The position numbers and the translations under genes were made by a program. From the NCBI GenBank assembly GCA_032718475.1, contig JAUCBJ010002523.1, positions 1 through 64,000 on the forward strand: 64,000 nucleotides of DNA, in the 5' to 3' direction. The notes beneath the pieces are model-generated. The model was not told the origin of the DNA, ran no database searches, and saw nothing but the letters and a program-made list of their open reading frames with translations. Shown one piece after another: positions 1-64,000 of this stretch (position 1 is its first letter; every line of letters starts with the position of its first letter). The DNA comes from Nemertoderma westbladi (Eukaryota; Animalia; Xenacoelomorpha).

Positions 1-3000
1 GGTTGTCCATTTGTGTGAGAGGTTGTCCATATGTGTGAGACGTTGTCCATATGTGTGAGAGGTTGTCCATTTGTGTGAGAGGTTGTCCATATGTGTGAGA
101 GGTTGTCCGTATGTGTGAGAGGTTGTCCATATGTGTGAGAGGTTGTCCATATGTGTGAGACGTTGTCCATAAGTGTGAGAGGTTGTCCATATGTGTGAGA
201 GGTTGTCCGTATGTGTGAGAGGTTGTCCATATGTGTGAGAGGGTCTCCATATGTGTGAGACGTTGTCCATATGTGTGAGAGGTTGTCCATTTGTGTGAGA
301 GGTTGTCCATATGTGTGAGACGTTGTCCATATGTGTGAGAGGTTGTCCATTTGTGTGAGAGGTTGTCCATATGTGTGAGAGGTTGTCCGTATGTGTGAGA
401 GGTTGTCCATATGTGTGAGAGGTTGTCCATATGTGTGAGACGTTGTCCATAAGTGTGAGAGGTTGTCCATATGTGTGAGAGGTTGTCCGTATGTGTGAGA
501 GGGTGTCCATATGTGTGAGAGGTTGTCCATATGTGTGAGAGGTTGTCCATATGTGTGAGACGTTGTCCGTATGTGTGAGAGGTTCTCCGTATGTGTGAGA
601 GGGTCTCCATATGTGTGAGACGTTGTCCATAAGTGTGAGACGTTGTCCATAAGTGTGAGAGGTTTGTCCATATGTGTGAGAGGGTCTCCATATGTGTGAG
701 ACGTTGTCCATAAGTGTGAGACGTTGTCCATAAGTGTGAGAGGTTGTCCATATGTGTGAGAGGTTGTCCGTATGTGTGAGAGGTTCTCCGTATGTGTGAG
801 AGGGTCTCCATATGTGTGAGACGTTGTCCATAAGTGTGAGACGTTGTCCATAAGTGTGAGAGGTTGTCCATATGTGTGAGAGGTTGTCCATATGTGTGAG
901 ACGTTGTCCATATGTGTTAGATGTTGTCCATATGTGTGAGAGGTTGTCCATATGTGTGAGAGGGTCTCCATATGTGTGAGACGTTGTCCATATGTGTGAG
1001 AGGTTGTCCATATGTGTGAGAGGTTGTCCATATGTGTGAGACGTTGTCCATATGTGTTAGATGTTGTCCATATGTGTGAGAGGTTGTCCATATGTGTGAG
1101 AGGGTCTCCATATGTGTGAGACGTTGTCCATAAGTGTGAGACGTTGTCCATAAGTGTGAGAGGTTGTCCGTATGTGTGAGAGGTTGTCCATATGTGTGAG
1201 AGGTTGTCCATATGTGTGAGAGGTTGTCCATATGTGTGAGAGGTTGTCCATATGTGTGAGACGTTGTCCATATGTGTTAGATGTTGTCCATATGTGTGAG
1301 AGGTTGTCCATATGTGTGAGAGGGTCTCCATATGTGTGAGACGTTGTCCATAAGTGTGAGACGTTGTCCATAAGTGTGAGAGGTTGTCCATATGTGTGAG
1401 AGGTTGTCCGTATGTGTGAGAGGTTCTCCGTATGTGTGAGAGGTTGTCCATATGTGTGAGAGGTTGTCCATATGTGTGAGACGTTGTCCATATGTGTTAG
1501 ATGTTGTCCATATGTGTGAGAGGTTGTCCGTATGTGTGAGAGGTTGTCCGTATGTGTGAGAGGTTGTCCATATGTGTTAGATGTTGTCCATATGTGTGAG
1601 AGGTTGTCCATATGTGTGAGAGGTTGTCCATATGTGTGAGAGGTTTGTCCATATGTGTGAGAGGGTCTCCATATGTGTGAGACGTTGTCCATAAGTGTGA
1701 GACGTTGTCCATAAGTGTGAGAGGTTGTCCATATGTGTGAGAGGTTGTCCGTATGTGTGAGAGGTTTGTCCATATGTGTTAGAGGTTGTCCATATGTGTG
1801 AGAGGGTGTCCATATGTGTGAGAGGTTGTCCATATGTGTGAGAGGGTGTCCATATGTGTGAGAGGTTGTCCGTATGTGTGAGAGGTTTGTCCATATGTGT
1901 GAGAGGGTCTCCATATGTGTGAGACGTTGTCCATAAGTGTGAGACGTTGTCCATAAGTGTGAGAGGTTGTCCATATGTGTGAGAGGTTGTCCGTATGTGT
2001 GAGAGGTTTGTCCATATGTGTTAGAGGTTGTCCATATGTGTGAGAGGTTGTCCATATGTGTGAGACGTTGTCCATATGTGTTAGAGGTTGTCCATATGTG
2101 TGAGAGGGTGTCCATATGTGTGAGAGGTTGTCCATATGTGTGAGAGGGTGTCCATATGTGTGAGAGGTTGTCCGTATGTGTGAGAGGTTTGTCCATATGT
2201 GTGAGAGGTTGTCCATATGTGTGAGACGTTGTCCATATGTGTTAGATGTTGTCCATATGTGTGAGAGGGTGTCCATATGTGTGAGAGGTTGTCCGTATGT
2301 GTGAGAGGTTGTCCATATGTGTGAGAGGTTGTCCATATGTGTGAGAGGTTTGTCCATATGTGTGAGAGGGTCTCCATATGTGTGAGACGTTGTCCATAAG
2401 TGTGAGACGTTGTCCATAAGTGTGAGAGGTTGTCCATATGTGTGAGAGGTTGTCCGTATGTGTGAGAGGTTGTCCATATGTGTGAGAGGTTTGTCCATAT
2501 GTGTGAGAGGGTCTCCATATGTGTGAGACGTTGTCCATAAGTGTGAGACGTTGTCCATAAGTGTGAGAGGTTGTCCATATGTGTGAGAGGTTGTCCGTAT
2601 GTGTGAGAGGCTGTCCATATATGTGATAGGGTGTCCATATGTGTGAGAGGCTGTCCATATTTGTGAGAGGTTGTCCATATGTGTGAGAGGTTTTCCATGT
2701 GTGAGTGGTTGTCCATATATATGAGAGGTTGTCCATATGTTTGAGAGGTTGTCCGTATGTGTGAGAGGTTTGTCCATATGTGTGGGAGGTTGTCCGTATG
2801 TTTGAGAGGTTGTCCATATGTGTAAGAGGTTGTCCATATGTGTGAGAGGTTGTCCATATGTGTGAGAGGTTGTCCATATGTGTGAGAGGTTTGTCCATAT
2901 GTGTGGGAGGTTGTCCGTATGTGTGAGAGGTTGTCCGTATGTGTGAGAGGTTGTCCGTATGTGTGAGAGGTTGTCCGTATGTGTGAGAGGTTGTCCGTAT

Positions 3001-6000
3001 GTGTGAGAGGTTGTCCATATGTGTGAGAGTGTGTCCATATGTGTGAGAGGTTGTCCATATGTGTGAGAGGTTGTCCATATGTGTGAGAGGTTTTCCATAT
3101 GTGTGAAAGGGTGTCCATATGTGTGCGAGCTTTGTCCATATGTGTGAGAGGTTGTCCGTATGTGTGAGAGGTTGTCCGTATGTGTGAGAGGTTGTCCGTA
3201 TGTGTGAGAGGTTGTCCATATGTGTGAGACGTTGTCCATATGTGTTAGAGGTTGTCCATATGTGTGAGAGGGTCTCCATATGTGTGAGACGTTGTCCATA
3301 AGTGTGAGACGTTGTCCATAAGTGTGAGAGGTTGTCCATATGTGTGAGAGGTTGTCCGTATGTGTGAGAGGTTGTCCATATGTGTGAGAGGTTTGTCCAT
3401 ATGTGTGAGAGGTTGTCCATATGTGTGAGAGGTTGTCCATATGTGTGAGAGGTTGTCCATATGTGTGAGAGGTTGTCCATATGTGTGAGACGTTGTCCAT
3501 ATGTGTTAGATGTTGTCCATATGTGTGAGAGGTTGTCCATATGTGTGAGACGTTGTCCATATGTGTTAGATGTTGTCCATATGTGTGAGAGGTTGTCCAT
3601 ATGTGTGAGAGGTTGTCCGTATGTGTGAGAGGTTCTCCGTATGTGTGAGAGGGTCTCCATATGTGTGAGACGTTGTCCATAAGTGTGAGACGTTGTCCAT
3701 AAGTGTGAGAGGTTGTCCATATGTGTGAGAGGTTGTCCATATGTGTGAGACGTTGTCCATATGTGTTAGATGTTGTCCATATGTGTGAGAGGTTGTCCAT
3801 ATGTGTGAGAGGGTCTCCATATGTGTGAGACGTTGTCCATATGTGTGAGAGGTTGTCCATATGTGTGAGAGGTTGTCCATATGTGTGAGACGTTGTCCGT
3901 ATGTGTGAGAGGTTCTCCGTATGTGTGAGACGTTGTCCATAAGTGTGAGACGTTGTCCATAAGTGTGAGAGGTTGTCCATATGTGTGAGAGGTTGTCCAT
4001 ATGTGTGAGACGTTGTCCATAAGTGTGAGACGTTGTCCATAAGTGTGAGAGGTTGTCCATATGTGTGAGAGGTTGTCCATATGTGTGAGAGGTTGTCCGT
4101 ATGTGTGAGAGGTTGTCCATATGTGTGAGAGGGTCTCCATATGTGTGAGACGTTGTCCATATGTGTGAGAGGTTGTCCGTATGTGTGAGAGGTTCTCCGT
4201 ATGTGTGAGAGGTTGTCCATATGTGTGAGAGGTTGTCCATATGTGTGAGAGGTTGTCCATATGTGTGAGAGGTTGTCCGTATGTGTGAGAGGTTGTCCAT
4301 ATGTGTGAGAGGGTCTCCATATGTGTGAGACGTTGTCCATATGTGTGAGAGGTTGTCCATATGTGTGAGAGGTTGTCCATATGTGTGAGACGTTGTCCAT
4401 AAGTGTGAGACGTTGTCCATAAGTGTGAGAGGTTGTCCATATGTGTGAGAGGTTGTCCGTATGTGTGAGAGGTTGTCCATATGTGTGAGAGGGTCTCCAT
4501 ATGTGTGAGACGTTGTCCATATGTGTGAGAGGTTGTCCATTTGTGTGAGAGGTTGTCCATATGTGTGAGAGGTTGTCCGTATGTGTGAGAGGTTGTCCAT
4601 TTGTGTGAGAGGTTGTCCGTATGTGTGAGAGGTTGTCCATATGTGTGAGAGGGTCTCCATATGTGTGAGACGTTGTCCATATGTGTGAGAGGTTGTCCAT
4701 ATGTGTGAGAGGTTGTCCATATGTGTGAGAGGGTCTCCATATGTGTGAGACGTTGTCCATATGTGTGAGAGGTTGTCCATATGTGTGAGAGGTTGTCCAT
4801 ATGTGTGAGACGTTGTCCATAAGTGTGAGACGTTGTCCATAAGTGTGAGAGGTTGTCCATATGTGTGAGAGGTTGTCCGTATGTGTGAGAGGTTGTCCAT
4901 ATGTGTGAGAGGGTCTCCATATGTGTGAGACGTTGTCCATATGTGTGAGAGGTTGTCCATTTGTGTGAGAGGTTGTCCATATGTGTGAGAGGTTGTCCGT
5001 ATGTGTGAGAGGTTGTCCATTTGTGTGAGAGGTTGTCCGTATGTGTGAGAGGTTGTCCATATGTGTGAGAGGGTCTCCATATGTGTGAGACGTTGTCCAT
5101 ATGTGTGAGAGGTTGTCCATTTGTGTGAGAGGTTGTCCATATGTGTGAGAGGTTGTCCATATGTGTGAGACGTTGTCCGTATGTGTGAGAGGGTCTCCAT
5201 ATGTGTGAGACGTTGTCCATATGTGTGAGAGGTTGTCCATTTGTGTGAGAGGTTGTCCATATGTGTGAGACGTTGTCCATATGTGTGAGAGGTTGTCCAT
5301 TTGTGTGAGAGGTTGTCCATATGTGTGAGAGGTTGTCCGTATGTGTGAGAGGTTGTCCATATGTGTGAGAGGTTGTCCATATGTGTGAGACGTTGTCCAT
5401 AAGTGTGAGAGGTTGTCCATATGTGTGAGAGGTTGTCCGTATGTGTGAGAGGTTGTCCATATGTGTGAGAGGGTCTCCATATGTGTGAGACGTTGTCCAT
5501 ATGTGTGAGAGGTTGTCCATTTGTGTGAGAGGTTGTCCATATGTGTGAGACGTTGTCCATATGTGTGAGAGGTTGTCCATTTGTGTGAGAGGTTGTCCAT
5601 ATGTGTGAGAGGTTGTCCGTATGTGTGAGAGGTTGTCCATATGTGTGAGAGGTTGTCCATATGTGTGAGACGTTGTCCATAAGTGTGAGAGGTTGTCCAT
5701 ATGTGTGAGAGGTTGTCCGTATGTGTGAGAGGGTGTCCATATGTGTGAGAGGTTGTCCATATGTGTGAGAGGTTGTCCATATGTGTGAGACGTTGTCCGT
5801 ATGTGTGAGAGGTTCTCCGTATGTGTGAGAGGGTCTCCATATGTGTGAGACGTTGTCCATAAGTGTGAGACGTTGTCCATAAGTGTGAGAGGTTTGTCCA
5901 TATGTGTGAGAGGGTCTCCATATGTGTGAGACGTTGTCCATAAGTGTGAGACGTTGTCCATAAGTGTGAGAGGTTGTCCATATGTGTGAGAGGTTGTCCG

Positions 6001-9000
6001 TATGTGTGAGAGGTTCTCCGTATGTGTGAGAGGGTCTCCATATGTGTGAGACGTTGTCCATAAGTGTGAGACGTTGTCCATAAGTGTGAGAGGTTGTCCA
6101 TATGTGTGAGAGGTTGTCCATATGTGTGAGACGTTGTCCATATGTGTTAGATGTTGTCCATATGTGTGAGAGGTTGTCCATATGTGTGAGAGGGTCTCCA
6201 TATGTGTGAGACGTTGTCCATATGTGTGAGAGGTTGTCCATATGTGTGAGAGGTTGTCCATATGTGTGAGACGTTGTCCATATGTGTTAGATGTTGTCCA
6301 TATGTGTGAGAGGTTGTCCATATGTGTGAGAGGGTCTCCATATGTGTGAGACGTTGTCCATAAGTGTGAGACGTTGTCCATAAGTGTGAGAGGTTGTCCG
6401 TATGTGTGAGAGGTTGTCCATATGTGTGAGAGGTTGTCCATATGTGTGAGAGGTTGTCCATATGTGTGAGAGGTTGTCCATATGTGTGAGACGTTGTCCA
6501 TATGTGTTAGATGTTGTCCATATGTGTGAGAGGTTGTCCATATGTGTGAGAGGGTCTCCATATGTGTGAGACGTTGTCCATAAGTGTGAGACGTTGTCCA
6601 TAAGTGTGAGAGGTTGTCCATATGTGTGAGAGGTTGTCCGTATGTGTGAGAGGTTCTCCGTATGTGTGAGAGGTTGTCCATATGTGTGAGAGGTTGTCCA
6701 TATGTGTGAGACGTTGTCCATATGTGTTAGATGTTGTCCATATGTGTGAGAGGTTGTCCGTATGTGTGAGAGGTTGTCCGTATGTGTGAGAGGTTGTCCA
6801 TATGTGTTAGATGTTGTCCATATGTGTGAGAGGTTGTCCATATGTGTGAGAGGTTGTCCATATGTGTGAGAGGTTTGTCCATATGTGTGAGAGGGTCTCC
6901 ATATGTGTGAGACGTTGTCCATAAGTGTGAGACGTTGTCCATAAGTGTGAGAGGTTGTCCATATGTGTGAGAGGTTGTCCGTATGTGTGAGAGGTTTGTC
7001 CATATGTGTTAGAGGTTGTCCATATGTGTGAGAGGGTGTCCATATGTGTGAGAGGTTGTCCATATGTGTGAGAGGGTGTCCATATGTGTGAGAGGTTGTC
7101 CGTATGTGTGAGAGGTTTGTCCATATGTGTGAGAGGGTCTCCATATGTGTGAGACGTTGTCCATAAGTGTGAGACGTTGTCCATAAGTGTGAGAGGTTGT
7201 CCATATGTGTGAGAGGTTGTCCGTATGTGTGAGAGGTTTGTCCATATGTGTTAGAGGTTGTCCATATGTGTGAGAGGTTGTCCATATGTGTGAGACGTTG
7301 TCCATATGTGTTAGAGGTTGTCCATATGTGTGAGAGGGTGTCCATATGTGTGAGAGGTTGTCCATATGTGTGAGAGGGTGTCCATATGTGTGAGAGGTTG
7401 TCCGTATGTGTGAGAGGTTTGTCCATATGTGTGAGAGGTTGTCCATATGTGTGAGACGTTGTCCATATGTGTTAGATGTTGTCCATATGTGTGAGAGGGT
7501 GTCCATATGTGTGAGAGGTTGTCCGTATGTGTGAGAGGTTGTCCATATGTGTGAGAGGTTGTCCATATGTGTGAGAGGTTTGTCCATATGTGTGAGAGGG
7601 TCTCCATATGTGTGAGACGTTGTCCATAAGTGTGAGACGTTGTCCATAAGTGTGAGAGGTTGTCCATATGTGTGAGAGGTTGTCCGTATGTGTGAGAGGT
7701 TGTCCATATGTGTGAGAGGTTTGTCCATATGTGTGAGAGGGTCTCCATATGTGTGAGACGTTGTCCATAAGTGTGAGACGTTGTCCATAAGTGTGAGAGG
7801 TTGTCCATATGTGTGAGAGGTTGTCCGTATGTGTGAGAGGCTGTCCATATATGTGATAGGGTGTCCATATGTGTGAGAGGCTGTCCATATTTGTGAGAGG
7901 TTGTCCATATGTGTGAGAGGTTTTCCATGTGTGAGTGGTTGTCCATATATATGAGAGGTTGTCCATATGTTTGAGAGGTTGTCCGTATGTGTGAGAGGTT
8001 TGTCCATATGTGTGGGAGGTTGTCCGTATGTTTGAGAGGTTGTCCATATGTGTAAGAGGTTGTCCATATGTGTGAGAGGTTGTCCATATGTGTGAGAGGT
8101 TGTCCATATGTGTGAGAGGTTTGTCCATATGTGTGGGAGGTTGTCCGTATGTTTGAGAGGTTGTCCGTATGTGTGAGAGGTTGTCCGTATGTGTGAGAGG
8201 TTGTCCGTATGTGTGAGAGGTTGTCCGTATGTGTGAGAGGTTGTCCATATGTGTGAGAGTGTGTCCATATGTGTGAGAGGTTGTCTATATGTGTGAGAGG
8301 TTGTCCATATGTGTGAGAGGTTTTCCATATGTGTGAAAGGGTGTCCATATGTGTGCGAGCTTTGTCCATATGTGTGAGAGGTTGTCCGTATGTGTGAGAG
8401 GTTGTCCGTATGTGTGAGAGGTTGTCCGTATGTGTGAGAGGTTTGTCCATATGTGTGAGAGGTTGTCCGTATGTGTGAGAGGTTGTCCATATGTGTTAGA
8501 GGTTGTCCATATGTGTGAGAGGTTGTCCATATGTGTGAGAGGTTGTCCATATGTGTGAGAGGTTGTCCATATGTGTGAGAGGTTGTCCATATGTGTGAGA
8601 CGTTGTCCATATGTGTTAGATGTTGTCCATATGTGTGAGAGGTTGTCCATATGTGTGAGAGGGTCTCCATATGTGTGAGACGTTGTCCATATGTGTGAGA
8701 GGTTGTCCATATGTGTGAGAGGTTGTCCATATGTGTGAGACGTTGTCCATATGTGTTAGATGTTGTCCATATGTGTGAGAGGTTGTCCATATGTGTGAGA
8801 GGGTCTCCATATGTGTGAGACGTTGTCCATAAGTGTGAGACGTTGTCCATAAGTGTGAGAGGTTGTCCGTATGTGTGAGAGGTTGTCCATATGTGTGAGA
8901 GGTTGTCCATATGTGTGAGAGGTTGTCCATATGTGTGAGAGGTTGTCCATATGTGTGAGACGTTGTCCATATGTGTTAGATGTTGTCCATATGTGTGAGA

Positions 9001-11208
9001 GGTTGTCCATATGTGTGAGAGGGTCTCCATATGTGTGAGACGTTGTCCATAAGTGTGAGACGTTGTCCATAAGTGTGAGAGGTTGTCCATATGTGTGAGA
9101 GGTTGTCCGTATGTGTGAGAGGTTCTCCGTATGTGTGAGAGGTTGTCCATATGTGTGAGAGGTTGTCCATATGTGTGAGACGTTGTCCATATGTGTTAGA
9201 TGTTGTCCATATGTGTGAGAGGTTGTCCGTATGTGTGAGAGGTTGTCCGTATGTGTGAGAGGTTGTCCATATGTGTTAGATGTTGTCCATATGTGTGAGA
9301 GGTTGTCCATATGTGTGAGAGGTTGTCCATATGTGTGAGAGGTTTGTCCATATGTGTGAGAGGGTCTCCATATGTGTGAGACGTTGTCCATAAGTGTGAG
9401 ACGTTGTCCATAAGTGTGAGAGGTTGTCCATATGTGTGAGAGGTTGTCCGTATGTGTGAGAGGTTTGTCCATATGTGTTAGAGGTTGTCCATATGTGTGA
9501 GAGGGTGTCCATATGTGTGAGAGGTTGTCCATATGTGTGAGAGGGTGTCCATATGTGTGAGAGGTTGTCCGTATGTGTGAGAGGTTTGTCCATATGTGTG
9601 AGAGGGTCTCCATATGTGTGAGACGTTGTCCATAAGTGTGAGACGTTGTCCATAAGTGTGAGAGGTTGTCCATATGTGTGAGAGGTTGTCCGTATGTGTG
9701 AGAGGTTTGTCCATATGTGTTAGAGGTTGTCCATATGTGTGAGAGGTTGTCCATATGTGTGAGACGTTGTCCATATGTGTTAGAGGTTGTCCATATGTGT
9801 GAGAGGGTGTCCATATGTGTGAGAGGTTGTCCATATGTGTGAGAGGGTGTCCATATGTGTGAGAGGTTGTCCGTATGTGTGAGAGGTTTGTCCATATGTG
9901 TGAGAGGTTGTCCATATGTGTGAGACGTTGTCCATATGTGTTAGATGTTGTCCATATGTGTGAGAGGGTGTCCATATGTGTGAGAGGTTGTCCGTATGTG
10001 TGAGAGGTTGTCCATATGTGTGAGAGGTTGTCCATATGTGTGAGAGGTTTGTCCATATGTGTGAGAGGGTCTCCATATGTGTGAGACGTTGTCCATAAGT
10101 GTGAGACGTTGTCCATAAGTGTGAGAGGTTGTCCATATGTGTGAGAGGTTGTCCGTATGTGTGAGAGGTTGTCCATATGTGTGAGAGGTTTGTCCATATG
10201 TGTGAGAGGGTCTCCATATGTGTGAGACGTTGTCCATAAGTGTGAGACGTTGTCCATAAGTGTGAGAGGTTGTCCATATGTGTGAGAGGTTGTCCGTATG
10301 TGTGAGAGGCTGTCCATATATGTGATAGGGTGTCCATATGTGTGAGAGGCTGTCCATATTTGTGAGAGGTTGTCCATATGTGTGAGAGGTTTTCCATGTG
10401 TGAGTGGTTGTCCATATATATGAGAGGTTGTCCATATGTTTGAGAGGTTGTCCGTATGTGTGAGAGGTTTGTCCATATGTGTGGGAGGTTGTCCGTATGT
10501 TTGAGAGGTTGTCCATATGTGTAAGAGGTTGTCCATATGTGTGAGAGGTTGTCCATATGTGTGAGAGGTTGTCCATATGTGTGAGAGGTTTGTCCATATG
10601 TGTGGGAGGTTGTCCGTATGTTTGAGAGGTTGTCCGTATGTGTGAGAGGTTGTCCGTATGTGTGAGAGGTTGTCCGTATGTGTGAGAGGTTGTCCGTATG
10701 TGTGAGAGGTTGTCCATATGTGTGAGAGTGTGTCCATATGTGTGAGAGGTTGTCTATATGTGTGAGAGGTTGTCCATATGTGTGAGAGGTTTTCCATATG
10801 TGTGAAAGGGTGTCCATATGTGTGCGAGCTTTGTCCATATGTGTGAGAGGTTGTCCGTATGTGTGAGAGGTTGTCCGTATGTGTGAGAGGTTGTCCGTAT
10901 GTGTGAGAGGTTTGTCCATATGTGTGAGAGGTTGTCCGTATGTGTGAGAGGTTGTCCGTATGTGTGAGAGGTTGTCCATATGTGTGAGAGGTTGTCCATA
11001 TGTGTGAGAGGTTGTCATTATGTGTGAGAGGTTGTCCGTATGTGTGAGAGGTTGTCCATATGTGTGAGAGGTTTGTCCGTATGTGTGAGAGGTTCTCCGT
11101 ATGTGTGAGAGGTTGTCCATATGTGTGTGAGGTTGTCCATATGTGTGAGAGGTTTGTCCGTATGTGTGAGAGGTTCTCCGTATGTGTGAGAGGTTGTCCG
11201 TATGTGTG
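1..11208. repeat. 20-bp satellite DNA (consensus GGTTGTCCATATGTGTGAGA) with higher-order repeats; runs off the left edge of the window
   Basis: Continuous head-to-tail 20-mers with recurrent variants (cgttg, gggtct, ccgt, aagtg, ttaga, 21-nt ggtttg). The landmark gtgtgcgagctttgtcc recurs near 3121, 8351 and 10820. Confidence 0.99.
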
Positions 11209-12259
11209 CTCATTTTTTTGACTTCATTTTAATCATTGAAGTTAATAGTTTCGCATTATGACTCAGCTTTAGCGTTTAGGCAATAATTCTACAATAAACT
11301 GCATCTCAGTAGCTGCTCCCAGTCTATGAAGTATTGCAAAATAGTCCAATCTGTATGTGAAATTGCTTTGGGTTGTGAGCTTTGGTTTTGGATTCGATTT
11401 TGATTTATTTCTCTCGAATTTCTAGATCAATGCAACTACTTACTTACAACAATGTACAAACCAATAATCTTACTAATAGCAAACGACTATTAAGACTAGT
11501 TTTTTTTTATTTTATTTACAGAGACAAACAGGATGGAATGATAATGCCGAGAAACTTCTTGGGAGAATTTGTTCAATTGGACGAGAAATAAATTGATTCT
11601 AGAATTATAAACTAACCGACCCAAATCGATACTGCCTCCCTATTCTTATAAGAATTCCTTACACAAACAACTCGTATAGCCTACCTTTTATTTGTTGATA
11701 ACGTAATGTTTTAATATTATTCAGCCATATAAATATTAATTAATTATATATATATTTATATTTTGTTTCGCAAGATGTTTTTATTCGCTCCAATGAATGT
11801 ATTCCTTATTAATTAATTGCTGAACCTTCTTTATATTATTTAACGATAGAGGAGTGGAAGCGATAAACCGAATAGTATAAGGGCGATGAAAGCTTTCGAA
11901 TGATACGTTATTATTGGTTACTTTAACCTGCATTTCAGAAATTTCTGATGTTATAATCTGCAAAAAATAATAACTGCAATGCAAATAAATTAAAGCTGTT
12001 AATTAAGTGAAAATAGCAATTGTTTGTTTACGTCTGTTTACTGCAGAGAAAAAATGAAGAGAGCTGCTGAGCCGAAGATTTAAGAAGACGGTTGAACCGA
12101 GCCCGAATTTCACGTCAGGCAAACGAGACTTGCCGCTGCGCCGGTACTTCACTTTCCGTTCACTAGTACCCAAGTACCTCCTTGGTCTTTTGGTTAATTC
12201 CGTTGTTCGTGTATTTTGTTGTTGTTGTGGACATTGCGGGGACAATCGATATCGGCGGA

Positions 12260-14913
12260 CGTCATTGGTGCAAATAGCAAATAGGTGAACCAACATGGAA
12301 TGAGTCCACCTCGATCAGGATCCACGCGAGATCATTGGTTTGTTAATCCGATGACTCATTCCAGCCAGCCAGCCAGGTTACCAAATACTACCTACTCACT
12401 TTAGAACAGGTAATTGCTCAGCGACCCAGATCAACCTAGGTTTAGGGTTAGAAAATCCAGAGATTAACCTCCATATAGGCCTACAGGGAAACGACTCTAC
12501 AACGGTTGCATCTCCTCCTTGGGCGATCATGTTACAGTCGCAACGCCGCTTTGAACAACAACTAGCCGGGGTGAATACTTAATTGTCTAGCTTAGCTTCC
12601 AGGATTACAAGTGTAGAAGAACGTTCAAATTAGTATGGGAACGAGGTCATGGCCTTAAAACGCGAAAATAAGGAACTCTTGAACTGCATGGACTAGAGAA
12701 GGAGAATGGATCTCTCCAAGAATCTACTGCTAATCAACAAAGATTTAGTGAATCTATAGATAAATCCTTGAGAGTAAGGAATGTAGTAAAAATGGGGGTG
12801 TCTGATGATTGTACTCGTAATCCTGCAGGAGAACGCCTTCTTCGACTTTGTAAGGACTACAATCTGATTAATTTAAGTTACACCACTGCCAGTCTCGTCG
12901 TTTGTGGAGGAGATCTGACCTTCCGTCGTAAGTGTGGTTTCATCTCTGAACCAGATTGTTTCTTAATTAGTACCAGCCTTGTCTCTAAGGTTAAAACATT
13001 CAATGTGGTAAATGAAATGGATTTACCTTCTGTTCATGACCCATTGGAACTGGAGGAAACTTTGGATCGTATTCAAAACACAGAGTGTTTGCTTGTACGA
13101 TCCCGGATGTTATACAACCACGATCATTTTGGTGCCAAATTGAGCCTTTGCTGACCTTCAATCAGAGCAAATGGTGTAAATTTGTTGGAAATTGAGGGCC
13201 AATTAGGTAGCCCACAACATTTCTTGGACTTACTTTGTGATGACCATGTGCACAAACTATCGGGGAATTAGCGTTATTAACTCAATAGTGAACATTTATG
13301 ATGGTATCATCTCCTGAAGACTAAAATGTTGGTTTGTCCCCCCATGCGAAGAGGCCAGCTCCCAACGGTATAGGGGTTGTTTGGAACACATCCTTACAGT
13401 TCGCTTATTCATTGATTATGCGAAAGCAAAGAAGGAATCGTTATTCATTATATTTGTTTTTTTCAGCTGCCTATGATAAGGTCCTCCGTGGGAGATTATT
13501 TCAACTTTTAAAATATTTTGGTATTGGTGGAACAATGTTAAAAGAATTTATATAGAAACACCAAATCAATATTCGGGCGAGTTGTTATAGACTCTAATAC
13601 TGGGGTCTTACAGGGGGCCCCAAGCTCAGCTCATCTGTTTATTATTTTTTTATCCCCATTAATATTTATGTTGCGTACCTGTATACCTGACGGTTTTTTA
13701 CAATGGCTACATGTCCTCGTTCTGATGGACAATTCAATAATTTTAGCAACTTCTCTTGAACGAGCGATGGAAAAATTAAGTGTGTTAGTGGAATACTGCA
13801 AAGAATATGGAATGGTTATTAATATGAAAAAAACTAAATTTATGGTTGATGGAAAGAGTTCCCCCTATGATAAGAGTGATCTTGTTGTTCCTGGTACGTC
13901 TGACGCTAACCTAGTCATGCAGAACAGTGATAGTTACACTTATTTGGGGTCGCCTATTACTCAGGACAGAAATATGGCATCTGTGTTCGAATAACATTTA
14001 ACAAAGAGAAATAAATGCTGCGCTAAACTCATCAGGTTTGTCTCCAAACATTCGCTGCTCACAATTTGGCTAAAACTCTTTATTTTCAGGAGTGAATTTA
14101 TATCTTCTTTATTTTATGGCTGTGAAACCTGGATTGGTGTCCCACCAGAGAAGGGAATGTCTGTGTACAGCGATATGTTATGTACCGTACTTGGGATACG
14201 GAAACGATCTTGCCGAGATCTTGTATTCCTGGAATCAGGTGAACCAAACCCTCTTTCTTTCATCAAATACCGGCAATGGACTTTCCATCGCTCTATGTGT
14301 AATAACCCGGACAGACACGTCCCGTTAATGCACGCATTGGACGTGTGCTGTTCAGTTAGAACTCCAATGAGTAAAAAAATAGATGAACTGTTAAACATGA
14401 TTGAGTCGCCGAAAATCGTGAGTGCCAGTGTCAGACAAGTAAAGGATCAAGTAACAGCTGCAAATTCAACCCTGTTTGGACCCCTAAATATATGCAATAT
14501 GCAGTATTATATGTTAGGAGCTTACTCAACTGTCCCATTGGAAACTTCGTAGCGAAGCATGCTGTACTACTGGATTTTTACAAATTAAAACCCGAACGAA
14601 ACCTTTAGTTGATCTAAGAGCCATCGAACTGGGGCTTAGCTTATATCATAGGATCGTATTTTTATATACCGATGCTTTATCTTGTGTGCAATCAAATCAA
14701 TAATCTCCACAACTGTACCTACTATCGTTTAAATTTTTTAATCTTACAATTTCAACAATATTATTTGTGTCATATTGCACCAAACTCCCTTGTTATTGTT
14801 CACTGCACTTTGATTTTACTCGTTATTTTATGTTTTGACGTGATTTTATTTTATTTATGTAAATTAAAGCCGCCGGGGCGAAAAATTCCGGATGATGAAA
14901 TGAAATGAAAATG
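12260..14913 (+). mobile_element. Degenerate, internally deleted non-LTR retrotransposon related to the LINE at 27146-31896
   Basis: Broken ORFs match the intact element: NQQRFSESIDKSLRVRNVV (ORF1-like), GERLLRLCKDYNLINLS..GDLTFRRKCGFISEPD (APE), AAYDKVLRGRLFQLL and WLHVLVLMDNSIILA (RT). It ends in gaaatgaaatgaaaatga. Boundaries are approximate. Confidence 0.85.
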
Positions 14914-15770
14914 ATGCCACTTGACTAGCCTGAGGACCAACCCTGTGAAGGAATTGCGAGGAGCGAGCGCTACGCAATAGGGTCTACTGACTATCGACTA
15001 GATGGATTGTACTACAGTTTATCGCTGCAGTTCCTCACTTACCCGACGGACAGACACCGACACGACGGAGTGTAGCCGTCGGTGTATGTGTATTATTATG
15101 TTATTTACATAATCGACCCCCGCATATGGTGGGCTGGGCAGTTTTCATTTTGGGCACGAATGCTTTAAAAGGACGAGCCAGAGCGCATCTCTTAAATGTT
15201 AGCTAATTTTTTTTCGTTATGCCCCCACGCGGGGAAATTGGTATCATTTTTATGAAGTAAACGTCCGCGCTTTATCATCTTCACATGTTAAATCTTCAAT
15301 TTATATTGTTTGTATATTTAATGGGTAGTTTGATTTCCCAACGATTATTATAAAACACATTGATTCTGAATAGATTTAAATCATAAGATTCAACTTAAAT
15401 AACTGCAACACAAACGATAGCACAGCAGTAGTAACTAATAACAACAAATATCACCAATAAGTTATAGAATGAATGAACACGAGATTATATTTCTTGAATA
15501 ATATCGATAATTATTTATACACACATACACATAGTGTTATAACGATTGGTCATGGCTCTTACGTTTGCACTTTTAAGGAAACAAGCATACTGAATTATTC
15601 TATAGTGTGGTCGTATATATATCATAACATTATTCATGTGGTAAGACAACGCAGAATAGTTTCAGCGATTTTTTAGATTTACAGGGGGAATAACAATACA
15701 AGTTCGATCTTTGTGGATTTAAAGATATTCACTTTTAGAAGGCGACCCACAATACTAAAGCTATTGGATA

Positions 15771-16424
15771 TCAGTAGAAGTCAATAGTAATTGTTACTAC
15801 CAACAGAATATAAACAACAGCTCCAGTGAGGTGATTCGCCAAACTAGCTGTCGTGAATATTTCAGCGGTTGTCGATGGTTCTCTCTCGGTTGTTTCTGGT
15901 TCGGTTGTTACCGGATCAAACACGGGATCATTCCAATCCACGGTTCCATTGGGGAACAGATAGTCGTGTTCCCACACAAGGTCTACTACTTTGTTGCAGA
16001 CTTCTGTTCCGTTGCAGCAGATTTTCATGCAACTCGGATGTCTCAGCTCGATGGTGTATGCTGAACTAACTGTCTCGAACCCGTCTCCAACCTTCTTTCT
16101 GCATTCCTCTTCATCGTCATCCTTGCAGCCATCACGCATGCAGTGTTCTGACCTTATATACAACAAACCTTTGAAAACTTCGCTATTTCCAGAGAATATA
16201 CCTGGCAATTGATCATAATGCAGAATGCATGTTGAGCAATCCGTTTCATTGTAACCTGGATTTTCTTCTTGCCAGCCGCCGCTATCCGGGAACACTTCCG
16301 GCAGAGCTGTCTTATAAGTCACCATGGTGTGTCGGGTCATACATGATACAGCCGACACATCCATAACTATCTCTGTAACTATATAAATAGCTACAAATAA
16401 CATTTTCACATATTCGATATCCAT
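15771..16424 (-). CDS. Intronless putative Ly6/uPAR (three-finger)-like cell-surface protein, probably GPI-anchored
   Basis: 217-aa ATG-initiated ORF with a hydrophobic N-terminal signal-like segment and 10 Cys ending in CCNGTEVCN (LU-domain CCxxxxxCN signature). It also has N-glycosylation sequons, a Thr/Pro/Glu-rich stalk and a hydrophobic C-terminus. Confidence 0.75.
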   Translation of the reverse strand: MDIEYVKMLFVAIYIVTEIVMDVSAVSCMTRHTMVTYKTALPEVFPDSGGWQEENPGYNETDCSTCILHYDQLPGIFSGNSEVFKGLLYIRSEHCMRDGCKDDDEEECRKKVGDGFETVSSAYTIELRHPSCMKICCNGTEVCNKVVDLVWEHDYLFPNGTVDWNDPVFDPVTTEPETTEREPSTTAEIFTTASLANHLTGAVVYILLVVTITIDFY

Positions 16425-18595
16425 AACTTTAGATCCTGCGATTTGTGTTCGATATTCAGTATACCGTTTCCAAGATTATTTATACCGCTAGCTACTGTAT
16501 TATTTTTTTTTAGAATTATAATTATTAATAATACATAATTGTTAACTATTTATTAGTTAAGTTTTGAATGATAGCCAATATTGCTAAAGAATCTTACCAA
16601 AGAGAGGCCCTGTCACGTAAATACGAAATAAATATATCATTCCTGTCGAGTGTCACACAACACGTAATTAGAGTATAGAAAATTAGTATAAAAAGCAGTA
16701 TAGAAAATTAATACATTAAATTCTGTAATTTTAGATATTGGTTAAGTTTTTAGATTATAAAATTCTAAAATGCAAAAAGTAATAACGAAATTAAACAAAA
16801 TAATTCCTAACACTCGTTTAATATAACGGAAATTAAAACATTTAAATTAAATGTTTAAATGTTCCGTTTGGTTTATTATTTTCAACGCACAACATAGTAC
16901 CGCAGGCGAAGCGTTGTTTCTCAGCACCTGGGAGTATAACGCGAACTTTTAGCCCCCCACTCCCCCCCGTTTGTTAAATTTTTCAAAAAAAAATATATAA
17001 AAAAATCAATATGTTTGCCTCCTACTCAAAGCAGCTGCCTTTTCTCAGACAGAGTGCCCTTTTTTTGACCAAATGATTATTATTATATTTTGTTCATTAT
17101 TAATATCTTCGCATTTTTGAGTAAACTCGCCTCATTTATGTTTAAGGAGTGACTGGAGTGTCGATATGGAGTGTCTATTTACCTCATCCCAGAAGATCCA
17201 ACATCTTCAAGACTTTTTTGTAGGACCAAAAAACTATTTTTCAAAATCTTGGCTCAAATACACTCCCTCAAGATCCTAATTTTCGAAATGCAATAATCAC
17301 TACATAATTATTCCCTTTCCCCTTCCTTACCACAATATCCCATTGCCATCTATAACCAATATCATGGCCTATTTCCATCCAGTTTCCTTTCCACCCCTTC
17401 ATTCACCTACCAACTACACTATTGCTAGTGCCCTATACAACCACTCCCTTCTTTCTCATTGGAGCCCCTCACTATGCAAACATTACCTTCTTCGTTATTG
17501 TACCAAACCCAGCCAGTCATTGACAAGGGAATATTTTGTAATTAATGAAACTCTATGGATCTATGGATTATCATTGGCAGTAACCGGTTATTGGTCAGTT
17601 CAAAACAAACCAATATTAATCATATTTTACATGTGTTCAACGTCATAAGAATCATCACTGCATAAGAAAGACAGGTTATGATTATGTGATAATTAAGGGT
17701 CAACTTCATATTGACCCCGGATACTGGGTTTAAAAAGGGCCACATTTCGATGGAAAAATCAGTCAGTAACTACAGGCCTTAGTAGATGGTAGCCTCGGCA
17801 GCTAATCTTGGCTCTGCTCTTTGGTATCGGACCTACTTTGATCCATTACTGCATTTGCCTTTTCAGGAGTTCACTGGTGTTTGGGCTTGTAGGTAAGGCT
17901 CCCGCTGATGATTTAGCTTTGGCTGACAAGCCCTGGAGCGCTCATGCACTCTGTCCGCTGGCTAGTCCCTTCGTCCCAGGATCAATGGTTTAGTTTTGAG
18001 ACAGAGTAGCAGCAATCCTCTTGGGTTTGACTCTGTCAGATTATGGTAGTGCTTATGCACTCCGTTCATCGATGTTAATCCTCTAAGTCGTAACACAAAG
18101 AAGTAGCCAACCGCCTGTATCAAATCGGTCCCACTGCCGTTTGGACCCAGATGGTAGTTAACCTTGTGTTTGTACTATTGCCACATTTCCAATAGCGTGA
18201 ACCTGCACCAAGTTTATTACGACTTTTCATAGACCCTTTTCACGACAATTTTTCGATAGACTTTGTATATTTTGTGTATTTTAGTATATTGAAACAACTA
18301 TAATGTATTTTCTATACATTTTGTTTACATATATTTTGGATTGTAGTATTTTTCGAGGCTATACTTTGGATCCTAACAGACCCAAAGCACCCCTCTCCCA
18401 GTTACTCCTTTTCCCTCTTCCCAGAGGGTTTTCAATGGTGTTACATTGCGTACACTAATTTTATACCAGAAGGAAACAATATAACACCTGGAAAGAACAG
18501 AAATCACTGTGTTTTTGCACTATCTAGAAAGATAAACAGGTAAATAACAAGTCATTGAAGAACCGTGTATTGCGAGCTATTTTAGTCTTGATACC

Positions 18596-18949
18596 AAGAA
18601 ACCAAAACAGTAAAAAAGTGGAGGAGCACTTTTTGGAACCTTTTTGAGATAGAAAGCCGTTTTAGGAGCTTGTCATGCCAGAGGCACGAGAAATCCATTA
18701 CATGGTACAACACTGAGTGGACGTGGATAATCGTAACGAATCGAGTCTACAATGATGAGTTGCAGTACAGCATCCTACGAACTATCAACGAGCATAGCGA
18801 GTACAAACTCTAACACGAATGAACATGAGTGACACAGTCAACCCGACAGAAACTGAAACAATCCTTTTGGGCACATTAAAAGCGGTTCATTCTCGTGGCA
18901 TATACATATGATCCACTTTTAAATGAAATTGGACTTATTTTTGATATAA
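18596..18949. repeat. ~355-bp local direct duplication, copy 1 (copy 2 at 21362-21715)
   Basis: aagaaaccaaaacagtaaaaaagtggagg...ggacttatttttgatataa is near-identical at both sites. Confidence 0.9.
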
Positions 18950-19069
18950 AAAAATATATAAAACCAAACCGGTATTCTTTATAAAGAATAAAATATAAAA
19001 ATAATACGTCTAAGTGCAACAAAACATTGTCAAAATTGTTTTTTAACATATTACAAAAGATAAAAAAAG

Positions 19070-19560
19070 AATTTTTTTTATTAATTGTGACGATTTGGCG
19101 GTTTCAATATGAACTTAAACTTTCGAAACTTTAGAAATTGCAAAAAAAACTCGTGGGTGAACAACAATTAAAGAAAAATAGTTCTTTCAACATTTTCCAA
19201 AAGATAAAAATCGAATTCTTAAATTAAAAGTGATGATTTGGTGGTTCAATAGGCAGGTAAGTTTTTGAAGTTTTATATGAAAAATTGAAACAACTTTAAT
19301 GGGTGCGCTCAAAAGCTTGCAAAATTTGTATATTTTGAAAAAAATAAACAATCTTTTTAATTAAAAGTGACGATCAGGCGGCTTCGATATGTAATTAAAC
19401 TTTGAAATTTTAGTCTATAAAATTCAAAAAATCTCATAAAATAAATGATTTACAAAGAAGTTTAATTAAATTATACGCACAATACTACAAACAAATAGAA
19501 ATGAAAATAACAATATTTTTAATTAAGTGACCATTGGGCGGTTTTGATAGTAGGCCAATG
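19070..19560. repeat. Degenerate AT-rich tandem repeat, ~140-160-bp period, 4 units
   Basis: A motif like ttaa(a)agtgacgatttggcggtttc recurs near 19081, 19224, 19361 and 19523. Confidence 0.55.
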
Positions 19561-20249
19561 TAATTATGAAATGTTTATAGGTTTGAATTCCCCGCCTTTG
19601 AGAATATTGATTATAAGGATGGCAAGTTGATGGGTCCATCGCCAAAAGTTGTGTTTTTTGGGATAAATCACCAATTTCATGGAAAGTTAAATGTATAATG
19701 TTTGTAAACTTTGAAAAAAGGAAGAAAATTATATATTCTTATCTAAGAAAATGAAGTAACGTCGAAACAAAGTAACTGTCAAAGCCACCGCAATTAAATC
19801 ACTTATAATGAAAATATCTAAACAAATTAATTATTCAAGCAAACTTTCTGCGAGAAATAGGTTTAACATTGTCTACTATTTTAGACATAAACTGCACTTA
19901 TAAAACATAAGAATTGGGAGCCACATCAATTCGAGCCACAAATCAATCACATGTTTCAAACTGTTGTAACTTTGTAAATACCTCACATTCTTAAAAAAAA
20001 TTAAAAAAAAATTTTTTTTTTAATTGTAGAAAAATTCTTCAATTTAATCTACAGAGAAAAACGACTGCAAGGCAGCCACAATTGACCACGCAAAACATAA
20101 CAGATAAAGTAATAATCCAAATGTCCAAAATTAGGTTATTTTACATGACCATGATCTTTATGCTCGAAGCAATTAAGAATTACAGTAAGAATTATTGATT
20201 GATATTTTTATTATTTATTGATATTGGGCTTTCTAGGATTTTGAAGTCA

Positions 20250-20392
20250 CACATAATACGTCCAATGACGACCAGTCAGTGCACAATCTTTCCTTTGGCA
20301 GCCCCATGGAGAAAATAAGTAATGTGGACACCCCATGACTTTCTTGAGACGCATCGTAAAGGACACTGGCCTTGAAGATGCGGATAATCTCG
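20250..20392 (+). mobile_element. RTE-clade LINE 3' fragment
   Basis: PMTFLRRIVKDTGLEDADNL closely matches PMTFLRHILKDTGLKDADDL of the fragment at 24531-24915. Confidence 0.65.
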
Positions 20393-20597
20393 TGAAAGGT
20401 TTGTTTAATAATTTTACAAAGGTTACCGTACTGCACTTCTATGGCAAACATTTAGTATCAATATTCAACAATTTAATACGAGTGTTAATATTGATCTTTT
20501 TAAATGATTTTTGCCATGCTGAATTATACCAATTATATGTACCATGTACATTATATTGGTTGCTTCTCATGTTTTTTATTAGACTAACTGAGAATGA

Positions 20598-21265
20598 ACT
20601 ACTACTAGGTCGAGCGAGTTCAGACAGTGGAAATCAGATCCTTCCAGGCTTCCCGATTCTCCATAGTTGTTGCAATTTCGTTTCTCTCAAGTTCAGAATC
20701 CTTTTCAAGCAGGTCTATATATATATTATAGCCGCTATATTATATATATATTATATTATATATATTATATTATATTACATATAGTATATTATATATTATA
20801 TATATATTATACTATATTGTATATATATTATTTCCACGACTACGCTTTCAATGTGTTAGTTGCCAGAAAAGTAGATCTGATATGACCTCGTCTTTACTTC
20901 TTCAGCAGCAACCACTGAATCTTAATCTGTGTCCACGGACGGTGGTTGATACACGTGTTATTGTACCATAATGCTCGGCATTTGACATGTATGTATAGTC
21001 TCCAGCCTATGTTTAAGGTTGCCATTAGTAATCCTGTGTAGCAAACGTTAATTATTTGCGCAAGTGATTTCATCAGTGTCCACGTCTCATTCCCGTATAA
21101 AAGTACACTTTCCACTGTGGCTCGAATGAACTTAGTCTTTAGGTGCCTGGAGTGATCTGATTTCCAGATGGTATCCATTTTTGATTGAGCTACCCATGCC
21201 TTTGCTTTCCTAACTTCTGGCTTTTTTGGTACTCTCTATCCATGACCCAAGGTACTGGGAGTCGT
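20598..21265 (-). mobile_element. RTE-clade LINE 3' fragment with an internal AT-microsatellite expansion
   Basis: IWKSDHSRHLKTKFIRATVESVLLYGNETWTL is a typical RTE post-RT region. The 3' end matches 46083-46500, including a (TAG)n tail. Confidence 0.85.
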
Positions 21266-21361
21266 CTGAGTGAGTCTGATCTCTGCAATCACGATTCTGT
21301 GGTCCGAACCAATTATGTACGAACTGTGAATGTATTTTGGTAGAATTAATTAGTGTTCTTT

Positions 21362-21715
21362 AAGAAACCAAAACAGTAAAAAAGTGGAGGAGCACTTTTT
21401 GGAACCTTTTTGAGATAGAAAGCCGTTTTAGGAGCTTGTCATGCCAGAGGCACGAGAAATCCATTACATGGTACAACACTGAGTGGACGTGGATAATCGT
21501 AACGAATCGAGTCTACAATGATGAGTTGCAGTACAGCATCCTACGAACTATCAACGAGCATAGCGAGTACAAACTCTAACACGAATGAACATGAGTGACA
21601 CAGTCAACCCGACAGAAACTGAAACAATCCTTTTGGGCACATTAAAAGCGGTTCATTCTCGTGGCATATAAATGTGATCCACTTTTCAATGAAATGGGAC
21701 TTATTTTTGATATAA
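21362..21715. repeat. ~355-bp local direct duplication, copy 2
   Basis: Matches 18596-18949. Confidence 0.9.
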
Positions 21716-21734
21716 TGGGTTTAACCCTATTAAA

Positions 21735-22230
21735 CCCGGTGTAGGAGGCAATCAGATCAGTATATGATTGTTTGACAACATTTGTGTCTAATGTTGATGG
21801 TGACACAGAACCATTTGAAATATTATGGGGAGTCCTCCAAGGAGACACACTTGCACCATTCTTGTTCATTATTGAGGTTGACTATGTTCTACGCATGTCC
21901 TTAGATCATCATAATGATGATGGGGTGATGGTAACTCCACCTACTGGCTCCAGAAGTCGAGGAAATCCTGCCAAGTACTTAACTGATCTAACTGATCCTT
22001 GCTAATGACTTCTGGTCATTAGGAGGAGTACTCTCAGAATAGAAGAGGGGGCCCTACGGCTCCTCAGCTGATTAGAACATGCTGCTTCTAGTGTTGGTCT
22101 TTTTATTGACTCCAAAATAACAAAATTTTGACAGTTAACTTTGAAAGTCCTCAGCAAGTCTCTGACCGGATGAGTATAATCTCAAAGGATGGTATGCTAG
22201 AGCATGTGGACGACTTCTGTTACCTGGGAT
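21735..22230 (+). mobile_element. RTE-clade LINE reverse transcriptase fragment (pseudogenic)
   Basis: DGDTEPFEILWGVLQGDTLAPFLFII..DYVLR and LEHVDDFCYLG motifs, with frameshifts. Confidence 0.85.
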
Positions 22231-22816
22231 TGTTAGCGCATTTGACAAAAAATAAGTTTTTAACCTCTATTTCATATATTTTGACTCTTTCCGATTGTTT
22301 TGTAGAGCACATAAGAATGCGAGTAAAACACCCAGTCTGAAATACTGAAACGGTAATCGCGCTAGTGTACCTTCAACGGAAGGCCGTTCTAGTGTATCAC
22401 TTTTATTTCCTCTTCCCACAATTGTATTGATTTGCTCAATGTTTCGCTCAGTCTATAACGGTAATTGATCATCTATTATATTTCACTAATATACAGTACC
22501 GAGAGGGTGTGGCGGCACAATACAATAAGTAAATGTCTGAGTAATTATTTACGTAAGGGCTCAAGTCTGGCGATTGTGATTCCCTTTATTGTAAACGTGT
22601 TGCAACTATTCCGTATTTGTGATATTATTATAATACGTTTATAATATTATTGCTACGGTATTCAATTTATGACAACTCTCAATCATGGTATGATTAATAT
22701 TAAGAGCTTCGGTTGTCTTATAGGTCTGAAACATCACCATAGATTAATTATTTATTGAGTTAGAAGCAAGACAATACACATAAATCTGACACAATTGTCC
22801 AGGGTATCAATAATGC

Positions 22817-23240
22817 TTAGCTATAGAGACCTACCTGGGTTTGGTGTCTAGAAAATGTCTTTGATCTCGGGGTATCAGTGATATGTTTTCCGTCATGCAT
22901 CAGGGGAAGAGGCTGATGCTCACATGTGTTGAATGCTGATGACCCGTAATAATCGAGGATCCATGATGCTAACTTATCAGTATCTGAGGTATTGAAAGGT
23001 TGTGCATTTGGTAGAGGGGGTGGCTTGGATCTCATCAGACAACCACACTCTGCTAACTGATTGTTGGTTGCATTTATGTCATGTGCCTTAGCATTTCCTT
23101 GTATTGTGGCTAATGACGTTGTTGTTGAGGAACATTTTGGAAAGTTTGGGGATGTAATACCTAAATCAATGTAGACTACTCGGCTTAAATAAATACCTTT
23201 GCATTCCTTTGTGAAATAGCAGAGTTGATTTGTGGAAACA
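22817..23240 (-). mobile_element. Probable Ty3/gypsy pol fragment (protease-RT linker)
   Basis: CGCLMRSKPPPLP..LASWILDYYGSSAFNTCEHQPLPLM resembles the segment preceding RT in invertebrate gypsy-type pol. This is recognition from memory only. Confidence 0.5.
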
Positions 23241-23259
23241 TAAGGCTTTCCCCGCAAAG

Positions 23260-23915
23260 CCGGTGAAATTTTCAGATATTTTCAGTGGAGAAACAACAAA
23301 CCAATAGTACAGCGGAGCATACAGAAACTCATTATCGCCAAAAAATGTATTGTGAGATACGTACAAAAGGAAAGTTTCCCTGACAAATGGGAACAGCTCA
23401 GTGCGGGCAAGACCTTGAAACCAGACAGCCCGGTCTACCAGTTGAGACCTATGATGGGAGAGGACAGACAAATCCGCCTTAATACACGGATGGTGAACGC
23501 CTCGGTTGAGTATGAAATTAAGTATCCGGCACTCCTGCCAGGAACATCTACACTAGCTAAGCTGCTAGTTCAACAATGCCATGAGGAAAACCATCATGCG
23601 GGACAAAATTGGTTTATTGCCAATATACGACAACGGTACTTGATCACCCATAGCCAGCCGCTAATTCGGAGAGTGCTAAAATGGTGTTTCCTATGTAGGA
23701 AATACCTATCTCCGCTGCTCACCCAGAAAATGGCCGATTTACCGGCCATGCGACTCCAGCCGGACTCACCGCCGTTTTACGTATCTGGCGTGGACTGTTT
23801 TGGACCATTCACCGTCATAGAACGACGCTCGAACATTAAATGCTGGGGAATTATCTTCACCTGTCTACGATCAAGGGCGATATACCTGGATCTCGCGGTA
23901 AATCTCACTCAGTAC
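23260..23915 (+). mobile_element. BEL/Pao integrase fragment
   Basis: Zinc-binding H..H..C..C (HEENHHAG...CFLC), QKMADLP, GVDCFGPF and WGIIFTCLRSRAIYLDL. It is truncated after this point. Confidence 0.9.
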
Positions 23916-24530
23916 TTCCAATACGGAAGCGTTTGGAGATGGAGAATGGTTCCAGGCGGCTTGAGCCACCGAGATAGAAAGGAGAACGGATCTCATCGCA
24001 ATACCTCCCCGAGGAAGGGCAGCCAGGAGGCAGGCGGCGGCGCTTCTCGCGTGAGCCAATGACGATCCTCTACCCGCATTGGCGTTAGACGAAAGTCGAT
24101 GGGCGAAGAAAAGGAAAGCATATCAAAGTAGGATATGAAAGACCAGGACATTGATAGACATTTATTCGAACATTTTATTTTATATATATGTACGTAAACT
24201 GACTTTAAGACAAATTAATCAAAAATTGGTTTGTATGGGGAAATAATGACCTTACACAAACTCAATCTACCGATAGACCTCACGAAGGTCATTTGGGGGG
24301 ACTGTTCGCGTTATTTTAAGTTATCATAATGCGAGTTACATATTTTTCGATTTCTTATTTTATGAATGTGCCAATATCGATGGGGGGCATGGGAACAAAA
24401 AATTTGGGCACATTTAATAAACTGGGGGCAATTTACGGGCAAAACTTGGGGGGACTTATGGGACGCGGGATACATTTCAGATATTTAAGGGCTACTACTA
24501 GGATCGGCATGCTGCATTGCAGCTGCATTT

Positions 24531-24915
24531 TTAAGAATGCTGTGCCGGCTTGTCAACAAAATTGCACCGCCACAACTCCCTATCACCCATGACATTTGCT
24601 AGATCATCCGCATCTTTAAGGCCAGTGTCCTTTAAGATGTGTCTCAAGAAAGTCATGGGCTGTCCACCATGCTTATTCACTCCATGAGGCTGCCAAAGTA
24701 CAAGATTATGCACTGGCTTGTCCTCACGGCGAAAGCAATGTCCTGCAAAGCGGAGGCGATTTTGTTCTAGTGTCAAGCTTGGGGGAACCAATGAGACACC
24801 TCCAATGTTACATAGTGTCTGGTTGGAGATGTGTGCATTGTACTTGACACAATAAACCCGGCGTAGCATTCTTGTGAATGTGCCATCCAGACATTTGGTG
24901 TCCTCAGCAGTTAGA
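24531..24915 (-). mobile_element. RTE-clade LINE 3' fragment
   Basis: RMLRRVYCVKYNAHISNQTL...RLRFAGHCFRREDKPVHNLVLWQP. Confidence 0.85.
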
Positions 24916-25059
24916 GCCCAGCATGGACTCCCGTTTAATGGGCGTATTTAAGGGCCATGGGTGGGGGGTAAAATCAAGCAATACTCTCGGCTGTCAGGGT
25001 TGCCTGATAGTTACTATAGGCCTAGACAACCTCTTTCTACTTCGGTAGTCGGTAACCCG

Positions 25060-25452
25060 CTAGGTCTGGGGACAAGGACTGCCCTTAGCGGTCCCTGGCC
25101 ATCGGTGGCAACTGAGCCTGAAAAGGACTTGGGTGTTGCTCGATGTGCTAGGGATTTGCAACGGGACCGACAGATCCTAAGCGGTTCCCGGTGCGTTGGC
25201 TACGACTGAGCCTGAAAAGGACTCGGGCAGAGTTTTCGCATTGGGGACTTGCAAAGGATCGACTGACATGTCTGGAACGGTTCCTGGTTGTTGGCGACGA
25301 CTGAGCCTGAAAAGGACTCGGGCGCCGTTTGATAAACTGGGGATTTGTGAAGGGCCGATGACCGGACGGAAAGGAATGGTTCAACGAGGACTGACTTCCT
25401 GGCGTGGGCTCCACGACTGGCATTAGTACGAGCCTGAAAAGGACTCGGAAAG
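25060..25452. repeat. Diverged ~95-bp tandem units with a conserved GAAA-loop hairpin
   Basis: gagcctgaaaaggact(c/t)gg at 25114, 25208, 25303 and 25430. Intervening sequence is only partly conserved. Confidence 0.8.
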
Positions 25453-25634
25453 CTCCGACAGTGACACTACTGTAGCGGGACTAGGACCGAGGGAAAATGA
25501 GGAACATTAGTTAGGTCAAAATCTGAAAGTTAAGCGAACAGTGGGGTAATTAAATTATTTACTGTAGGAATTTCATATTGTGTATTATTGTGAATATTTG
25601 GTATATTGGTGTATGGAAGCCCAAATTATTCTCA

Positions 25635-25710
25635 ATCAGAGTATTTCAGAGTGTAATCAGAGTATTTCAGAGTGTAACAGAGTGTAACAGAGTGCAATAT
25701 TTCAGAGTGT
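25635..25710. repeat. Short cagagtgtaa/cagagtattt minisatellite
   Basis: About 7 copies of a ~10-bp unit. Confidence 0.7.
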
Positions 25711-25967
25711 CGATCAAATAAAGATTAATACCCAACCAACAAAACTCTTTTTCTACTCTGCATTTAAGACAACGTTCTTCTCCACTCCCAATATCCGGTG
25801 ACTGGCCGGGACATAGCGGTCTGAAAGTTCCGCCTCCAGCATCGGCGTTTTCCCCCTGGTGTTGGGAATAAGGGCAACAGATTATATAGGATCAATATAA
25901 ATAAATGCAGTTTGTCTATTAGTTATTAACATTAAATATTAATGAGGTCTAATGTGTATAATTAAAT

Positions 25968-26095
25968 GGTGATAACAAGTTTTAATTGAGGTTAGAAAAA
26001 GTTAGTTAAAAAGTGGTGATAAAAAGTTTTAATTGAGGTTAGAAAAAGTTAGTTAAAAAGTTAAAAAGTGGTGATGTAAAGTTTTAATTAAGGTT
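25968..26095. repeat. ~46-bp tandem repeat (2-3 copies)
   Basis: ggtgataa..aagttttaattgaggttagaaaaagttagttaaaaagt is repeated. Confidence 0.7.
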
Positions 26096-26265
26096 AACCC
26101 CCCTAAACCCCCCACAACTCTGACTATTGTTGCCTATAATACAATGTAATATTACTGCTACAGTACCATGATAATAATATCATGTCCTTACATAGTTTGT
26201 ATAAACGTAATGCTGGAAGCAATTAAGAATTACAGTCCAAAAGAATTATTGATTCATAAAGCCTG

Positions 26266-26453
26266 TCAGTAGGCTAGTAAACTGTAGATGCCTGGGTGTT
26301 GATATTGCAGTTGTATAGGAATGAGTTTCAGTAGGCTAGTAAACTGTAGATGCCTGGGGTGTTGATATTGCAGTTGTATAGGAATGAGTTTCAGTAGGCT
26401 AGTAAACTGTAGATGCCTGGGTGTTGATATTGCAGTTGTATATGAATGAGTTT
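26266..26453. repeat. 61-62-bp tandem repeat, 3 copies
   Basis: tcagtaggctagtaaactgtagatgcctgggtgttgatattgcagttgtataggaatgagtt x3. Confidence 0.95.
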
Positions 26454-26611
26454 TATGCGACATACATTCCCTTCCTTAGGTTCCATACAATACAATCTTA
26501 ACAGATTCAAATTAATCTGTCAATAAATATTTGCTAGTAAAAAAATTCGACTGTATTCAATTTATACCTCACTATAATACAAAGTATTCTCAAAGTTAAT
26601 ACTGGGTTTAA

Positions 26612-26895
26612 CCTTTTAGCTGCCAAGTTCCCATTTTGTTCCCTCAAATTTAGATGTAAGCCAGACCTACAAAATTTTATAGAATTTGACAAAAACACGT
26701 TTAGTGTATTAATTTATTATGTGTGTTATAATATATTATGTAACAAAGAAAAAAATCTGGCCGCTAGCATGTAAAGTTTATTTTTGGTAAAAAATGGATA
26801 CCATTTCTAAAGTAACACTTTATTAAAATAAGAACACCAATAATTGATGTAAATATGTTTGCTGCATAAAGCTAACATGTTATACTATATATTAT
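26612..26895 (+). mobile_element. Truncated left end of a piggyBac-like element
   Basis: TTAA|ccttttagctgccaagttcccattttgttccc..., near-identical to 48695-48975. Confidence 0.7.
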
Positions 26896-26934
26896 TGATG
26901 GATTATTTCACTATAAGGCAGCATTTGTAGTTTA

Positions 26935-27145
26935 ACGTAAAAACTTTCTAAAATCCGACGCATTTTGATTAAATTACAGTAATGTAATATGCCTATTCAT
27001 ATTGGTACACATAAATCCGTAGGTAATTCTATTGGCGCAGTGGTCAGATGGTTAAGGCGTTGGTTACATTACAGATAGGTTACGAGTTCGAATCCCAGTC
27101 GGGAATTTGCATTTGTGGGCAATTTATTTTCATTTGATCTAATTA
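26935..27145. repeat. 211-bp direct repeat, left copy (candidate long TSD of the LINE)
   Basis: Appears identical to 31897-32107 and abuts the (TA)n 3' tail of the LINE. Confidence 0.92.
27034..27105 (+). pseudogene. tRNA-derived sequence (SINE head or tRNA pseudogene), copy 1
   Basis: A box TGGTCAGATGG (27041) and B box GAGTTCGAATCC (27084). The acceptor stem does not pair. Confidence 0.65.
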
Positions 27146-27639
27146 TATATATATATATAATTTATTGACGACTTGGATTATATAAACAGTATCAATAATT
27201 AAATACTCATCACAAAATAAACCGAGGTTGTCCATATTTAAGCAATTAGAAAATAATCACGAAATCACAAAATATTCTATAAATGCGGTATACACATAGA
27301 AGGAAGAGCTTTTAATACGTTACATAAATGATACAATTATTCTAGATCGACAAAGGACGGAACGACTTATAAGAGGATAACTTTAATACCTTTAATACGG
27401 AACTAAAAACTATTCACCAATACGTTGTAATACTTTTTACTGAGAAAAACGGTAAATTCATAAAGGGAAACGTTTAGCAACCAAAAACACAACAATATAA
27501 GGTATAGATATAATTATTTATTTGCACAGATAAAAAAAAAATGAATATTCTACTTGACATAGAGATTCTGAAATGTAGTACCAGTTAATCGGCCAAATAA
27601 AACAGGAAATACGAACCGATACCAAAGATCTGGGTGGGC

Positions 27640-30600
27640 TTAATTATTTTCTTCCGCCAACAGTAGGATCAAGTGGACAGCCTCCATTACCTTGGCTTCA
27701 TCCTTGTTGTTCATGAAATCGGAAATTGAACACCATGATAGGTTGGGATCTCGTGGGATACGACTACAAGTGGTTATCAGATGAGCTTCATCTTGTATCG
27801 ACCCACAAGGGCAGATACGGCGATCAGGTGGGATCTTTTTCCAGCGACCTAATTCAACGGCTAGGCGGGTGGAGCCGAGCCTTAAGCGGGTCCAAGCGAT
27901 GCGATCAGGTTCGTTAAACGTTTTGCGGGTAATGTAACAAATGTGAGGTGATAAATTGGGGTTATATAACTGGTATAATTTTTTCTTTGTTGAGTCGACC
28001 TCGGAGCGAACATTTAATTTTAGTTTTTCCATGGCATCCATCACAAAGTCTTTCTTTGAAGAAAGAATATATTCAACCTGGCCCGCCATAGGCGTTCGAT
28101 GCAACATACATTGGTCTAGTACCATCATCAGAGGTTTGTGAATCTCTTCATGTTCGATCATGTTACACAAAAAGTCGTATTGCCGTTTCAATATAAGTGG
28201 TTTAGGTTCGGGAACATTGGATTCGATATGGAGAATTTGTCTACACACATTGGGGCGGACCCCCATTAATAAGCATAGCATTTCCGTATACTGTTTGGAT
28301 ACTGGGGCTAAGTCGCCGGTTATCCACGTCTCGCAACCGTATAGAATGGCGGATGAAGCAGCCGCGCGAAATACCTGCAGCTTTAACCAAAATGGGCTGT
28401 AGTAATTCTTGGCTATGAAAGCACGGAACTTTGAAACTTGTTTCAGCTTTTCTTCGGCGTGTAACACGATAGCGGTTTTCGAACCACCGGTTTGAGTGAT
28501 AGGTGAGCCTAAATACAAATAGGAGTCTGTATTCTTTATAGCAACCGTATCGCAACTATAGGAAGGGACTGTTAAAACCAAGTCTGCTTTATCGTTTGCT
28601 TCCGATGCAGGACCAACTACGATAAATTTTGTCTTTTTGGTGTTTAATATCATACCGTACTCGCCGCAATATTCTAGAACCTTTTCCATCTTGGCTAGAC
28701 ATAAAGAACGGGAGGAAGCGAGAATAACAGAATCATCCATAAGGAGGAGAATATGTAGCCAATTTAGGAAACTATCGGGGGTGAAACATCGTAGCGCGGA
28801 TGAAAGCGGGTTTAGAAACATAGTAAATAGGTATCCACTGCTGGGACCTCCTTGGAGAACCCCCACGCGGGAATTTATTTTAGATTTCCCTAGGATACTG
28901 ACCGTTTTAGAGTACATTAACTGGAGCATGATCAGCATTCTTGAGCTGCATCCCATCGATTTGAGTAGTTCAAACAACTTTCCACGAGGGACTTTATCAT
29001 AGGCTGTTCGGAAATCTATGAATACAATGAATAGCTGATGCTTTTTGGACTCTGCAAAATCAATAAGGAGGCGAAGAGTAAGGATTTGTTCTAAACAACC
29101 ACGGCCTTTAATGGCTCCCGCTTGCTCGCAGCTTGGAAGTCTCCACGAAATTAGGCGGTGAAAAAAAATAGTGTCCAGTATTTTGTAAATGGTATTTAAC
29201 ACGCTAATTCCTCGGTAGTTTGAGCATTGTGACTTAACGCCACGTTTGAAGACAGTGATTAATCTAGAGAAACCCCACAGCACAGGGTATGCACCAGTCA
29301 GGAATACTAGATTCAACAGAGAGAGCAGCTGCAATATCCAGGTGAACGGCAAAAGTTTAAAGAAACCCGGTGAGATACCATCGGGGCCAGGGGCTTTCCC
29401 AGGTTTAATGACGTTAATAACATCTTTCAGCTCGCTTAAAGATATAGGGCTATCAAGATCGTTATTGCATGAATCTGTCTCTAACAATGGGGGATCTGGG
29501 GACTTGTTGACACCAGATGGATTTAATAAACTAGAGAAATGGGTGGCAAATTCTGCCTCTGAAGGCTCTATCTCCGAATTGGACGGATTATATGGACTTG
29601 CATTTAATTCACCCCGCCAACCGATTCTTGCCCACATGTCCTTAGCACTGCAGTTGTCTAACATGTGTTGCCAGACCTGCCATTGGGGCACTGATGTAGG
29701 AATTCGGGGGTAACTATGCACGTGTTTAACAGAGGCTTCTGATGCGGCCTTGTAGATTGAGTCTGTGAACGTTGCTGCTAAATCATTAATATTCATTCGG
29801 ATGTTTAAATCGTCAACATTAACTAGCGATTTATTTAGGATGGCTTGAAACTTTGTAGTATCAACGCATGAGGTATCAAAATATAGTTTCTTAGCACATA
29901 TAGGTTTACAAGGATTTTTCAACAGGTGACAGTAAGAGCCTAAAAGGTCAGCTCGTTCAAGAAGACAGGCAGACGAGATGAAACAAAATTTAGTAATATA
30001 CAGGCTAAACTCTACCCCGGCGTGGTTTGATGGCCAATCGAAGTCCAACAGAGTGTTAAAATCCGTGAATCCGGATATCAGGTCTCCAGAGCAAAGTACA
30101 CGGTCCAATTCAGAGATATATCCAGACCTGCGTTTAAATGTTAGATTTCCACTGAAATACGACCCATTCAATGTCTCGAGGTAGCTCAAATTAACTAATG
30201 AGCAGTCTTTACACAATTGAATAAGCCGAGCACCATGAGCGTTTATAGTTCTATCATGTGGGGTATGGTACCAGTATTCATTAGTATTCAGATCTGCTAG
30301 ACGGACCCCGCATTGAGCATTTAGATCGCCAAATAAAACAAATTTAGAGTTTGTCGAAGCGAGGAAGATTGCTGCCTGAAGTTTGGACCAAATATTGGAT
30401 GAAAAATAAGGTGAGTTTGATGGTGGAATATATACAGCGTAGAAGTGAATATTTGGGGCAAAATCGAGTTTGAACGATATCAAATCATGTTCCATATTCA
30501 TACAAATAATCGAACTGGCCAAATAGTTTTTAACCAAAACAGCTACTCCACCGCGATGAGCTGTTTTTACATCAGGAAACCGTAAAACATTAAACCCTGA

Positions 30601-30756
30601 CACCCGGAAATTAAAAATAGCTTTTACTTCAAACAGAGCTACTATATCATACTGTGAAAGTTTTTGCAATATAACAGAGTTGTGCAGTTTATCCCTGATA
30701 CCATCAATATTCCAACTAAGAAACTTCAACCGGTCAGATTTGTGATGAGCATTCAA
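27640..30756 (-). CDS. LINE ORF2: AP endonuclease + reverse transcriptase + C-terminal Cys/His motif
   Basis: SWNIDG, GDLNA, ELDRVL, SNHAG (APE); KAPGPDG, NYRGISV, FIDFRTAYDKV, GVLQGGPSS, LLMDD, YLYLG (RT); CPCGSIQDEAHLITTC. Confidence 0.95.
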   Translation of the reverse strand: MNAHHKSDRLKFLSWNIDGIRDKLHNSVILQKLSQYDIVALFEVKAIFNFRVSGFNVLRFPDVKTAHRGGVAVLVKNYLASSIICMNMEHDLISFKLDFAPNIHFYAVYIPPSNSPYFSSNIWSKLQAAIFLASTNSKFVLFGDLNAQCGVRLADLNTNEYWYHTPHDRTINAHGARLIQLCKDCSLVNLSYLETLNGSYFSGNLTFKRRSGYISELDRVLCSGDLISGFTDFNTLLDFDWPSNHAGVEFSLYITKFCFISSACLLERADLLGSYCHLLKNPCKPICAKKLYFDTSCVDTTKFQAILNKSLVNVDDLNIRMNINDLAATFTDSIYKAASEASVKHVHSYPRIPTSVPQWQVWQHMLDNCSAKDMWARIGWRGELNASPYNPSNSEIEPSEAEFATHFSSLLNPSGVNKSPDPPLLETDSCNNDLDSPISLSELKDVINVIKPGKAPGPDGISPGFFKLLPFTWILQLLSLLNLVFLTGAYPVLWGFSRLITVFKRGVKSQCSNYRGISVLNTIYKILDTIFFHRLISWRLPSCEQAGAIKGRGCLEQILTLRLLIDFAESKKHQLFIVFIDFRTAYDKVPRGKLFELLKSMGCSSRMLIMLQLMYSKTVSILGKSKINSRVGVLQGGPSSGYLFTMFLNPLSSALRCFTPDSFLNWLHILLLMDDSVILASSRSLCLAKMEKVLEYCGEYGMILNTKKTKFIVVGPASEANDKADLVLTVPSYSCDTVAIKNTDSYLYLGSPITQTGGSKTAIVLHAEEKLKQVSKFRAFIAKNYYSPFWLKLQVFRAAASSAILYGCETWITGDLAPVSKQYTEMLCLLMGVRPNVCRQILHIESNVPEPKPLILKRQYDFLCNMIEHEEIHKPLMMVLDQCMLHRTPMAGQVEYILSSKKDFVMDAMEKLKLNVRSEVDSTKKKLYQLYNPNLSPHICYITRKTFNEPDRIAWTRLRLGSTRLAVELGRWKKIPPDRRICPCGSIQDEAHLITTCSRIPRDPNLSWCSISDFMNNKDEAKVMEAVHLILLLAEENN

Positions 30757-31706
30757 AAATTCAGATTAAATTTGTCTATTATAACGTCGTCCTTTTTTAC
30801 AACTCGATGTACTGGATCATACGAGATAACGTGGCCTCTGTTTGCAGGATTCCCTTTTTCAAGCCTTTCAACTTCACGTAGACGGCCGATTTCTTTACGT
30901 ATAATAGGATGAACATCGGATTTGATAAATACTTTCCCAAAATTGTCATCATTCTTTAACTTTTTCAAAGCAGGGAATATCTTTCTGCGATCAGCTTCTG
31001 CCGAATTCTGAGACAGAGTAAGCAGAATGGGCCTTGGGTTAGGTTTATCAGGGACAAACTGACCAAGGCGCTCAACTTTGTAATTAGAAACTTTGATCCC
31101 GATTGCGCTAAAGATTGCATCGCATTGATCATTGTCTTTATCCTCGCTGGGCGGGTTGTTTTCAACGACCCCCCGTACAATAAGCTTTTGAATTCTCATT
31201 TGACGGTCAATGTACTCGCAAAACCGTTGTTGGGCTCCACATGTAGCACGGAGGTCGCAATTTTCTTGTTCAAGAGTGGTGACACGTGTTCCTAAGGCGC
31301 TTATGTGCTCGGTCATCATAGAGCTAAATATGGATTTCAGCTGACCTACAGAGAGCGAGCTCACTGAGGAGCTATCATCAATGGTGGGGGGGTGAAGGCC
31401 CGGAGACGGCGTGAAGTTCGGAGGACATGGAGCCGGCGGATAAGACTGAGGTGGTCCTGACCCAATAGGGTGTTGTTGCCAAATTGAGCGCTGGTCGGTA
31501 GTGAATCCAGGAGCTGTCTGACTGTAACTTGGCCAAACCTGAGTGGAATTTAACTGGGCATGTTGAGATTGGAGGGGCTGGGGCCCAGATACCGGTAGGC
31601 CTAAATCCGATAAAGATTGTGACCTACCAAGGAAGCATGCATCGCAAAGGCCACCTGGTTTTAATCGTGTTTGGTGAGCGTCACATCTTTTACAATTTCC
31701 CATTTC
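30753..31706 (-). CDS. LINE ORF1 (CxxC..CxxC, Pro/Gln-rich linker, coiled coil, RRM-like C-terminus)
   Basis: MGNCKRC..LCDAC; ALGTRVTTLEQENCDLR; KLIVRGVVE..VERLG..PRPILLTL. The frame is open from 31859; the ATG of MGNCKRC near 31703 is the likely start. Confidence 0.85.
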   Translation of the reverse strand, partial: EMGNCKRCDAHQTRLKPGGLCDACFLGRSQSLSDLGLPVSGPQPLQSQHAQLNSTQVWPSYSQTAPGFTTDQRSIWQQHPIGSGPPQSYPPAPCPPNFTPSPGLHPPTIDDSSSVSSLSVGQLKSIFSSMMTEHISALGTRVTTLEQENCDLRATCGAQQRFCEYIDRQMRIQKLIVRGVVENNPPSEDKDNDQCDAIFSAIGIKVSNYKVERLGQFVPDKPNPRPILLTLSQNSAEADRRKIFPALKKLKNDDNFGKVFIKSDVHPIIRKEIGRLREVERLEKGNPANRGHVISYDPVHRVVKKDDVIIDKFNLNF

Positions 31707-31896
31707 ACACAATTTCGAGCGTTCAGCGGTTGTCAATTGACCAACAGGTTCAACAATGAGCAACAATGAGCAAAATAACCGTAACCCAATATGTAATACA
31801 GTAATCCTCTCGTAAAATAATATGTATGTACTGATGCAGGATGCAGTTTTGATCACCAAATTCGTTTATAGGCCTATAAATCATGTAGTAAAAACT

Positions 31897-32107
31897 ACGT
31901 AAAAACTTTCTAAAATCCGACGCATTTTGATTAAATTACAGTAATGTAATATGCCTATTCATATTGGTACACATAAATCCGTAGGTAATTCTATTGGCGC
32001 AGTGGTCAGATGGTTAAGGCGTTGGTTACATTACAGATAGGTTACGAGTTCGAATCCCAGTCGGGAATTTGCATTTGTGGGCAATTTATTTTCATTTGAT
32101 CTAATTA
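31897..32107. repeat. 211-bp direct repeat, right copy, including tRNA-like copy 2 (31996-32067)
   Basis: Appears identical to 26935-27145. Confidence 0.92.
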
Positions 32108-32109
32108 GA

Positions 32110-32230
32110 TAAGCCAATGAGGTGCGTACAACGTATGGAACGATGAGTTGGGCCAATCATAGGGCATATAACATCTTATTGCTCCAATGTGAGGCCATGG
32201 AATGCTCTGGAAGATTCTAGCGGATTCTAT
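32110..32230 (+). promoter_or_regulatory. LTR-like promoter segment: three CCAAT boxes and a heat-shock-element-like array
   Basis: agccaatg, ggccaatc, ctccaatg; gGAAtgCTCtgGAAgaTTCtaGCGgaTTCt at 32199-32228. Confidence 0.4.
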
Positions 32231-33584
32231 GTCCCAGATTTGCTATCTAATGTTAACTTGTATCACACACTTATCTTCATTCTTTAGTTACATTTGTTAA
32301 GTTTCTCGTTGGAACTTATGTAAATTTGGTTGATAAACTCTTTTGTAAATTACTCTAAATATACTGTAAACTTTGAACATGCATATTTCCACTTGTCCAC
32401 CATTGGGACAGCCAAGCATTGGGAGGATGGCTGCCTAGACCGTTAGGCCGTCAGCAACGCAGGGAAGATGTCCACAACACGCTAGCGCCCACATTAGATT
32501 AGACCGCGCACCCCCTTCGCCCCTTCGAAATACTCCACCTTGCCATGCAGCACCCGATTTCCGAGGAAGGTAAGACTTTGTTTGATGCCCTTGCCCGACG
32601 TAAGACCTATAGATCAGGTTAAGCATGACGCCGTCCTGGGACGCCGCAAAATTTAGGATCAGATAGCTAGATTCAGTCAGGAACCTGTACTGCAAATCCC
32701 TGGGTTAACCTGTATTCCCTACAGGTGTGAACTATTGCCGTTCGTCAGTACGCGAGTACATATTAGGTACAGACAGCATATGTTCCATAATTTAGTGATT
32801 CGCAATACTGACAGTTCGGTACCGGTTTGACTTGTAGATTATACATTAGTACCCCCCCCCCCCTGTCTGAACATGAGTTATTTGATCAGGCAAGGAGTAT
32901 TTCTGCTACCGGCACTTCGCTTGGCCTAGGGAGGTTTATTAATATCCTACCAGGCCTTGCCACGTACTGATAGGTATTGCTGCTAACCACCGCGGCAACA
33001 AAATTCTAGAATCAAATTTGTATACCAGATCAGCTAACGTACGGTAGCAATTAACCCCTATTTCTTATCTTACAACCAGAATCTGGTATTTGTGCCGATC
33101 ACGGGTGTAGTTACTAACACCGAAATTACCCGGTTGAGTTGTGGATAGGAAGGAGAGAGCTTTGACGTCATTTTGTAAGTATAAAGTTCTACAGAGCGCG
33201 ACTAGCTTATTTTCGTAGCTAGCGCATGGTATTGTTTCAGTCAGTAAATCACTAAAACCTAGTACAATGGAGTACACCAAAATTGTTTTATTTGTAACAC
33301 ACCCACACACACATGCCCTAAAACATATGTACCCTTAGAGTTCTACTAGTTATAGCTTACTTTAGATTACTTTTAGGCAGAATCTATTTTGTAATTTACT
33401 ATTCGTAGTTTGTAAATTTAGGATCTGATATTTTGTTACGGCAAGAAGGAGTATTTACTTATTAGACTGTGTTTTCTAGCTCACAGTATTGTTACATTAG
33501 GTACGACCCCATTTAGACTGATTTAGTACAGGTGTCAGTATTGTTACGCTGATTTTAGGGCTGCCCTTAGTAGTCTAATCTAAT

Positions 33585-34892
33585 CTAATCTCTTAAACAG
33601 CCTACCAATATACAATATCACAATCGAAATAATACTAGTACCTGTACTGCTGTAAGTACCGGTTTGGGTGGTTAGGTAGTTAGCCTACAGGTTACCGGTC
33701 GACCGGTACATGCAATAAAAAAACTAGAATAACTGTTATTGTTCGCGCTTTTAGACCTTTAGCAGTTTAACCCGCCAATTTTAGGTGTCTTCTAGGTTAT
33801 AAATCGACTTTAACCTATAACAAGTATTTGGTGCATATAAAGTTACATTAGCCGAAGCCAGCCTATGCGCGACCATTCACCCACGGTTAAGGGAGACTGG
33901 ATTCGGATGCTCTGACCTTATTGCGGTGTAGACTTACTGTATTATTCGATTGATCGTTAATATATAATCTCTGACAAATATTATTCACTTTTGGGAAATA
34001 TTAACAGTTCCTTTAGGACGTGGCGCTCTAAGTATGTAAACAGAGTTATGACTTACACTAAACACAACGGGATGGCTAATGATTTTCGTATAAAGCGCAT
34101 TCTTTAGGAAATGCTTTGTTATCGGTTACACTCCTGCACACTACCGCACACTGCTGCACACTGATCTGCCGACCTTCACTAAATTTGATCATATATAAGG
34201 AGAATAGCAACTGACACATGTAGGGATTATGAAATAGCATTCAATTCACTCCAAAACCACTATAATATAAGTCGCAGTTTCTACAGGTAACTGGTCCCTC
34301 TTACCTTCAGTATATCAAGAAGATTGGGGTTTTATGATTATTTATCGATATTCTCCAAATATAACAACATATCCATCAACTTATAACAATTAATAACCGA
34401 CAGTAAACAGAAGTAAAATAATGCGGTAGGACAAGTATGTATGTTCTGGTTTGTCCAGTTTGTATGGTTTGATTTGTTTGATAACAGTTAAACGTTCCTA
34501 TAATCAAAGCCTTCTAATGTTTGGCTAAAGTCTGAAACTCAGAATAATTCCAAAGCCGATGTTCTGGGGCTCAGGAAAAGGTAAACAAAAACCGTCATGC
34601 ATTGCGCGATTTCCCATAGGATTCTGTGCAAGATAAAATGAAAATCGCCCTGATTGGTCGAGCGAGCCGAACAAAGAAAGTTAAGAAAGCTCCACATCGA
34701 CATTAAATCAGCTGATAGATTTCGTCATCTGAGCTACACTGTATTAAGAGTATTTGGCGTATTGCGGCATAAAATGGCTTGTTATGTCCGCTAAAGTACA
34801 CATACAGAAAAAATGGCTTTTTATGTCCGATAAAACACCTACACAGTACTTTGCGGGAAAAATTATTAGTTATATCCGCAAAAGCCTTTACA
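33585..34892 (-). repeat. LTR copy (3' LTR of the minus-strand BEL/Pao element, truncated at its left end)
   Basis: 1308-bp near-identical match to 43061-44368. The minus strand begins TGTAAAGG and is preceded by the purine tract GGGAGCGG. Confidence 0.85.
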
Positions 34893-34970
34893 CCGCTCCC
34901 AGAAAATGGGATTTAATTCTATAAAATATAAAAAATCACAGTTTCTAAAATATAAAAATACTCTAATCAG

Positions 34971-36530
34971 TTAGTCTTTCTTACGCGAACGGCGTTTACG
35001 CAGTTTTTTGAGGCTAGCAAGAGTCATTTTCTCTTTGGGGCGAGCCACTTTACTAGGAGGGCTATAACTCCTGGGTGAAGGGTGCAATACAATTGCATCA
35101 GAAGGTTTAGGGTTACGGTCGGTGTATCCGCCAGTCGAGGTACCCGGTTGATCGGTATCAACCTCAGTGGAACAAGGTCGAACAACCTTGAGAGCGCGTT
35201 TTAAGACAGCAGCTCTTACTGGTCCCTGACGGGTCGTTTGCACGAAAGCGGTAGGTGGACCGTGTGTAGTGAGAAATTTCCTCGGTTTGATGATTCTTTC
35301 CAACTCGCGTTTTCAGGCTCTATCGGAATCGATATGCTTCTCCACGAGCTGATTTTCCTCCGCTTATCGTTGGAAGCATTCGTCCAAAACTCTTGCAGAG
35401 AGTAGGGTCGTCCAAGTTCGATATCTTCTTAGAGATTCTGGATTTCCCGATCGAACTGAGATAAAGCTTATTCGTTTACCGCTTGGACTTGCGGCTGCAA
35501 TTTACGTTTCTCCAAACAATCGTAGGTTCCTTTTCCGATCTTTTGTCGAATAGTGTCTAACGTGTTTTGTTCAACTCTCTCCTCCACCTCGGTGACAGGT
35601 TGTATCGGGGTTAGATCGGGACGATTATATGGGTTGAACGGCGATATTAGGTGTCCGCATCCCAATCCGGCTAGGTAAGATGGGCGAATATCTAGGGAGC
35701 CCACAACCGGAGTGCCACCGAATAATTGTTCGGGTAACACTAGATCTTTGAACAGTGAGTACAGTTCGGGAGGATCCGTGATACTATTAGGATCAAGAGT
35801 CTGAGGTCTCACTAGGGAGTAAGGAGGCCTGACCGAGTATTCCGGAACTCTGATCATAGGTTTATTTAAGGATCATTTGAGTCGAGCGAGCGTAGGTGAT
35901 ACATCGAACAAGTTTCGCTCGAAACTCCCGTAAATATAGCGAATAAAACTGTGTTTAGAGCAACGTCTCCGCGGATGTTTATGTCTTTCCATTTGTTGGT
36001 TGGGTCTTGGGCATTCATCGCAATAATACCAAAGACGCACGTCTTGTAGGGGAAACGCGGGTGATCTTTCTTCAGTTTTACAATGTTTCTCTCAAGAATT
36101 CCAAATATACATTGGAGTCACTGCGTTTATCCGGTTCTTTAACGTCTTCTCTTTTAAGTCGATTTCGAATAGAATTTTCGCATTCGATTCTCAGTTTATC
36201 GTTCTGACTCCGCTGGGTATGATATTTAAATAGGACCATTTCCCTTTCGGTGTCGACATCGTCCGTATCGTGTAAATCGATAGGATGACCAGTAGTTAAG
36301 AAGTCCATATGCGTACCATTACGATGCGTATAGCGAGCAGTGAATTTTCGATAGTCCAATTCAAGAGTGAGTTGCTCCTAGGACATTGGCGGTTCGATAT
36401 AACGACCATCGTCCTCCGTAGTAGTTGGACTAGCGTCGCCGCGTATTAAGCTATCAACAAACGCTTGCAACGGTAGAGTATATCGCTCCCTGATACCAAG
36501 ATCATCTTCTATCAACTCAGTCATAGCTGC
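34971..36530 (-). pseudogene. Fragmented ORF of unknown function next to the 3' LTR
   Basis: Three collinear minus-strand ORFs (36078-36359, 35468-35857, 34971-35303) in higher-GC sequence, ending in a basic tail (KKLRKRRSRKKD). Confidence 0.4.
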
Positions 36531-38519
36531 TATATGAGTTTATCAATATTATAATTAGTTATAATTAGGCTAGCGGGTGTCGCTGCCTACCCCTCACGGC
36601 CCCCAGACAGCGCAAGATCCTCAGCGCTGATGTACTGTCGCCGCTGTGCCTATCGCTAACATAGTAGCTGCACAACGACAACAACAACCAGCGCGTCACA
36701 GCAGAGTCACTCCTCTGTCCGTCCCAAGGGCTTAGATTTACTTCAGGTTCTTACTGCAGAGGTAGAGCTACTTTCACAACTGCGACTCGCTACTGTAAAC
36801 ACACTTTAGTAGTAACATTCACCTATAAACGCACAAATTCCACACAACTGTCAAAAACCGCACACATTCGGGCCATTTGTCCGTTATTCAAGTGCCTTCC
36901 AGAATGCCACATTATTATTATGTATCCTTGGATACTAGCAGTGTGCTATTTATTCCTTATGCTATTCAATGGGGCAAGCTTTTATTGTTCTTTTAACTCA
37001 CTTCTAATTCTAGCGTGGTTGTTGCCATGGTGACATTATGGAAAGCTAGCAGTAGAATTAGGGTAATTCTCATGCATACAGATCTGGGATGCTATTTAAT
37101 AGTAATTCTTTTAATTGTCAATATTCCTCTTTATACATGATTTTATGAATTTTATCGGCTATTGACTATATATTGGAGATTCTCGCACACTAATATACTT
37201 AATAGGGTGAATCTCCGCTCCCATGATCTATTAATTAATGGAATTTTGGGAATGTTATAAATTGTATAAAAATGACAATTTATCAAATTCATTAAAAGAG
37301 ATGAATTTAAATTTATTCCCGTAAATTTTATTATTTAATGTTGGAATAAGCACAATTTTTTTCCAGAGCATGTCTGGGGACTGGGATCCTTGATTCTAGG
37401 GAATTTGTCCTTTTAAGAGTATCGGTAAGTGCTATGATATCTTAATCGACTAGAATTTTAAAGGATCTAAAATTTAACAGATTTTAATTTATAGATTTTC
37501 TAGAGTTAACTTGTAAGTATTTACTCTATTGTATTTGCTTGACAGATTTTATAAATATTAATAGTTAATATTTAAGATGGGCACCAGTTTATTTCAGAAC
37601 ATGTCTGGGGACGTTAACCATTGATTCTAGAATTTTGTCTTTCAAGTATATCGGTGGGTGCCGCGATATCTTAATCGACTAGAATTACAGATGGTCAAAG
37701 GGTTCAACAGATTGATTTTGCGTTTTACGCTACTGTTAAAGGGACATCACGCTACTATATGTATTATTTAATATACGGTATGAGAGCAATATTGCAAGAA
37801 GCAATGTCAGTGAGAAGAGGCAAGTCGTTTCCAAGGTCTACCCAGAGCTTGGTTTAGCCAAGACACGAGGATCTGAACTTTGCATTCCTAATACTCTACT
37901 TACCAATAATACTTGAATATAGTAGGAGCTTTATTGTACTTTAATAAGTACGGACATTTCATCTTACTGTAGTCACGCATTTATAATGTAATATGGACAG
38001 TAAGGAAAGAGAAAAAGAATTATTTCTCGCCGTTGCGCTAAATATATATAATATAAGTAATTAAGTAATAAAGACTAATATATTCTAATATCTTTATTAC
38101 TTTAAATTGGTGATGGGGTATAGTAATACATTGCTTATAATTTTCTACAGTATGCTTTTATGCATTAGTGTGGTGGATCAGCTGTTTTACGGCAATACAG
38201 AAATCCGATCATACCGGTTACTGTTGTCTGATTCATAACCTTAACTGCCTAAGGCCTAATATGCCGTTAATATTGCATATATATATATACATACCGGTAC
38301 CGTGAGTTTGCATGTTGACCGTTTACTGGTTTTGTTATAAACTGATGCCGACTGTTTGTTATTGTCTAACTGATAATATCGCTTAATTGCAAATGCCTGC
38401 TTTGCTGTTATATATATCATATTGTTATTCTTATATCTGTATATTGCTTTGATTGCCAAACTGATTGACTGGGGAATTGCCAATTGCAACCTTCTGACCT
38501 TTCTTTACTGCTTTCTTTC

Positions 38520-39901
38520 TTTCTATAAAATTGGACTGATATTTGCTTGAACAAGCGCCTCATGCGCATTTTGGCCGATGAGTATCTGTACCCCTGGGTA
38601 GTCGGTGTTGAATCTAGGTATCTCATACTGCTGGGTGAAATCGTCTTCATCCCAGTTATAAGGTTCCACTTGGCTGGTAGCAAAGTTCTTTATTGCCACC
38701 ATTTTTACTGACCTTATACTGTGTTCTCCTAGTTCATCCTGGGGGGTGGACAACGTGCCTACATAGTAGTCTGTAGCTACTGTAGATTTCCAAACCTGCA
38801 TAATTCCTGAAAAGTTCAACTTAGTTCGGAACTTGGGTTGTCCAGCACAGATGTCTTCGGCTGGTTCTTTGTCGATGAATGTTCCTGTGCTGCTGGAGTC
38901 AAGGAGGGCATTCACTATATAGCTCTTTTTTATCCCGTGGACTCTCAACTATACTACGGGAAATTCCCGGATTCCTACGTTGGAAGTTGGCGCTTTCCAA
39001 GATGGTTGCCGGTCCGGAATAGTTAGGGGGAGCTCGCTATTGGTTTCAGTCTCATACATAAGCGCTCGATACACCGCGGTGTTTGTCATATAACAGGATT
39101 CATTTTCGTCGGAGAATTTGTCTGTGTAGAATCCTTCCATCTCAGAGCTGTGGTCAGTGTCGTTCACATCACTGAATTGGACATGTAGTTCGGGCTCACT
39201 TACCTGACTCGTGCGGGTTCTTTCAAATTCTGTGTGCAGCAAGATATGATGTTTCGCGCCGCACTTAGCACACCTAGCATCTGAGTAACAGGTCCGCCGT
39301 TGGTATCCTCGTCTGAGACAATTATAACACAACCGCTTATCCCACATGACTTCGCGTCTATCCTTTAAGGATTTCTTTAAGAATTCATCACACACACTTA
39401 AACGATGGGGCCCGTCGCACAATGCACATTTTGGTTTGATGTTACTTACTTTACCTCGTTCTCGTTGTAACTCGTTGTACTTCTCACCCCATCAATTTGA
39501 TGTTCTTCCACCGCAATCAATACTCTAGTGAGTACGGCTTCAGGAAGAATGAGAAGTGGATCCGAATAAACTGCATCTGCCATCTTTGCTCCGCGCTCAG
39601 GTGGCAACTCTACAGTATCTGAACTCCTGGAGCTATCGGGCCGCTGAGGAATAAGTTCTCGGTTCGAGTGTTGCTGCTGTTTAACAGCTGCCTCTTGGTC
39701 CCGCTTGACTTGAGCCCGAGTGCCTATGATAGACCTATGGTGCTTTACTAGCCTAGGGTCTGATACTACTACTGGAGGGATGACCTTTCTTACAGTAGGA
39801 GGGGACTTGGACTTCAGTCTCAAATGTTCGGCACTCCTGTCGGAGTCGCAGACTGTTTTTTCTAGGAGACTATCTGAAGGAGTTTGCTTTTTGTCAGCCA
39901 T
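38520..39901 (-). pseudogene. BEL/Pao gag (triple zinc knuckle) and aspartic protease remnant
   Basis: CDGPHRLSVC..CYNCLRRGY..C..CAKCGAKHHILLH; VNALLDSSSTGTFI; VQILIGQN. In-frame stop and frameshifts are present. Confidence 0.88.
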
Positions 39902-41333
39902 GTTTGTTTGTACAGTTGAATGCCTACTACTATACTGCAGTTAAAGCAAGTCTAGTAATTCAGTATCAACTGTTAGCCTAGTAATTAATTACCGATATCG
40001 TTACTCAATGTAACACGATATATATATAATATATTAGAATACCGGTATACACTTATAGTATATATATAAGTATTATTACAGACTAGGGTTTGTCACAGAA
40101 TACCGGTATATAATTTCAGCACAAATATATATAAATATATAATAAGCCTACCGTGAATACCGGTATACAGCTTACACTTATAGTATATATAAGTATAATT
40201 ATGGACTAAAATTAATTACAGAATACTGGTATATAATTTCAGCATAAATTTATACAAATAAATATAATAAGCCTATAGTAAATACTGGTATGTCAATTAT
40301 TTTATAATAACTAAATTTCTGAATTTTAGGATTACTTTCCTTTACTTTGTTACTGTTATTAAGCAGTAGTCTAACTGATATTAAGACCTAATTGATGTAT
40401 GGCAGGCCTACTATTTTATAAATTGGTTTGAGTTGATTTATAATATATATATACCCTTATAATGGGTTTTTTGACAATATTTGAAATAAATGTTATTATT
40501 TCTGGTAAGGAGTCACTACACAGAAGCTGTACGCTCTCAGTGAAGTGCTACTTGTTGGACACTAAAACAAATAATTATACTTGACTAAGTTACTTATTAC
40601 TACAAATTACGTACAATTACAGGTGAGATTACAATCTCTAAATAAACACAAAAATTACACGTACAAATTTTAGGGTAATTTTACAGGAAATCTACAAACC
40701 AGCCTAACAAGGGGTTAGAGTTTCTGGTTATTACAACGGACAGGATACTACGGTATTTGAAAATAATAAAGCAGTAGAAAATAAATTGCGTTGTCCAGAT
40801 AAGAAAATACCACCGTCTGACGACTTATAGTCTTTAGCTGTACAGCTCTATAAGTACTACATTATGTACCCGGAATGTCCCTACCTAGAAGTTAATTACC
40901 GCAGCCAACCAGAGCTAACGTACCTATTAACCACTTTACAACACAAATATACTGCCTACACACTAATTACCTTCGGAAACCACTGTACACTAAACCCTAA
41001 ATTAGGTACAAGTACTTATACAACAAATAACCAGCAGTTAAATATACTTGTATAGCTAAAAGAACCACGGTATCTGCTGGAGTGACTAGAGCATAAAATC
41101 ACCAGTCTTTACCTACGCCAAACAGCCCTGATGTAGTACCGGGGTTAATTTAACTATAACGGTATGTATAACAAGCACAATTACTGTAGGAATAAACTTG
41201 GGGGTGTGTTGTGTATGTTGCGAATAATCGCATAAACTCTGAATAATAAATATTACGCTACCCGTACAGACTACACAAACAAAATACAAACCAAATGCTG
41301 GCAGACTACTATCAAGCCTAAATAAACTAGGTT

Positions 41334-41379
41334 AGCGCTACTGATGAGGCCTGTCAGGCCGAAACGTGCGTATAGCGCT
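41334..41379 (+). ncRNA. Minimal type-I hammerhead ribozyme, copy 1
   Basis: Stem I AGCGCTA/TAGCGCT; core CTGATGA; stem II GGCCT-gtc-AGGCC; GAAA; short stem III AC-gtgc-GT; predicted cleavage after GUA (41372). Confidence 0.93.
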
Positions 41380-41651
41380 GGTTCAACCCCCGGTGACGCG
41401 CTCCCATTTTTTCCACTTCTGAACAAACCCATAATATTACACCTTTAATTACAGTTGCAACAGCTCATCTCCAATTTATTTAATTAATATCACCTGGCAG
41501 CAATACCGAGCTGAATATTTATTTATTTGTACTTCCCTCCTGTTTCACTCTAGCATACTTGAGGCCGTTAGGTCCGCTGTTAGAGATAGAATATTTGCAA
41601 CTTAAGACTGCCCGTTCAATAGAAGTGGATTAGGTGGGACTGCGAGTGTCA

Positions 41652-41752
41652 GGGGCTAGTGGCTGAGCTGGTTAGCGCTACTGATGAGGCCTGTCAGGCC
41701 GAAACGTGCGTATAGCGCTGGTTCAACCCCCGGTGACGCGCTCCCATTTTTT
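41652..41752 (+). promoter_or_regulatory. tRNA-like Pol III cassette enclosing the hammerhead (repeated at +340 and +680)
   Basis: A box TGGCTGAGCTGG (41660-41671), B box GGTTCAACCCC (41720-41730), T6 (41747-41752). Confidence 0.7.
41674..41719 (+). ncRNA. Hammerhead ribozyme, copy 2
   Basis: Identical to copy 1. Confidence 0.93.
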
Positions 41753-42013
41753 CCACTTCTGAACAAACCCATAATATTACAACTTTAATTACAGTTGCAA
41801 CAGCTCATCTCCAATTTATCTAATTAATATCACCTGGCAGCAATACCGAGCTGAATATTTATTTATTTGTACTTCCCTCCTGTTTCACTCTAGCATACTT
41901 GAGGCCGTTAGGTCCGCTGTTAGAGATAGAATATTTGCAACTTAAGACTGCCCGTTCAATAGAAGTGGATTAGGTGGGACTGCGAGTGTCAGGGGCTAGT
42001 GGCTGAGCTGGTT

Positions 42014-42059
42014 AGCGCTACTGATGAGGCCTGTCAGGCCGAAACGTGCGTATAGCGCT
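42014..42059 (+). ncRNA. Hammerhead ribozyme, copy 3
   Basis: Identical to copy 1. Confidence 0.93.
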
Positions 42060-42353
42060 GGTTCAACCCCCGGTGACGCGCTCCCATTTTTTCCACTTCT
42101 GAACAAACCCATAATATTACACCTTTAATTACAGTTGCAACAGCTCATCTCCAATTTATTTAATTAATATCACCTGGCAGCAATACCGAGCTGAATATTT
42201 ATTTATTTGTACTTCCCTCCTGTTTCACTCTAGCATACTTGAGGCCGTTAGGTCCGCTGTTAGAGATAGAATATTTGCAACTTAAGACTGCCCGTTCAAT
42301 AGAAGTGGATTAGGTGGGACTGCGAGTGTCAGGGGCTAGTGGCTGAGCTGGTT

Positions 42354-42399
42354 AGCGCTACTGATGAGGCCTGTCAGGACGAAACGTGCATATAGCGCT
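42354..42399 (+). ncRNA. Hammerhead ribozyme, copy 4 (mutated)
   Basis: Core is intact, but stem II has a mismatch (aggac) and GUA has become AUA. Confidence 0.75.
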
Positions 42400-43060
42400 G
42401 GTTCAACCCCCGGTGACGCGCTCCCATTTTTTCCACTTCTGAACAATAATATTACACCTTTAATTACAGTTGCAACAGCTCATCTCCAATTTATTTAATT
42501 AATATCACCTGGCAGCAATACCGAGCTGAATATTTATTTATTTGTACTTCCCTCCTGTTTCACTCTAGCATACTTGAGGCCGTTAGGTCCGCTGTTAGAG
42601 ATAGAATATTTGCAACTTAAGACTGCCCATTCAATAGAAGTGGATTAGGTGGAACCGAAACATGTGTATAGCGCTGGTTCAACCCCCGGTGACGCGCTCC
42701 CATTTTTTCCACTTCTGAACAAACCCATAATATTACACCTTTAAATAAACTACAGTATATGCAGACTCCGAAATGGTTAGTTCGTATGCGTTCTAACCGA
42801 GTAGTACGACTTATTCTTTCAGAGGGGATTTACCTTACAACACTGGATGCCCCCACCTTCCTAACTAGTATTTTATCGGACATACACTCTACACACACTG
42901 CAATCTCTTCGGACCTGACAACAGCCAGACAACAATCCAGCCTACAAATTATTTGTACAATTTGAGCGGGCTTACACGCCTTCTGCTCAATATAAACTTA
43001 CAGATAAATAAAACTGACAGAAATAAATAAGCTCCAAAAGAAACAAGGGGTGTACAGTCC

Positions 43061-44368
43061 CTAATCTCTTAAACAGCCTACCAATATACAATATCACAAT
43101 CGAAATAATACTAGTACCTGTACTGCTGTAAGTACCGGTTTGGGTGGTTAGGTAGTTAGCCTACAGGTTACCGGTCGACCGGTACATGCAATAAAAAAAC
43201 TAGAATAACTGTTATTGTTCGCGCTTTTAGACCTTTAGCAGTTTAACCCGCCAATTTTAGGTGTCTTCTAGGTTATAAATCGACTTTAACCTATAACAAG
43301 TATTTGGTGCATATAAAGTTACATTAGCCGAAGCCAGCCTATGCGCGACCATTCACCCACGGTTAAGGGAGACTGGATTCGGATGCTCTGACCTTATTGC
43401 GGTGTAGACTTACTGTATTATTCGATTGATCGTTAATATATAATCTCTGACAAATATTATTCACTTTTGGGAAATATTAACAGTTCCTTTAGGACGTGGC
43501 GCTCTAAGTATGTAAACAGAGTTATGACTTACACTAAACACAACGGGATGGCTAATGATTTTCGTATAAAGCGCATTCTTTAGGAAATGCTTTGTTATCG
43601 GTTACACTCCTGCACACTACCGCACACTGCTGCACACTGATCTGCCGACCTTCACTAAATTTGATCATATATAAGGAGAATAGCAACTGACACATGTAGG
43701 GATTATGAAATAGCATTCAATTCACTCCAAAACCACTATAATATAAGTCGCAGTTTCTACAGGTAACTGGTCCCTCTTACCTTCAGTATATCAAGAAGAT
43801 TGGGGTTTTATGATTATTTATCGATATTCTCCAAATATAACAACATATCCATCAACTTATAACAATTAATAACCGACAGTAAACAGAAGTAAAATAATGC
43901 GGTAGGACAAGTATGTATGTTCTGGTTTGTCCAGTTTGTATGGTTTGATTTGTTTGATAACAGTTAAACGTTCCTATAATCAAAGCCTTCTAATGTTTGG
44001 CTAAAGTCTGAAACTCAGAATAATTCCAAAGCCGATGTTCTGGGGCTCAGGAAAAGGTAAACAAAAACCGTCATGCATTGCGCGATTTCCCATAGGATTC
44101 TGTGCAAGATAAAATGAAAATCGCCCTGATTGGTCGAGCGAGCCGAACAAAGAAAGTTAAGAAAGCTCCACATCGACATTAAATCAGCTGATAGATTTCG
44201 TCATCTGAGCTACACTGTATTAAGAGTATTTGGCGTATTGCAGCATAAAATGGCTTGTTATGTCCGCTAAAGTACACATACAGAAAAAATGGCTTTTTAT
44301 GTCCGCTAAAACACCTACACAGTACTTTGCGGGAAAAATGATTAGTTATATCCGCAAAAGCCTTTACA
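43061..44368 (-). repeat. LTR copy (5' LTR; true inner boundary unresolved)
   Basis: Matches 33585-34892 with only a few differences. No PBS could be identified. Confidence 0.85.
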
Positions 44369-47300
44369 AATGATAATTAATTGTTGTGAGTATGTGCTAG
44401 ATATAGCAGTAATAGTGCTATTCGGTTTGTAACATTATGAAACAATGTCTCATGTATACACTGTAGTGTTACAACTATGTGTAGGTAAGTCAATGTGTCA
44501 GTGTTAATATAGTATATTACATTTTTTATAATATATTGGTTTTACAGAGTGATGCTGGGTTTTAGCACTATTAATTTGACATTTTTTTATTGCGAAATTA
44601 GATTCACTGAAAAATTCCATGAATAAACTTTGCGAGACATTCCTAAACTATTCTTTGACAACAAATTGTCTATCTATCTATTTTGAGTAAAAAATGTGAA
44701 AATTAAAATGCAAGTCTTAAAACTGAGTAAGTACTGTTATATTTATTTAAAAATATGAAATTTCTTCAGTAAATGCGAGACTGCTGTAATCATCTATTTT
44801 TTTTAGTAAAAAATAATAAACTTACAGTATATATGTTGAAAACCAAGCATCATGCTACAGAAAAAATATTAACTTAAAATTCTTCACAAACTTATTAACT
44901 GAAAACAGTATCTAGCATATATCCAACGTTTAATTTTACATTTTTTTTTAGTCAAAGGTAGATTCACTGACATTGTTCTAGAACTTAATAGAAATCTGAG
45001 CTAGATATTGAAGCACTATCTTAAGGTAGGTGTGACAATGTGTGAAATATATTTCATGTATTATGATCAAGTGAGATATTGTTATGATTATGAAAGCTAG
45101 TATGTTTGTTTAGTTAATAAAATAATAATAAGGTTATGAAGTCATATTATAAGATTATAAGGTCATTCCATAATCGATACACAAATAGTATGTTACAACT
45201 GTAAATACAAGTGTTAACTACGTATTTGTCCTGGAAAATAAATAATCGACACCCAGGAAGATGTTCTATTTACACCACCTAGAGAAATGAATAATTTGGC
45301 AATTATCGGAGATGAAATACACTCTGTTCCCGCTGGGCGGCTTTATCCTGAATAAATTTAGAAACGCCTTCAAAGGGAGTTAATAAGTTCGTGAAGAATT
45401 TTAAGTAAATAGTATATAAGTTGATATTGTTTCTATAGGGTGATGTTTGGTTTTAAACATATATACTGTAAGGTTATTATTTTTTACTAAAAAAATAGCT
45501 GATTACAACAGACTCATATTTACTGAAGAAATTATTTCATATTTTTGAATAAATATAACAGTACTTACTCAGTTTTAAGGCTTACATTTTAATTTTCAAA
45601 TTTTTTACTCAAAATTGATAGATAGACAGTTTGTTGTCAAAGAATAGTTGAGGAATGTCTCGCAAAGTTTATTCGTGGAATTTTTCAGTGAATCTAATTT
45701 TGCAATAAAAAAAAATGTTAAATTAATAGCGCAAAACCCTGCATCACTCTGTAGAACCAATATCAACTCATAAGATCTAGTTTGTAACGCTGCTTCATCT
45801 ACTCAAAACTGTTTTTTCTCACGTTCAAACGTAATTAACCTGTCATTATTGTACTATGATTAATATAATCTATACACAAATAGTATGTTACAACTGTAAA
45901 TAAGTGTTTACTACATATTTGTCCTGGAAAATAAATAATTTACACTCAGGAAGATGTTCTACAATTTTTGTACAGTGGCCTATTATCAATCCCTCTGGTA
46001 TTGACTTATGTAAAGAATCTAAATTTAGTACACCGAGCATGATATAACCATCAGTTTCAGGTTCGAGCACCGAATCTGTGATACTACTACTACTAGGTCG
46101 AGTGGACTCGGACAGTGGAAATGAGATCCTTCCAGGCTTCCCGATTCTCCATAGTTGTTGCAATTTCGTTTCTCCCAAGTTCAGTATCCCTTTCAAGTTG
46201 ATCTATATATGTTATGGCCGGTCGTCCACGACTACGCTTTCCATGAGTTAGTTGCCAGAGAAGTAGATCTGGTATGACTTTACTTCGCCAGCGGTGCCCA
46301 CTGAATCTTAATCTGCGTTCACGGAGGGTGGTTGATACAGGTGGTATTGTACCATAAAGCTCGGCGTTTGTCATGTGTTGTCTCCAGCTGATTTTAGGGC
46401 TGCCCTTAGTAGTCTTATGTAGCAACCATCAATTCGTTGTTCAAGTGATTTAGTCAGTGTCCAGGTCTCACCCCCGTATAAAAATACACTTTCTTTCGAA
46501 TGACAGGTTAATTACGTTTGAATATAAGATGGAATGATAATTAATTGTTGTGAGTATGTGCTAGATATAGCAGTAATAGTGCTATTCGGTTTGTAACATT
46601 ATGAAACATGGTCTCATGTATACACTGTAGTGTTACAACTATGTATAGGTAAGTCAATGTGTCAGTGTTAATATAGTATATTAAATTTTTTATAATATAT
46701 TGGTTCTACAGAGTGATGCTGGGTTTTAGCACTATTAATTTGACATTTCTTTATTGCGATATTAGATTCACTGAAAAATTCCATGAATAAACTTTGCGAG
46801 ACATTCCTTAACTATTCTTTGACAACAAATTGTCTATCTATCTATTTTGAGTAAAAAATGTGAAAATTAAAATGCAAGTCTTAAAACTGAGTAAGTACTG
46901 TTATATTTATTTAAAAATATGAAATTTCTTCAGTAAATGCGAGACTTCTGTAATCATCTATTTTTTTTAGTAAAAAATAATAAACTTACAGTATATATGT
47001 TGAAAACCAAGGATCATGCTACAGAAAAAATATTAACTTAAAATTCTTCACAAACTTATTAACTGAAAACAGTATCTAACATATATCCAACGTTTAATTT
47101 TACATTTTTTTTTTAGTCAAAGGTAGATTCACTGACATTGTTCTAGAACTTAATAGAAATCTGAGCTAGAAATAGAAGCACTATCTTAAGGCAGGTGTGA
47201 CAATGTGTGAAATATATTTCATGTATTATGATCAAGTGAGATATTGTTATGATTATGAAAGCTAGTATGTTTGTTTAGTTAATAAAATAATAATAAGGTT

Positions 47301-48125
47301 ATGAAGTCATATTATAAGATTATAAGGTCATTCCATAATCGATACACAAATAGTATGTTACAATTGTAAATACAAGTGTTAACTACGTATTTGTCCTGGA
47401 AAATAAATAATCGACACCCAGGAAGATGTTCTATTTACACCACCTAGAGAAATGAATAATTTGGCAATTATCGGAGATGAAATACACTCTGTTCCCGCTG
47501 GGTGGCTTTATCCTGAATAAATTTAGAAACGCCTTCAAAGGGAGTTAATAAGTTCGTGAAGAATTTTAAGTAAATAGTATATAAGTTGATATTGTTTCTA
47601 TAGGGTTATGTTTGGTTTTAAACATATATACTGTAAGGTTATTATTTTTTACTAAAAAAATAGCTGATTACAACAGACTCACATTTACTGAAGAAATTTC
47701 ATATTTTTGAATAAATATAACAGTACTTACTCAGTTTTAAGGCTTACATTTTAATTTTCACATTTTTTACTCAAAATTGATAGATAGACAGTTTGTTGTC
47801 AAAGAATAGTTGAGGAATGTCCTGCAAAGTTTATTCGTGGAATTTTTCAGTGAATCTAATTTTGCAATAAAAAAAAATGTTAAATTAATAGCGCAAAACC
47901 CTGCATCACTCTGTAGAACCAATATCAACTCATAAGATCTAGTTTGTAACGCTGCTTCATCTACTCAAAACTGTTTTTTCTCACGTTCAAACGTAATTAA
48001 CCTGTCATTATTGTACTATGATTAATATAATCTATACACAAATAGTATGTTACAACTGTAAATTAAGTGTTTACTACATATTTGTCCTGGAAAATAAATA
48101 ATTGACACACAGGAAGATGTTCTAT
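44369..48125. repeat. Two ~1.6-kb direct copies (44369-45962 and 46534-48123), each containing a foldback element with ~310-bp inverted arms
   Basis: Both copies start aatgataattaattgttgtgag. About 44533-44850 is the reverse complement of about 45448-45763 (tacagagtgatgc...gcatcactctgta). A further inverted partial copy lies at about 48470-48690. Confidence 0.88.
46083..46495 (-). mobile_element. RTE-clade LINE 3' fragment
   Basis: ISWRQHMTNAELYG..RERRLRFSGH..LLLWQLTHGKRSRGRP; the stop codon is followed by (TAG)n. Confidence 0.9.
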
Positions 48126-50122
48126 TTACACCACCTAGATAAATGAATAATTTGACAATTATCAGTGATGAAATACACTCTGCTCCCACTGGACGGGTTT
48201 ATCCTGAATAAATTGAGAAACGCCTTCAAAGGGAACGGGAATAACAAGTATCGAGAAACAGCTTCATAACTTAATTATTATTATTTTATTAACTAAACAT
48301 ACTAGCTTTCATAATCATAACAATATCTCACTTGATCACAATACATCATATATATTTCACACATTTTTTGAAATTATTTTGTCGCGAAATTAAAAGCAAT
48401 CGTAAAGTAACAACTCCTGCCTGAACTGCTGCAGCAGCTAGCTGTGTAGGAATGTTTGAGTCATTAAATTATTAACTATACAAACATACTAGCTTTCATA
48501 ATCATAACAATATCTCACTTGATCATAATACATGAAATATATTTCACACATTGTCACACTTACCTTAAGATAGTGCTTCAATGTCTAGCTCAGATTTCTA
48601 TTAAGTTCTAGAACAATGTCAGTGAATCTACCTTTGACTAAAAAAAAATGTAAAATTAAACGTTGGATATATGCTAGATACTGTTTTCAGTTAACCTTTT
48701 AGCTGCCAAGTTCCCATTTTGTTCCCTCAAATTTAGATGTAAGCCAGAGCTACAAAATTTTATAGAATTTGACAAAAACACGTTTAGTGTATTAATTTAT
48801 TATGTGTGTTATAATATATTATGTAATAAATGAAAAAATAAAAAAAGTGTATTTTTGGTAAAAAATGGATACTGGGGCACCATTTCTAAAGTAACACTTT
48901 ATTAAAATAAGAACACCATTAATTGATGTAAATATGTTTGCTGCATAAAGCTAACATGTTATACTATATATTATAATAGAAATGTCAAATTTTGTAATAT
49001 TCGTTCAGGGTGCAAAAATGCAATTAAAAATTTTGGGAACAAAATGGGAACTTGGCCACTAAAGGGGCTTTATTATAATTATAAAGTAATAAAATTATTC
49101 CTGAAACTTTTATTTCTGCTGAAGTTCAGACCTATCAGCCTGTGTTCCTGTGTTTATCATATCTAAAAACTGGCTTTTCCTAAGACCAAGCCTTATCTAA
49201 GTCAAACACTACACTACAGCATCAAGCAAGACCATACTGCCATAGTCACAGACACCTACTGACTATACTGACAGTAGTAGGCGCTACTACCAGACTACTA
49301 CAGTACTAACTGTACTGCCGGTAGCTAACTGTACTACAACTGTACTTAGTACTAACTGTACTACCGCTACCGGTAGGCTTGTCTTCAAGTACGTACATTT
49401 CATCTGACAGTGTAGCACCCTGTCTGAAGGATGCGAAAAATCAATGGAGCCGGAGTTTTTTTTATTAGTTTTTATTATTTCTAGTATATTGGAGCCTTTG
49501 GGACGGACAGTGGAGTGACTCGCGCTGGTTATTGTTATTGTTGTGTAGCTACTACGTTGGCGAGAGGCACAGTGACGACAGTACTGTACACCAGCGCTGA
49601 GGATCTCTGGCTGTCCAGGGGCTGGTGCGGGGACCATATAGGCAGCCACGCCCGCTAGCCTTTATTATTATCAATAACTTCGATTGCTGTTCTTTATAAT
49701 GCAGTAATGGCGGCTTGTAGTTCCTTTTATGGTCGTAATAAAGGAAATAAACATTCAGAAGCGAACGACGTTCATCACACTGCAAGATAGATAGATAGAT
49801 AGATAGATTTATTTATACATTATGTAAAAACAATAACAAATACACCAAACAATGTACCGGTATAAAGGTATTGTCCAACATAACATATAGGATTACCCCT
49901 AAAGCTTTGCAGCTTATTTCCAAGGGGGTCCTTTATGTTACTTGGTTACAAATACAATATTACACTACGCTAACCTAAAACCAATATAAAACGTAATTAC
50001 ACTATGTACATGTACAACTTTACCGAGAGCGTGACAATGCCCGACTCAACGATAAAGATGTAATGTACAGAACAATTTATTATAAAACGTAATTACAGTA
50101 TAAATAGTAAATAATTAATAAA

Positions 50123-53100
50123 CTAATAACTTACTGTAGGACTATTGTACCTATTTTTACATTGCACACGGAGATGAGATTTAACTGCAGATTTAAAAGA
50201 ATGTTGATTATTTAGGTTTTTAATTTCATTAGGCAGAGCGTTCCAATTTTTTATGCCGTTAAAAAAGAAAGTATCAGATTCAAAGGATTTACAATTCGGG
50301 AGGTAGAAGTTTGAAGCACTAGCTCTGGTACTGTAAGAGTGTCTATCGCGTACTCTGTTGAATTTTTGTTTTAGGTAATTGGGACATTTACCATTATACA
50401 CTTTATGCACATGGTTAAGGCGTAGCTGCTTAACTCTACTATCTAAGTTAAGTAGTCCAGATTCAGAAAAGTCATCTGGAGTTAGGTGGTGCCTAGGTTT
50501 GTAGTCTTTAATAAATCGTACTACTTTATTCTGAGCTACTTGTAATTTACATTTAAGCTGTTTGGTTAAGCCTTCATACCAAGAAGAGCACGCATAGTCC
50601 ATGTGACACTGTATTAAAGAAGAGCAAAGTAACTTGCGGGAGTCGGTGTTCAAACTATTTTTATTTCTGTATAGAAACCTAAGCCTACTGTTAACTTTCG
50701 AGAAAATATTTTTCACTGTACTTTCTCCTGATAAGCAGTTATCCAATGTGGCGCCTAAATATTTAATTTCCTTTTTATTTTCAATCTTATGTCCATTACT
50801 AGTGACTTCAAACTTAGTTACCTTCTTTAACTTTCTTTTGGAACCAAACAAAATACTTTCAGTTTTACCGTAGTGAATGGATAGCTTATTATCAACCAAC
50901 CACTCATTACAGGATTCTAGAACTGCACTTAACTTTTGGGAAATATGGATAGGATCTTTATGAGAGAAAATAAGAGCACTGTCGTCGGCATATAAAATGA
51001 GTTTAAAATCGGGATCTATACTACTTATCATATCATTTACATAGCATACAAAAAGCAGAGGACCTAATATACTACCTTGCGGTACACCACAGGTAATCTC
51101 TTGTACAGTAGACAGTGATTTGCTAATGACTACAGTTTGACCTCTGTCTGACAGGTAGGACTTGAACCAGTCTATAGAACCTACACCCATCAGGCCTAAC
51201 TTACCAAGCAGAATTTTGTGATCTACAGTATCGAAAGCCTTTTGTAGGTCCAACATTACCATACCAGTATATAAACCCTTTGCGTTATTACATCTAATTG
51301 TATCAGTTAAGTTAATAAGGCAGGTGTCTGTAGAATATGATTTACGAAAACCGGACTGAAGTTCATAGATCAGATTTAGCCTACTAAGATGTGCCTCCAG
51401 CTGTAGAAAAACAGAACGTTCTAGAATTTTAGATACAATACTTAAGATACTAACAGGTCTGTAATTACAGGGTTCTACTTTACTATTCTTTTTATACAGA
51501 GGAACAACCTTAGCTAATTTCAGTTCGTCTGGTACTACATTATCTACGATAGAGTAATTAATAATAAAAGTAATAGGCACTTTAAGTACTTCAGCACCAT
51601 CCTTAAGAAAACGGGCAGGTATTAGATCTAGACCGGTACTTTTTGAGGCTGATAGGCTAAGTAGATTTTTAAAAACGAAACCCTCAGAAACGGGTTTTAA
51701 AAATAACTTTTCTGAATTTTGTAACTTTTCTAAATAAAAATTATTTAGAGTTTCGGACCCTATACTATATTTATTACTTGATAACGGTAATTTCTTAACT
51801 AAATTAGAGGCAACATTAGTAAAATAATTATTAAATAAATTATTAACTAGAGTATGATCATGAATCAGCTCACCGTTATCTTGCAGAACAATATTCGATT
51901 TAGATTTAAGGTTTTTATAACCTAAAGATTTTAGGGTAGACCATAGACTTTTTGGATTATCTTTATTCTCACTTATTTTGTTGTACAAATATTCAGATTT
52001 AGCTTTTTTTATTTCCCGTTGGACAAGGTTTCTATATTTGCAGTAATTATTATAATCAGCTAAAACACGGTATTTCCTAAATTTATACAAATAGTTATCT
52101 CTTTCTCTGATATTACTAAGAATACCCGAGGTCATCCAGGGCTCAGTGCGTTGTTTAAGACTAATTTCTTTAATTGGTGCTACAGTATTAAGTGCCTTTA
52201 AAAATATATCTTTAAAAACAGTGTACGCAAGGTTAATGTCAGCGGCCTTAAAACAGGGTTCCCATTCAGAATTAACTAACAAACTTAAAAAGCGTTCCTT
52301 GCTGTAATTTTTCATAGACCTAACTGTTACTGTTTTATGATCCCCGAAAAAAGATTTTTGTGTCTTTCTTGTGCAAAAAACTATAAAATGATCGCTTAGA
52401 CCTATAGGTAAAACCCCAGATTGTGAAATAATATCGGTATTATTACAAAGGATGTGATCTAGTAAAGTAGAAGTTTTACTGGTAATTCTGGTAGAATCTC
52501 GAATAATTTGTTTTAAACCAAACAAATTTAAAATACTTTGGTACTGTTTACAGATGGGGGATGCTTTGTGATGGTAACAGATATTAAAATCACCTAAGAA
52601 ATATATTTCACAGTCTGACCTAAGATTACATAAAATTGTATTTTCAAAATTTTGCAAAAAATCTGATTGTTTAGGGGGCCGATATAAAGTACCGATTAAA
52701 ATAGGTTTAGTTTTAGGAAGTAAAAGTTCCACCAGTAAAACTTCGTCACAAGTCTCTAAATCTTCCCTACGATTAAAAGCTAAATCACATCGAATGTAAG
52801 TACAGACACCACCACCGTGTCTGTCCCTATCCTTACGTAAAACTACGTAATTATCAATATAAATTTCTCCATCAGAAACACTATCATCGAGCCAAGTTTC
52901 AGAGATTGTTAAAACTGCTGGGTTGGATTTATTGATTAAAATACGAATTTCGGAAAGTTTTGGAAGCAGAGATCGTGCGTTTAAGTGCAAAAAATGCAGA
53001 CCTTTTTTCTTAAAAAAATTAAAAGTTTCACTCTCAGCATCACTTGGAGTTTGCAGAGGCGATGTGAGAAATGAATCGTCGGTTTCTGATTCTAAAATTG

Positions 53101-53331
53101 TATCATGAAAGGGAAGTTCGGTAAAAATACAGCTATTGCAGAGAAAACTTGGTTCAAGATTGTTTCTGGTGGAGAATAAATTACTGCGTTTCCTACGGTA
53201 ACATTTTAAATGTACAAATGTGTCACAACTCTCGCATTGGACGATCTTACTCCGAGAGTTTGTTCCTCGTTGACAGACGGGACAGTTGATCTTTGGGGCC
53301 CGCGTCCTGCTGGGTCCTGGGTTGGTCTCAA
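50123..53331 (-). CDS. LINE polyprotein: PHD finger, AP endonuclease, reverse transcriptase (its 5' part lies at 54235-54525, beyond the MITE)
   Basis: CPVC..CESC..H..C..CNSC; HLNARSL, SETWL, GDFN, SDH; NYRPVSIL, LDLQKAFDTVDH, GVPQGSILGP, YADD, KYLG. Confidence 0.95.
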
Positions 53332-54234
53332 CCCAGTGAAAAGTGCGCAAGCGTATCGCAAGCGTGCAACGCAGGCGTATCTCATGTGATTCCCAAGAGT
53401 TATGGCCCGACCTTTACGCAAGCGATCTACTTGAGTTATGTCACATAAATATCGCAACAACTTGCATTCAGTCGCATAAAACTCACATGCGATTCACTTG
53501 CGACTTTCAAGCGTCATGGCGCATAAATATCGCAAAAATCTACTGGTTGTGATTTTTGTGTAATATATTGAGACCTTTTGTGGCAGAAAATATGATACAG
53601 TAGTTGATTATTCCACTACTGTTTTATACTATTGGCTTCCATATCATCTGCCTACTGTACTTACCTTACATTACATTACATTACATTACATTACACTCTC
53701 TAGACTTAGAACATTAGACATGCTGTATGAATCAATACTAGAAATGGTTGGTTATATACAGGATAATACAAATAGATTAAAACAACCATGATACACTTTT
53801 AACTATTCCCTATAATTTTCAATTCTATAAAATATATTAATATAATCTCTGTATTCGACAGCCATATTAGATAATTCGTATTCATCCATTTTATATTTTA
53901 AAACTATTTATTTCTTGATAGGCAACTTTATTTTAATTAATATTCTTTAGTGTAATTAAAAACATGCGATTCGCATGGGAATTAACTCTTGAGAATCTCA
54001 TGGTGTAAAACATGCGTAAAATAAGCGTTAAATGAGGTGTGATTCGCATGCGGTTTTCATGCACGGAATCACATGCGTAAAATAAGTTGTGAATCGCATG
54101 CGTGGAATCGCTTCCCTATTTTACATGTGATTCACATGCGAATCACACGAGTTTTATCGCTATTTATTGAGCCGCAATAAAAACGCATGACGCTTTAAAA
54201 TCACTTGCGATACGCATGCGCATTTTTCACTGGG
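53332..54234. mobile_element. Non-autonomous CACTA/EnSpm-type DNA transposon (MITE)
   Basis: TIRs CCCAGTGAAAA.TGCGCA.GCGTATCGCAAG at both ends, 2-bp TSD AA, subterminal gcgattcgcatg-like repeats and internal (ttaca)n. Confidence 0.85.
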
Positions 54235-55230
54235 AATATCCCCAGCCAGAGACAGTAGACAGAGTTTAGCGATTAGGCCTCTAGATCGTGGAGAGGAGAC
54301 CCAAGATCTTCTTCCCCGACGAGAGCAGTAGAGGCTAAATCCACTCGTCGACCACATCTCCGTCGATTCGGCGCGGCAGTTCGAAACGGTAGCGACAGGG
54401 TGTTCCGCAAACCAGTCCAATACGGGTATTGGGTGGGTTGCAGGGTTACCCCGCGGATCAGATGGTTCTGCCACAACGAAACGACCCAGAACGATGAAAA
54501 CTGTGGAGATTAAGAGCGGGGACATTGTGCTGTCTGGCTGTAGTCTGACTCAGGGATAAAAACTGTATAGGCCTAGTACCGGTATCTTTCTTGGTCTTAT
54601 TGTCGGCAGGCCTACAGCTTAGTGATGGTTTATGGAGAGGCAAGAGGCATTAGACAATACAATTGCTCGGTAGAATCAACTAATATTGTAATTTTGCCTC
54701 CAGAAGATGGCAATGATTCTGAAACCGAGCAGGGAGGTGGAGATGAGGACACGAACTTTGGGAGTTCCGAATTTCCTACAACAGTATCTGGTTGCGTTGA
54801 ACTATTCAACCTCGTTGATCATGACATTGATGTTGAGTCCTGGTCCACTGATAAGGCTAAGTGCCCAGGTGAGGCTGTTCTACCACCTACAGAGACTGTG
54901 GAAGCTGGTTCCTCTGGATCAGTTGTCATTCCCCCTGTTGTCAAAAGACGTCGAACTGATAAGAAGAGTACGGTACCAGTAGGAGGTAGACCCGATATGT
55001 ATTTTGTATTATAATATCGCTCATAAATATGCAACCACCACCATTGCAGATGCTGTTTATAATTAATTGAGTTTATAATAAATTAATCATACAAATCTAA
55101 CACCATATAAGCACCCTACGGTGTTAATAACGAGTTATGTAAATACAAGAAATACAATTTATATATACTACTGTTCTACTGTATATTAACCAACGTCACC
55201 CATGCCAAGATAAGATTCGGGTTGTTTGAG

Positions 55231-57494
55231 TTAAGTTTTGTAAAAACCAAGTATTTTGTTTTGTTTGGCGTTGCGGGGATGTATTGATTGCAGAGTAGAC
55301 TCAATTTTTTGTTCTACACTTGAATCAGTTCTTGGTTTAATCTTGTCCTTGCTAATGGTTATATTTTCTAGTCCTGTTGGATTTGGCGGAACTTCCAAGG
55401 GGATTAAATGTTTAATAGAGCGAGTCAAATAAGTAGCCTCTTTGCCTCTTTTTGCTATTTTAATTCGTACTGAACGAATTTCACCATCTCTGCTTTCGAA
55501 TAATTTGTCGACCCTGAAGATTTTCCACAAACAACGGGGTAATTTTTTGTCACACAATAAGCAAATGTCGCCTATGGCGGGTTTGATCAAATTCGATTCA
55601 GACCGATTATTGGTGCGGTGGCTTTTGCGTAACACTTTTAAGTAGTGGTCACGCCAAAATTGCCAAAAGCAATTAGCCGCAGTCTCTTGATATTTTTTTC
55701 TGTTTTTGAGGGTTTTTGCGGTTATTTCTAAATTTTGGGATTTGACAACCAGGTGGGGTAATGCACAGAGCCTCTTCCCAACCAGGAAGTGACTTGGAGT
55801 AAGGACATCAAAACGCTCTGTGTCGTCAGTATGTATATAAGTCAGCGGCAAACTATTTACAACTCCTTCACAAGTTACAAGTAGGTTGCAAATTCGTCAT
55901 CTGTTAGTACAGCCCATCCTATTACTTTACATAGGTTGGATTTTACACTGCCAACCAGCCGTTCTATGAAGCCATACGCAGATGGATACCTCTCAACATT
56001 GAACTTCCATTCAATTGATAAATTTCCGAATGCGTGTTTAACTGCTTCACTATTTAATACTTTATTGTATAACACTAATTCTTGGGATGTTTTTTTAAAT
56101 GTACTGGCATTGTCACTTAATATCAGTGATGGTATACCCCTACGGCTTATAAAACGTTGCAATGCTGATATAAATGACGATGTAAACTTGGGGCAAGTTC
56201 TAAGTGGATCGCCCTGGTTACGGCACACGTCATTAGGGCGACATAAACTTTAGTGATACTACCTTGTGGGTCACTAAGTGTCCGTGTTACATTTACTGTA
56301 GAGGACCGCATAAATCGATTCCTACATTGGTAAATGGGGATGATTGTTCCGTTAATCGTTCTATTGGTAGTGGACTAATGTCAGGTGATTTATATGGCTT
56401 ACCCTGTATTACTTTGCAACTAATACAGTTTCGTAGCACACGTTTGATGACTTGGCGACCACGAGGTAACCAATAGTTTTCCCTTAGCTGTGCGAGTGTG
56501 GCTCTAACGCGACCATGCATAACCTGTTCGTGGGCAGTGCGAATTATTAATACTGTATAGTGGTCATTTGCTGGAAGTAATATTGGATTTTGAGAATTCC
56601 AAGATAGAAGTGGCGTCTTCGCCCTGCCCTTTGAACGAATAATCCCGCTACAATCGATGAACAAATTCAATTGATTTACTAACTTTGAGCACTTACCTTT
56701 TTCTTGTGTTAAATATTGGATGATAGGCATGTAATGTTGTGATTGTATATGTTTTATTAATAACATTTCTGAGGTTTGAATTTCTTTGGTTGTGACTGTA
56801 TTATCTAGTATAAGTGCGTTACTTGTAAGCCTTTACCTATTTTTGCTTTCACATTAGCAATGAATCTTAACACCCATCCCAATATACGAAGTGGTTGAAG
56901 TTTTGAACTATATTTCGTATAATCAATAACATTAGATATAGAACAGTTTTGTTGAGAAATCACAGTTGTGGTTTGTGTGATTATTAATGGGGCGTGTTTT
57001 ACTTCTTTCAAACACTCATTGGAAATTTCAGTGGTAATGGGACACTCTGGCCAGCTTTCCTCTCCACCAGAAAGAAGAAATTTCGGACCATGGAACCACA
57101 ATTCCGAATTAATCAGTTTTTTTGTGCTGATTCCTCTTGCAGGAATATCAGCCGGATTATCATGACCTGGGCAATAGCGCCATCTAGCGTTCATTTTTTC
57201 TGTCAACACGTTTATACTTTGGACTCTATTCTGTACAAACTGTTTATTTTGTTTATTGCCATGTAGCCAATACAGTACGTCGTGAGCATCAGTCCAAAGA
57301 TAGACTGTGGAATCCTGTAACTGAAGCTCACTCATGACATCATATGCTAAATATGAAAGTATATACGTTCCAAGCAGTTCCAGCTTGGGAGTGGAGGGCG
57401 GTTTATTACTTGCCTTTGATTGCGGGGTTACTTTAGTTCTACTTGTTACTAATGAAACACTGTATATAAATAACTGCTGCATACAGACGATCAC
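55231..57494 (-). mobile_element. BEL/Pao pol remnant (RNase H and integrase)
   Basis: STPKLELLG, LWTDA, FVQNRV, WRYCPGHDNPADIPARG, LWFHGPKFL; H..H..C..C; GIDLCGPL; RFISRRGIPSLILSDNA; LTPSHFLVG. Several stops and frameshifts. Confidence 0.93.
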
Positions 57495-57757
57495 TGCACT
57501 GGCTTGATTTATTTATTTTTACCCATATAAACATATACATAATAATTAAGGCACACATAATTATTGTAATATAAATTATTGTAATATATATCAGTATATA
57601 TATAAATATAATATAATAAAAATAAACTATTAGGAAGGCATTTTATACAACCATGTTCAGCATGATCCGGTCTCTTAAATATAATTTTGAGTTGAACGAA
57701 TTATGTTTTTGACAGACCAATATCAAGCAAATAAAATTATTTGGAAACAGAGAAACA

Positions 57758-60700
57758 ACACGTTCGTGGGGCCTTCGCGCAGCACGAGGCCCAGTTATTA
57801 GATACAAATTAAAATTGAGCGACTGTATCACAAAATCAGGTTTTGAGAAATTTACCCACACCACCAATCAATCAAAGAAAGGGGGACAGTACGTGTTCAC
57901 CCCTTTTAATCCCCCCCCCCCCCCCAACCTTCCCAACCACCAATACATAACCGGGACATCTACCACCCACGGAAGGGTAGCACGAACTTATTTCCAATCG
58001 CACGTTAAATATGCAAAGCCAGGTGGTTTATAGGAATATAATAAACGCAGTACTCGTTTTCATTATAAGCCTCTTTGCGTTCGTCCTGTTTTGTATTTAA
58101 ATATATTTCTTAAACGCAGGCTGACGATATTTATAATAATAATAACTAGGGATGCGATCAATATGTGAAGCCAGGTGGTTTATATAATAATTTAGTCAAC
58201 GAGGTACTCGTCTTCATTATATGCCTCGTTGCGCTCGTCGCTTGTCCTGTTTTGTCATAAAATATTTTTCCTAAACGCAGACTGACGATCTTTATACAGT
58301 TATAACTATGCGAAGTTTCGAAACTGTGCGATACATCTATGTGGAGATGTGTGATATGTGGAGATGTGTGATACAACGCCAACGCATCTTATGCCGATGT
58401 AGTAATATGGGTATTGAAATAATATTAAATCAATGTACACTCTTAAAGCTGCAGCGAAAAAATGTAGCTAATTTCCTAGGTTACATATAAAATAATAATA
58501 TTATTTTTAAGAACATTAATTTTACTACTTTGCAAAAATTCAATTAAAAAATAACCAGACATATACATTGTGGAATAAACTATTTCAGATAAGCCTACAC
58601 AACAGCCATGCCATGGATGGTATTTATGTTATTATATCTGTCATTTACCTGAGATAGCAATACAACACTTATAGTAGAGTCAATACAGGAAGGATGTTGG
58701 AATGCTGCCTGGGCTGGAATAGCAATACTGGTTGCCTATTACAATTTCTCTCTGGTTAGTCTACAGCCACAACTCCAAGCTAGCTCCACACCAGCAGAGA
58801 CTTGACCAATAATCATTCCCAGCAACTAGCTGCCTTAACACACATCCTTCCATCTATGTACCAGCATGTTAGCCAATAAATGAGCAGTATTTAATGAGAA
58901 TCAATTTTTTATGACGTTTTAATTACTTTAGATCAATTAAAGACACAATTAATAAAGCAAATCACTTGAACTAATTAAAAACTATAATAGAATGGCGTAT
59001 GTGGATTACATCTGTATAATTTTTAAGTATAATTATTTAAATCTTATACTGTAAAACAATTAATTTCCTTTAACAGGCAGGTTGAAAATGGTGTTTTTAC
59101 CGTAATCAACTTAATTAACTAATTAACTGCTATTATCTTAGCTTCTCGAAGGCCACACGGAAATTCTACTTGGAAAATTTCTAAACTTTTGCCAAACAAC
59201 ATGTGTACCAAGTTTGGATAGATTTCATCAAAGATTGGCTGAGTTATTAACGTTTAAAATTGGACGCGACAGAACGACAGAACGTCAGAACGACACGTTC
59301 GTGGGGCCTTCGCGCAGCACGAGGCCCAGTTATTAGATACAAATTAAACTTGAGCGACTGTATCACAAAATCAGGTTATGAGAGATTAACCAACACCACC
59401 AATCAATCAAAGAAAGGCGGACAGTACGTGTTCACCCCTTTTAATCCCCCCCCCCCCACCCTTCCCAACCACCAATACATAACCGGGACATCTACCACCC
59501 ACGGAAGGGTAGCACGAACTTATTTCCAATCGCACGTTAAATATGCAAAGCCAGGTGGTTTATAGGAATATAATAAAAGCAGTACTCGTTTTCATTATAA
59601 GCCTCTTTGCGTTCGTCCTGTTTTGTATTTAAATATATTTCTTAAACGCAGGCTGGGACGATCTTTATAATAATAATAACTAGGGATGCGATCAATATAT
59701 GAAGCCAGGTGGTTTATATAACAATTTAGTCAACGCAGTACTCGTCTTCATTATATGCCTCGTTGCGCTCGTCGCTTGTCCTGTTTTGTCATAAAATATT
59801 TTTCCTAAACGCAGACTGACGATCTTTATACAGTTATAACTATGCGAAGTTTCGAAACTGTGCGAGTAACTGTTGATACATCTATGTATGTGGAGATGTG
59901 TGATACAATGCCAACGCATCTTATGCCGATGTAGTAATATGGGTATTGAAATAATATTAAATCAATGTACACTCTTAAAGCTGCAGCGAAAAAATGTAGC
60001 TAATTTCCTAGGTTACATATAAAATAATAATATTATTTTTAAGAACATTAATTTTACTACTTTGCAAAAATTCAATTAAAAAATAACCAGACATATACAT
60101 TGTGGAATAAACTATTTCAGAAGCCTACAGAACAGCCATGCCATGGATTGTATTTATGTTATTATATCTGTCATTTACCTGAGATAGCAATACAACACTT
60201 ATAGTAGAGTCAATACAGGAAGGATGTTGGGATGTTGAATTTAAAGAATGATGTCTGGGCTGGAATAGCAATACTGGTTGCCTATTACAGTACAATTCCT
60301 CTCTGGTTAGTCTACAGCCACAACTCCAAGCCAGCTAGCTCCACACCAGCAGAGACTTGACCAATAATCATTCCCAGCAAATAGCTGCCTTACACACACA
60401 TCCTTCCATCGTACCAGCATGTTAGCCAATAAATGAGCAGTATTTAATGAGAATCAATTTTTTATGACGTTTTAATTACTTTAGATCAATTAAAGACACA
60501 ATTAATAAAGCAAATCACTTGAACTAATTAAAAACTATAATAGAATGGCGTATGTGGATTACATCTGTATAATTTTTAAGTATAATTATTTAAATCTTAT
60601 ACTGTAAAACAATTAATTTCCTTTAAAAGGCAGGTTGAAAATGGTGTTTTTACCGTAATCAACTTAATTAACTAATTAACTGCTATTATCTTAGCTTCTC

Positions 60701-62570
60701 GAAGGCCACACGGAAATTCTACTTGGAAAATTTCTAAACTTTTGCCAAACAACATGTGTACCAAGTTTGGATAGATTTCATCAAAGATTGGCTGAGTTAT
60801 TAAAGTTTAAAATTGGACGCGACAGAACGACAGAACGACAGGTTGATTAATGGTACCACTACGCTAAGGCTCACTCACTTCGTGGCTCGCCCCACAGAAC
60901 GACACGTTCGTGGGGCCTTCGCGCAGCACGAGGCCCAGTTATTAGATACAAATTAAAATTGAGCGACTGTATCACAAAATTAGGTTATGAGAGATTAACC
61001 AACACCACCAATCAATCAAAGAAAGGCGGACAGTACGTGTTCACCCCTTTTAATCCCCCCCCCCCCACCCTTCCCAACCACCAATACATAACCGGGACAT
61101 CTACCACCCACGGAAGGGTAGCACGAACTTATTTCCAATCGCACGTTAAATATGCAAAGCCAGGTGGTTTATAGGAATATAATAAACGCAGTACTCGTTT
61201 TCATTATAAGCCTCTTTGCGTTCGTCCTGTTTTGTATTTAAATATATTTCTTAAACGCAGGCTGGGACGATCTTTATAATAATAATAACTAGGGATGCGA
61301 TCAATATGTGAAGCCAGGTGGTTTATATAACAATTTAGTCAACGCAGTACTCGTCTTCATTATATGCCTCGTTGCGCTCGTCGCTTGTCCTGTTTTGTCA
61401 TAAAATATTTTTCCTAAACGCAGACTGACGATCTTTATCCAGTTATAACTATGCGAAGTTTCGAAACTGTGCGAGTAACTGTTGATACATCTATGTATGT
61501 GGAGATGTGTGATACAACGCCAACGCATCTTATGCCGATGTAGTAATATGGGTATTGAAATAATATTAAATCAATGTACACTCTTAAAGCTGCAGCGAAA
61601 AAATGTAGCTAATTTCCTAGGTTACATATAAAATAATAATATTATTTTTAAGAACATTAATTTCACTACTTTGCAAAAATTCAATTAAAAAATAACCAGA
61701 CATATACATTGTGGAATAAACTATTTTAGAAGCCTACACAACAGCCATGCCATGGATTGTATTTATGTTATTATATCTGTCATTTACCTGAGATAGCAAT
61801 ACAACACTTATAGTAGAGTCAATACAGGAAGGATGTTGGGATGTTGGATTTCAAGAATGATGTCTGGGCTGGAATAGCAATACTGGTTGCCTATTACAGT
61901 ACAATTCCTCTCTGGTTAGTCTACAGCCACAACTCCAAGCCAGCTAGCTCCACACCAGCAGAGACTTGACCAATAATCATTCCCAGCAAATAGCTGCCTT
62001 ACACACACATCCTTCCATCGTACCAGCATGTTAGCCAATAAATGAGCAGTATTTAATGAGAATCAATTTTTTATGACGTTTTAATTACTTTAGATCAATT
62101 AAAGGCACAATTAATAAAGCAAATCACTTGAACTAATTAAAAACTATAATAGAATGGCGTATGTGGATTACATCTGTATAATTTTTAAGTATAATTATTT
62201 AAATCTTATACTGTAAAACAATTAATTTCCTTTAAAAGGCAGGTTGAAAATGGTGTTTTTACCGTAATCAACTTAATTAACTAATTAACTGCTATTATCT
62301 TAGCTTCTCGAAGGCCACACGGAAATTCTACTTGGAAAATTTCTAAACTTTTGCCAAACAACATGTGTACCAAGTTTGGATAGATTTCATCAAAGATTGG
62401 CTGAGTTATTAACGTTTAAAATTGGACGCGACAGAACGACAGAACGACAGAACGACAGGTTGATTAATGGTACCACTACGCTAAGGCTCACTCACTTCGT
62501 GGCTCGCCCCACAGGTTGATTAATGGTACCACTACGCTAAGGCTCACTCACTTCGTGGCTCGCCCCACAT
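57758..62570. repeat. Three tandem ~1.55-1.65-kb units, Helentron/DINE-like
   Basis: Units start at 57758, 59293 and 60902. They contain aacatgtgtaccaagtttgg, (gacagaac)n, and hairpin-like ggggcct..aggccc and gctcactcacttcgtggctcgccc. Confidence 0.85.
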
Positions 62571-63341
62571 GTTCCTATCTGTTCAACCGTAAGTAGTCAT
62601 CGTTTTATTTAAGCAGGGACACAAAACGCAACCCTGTTTAAATACTGTAAGTAAAATTATCACATTGGTTACATTTTTGCATATGTGTTTCGCCGGGATT
62701 TGGCTCATCAGCTACACTAACCCGTGCAGGACACATGTTAATCAAACTAACTACACCAAAACCCAGCTAAACACACACACATACATAATAAACAAAATAG
62801 TATTGCATTCCAGATCAAATAAGCAATCATTTCCTTAGCAACACTATATGAGATAATTTGTCTAGCGCATGGTTGCTAATTATAATAAAAATAAAATAAT
62901 AGGAAGGCATTTTATAGAACCATGTTCAGCATGATCCGGTCTCTTAAATATAATTTTGATCTGGAATGCAATACTATTTTGTGTGTGTTTAGCTGGGCTG
63001 CTAGGCAACATATAAACAAGGTTCACGGTGGTATACAGCATGAGTTAAGCATAAATATTATACGCACTGAAATTGAATAGTTCTCTAATAAAAATATAAG
63101 ATTTCGATATGCAGTTAGCGTGTGCAGCAAAGCTGTTCCCTAAAATTACGTACAAGTTCAACAATCGTTCTATTAGAAACACAACATTGAGTTTTTTCGG
63201 AAATTTGCATGGAGAAGGGCATTATACAATCTTTCAACCATCAAAGGTTATGTCGGCATCAAATACTCCCTACATACAATTAAATGTGATAAACAATCTA
63301 ACTAAATTTAAACGAAATTAATTAAGGGTAGATCAACTTCC

Positions 63342-63990
63342 TCATATAAAACAATAAAGTTCGTTGAGTTCTGCTTCACGTCGCTGCTGTTCAATTTCGA
63401 TGTCATCTTCCGCTAGTTTCTCAGCAATACGTGCATTTTCATCGTCCTCGGCAGCTCTCCTCGCAGAATCTGCTAGTGCCTTTTCATATACTATTCTGTT
63501 CTGCTCAACTATCTCAGCCTCTTCCCGTAAACTGTCTGCTTCCACGATGAGTCTCTCAGCTTCTTCCAACTTACGCTATTCTACTTCTTGTTCTACTGGT
63601 TGTACTTACCGATGTTACACCACTTCAATTAATACTAGCTGTTCGGCTAGTCCGCCTTACCTGTGAGACTGCACCATCTTGTTCCTCCTGGTCAGTCTAT
63701 ATATTTGTTGTAATAGGTAATGAATGTCCAGGCAATACTACACCATGTCGCATCATTAAATAGCTAGTTAACTGTGTTATATAGTGATCGAATGTACCAC
63801 CTCAGATATACATATTCGTTCAATCTGTTCATCAGGCAGATAATCTGATCTAGGACCCTCACTTCGATCTCTTCTGAGTAGTCTAAACCGCTCTGCTAAT
63901 TGAGTGTAATTAAATCTACTGCTAGCTAGTCTATCATATAACTGCATTACAGTATCTGTCTCCCGCTGTTTACAAGCATGAAGCACTAAA
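63342..63990 (-). other. Degenerate coding-like fragments (coiled coil; possibly a gag remnant)
   Basis: Glu/Ala/Arg-rich ORF at 63342-63569 and an ORF at 63777-63986. No diagnostic motif. Confidence 0.25.
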
Positions 63991-64000
63991 CCTTCGCAGA

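Follow-up and report, generated by a model that had tools for sequence, protein, structure and literature searches.

A retrozyme-like hammerhead array with predicted Pol III boxes in Nemertoderma westbladi and its possible route of insertion

How does a run of head-to-tail hammerhead units come to lie inside another mobile element? This question is raised by a tandem array in a 64,000-nucleotide stretch of DNA from Nemertoderma westbladi (contig JAUCBJ010002523.1, positions 1 to 64,000, forward strand), which was analyzed as a whole and is called the window below. An initial annotation of the window had read the array as a multimeric 340-bp hammerhead repeat that was inserted in one event and copied from a circular RNA. 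The published retrozyme model leaves open which polymerase transcribes such repeats, which enzyme mobilizes them and whether their arrays copy circles. The family described here gives a handle on all three through its predicted Pol III boxes, its Penelope-like AC-rich 3' end and its unevenly aged units. Coordinates of the features are given in Table 1.

Table 1. Features of the array and its host element, in window coordinates
Feature	Position	Strand	Remarks
Host, defective LTR element	33585..44368	-	direct repeats of 1308 bp, with 3 differing sites
Left target-duplication copy	41319..41329	+	AT-rich, 8-11 bp
Unit 1	41330..41669	+	starts at 5' edge of hammerhead helix I; without an A box of its own
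Unit 1 hammerhead	41334..41379	+	predicted cut after 41372
A-box motif	41660..41671	+	also 42000-42011, 42340-42351
Unit 2	41670..42009	+	2 substitutions, both non-CpG
Unit 2 hammerhead	41675-41718	+	predicted cut after 41712; sequence same as unit 1 motif
B-box motif	41720..41730	+	also 41380, 42060, 42400, 42676
CCA then T6	41744..41752	+	predicted Pol III terminator
Unit 3	42010..42349	+	identical to unit 1
Unit 4	42350..42654	+	3 substitutions, 5-nt deletion; ends at 59-nt deletion
Partial unit	42655..42741	+	87 nt, unit positions 30-116; 2 further substitutions
Right target-duplication copy	42742..42752	+	first 3 nt match unit too

The array had been described as about four head-to-tail units plus a partial one. 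Analysis with TRF bore this out (period 340, 3.9 copies, 98% matches at 41330-42652), and the array consists of three complete 340-bp units, one damaged unit and one partial unit between two 11-bp repeats. The 59-nt deletion after unit 4 takes out the next A box and the 5' half of the next hammerhead. As had been claimed, the array contains no ORF; its longest stop-free frame is 56 aa and its longest ATG frame is 38 aa. The flanking 11-mer occurs exactly twice in the window. However, 3 nt at the right junction fit either the end of the element or the beginning of the duplication, which makes the duplication one of 8-11 bp rather than the 11 bp first given.

The unit was present in five of nine listed public runs, and contigs of four runs (X1, X2, X4 and X5) were compared. 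In all four, an empty-site joint connects 41318 to 42742, skipping 1423 positions with 11 shared letters, and in X1 and X5 this joint is flanked by sides of 56 and 78 nt. These empty sites belong to paralogues of the host repeat and do not imply alleles. Because the 11-mer is single in these copies, which is the result that the initial annotation had called for, the array is an insertion with target duplication; paralogous empty sites are sufficient evidence that insertion duplicated the 11-mer. In other host-repeat copies, approximately 289 bp around the empty site are present in tandem (joint 42952 to 41254 in four runs; 41254-42952).

The host is a high-copy repeat, which we take to be BEL-like from three zinc knuckles and a protease-like motif (38526-39940). 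Its gag-like frames gave no Pfam match, and no alignment was obtained when two BEL-like frames were compared with each other. The right repeat is 308 bp away from the array, which lies approximately 1.4 kb upstream of the gag-like frames. It is antisense in the host, so the predicted ribozyme would spare host RNA.

A type I hammerhead motif occupies unit positions 5-50, with a predicted cut after position 43. Helix I has seven Watson-Crick pairs and four possible G-U pairs, helix II has 4 bp, and helix III has 2 bp with a tetraloop. With a 131-nt query, positions 1-45 of the 45 in model RF00163 were aligned at 23.2 bits (E 0.00081), a score below the gathering score of 34. An Rfam scan of the whole window at gathering score gave no match, and a scan of 1.7 kb around the array gave only type III hammerhead matches (E 0.49). 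By sequence, hammerheads are intact in units 1-3 only; in unit 4 one helix II pair and one helix III pair are broken, and the 5' half of the motif is missing from the partial unit. In folding predictions for five sequence contexts, the active hammerhead fold lies 2.1-5.1 kcal/mol above the minimum. The helix III 8-mer is self-complementary (eight of eight pairs, -8.8 kcal/mol), and a double hammerhead through self-paired helix III is possible as modeled. Because only one of nine predicted Xenopus elements is described as cleaving (bioRxiv 10.64898/2026.07.22.740005), activity of the predicted hammerhead here is not to be assumed. Joints ending at 41708-41711, near the predicted cut, were considered as cut-site evidence and rejected, since the filler includes hammerhead letters and 41708 is a site where reference and family disagree.

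The unit also contains motifs that we take, from their consensus, to be the A and B boxes of a Pol III promoter. The order in the unit is A box, hammerhead, B box and CCA-T6, and the distance from A box to B box is 61 nt by the scan's measure. A pair of boxes at working distance arose in just 35 of 20000 shuffles. T6 is the sole run of at least five T on the + strand of the unit and, as had been pointed out before, it means that a multimer RNA must be a read-through product. The predicted Pol III start may lie anywhere in unit positions 315-324, and unit 1 starts 18 nt past a G-run taken as this start. A tRNA pseudogene at 41644-41744 was called by ARAGORN only when the threshold was set to 85, a setting at which 14 of 300 shuffles scored too, and there was no Rfam tRNA match in the array. 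Past the boxes, the sequence makes a weak case for tRNA ancestry. The putative Pol III product of approximately 100 nt folds no better than shuffles (z -0.42).

Judged by these sequence features, the array is one copy of a multi-copy metazoan non-LTR retrozyme family resembling schistosome Sm-alpha, in keeping with the class first assigned to it. Non-LTR retrozymes are described as tandem units of 150-450 bp with type I hammerheads and no ORF (PMC7229834; PMC7761336; bioRxiv 10.64898/2026.07.22.740005). The locus matches these descriptions in its 340-bp tandem units, its canonical type I hammerhead, the lack of an ORF and of LTR features, a target duplication exceeding 4 bp, intact hammerheads in two or more consecutive units and its multi-copy state; a hammerhead with a 2-bp helix III and a tetraloop is also like those described in invertebrate retrozymes. 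By contrast, section 9 of one account has retrozymes seemingly without a promoter and without a motif pointing to a partner (PMC7761336), whereas this unit has A and B boxes, T6 and a preferred 3' end. The class itself is already known, and the variation lies in the boxes around the hammerhead, the T6 and the preferred 3' end.

Sm-alpha and Sj-alpha of Schistosoma are described as combining a tRNA-related Pol III promoter with a type I hammerhead, often in tandem (PMC6765202, PMC2770079), and a cut Sm-alpha monomer is described as losing its usable promoter, hence the need for tandems (PMC6765202). The unit studied here is like Sm-alpha in having promoter boxes together with a hammerhead whose cut would split the promoter and leave tandems to rebuild it. 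In the review description of Sm-alpha, the promoter comes first and then the hammerhead, whereas here, provisionally, the hammerhead lies between the A and B boxes and is followed by T6. A hammerhead between A and B boxes was undescribed in the literature titles and abstracts that were searched, a scope outside which lie the primary Sm-alpha description, supplements and Repbase. The TRIMp3 elements Helenus, Ajax and Cassandra are similar in carrying small-RNA-gene Pol III boxes inside the repeat of a non-autonomous element, but they are LTR elements with short duplications and no hammerhead in the descriptions at hand (PMC10886601).

Other copies of the family bear on the ends of the array. 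Contigs aligned to one unit numbered 2005 in X2, 1014 in X4, 83 in X5 and one in X1, counts per run that give no copy number, and their identity to the unit ranged from below 90% to above 99%. Among 18 of 428 loose-end rows, which are no census, long 3' flanks unlike one another and seen in several contigs start at 41781 in 12 contigs of X2 and nine of X4; past this point the flanks have a median of 135 nt with an agreement of 0.51 in X2, and of 255 nt with an agreement of 0.49 in X4. The same 18 rows include another 3' end at 41732 in three contigs of X5, and 5' loose ends that either scatter or reflect family variants. Owing to a base at 41782 that is private to the reference, the true end of the family is at unit positions 113-119, and the array's own 3' end, at unit positions 116-119, agrees with this. 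Flanks at the family 3' ends are AT-rich. Permuted ends had been taken as a sign of a circle, a reading that finds no support at the 3' side, where the array stops at the end preferred by its family.

At least one copy is a head-only monomer: record 16 of X4, a contig of 708 nt, holds unit positions 329 to 112 only, which is about the span from the predicted start to the shared 3' end. Record 1 of X1 forms a closed loop of 371 nt and is distinct from the array at family positions, and record 17 of X4 crosses unit position 116, so tandem copies exist elsewhere too. The initial annotation had said that only monomers with fixed ends at other loci would point to an ordinary SINE; the comparison supports half of this, with such a monomer found and tandems found as well. 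In the 30 family variant rows at a level of at least 10%, the B box, T6, CUGAUGA and GAAA are all untouched, the single A-box variant retains the purine, and there are changes in hammerhead loops 2 and 3. A C>T change at 41700, a CpG site, accounts for approximately one-fifth of X2 depth and turns the conserved first helix II pair into G-U. The joint 41639 to 41710, seen in X2 and X4, would fit this array's 59-nt deletion but was rejected as evidence of it, given sides of only 21-22 nt and the fact that one run may be the source sample. Summed depth in X5 is greater over the promoter-hammerhead head, which is no measure of copy number. A deep contig in X5 shares only this head (41653-41732), carries a helix I insertion of 4 nt and diverges afterwards, retaining the CCA and a T run despite the divergence; it is likely a second subfamily. 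A search with an 18-nt pattern gave 14 metagenome loci, whose matches to the unit were only 18-34 nt long, and 0 viral loci.

CpG transitions are a mark of methylated DNA. Five of the seven substitutions in the array fall in the last 28% of its length (p=0.02), and four of these five are CpG transitions. None of 39 CpGs has decayed in units 1-3 compared with four of 19 in the last 1.3 units, a difference (Fisher p=0.009) that rests on only four events. Because CpG decay is confined to the last 1.3 units, the 3' units have been DNA for longer, and a single circle copied once, which would give evenly aged units, is no explanation for this pattern. The uneven ages are explained if a read-through multimer came from an older or mixed array, if the template was switched at the deletion, or if local duplication followed later. 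Later duplication, conversion or assembly polishing could account for the identity of units 1 and 3.

The reading that we prefer, with a probability of roughly 55%, is that the array is a non-coding, multi-copy hammerhead repeat that was target-primed into AT-rich DNA by a borrowed, likely Penelope-type enzyme. Priming would likely have been from a preferred internal site, and the template RNA would likely have been several units long rather than a single circle copied repeatedly. The repeat inserted into a high-copy element with a duplication of 8-11 bp, and within the limits of the contigs its other copies have a 3' end in common, differ in their 5' ends and are tandem or head-only. The preferred 3' end lies approximately 33 nt beyond T6, so the template would have run past T6, as a read-through RNA of Pol II or of a leaky Pol III. 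It would have been uncut, or re-ligated at the hammerhead. Reverse transcription would then have proceeded from unit position ~116 leftwards for approximately four units; either the source array was mixed beforehand, or the template was switched at the 59-nt deletion. A cut between the A and B boxes would leave a split promoter in the cut monomer; only tandem or circle-derived copies would restore it, which would favor arrays.

The 3' end of the array is AC-rich, lies 73 nt past the predicted cut and has no poly-A tail. By analogy, the closest fit to this end is the priming of the anole Penelope enzyme, which is described as cutting AT-rich DNA, using mostly uncut RNA as template and priming inside its RNA at an AC-rich stretch (PMC11167929). 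Reckoned from the text of that study, the anole start is 85-92 nt past the hammerhead cut (PMC11167929). This resemblance keeps a Penelope-type partner, which had been suggested from the outset, as the best candidate. With partial tandems, 5' ends that vary, AT-rich targets, an internal 3' end rich in AC shortly past the hammerhead and occasional inversions, Poseidon (Anolis carolinensis, PMC11167929) and Chlamys/MRC1 (10.1101/2021.04.23.441226) as they are described are consistent with what the contigs and the 18 loose-end rows suggest for this family. In our contigs, an opposite-strand joint 41598/41685, away from the reference edge, and a joint 41566 to 41710 carrying inverted filler, with the inversion read by eye, fit the Penelope-type inversions described in 10.1101/2021.04.23.441226. 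Unlike the Penelope-like elements in these descriptions, the array has no ORF and has a canonical rather than a minimal hammerhead, and no autonomous partner was found in the window: a scan of 15 of its 18 long frames and 68 of its 80 short frames, the others being in satellite, in TA repeat or in the two LINEs, gave no GIY-YIG/Penelope ORF. The AC-rich end is predicted to be mostly unpaired, with no clear stem-loop.

The best of the alternatives, and in our view still an unlikely one, is the standard retrozyme model in which a single 340-nt circular RNA is copied by rolling circle in one event. This would give a head-to-tail, non-integer array with one duplication, and units 1-4 have in common two loop variants (41695 and 41708) that are rare in the family. 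Retrozyme circles are reported from coral, mussel and axolotl (PMC7229834), and a fixed internal start suits a circular template equally well. The closed 371-nt contig also favors a circle, although X1 covers the flanks too and its RNA label is a guess, for which reasons this run was rejected as evidence of expression; among the runs listed, none on record as RNA contains the unit. Against a circle stand the unequal ages of the units, with four CpG transitions arising in DNA, and a 5' end that lies, like that of a near-full-length linear RNA, just 18 nt from the predicted Pol III start, a proximity that is one case with an estimated chance of approximately 1 in 17. In addition, the predicted 340-nt circle is 61% paired at -88.3 kcal/mol (z -1.2 against 100 shuffles) and is not unusually stable; a highly self-paired circle is the expectation for non-LTR retrozymes. 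Of the original claim that the array arose in one event from one circle, the insertion with duplication stands and the circle fits poorly with CpG decay in the last 1.3 units. By analogy with other retrozymes, circles may occur in the cell; they are not shown by this locus.

Rather than arriving as four units, a shorter copy of approximately 1.3-2.3 units might have been retro-inserted and aged, after which its 5' unit was amplified locally by unequal exchange. Local amplification has been proposed for retrozyme arrays (bioRxiv 10.64898/2026.07.22.740005), and it accounts for near-identical units 1-3 next to a decayed 3' end. However, the amplified unit should share the decay of unit 4, and 0 of 13 CpGs at that rate gives 0.046. 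We therefore regard this history as doubtful and place it after the copying of a circle. A more elaborate proposal is equally doubtful: the element would be a retrozyme in which the ribozyme replaces the anticodon arm in its own tRNA-type promoter. Its Pol III hammerhead RNA of approximately 100 nt, ending at T6 and unable to transpose, would pair through the self-complementary helix III with long read-through RNAs and cut them in trans. In this way it would set the balance of circles, 125-bp head-only copies and 340-bp arrays, all from one Penelope-type internal start.

The length of the duplication suits LINE insertion, and the array could be an ordinary tRNA-derived SINE that a LINE mobilized and in which the hammerhead was only carried along. 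The rarity of such a box pair in shuffles, the head-only monomer and the presence of two LINEs in the window are consistent with this. By contrast, the junction has no A-rich or simple-repeat tail, a terminator follows immediately after the B box, and other copies have tandem junctions. There is also no similarity to the 3' ends of the window's two LINEs, the best match between these and the array being 27 nt (E 0.01), antisense within a LINE ORF. Taken together, a LINE-moved SINE appears improbable. Least credible of all is a piece of satellite array moved as DNA, by an extrachromosomal circle or a repair patch, which would yield units of mixed age and decayed CpGs with no need for RNA and would suit the 3-nt microhomology at the right junction, but for which a clean duplication and a 3' end common to copies are unexpected.

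The neighborhood of the array is a repeat-dense stretch. A 20-bp satellite with approximately 559 copies and 91% matches fills 1-11208, 30 kb from the array. Two 215-bp copies (26935-27149 and 31897-32111), 99.5% identical, flank the LINE at 27640-31865 on either side; they carry A and B boxes and are tRNA-SINE-like, with ARAGORN calls only at threshold 80. The LINE frame at 50123-53413 (- strand) is open over 1096 aa, with PHD, endonuclease and RT domains. Among the matches listed, its relatives are mostly at most 66% identical over the RT region, and the only named relative of a window LINE among 120 matches listed is a sea-cucumber protein (57%). Broken BEL/Pao pol pieces at 55231-57512 (- strand), with Peptidase_A17, an integrase zinc finger and DUF5641, are distinct from the host element. 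Three tandem copies of approximately 1.55-1.6 kb, 95-99% alike, occupy 57754-62514, and each has one loose hammerhead-core-like motif (58282, 59816 and 61425) without convincing helices. Another such motif at ~62650-62690 (- strand) has a 3-bp helix II, no clear cut site and no Rfam hammerhead match, and is possibly a decayed Penelope-type end. Finally, a direct duplication of 1.6 kb that contains nested inverted repeats (44369-48694) starts exactly at the end of the right host repeat.

Follow-up and report, generated by a model that had tools for sequence, protein, structure and literature searches.

A 340-bp Retrozyme-like Element of Nemertoderma westbladi with a Predicted Hammerhead Ribozyme between Probable tRNA-derived Pol III Boxes

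Results

A Tandem Insertion and Its Surroundings

The window, by which we mean the whole stretch of 64,000 nucleotides analysed here (positions 1 to 64,000 of contig JAUCBJ010002523.1 of Nemertoderma westbladi), resembles animal nuclear DNA in its GC content (30-46%), its 20-bp satellite and its LINE open reading frames (ORFs). On the forward strand, repeat analysis delimits a tandem insertion at 41330..42741 that comprises about 4.15 units of 340 bp with 98% identity between units, and sequence comparison of the insertion flanks reveals an 11-bp target-site duplication (left copy 41319..41329, right copy 42742..42752). The first unit (unit 0) is 5'-truncated; it begins within the end of the A box described below, most of which is gone. 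Two sites distinguish units 1 and 2, and at the last array junction the A box is missing together with the first (5') half of the hammerhead. The GC content of the element is 45%, and among the ORFs listed for the window none of at least 120 aa lies inside the array. The array and its duplication are the footprint of a retrotransposed multimer and not a stand-alone gene of 100 bp. An earlier note on this DNA, which had described the motif of unit 1 correctly, omitted that it sits in a mobile 340-bp unit with a target-site duplication. The locus is probably a recent tandem insertion of a non-coding element, 340 bp long and present in many copies, of the type of the animal retrozymes.

Several other repeats and ORFs surround the insertion. 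The satellite occupies positions 1-11208 in about 559 copies and has a strong strand skew. Identical 215-bp direct repeats (26935-27149 and 31897-32111), each containing a tRNA-like head with A and B boxes (27033 and 31995, respectively), flank a LINE on the minus strand (ORF2 27640-30765, ORF1-like 30753-31865), and an open LINE ORF of 1,096 aa with PHD, endonuclease and reverse transcriptase domains lies at 50123-53413 (minus strand). A duplication of about 2.16 kb with nested inverted repeats of 180-232 bp is found at 44369-48694, three tandem copies of a unit of about 1.6 kb at 57750-62320, and a cysteine-rich ORF of 234 aa, hydrophobic at its ends and without a Pfam match, at 15771-16475 (minus strand).

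The Predicted Hammerhead Ribozyme

Both a motif search and the Rfam model RF00163 place a predicted type I hammerhead at 41674..41719 of unit 1. It comprises a 7-bp helix I (41674-80/41713-19), the core (41681-87), helix II (41688-700), the GAAA (41701-04), helix III (41704-11), palindromic with the majority allele, and the GUA (41710-12), with cleavage predicted after 41712. The core, helix II and the GAAA occur four times in the array: the motif search finds an intact hammerhead in unit 0 (41330..41379, without its A box), and the comparison of units finds an identical one in unit 2 (42014..42059) and one in unit 3 (42354..42399) in which pairs of helix II and helix III are disrupted by two changes. 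In a focused Rfam scan, RF00163 matched positions 41675-41718 with 23.2 bits (E=8.7e-4), which is under its gathering score of 34, and at the gathering threshold the whole window gave no Rfam match. The hammerhead that the earlier note had placed in the position of a tRNA anticodon arm is supported, if below the gathering score; the tRNA model RF00005, which that note had named for the same search, gave no match at E<=10.

Helix III has two pairs and its loop is 4 nt long; hammerheads of this canonical metazoan type I form need a second copy for good cleavage (excerpts of PMC4209133). In the predicted fold of a two-unit transcript, a double hammerhead costs 6.7 kcal/mol versus 16.2 for two monomers, and is 9.5 kcal/mol better. 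Elsewhere in the window, an unrelated hammerhead-like motif is present in a single copy at 62667-62723 (minus strand); its helix III is minimal, a base is bulged ahead of the core, and GGTTA/TAACC form a distal pairing.

Promoter Motifs and Probable tRNA Ancestry

The hammerhead of unit 1 is preceded by GGGG (41652-55) and by an A box at 41660..41671, a 12-nt form of TRGYnnARBGG that fits the published consensus apart from one extra base (excerpts of PMC7279448). It is followed by a B box at 41720..41730, which agrees with GGTTCRAnYCY at 11 of 11 positions, and by T6 (41747..41752), a candidate Pol III terminator and the sole run of at least four T in the unit, a scarcity of T runs that is not significant (P(<=1 run)=0.44). 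Both boxes are present in three units, with A boxes at 41660, 42000 and 42340. The gap from A to B is 48 nt, longer than the usual 30-40 bp (excerpts of PMC7279448). All of these elements, including the spacing of about 48 nt, lie where the earlier note had reported them, and both tRNA-like arms do overlap bases of hammerhead helix I, as it had observed.

Within the window the strict A+B pattern is found only in the array. When the unit was shuffled 20,000 times with its dinucleotides preserved, and another 20,000 times with the hammerhead also held fixed, the pair appeared in neither set. We also built a weight matrix from 309 of 346 phage and prokaryote tRNAs (37 without anchors were dropped, and 115 are Ala owing to retrieval); no shuffle of the unit in 3,000 reached the score of the A+B pair. 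Whether or not Ala is included, this score stands at about the 30th percentile of the real tRNAs, and in the window it is exceeded only by the SINE-like heads at 27033 and 31995. The box pair is beyond chance. The flanks of the hammerhead likely derive from a tRNA gene; the two box-bearing halves align to the ends of real tRNAs better than any of 150 shuffles. It is likely that the boxes continue to act as an internal Pol III promoter.

No donor tRNA was identified among the 346 phage and prokaryote tRNAs, the best candidates (His, Gly, Met and Ala) falling within 2 points of each other. The G-U at the third "acceptor" pair resembles the alanine identity element, a lead only. Searches for relatives gave 52 loci in metagenomes by pattern, 3 of them with an upstream A-box match and none resembling the unit by eye, no matches in the genome contigs of a prokaryotic collection, and 41 loci in viral contigs that match a GGTTAG-core pattern. 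At one metagenome locus (L002:469-557, with the same call in a second locus, likely L030) ARAGORN calls an 89-nt tRNA as Ile, with a long variable arm and a GAT anticodon, whose anticodon loop reads like a hammerhead core.

Predicted RNA Folds

ARAGORN makes no tRNA call natively, nor at its default threshold in any of 903 in-silico excisions; when relaxed, it yields only sub-threshold calls in another register, from 41644 (8 of 903 excisions at 95%, none at 100%). The letters of the acceptor-like pairing GGGGC/GCTCC proposed in the earlier note are present, but this 5-bp stem is displaced from the canonical register by 5 nt on either side, a canonical 7-bp acceptor has 3 of 7 pairs in either register, and the T-arm-like loop has 8 nt instead of 7.

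Our fold probabilities are equilibrium predictions without tertiary contacts. For a 101-nt RNA with the alleles of the copy in the window, the most stable predicted structure is a four-way junction in which helix I is broken (T arm about 0.6, helix I 0.28, the D arm as drawn 0.06), and the probability of a cloverleaf together with the hammerhead is 7e-9. With the majority alleles (unphased), the probability of helix I is 0.85-0.93 and that of the closing stem GGGGC/GCTCC reaches 0.66, and the D and T arms drop to 0.00-0.01. A core-blocking hairpin (41657-63/41677-83, probability 0.54-0.63) is confined to the alleles of the window copy and was dropped as a feature of the family. The CCA region varies among family copies.

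In the unit-length RNA, a rod is predicted between a 5' arm (41621..41655), which is complementary to the 3' end region and its T6, and a 3' arm (41728..41760) that contains the "acceptor" 3' strand, CCA and T6 (z -3.7; 1 of 200 shuffles equally good). This rod would draw in T6 and the CCA region as well as GGGG, and a cloverleaf has a probability of 5e-10. The common transversions fall at unpaired sites, and two common transitions, at 41646 and 41655, break low-probability rod pairs. The fold of the whole circle is no better than that of shuffles (z -1.1). These predictions suggest that the likeness to a tRNA matters at the level of DNA and that the RNA folds as a hammerhead on a rod.

The Family across Sequencing Runs

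Of nine sequencing runs listed, five contain the stretch or a part of it, with no RNA run given among these five; contigs of four of the nine were aligned to one unit at 80% likeness. Matching contigs numbered 2,092, 1,069 and 100 in the DNA runs X1, X4 and X5, contig depth not being a copy number; the family is large and extends beyond this locus. With the majority allele 41708A, which accounts for 81-97% of the summed depth, helix III is a perfect palindrome; 41700T preserves a G-U pair, and loop II varies freely. None of the variants common in X1 or X4 falls in the core or helix I, and three rare changes found only in X5 (5-9%) touch the core or helix II.

The earlier note had proposed that the conservation of the boxes be compared with that of the rest of the unit. 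The boxes are nearly invariant, with 0 of 11 positions variable in the B box, where no variant reaches 3% in the four runs, and 1 of 12 in the A box, where the single variant stays inside the consensus purine. The region just upstream is variable at 14 of 39 positions, but the AT-rich remainder is likewise variable at only 5 of 117 positions, the comparison has no power within the species, and the boxes are not demonstrably better conserved than the rest of the unit.

The aligned contigs contain 19 joints, some of which may be alleles of one event; among the 15 listed are 9 skips and 3 strand changes. Six of these 9 skips resume at 41708-41711, 2-5 nt before the predicted cut (naive P=8e-9; 7e-6 when counted as 4 of 7 events). 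The placement of these joints beside the cut is suggestive only, since it misses the cut itself by those 2-5 nt and the common 41708 polymorphism may bias the alignment. Among the 18 listed of 475 loose ends, the 3' ends cluster at 41781 and 41799; together with the strand-switching joints, they resemble Penelope-type insertions (excerpts of 10.1101/2021.04.23.441226). A loose-end consensus at 41745, seen in 10 and 13 contigs with an agreement of only 0.5-0.6, hints at members without the A box, the hammerhead and half of the B box. A 371-nt contig of run X2 (a run only guessed to be RNA, under another organism label) circles the unit once as a single haplotype near the window copy; we left it out of the evidence because a tandem DNA array would look alike.

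Discussion

We consider it reasonably probable, on sequence evidence, that the array consists of an element of the retrozyme kind in which a hammerhead lies between likely tRNA-derived boxes that are likely active as an internal Pol III promoter. Transcription by Pol III would start near 41652, and most transcripts would stop at T6, giving RNAs of about 100 nt with one ribozyme whose 2-bp helix III is predicted to be weak. Transcripts that read through T6 would meet no further T run before the next unit and would thus carry two hammerheads, which are predicted to pair via the palindromic helix III and to excise a 340-nt monomer. By analogy with the retrozymes described in PMC7229834 and 10.64898/2026.07.22.740005 (excerpts), a host tRNA ligase might then close the monomer to a circle and a Penelope-type reverse transcriptase copy it into a head-to-tail array. 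As the predicted cut falls between the boxes, their order would be reversed in the linear monomer, and the promoter would be restored only in copies that span the junction. Several observations weigh against parts of this scheme: T6, 35 nt past the cut, would hinder the production of unit-length RNA from this promoter and may also be explained as part of the rod, and no Penelope-type ORF is present among the 9 window ORFs scanned. The long A-to-B gap, the conservation of the boxes at no more than the level of the unit and the unremarkable fold of the whole circle also count against it.

The same retrozyme might instead carry the boxes as a relic of a tRNA-derived ancestor, its unit-length RNA being supplied by host read-through transcription. 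Such read-through has been proposed for retrozymes generally (excerpts of PMC7761336), T6 would halt Pol III after about 100 nt, the ends at 41745 hint at deletion copies that have lost box and ribozyme sequence, and in a family so homogeneous intact boxes need no selection. The perfect, invariant B box, set against the variable sequence upstream, and the confinement of the lone A-box variant to the consensus purine speak for the other side, and we hold this relic to be rather unlikely. It is far harder to dispense with tRNA ancestry altogether and regard the boxes as a by-product of helix I, its loop and the rod. The GGTT at the end of the A box can indeed pair with AACC of the B box as a distal helix I, the unrelated motif at 62667-62723 is flanked by GGTTA/TAACC as well, and no tRNA isotype stands out as donor. 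But when the hammerhead and the distal helix are both held fixed, 14 of 20,000 shuffles have the B box and none the pair, none of the 41 viral loci with the GGTTAG-core pattern carries a B box, and the likeness of both halves to real tRNA ends would go unexplained; we judge this origin very improbable.

We give slightly less credence still to the idea, put forward in the earlier note, that the functional product is a Pol III RNA of about 100 nt which switches between two folds, a cloverleaf like that of a tRNA and an active hammerhead. The four-way junction of the window alleles, in which the T arm outweighs helix I, and the closing stem of the majority alleles lend it some colour. The idea nonetheless fared badly: it must contend with the lack of any tRNA call, an acceptor with 3 of 7 pairs, the low probability of the drawn D arm, the vanishing joint probability of cloverleaf and hammerhead, the loss of both arms with the majority alleles, a variable CCA region and a mobile unit of 340 nt. 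Returning to the promoter-bearing retrozyme that we favor, a more ambitious reading, rather doubtful as a whole, goes further. In it, a hammerhead would have replaced the anticodon arm of a tRNA gene and turned that gene into a self-promoting retrozyme; the cut would mimic pre-tRNA splicing, leaving a 5' half with a cyclic phosphate and a 3' half with a 5'-OH; with the promoter split, only circle-derived copies would be live; and a leaky T6 would set the balance between short ribozyme RNAs, which could dimerise with long transcripts and trigger them in trans, and read-through RNAs that become circles.

Comparison with Known Systems

By all the criteria that sequence can test the element is a non-LTR retrozyme, and its membership in that group is very probable; the SINE/retrozyme kinship suggested in the earlier note is supported in this respect. 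The animal non-LTR retrozymes (excerpts of PMC7229834, Cervera and de la Pena 2020; 10.64898/2026.07.22.740005, Li, Clavereau and Pollet 2026) have tandem units of 150-450 bp with one type I hammerhead each, a GC content under 50%, a target-site duplication of more than 4 bp, a weak palindromic helix III and a high copy number. The element shares these traits, with its 340-bp unit, complete hammerheads in the consecutive units 0-2 (the Rfam score being below gathering), 45% GC and 11-bp duplication, and adds to them an A box, a B box and T6. Retrozymes seem not to harbour promoters, according to excerpts of a review (PMC7761336), and the words "tRNA" and "promoter" are absent from the main text of 10.64898/2026.07.22.740005.

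The Penelope-like element pLTR hammerheads (excerpts of PMC4209133 and 10.1101/2021.04.23.441226) likewise show a dimer-type hammerhead, 5' truncation, partial tandems and inverted pieces; the present element differs from them in having no ORF and in its canonical helix sizes (helix I 7 bp, helix II 4-5 bp). With tRNA genes and tRNA-derived SINEs it shares the ordered A and B boxes and the downstream T run, but it has neither a cloverleaf nor an A-rich tail, and its insertion is tandem and circularly permuted.

The Schistosoma Sm-alpha and Sj-alpha elements (excerpts of PMC6765202 and PMC2770079) similarly unite a tRNA-derived Pol III promoter with a type I hammerhead in a tandem unit of about 335 bp, and likewise need tandem copies to propagate; to judge from its sequence, the present unit also brings type 2 Pol III boxes and a hammerhead together. 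Sm-alpha-like SINEs are, however, called as tRNA-Gln genes, whereas this element receives no tRNA call, and Sm-alpha has its promoter at the 3' end of the cleaved transcripts, whereas here the ribozyme lies between the boxes, the B box lies past the cut and T6 follows. The unusual point is this nesting, by which the predicted cut would split the promoter, unlike that of Sm-alpha; we did not meet such a layout in the open-access literature searched. A family whose boxes bracket the ribozyme and whose candidate terminator follows it offers a sharp test of where the abundant transcription of retrozymes comes from. If the promoter is active, it would link the tRNA-derived SINEs to the circular-RNA retroelements and provide a simple reason for their obligate tandem copies.
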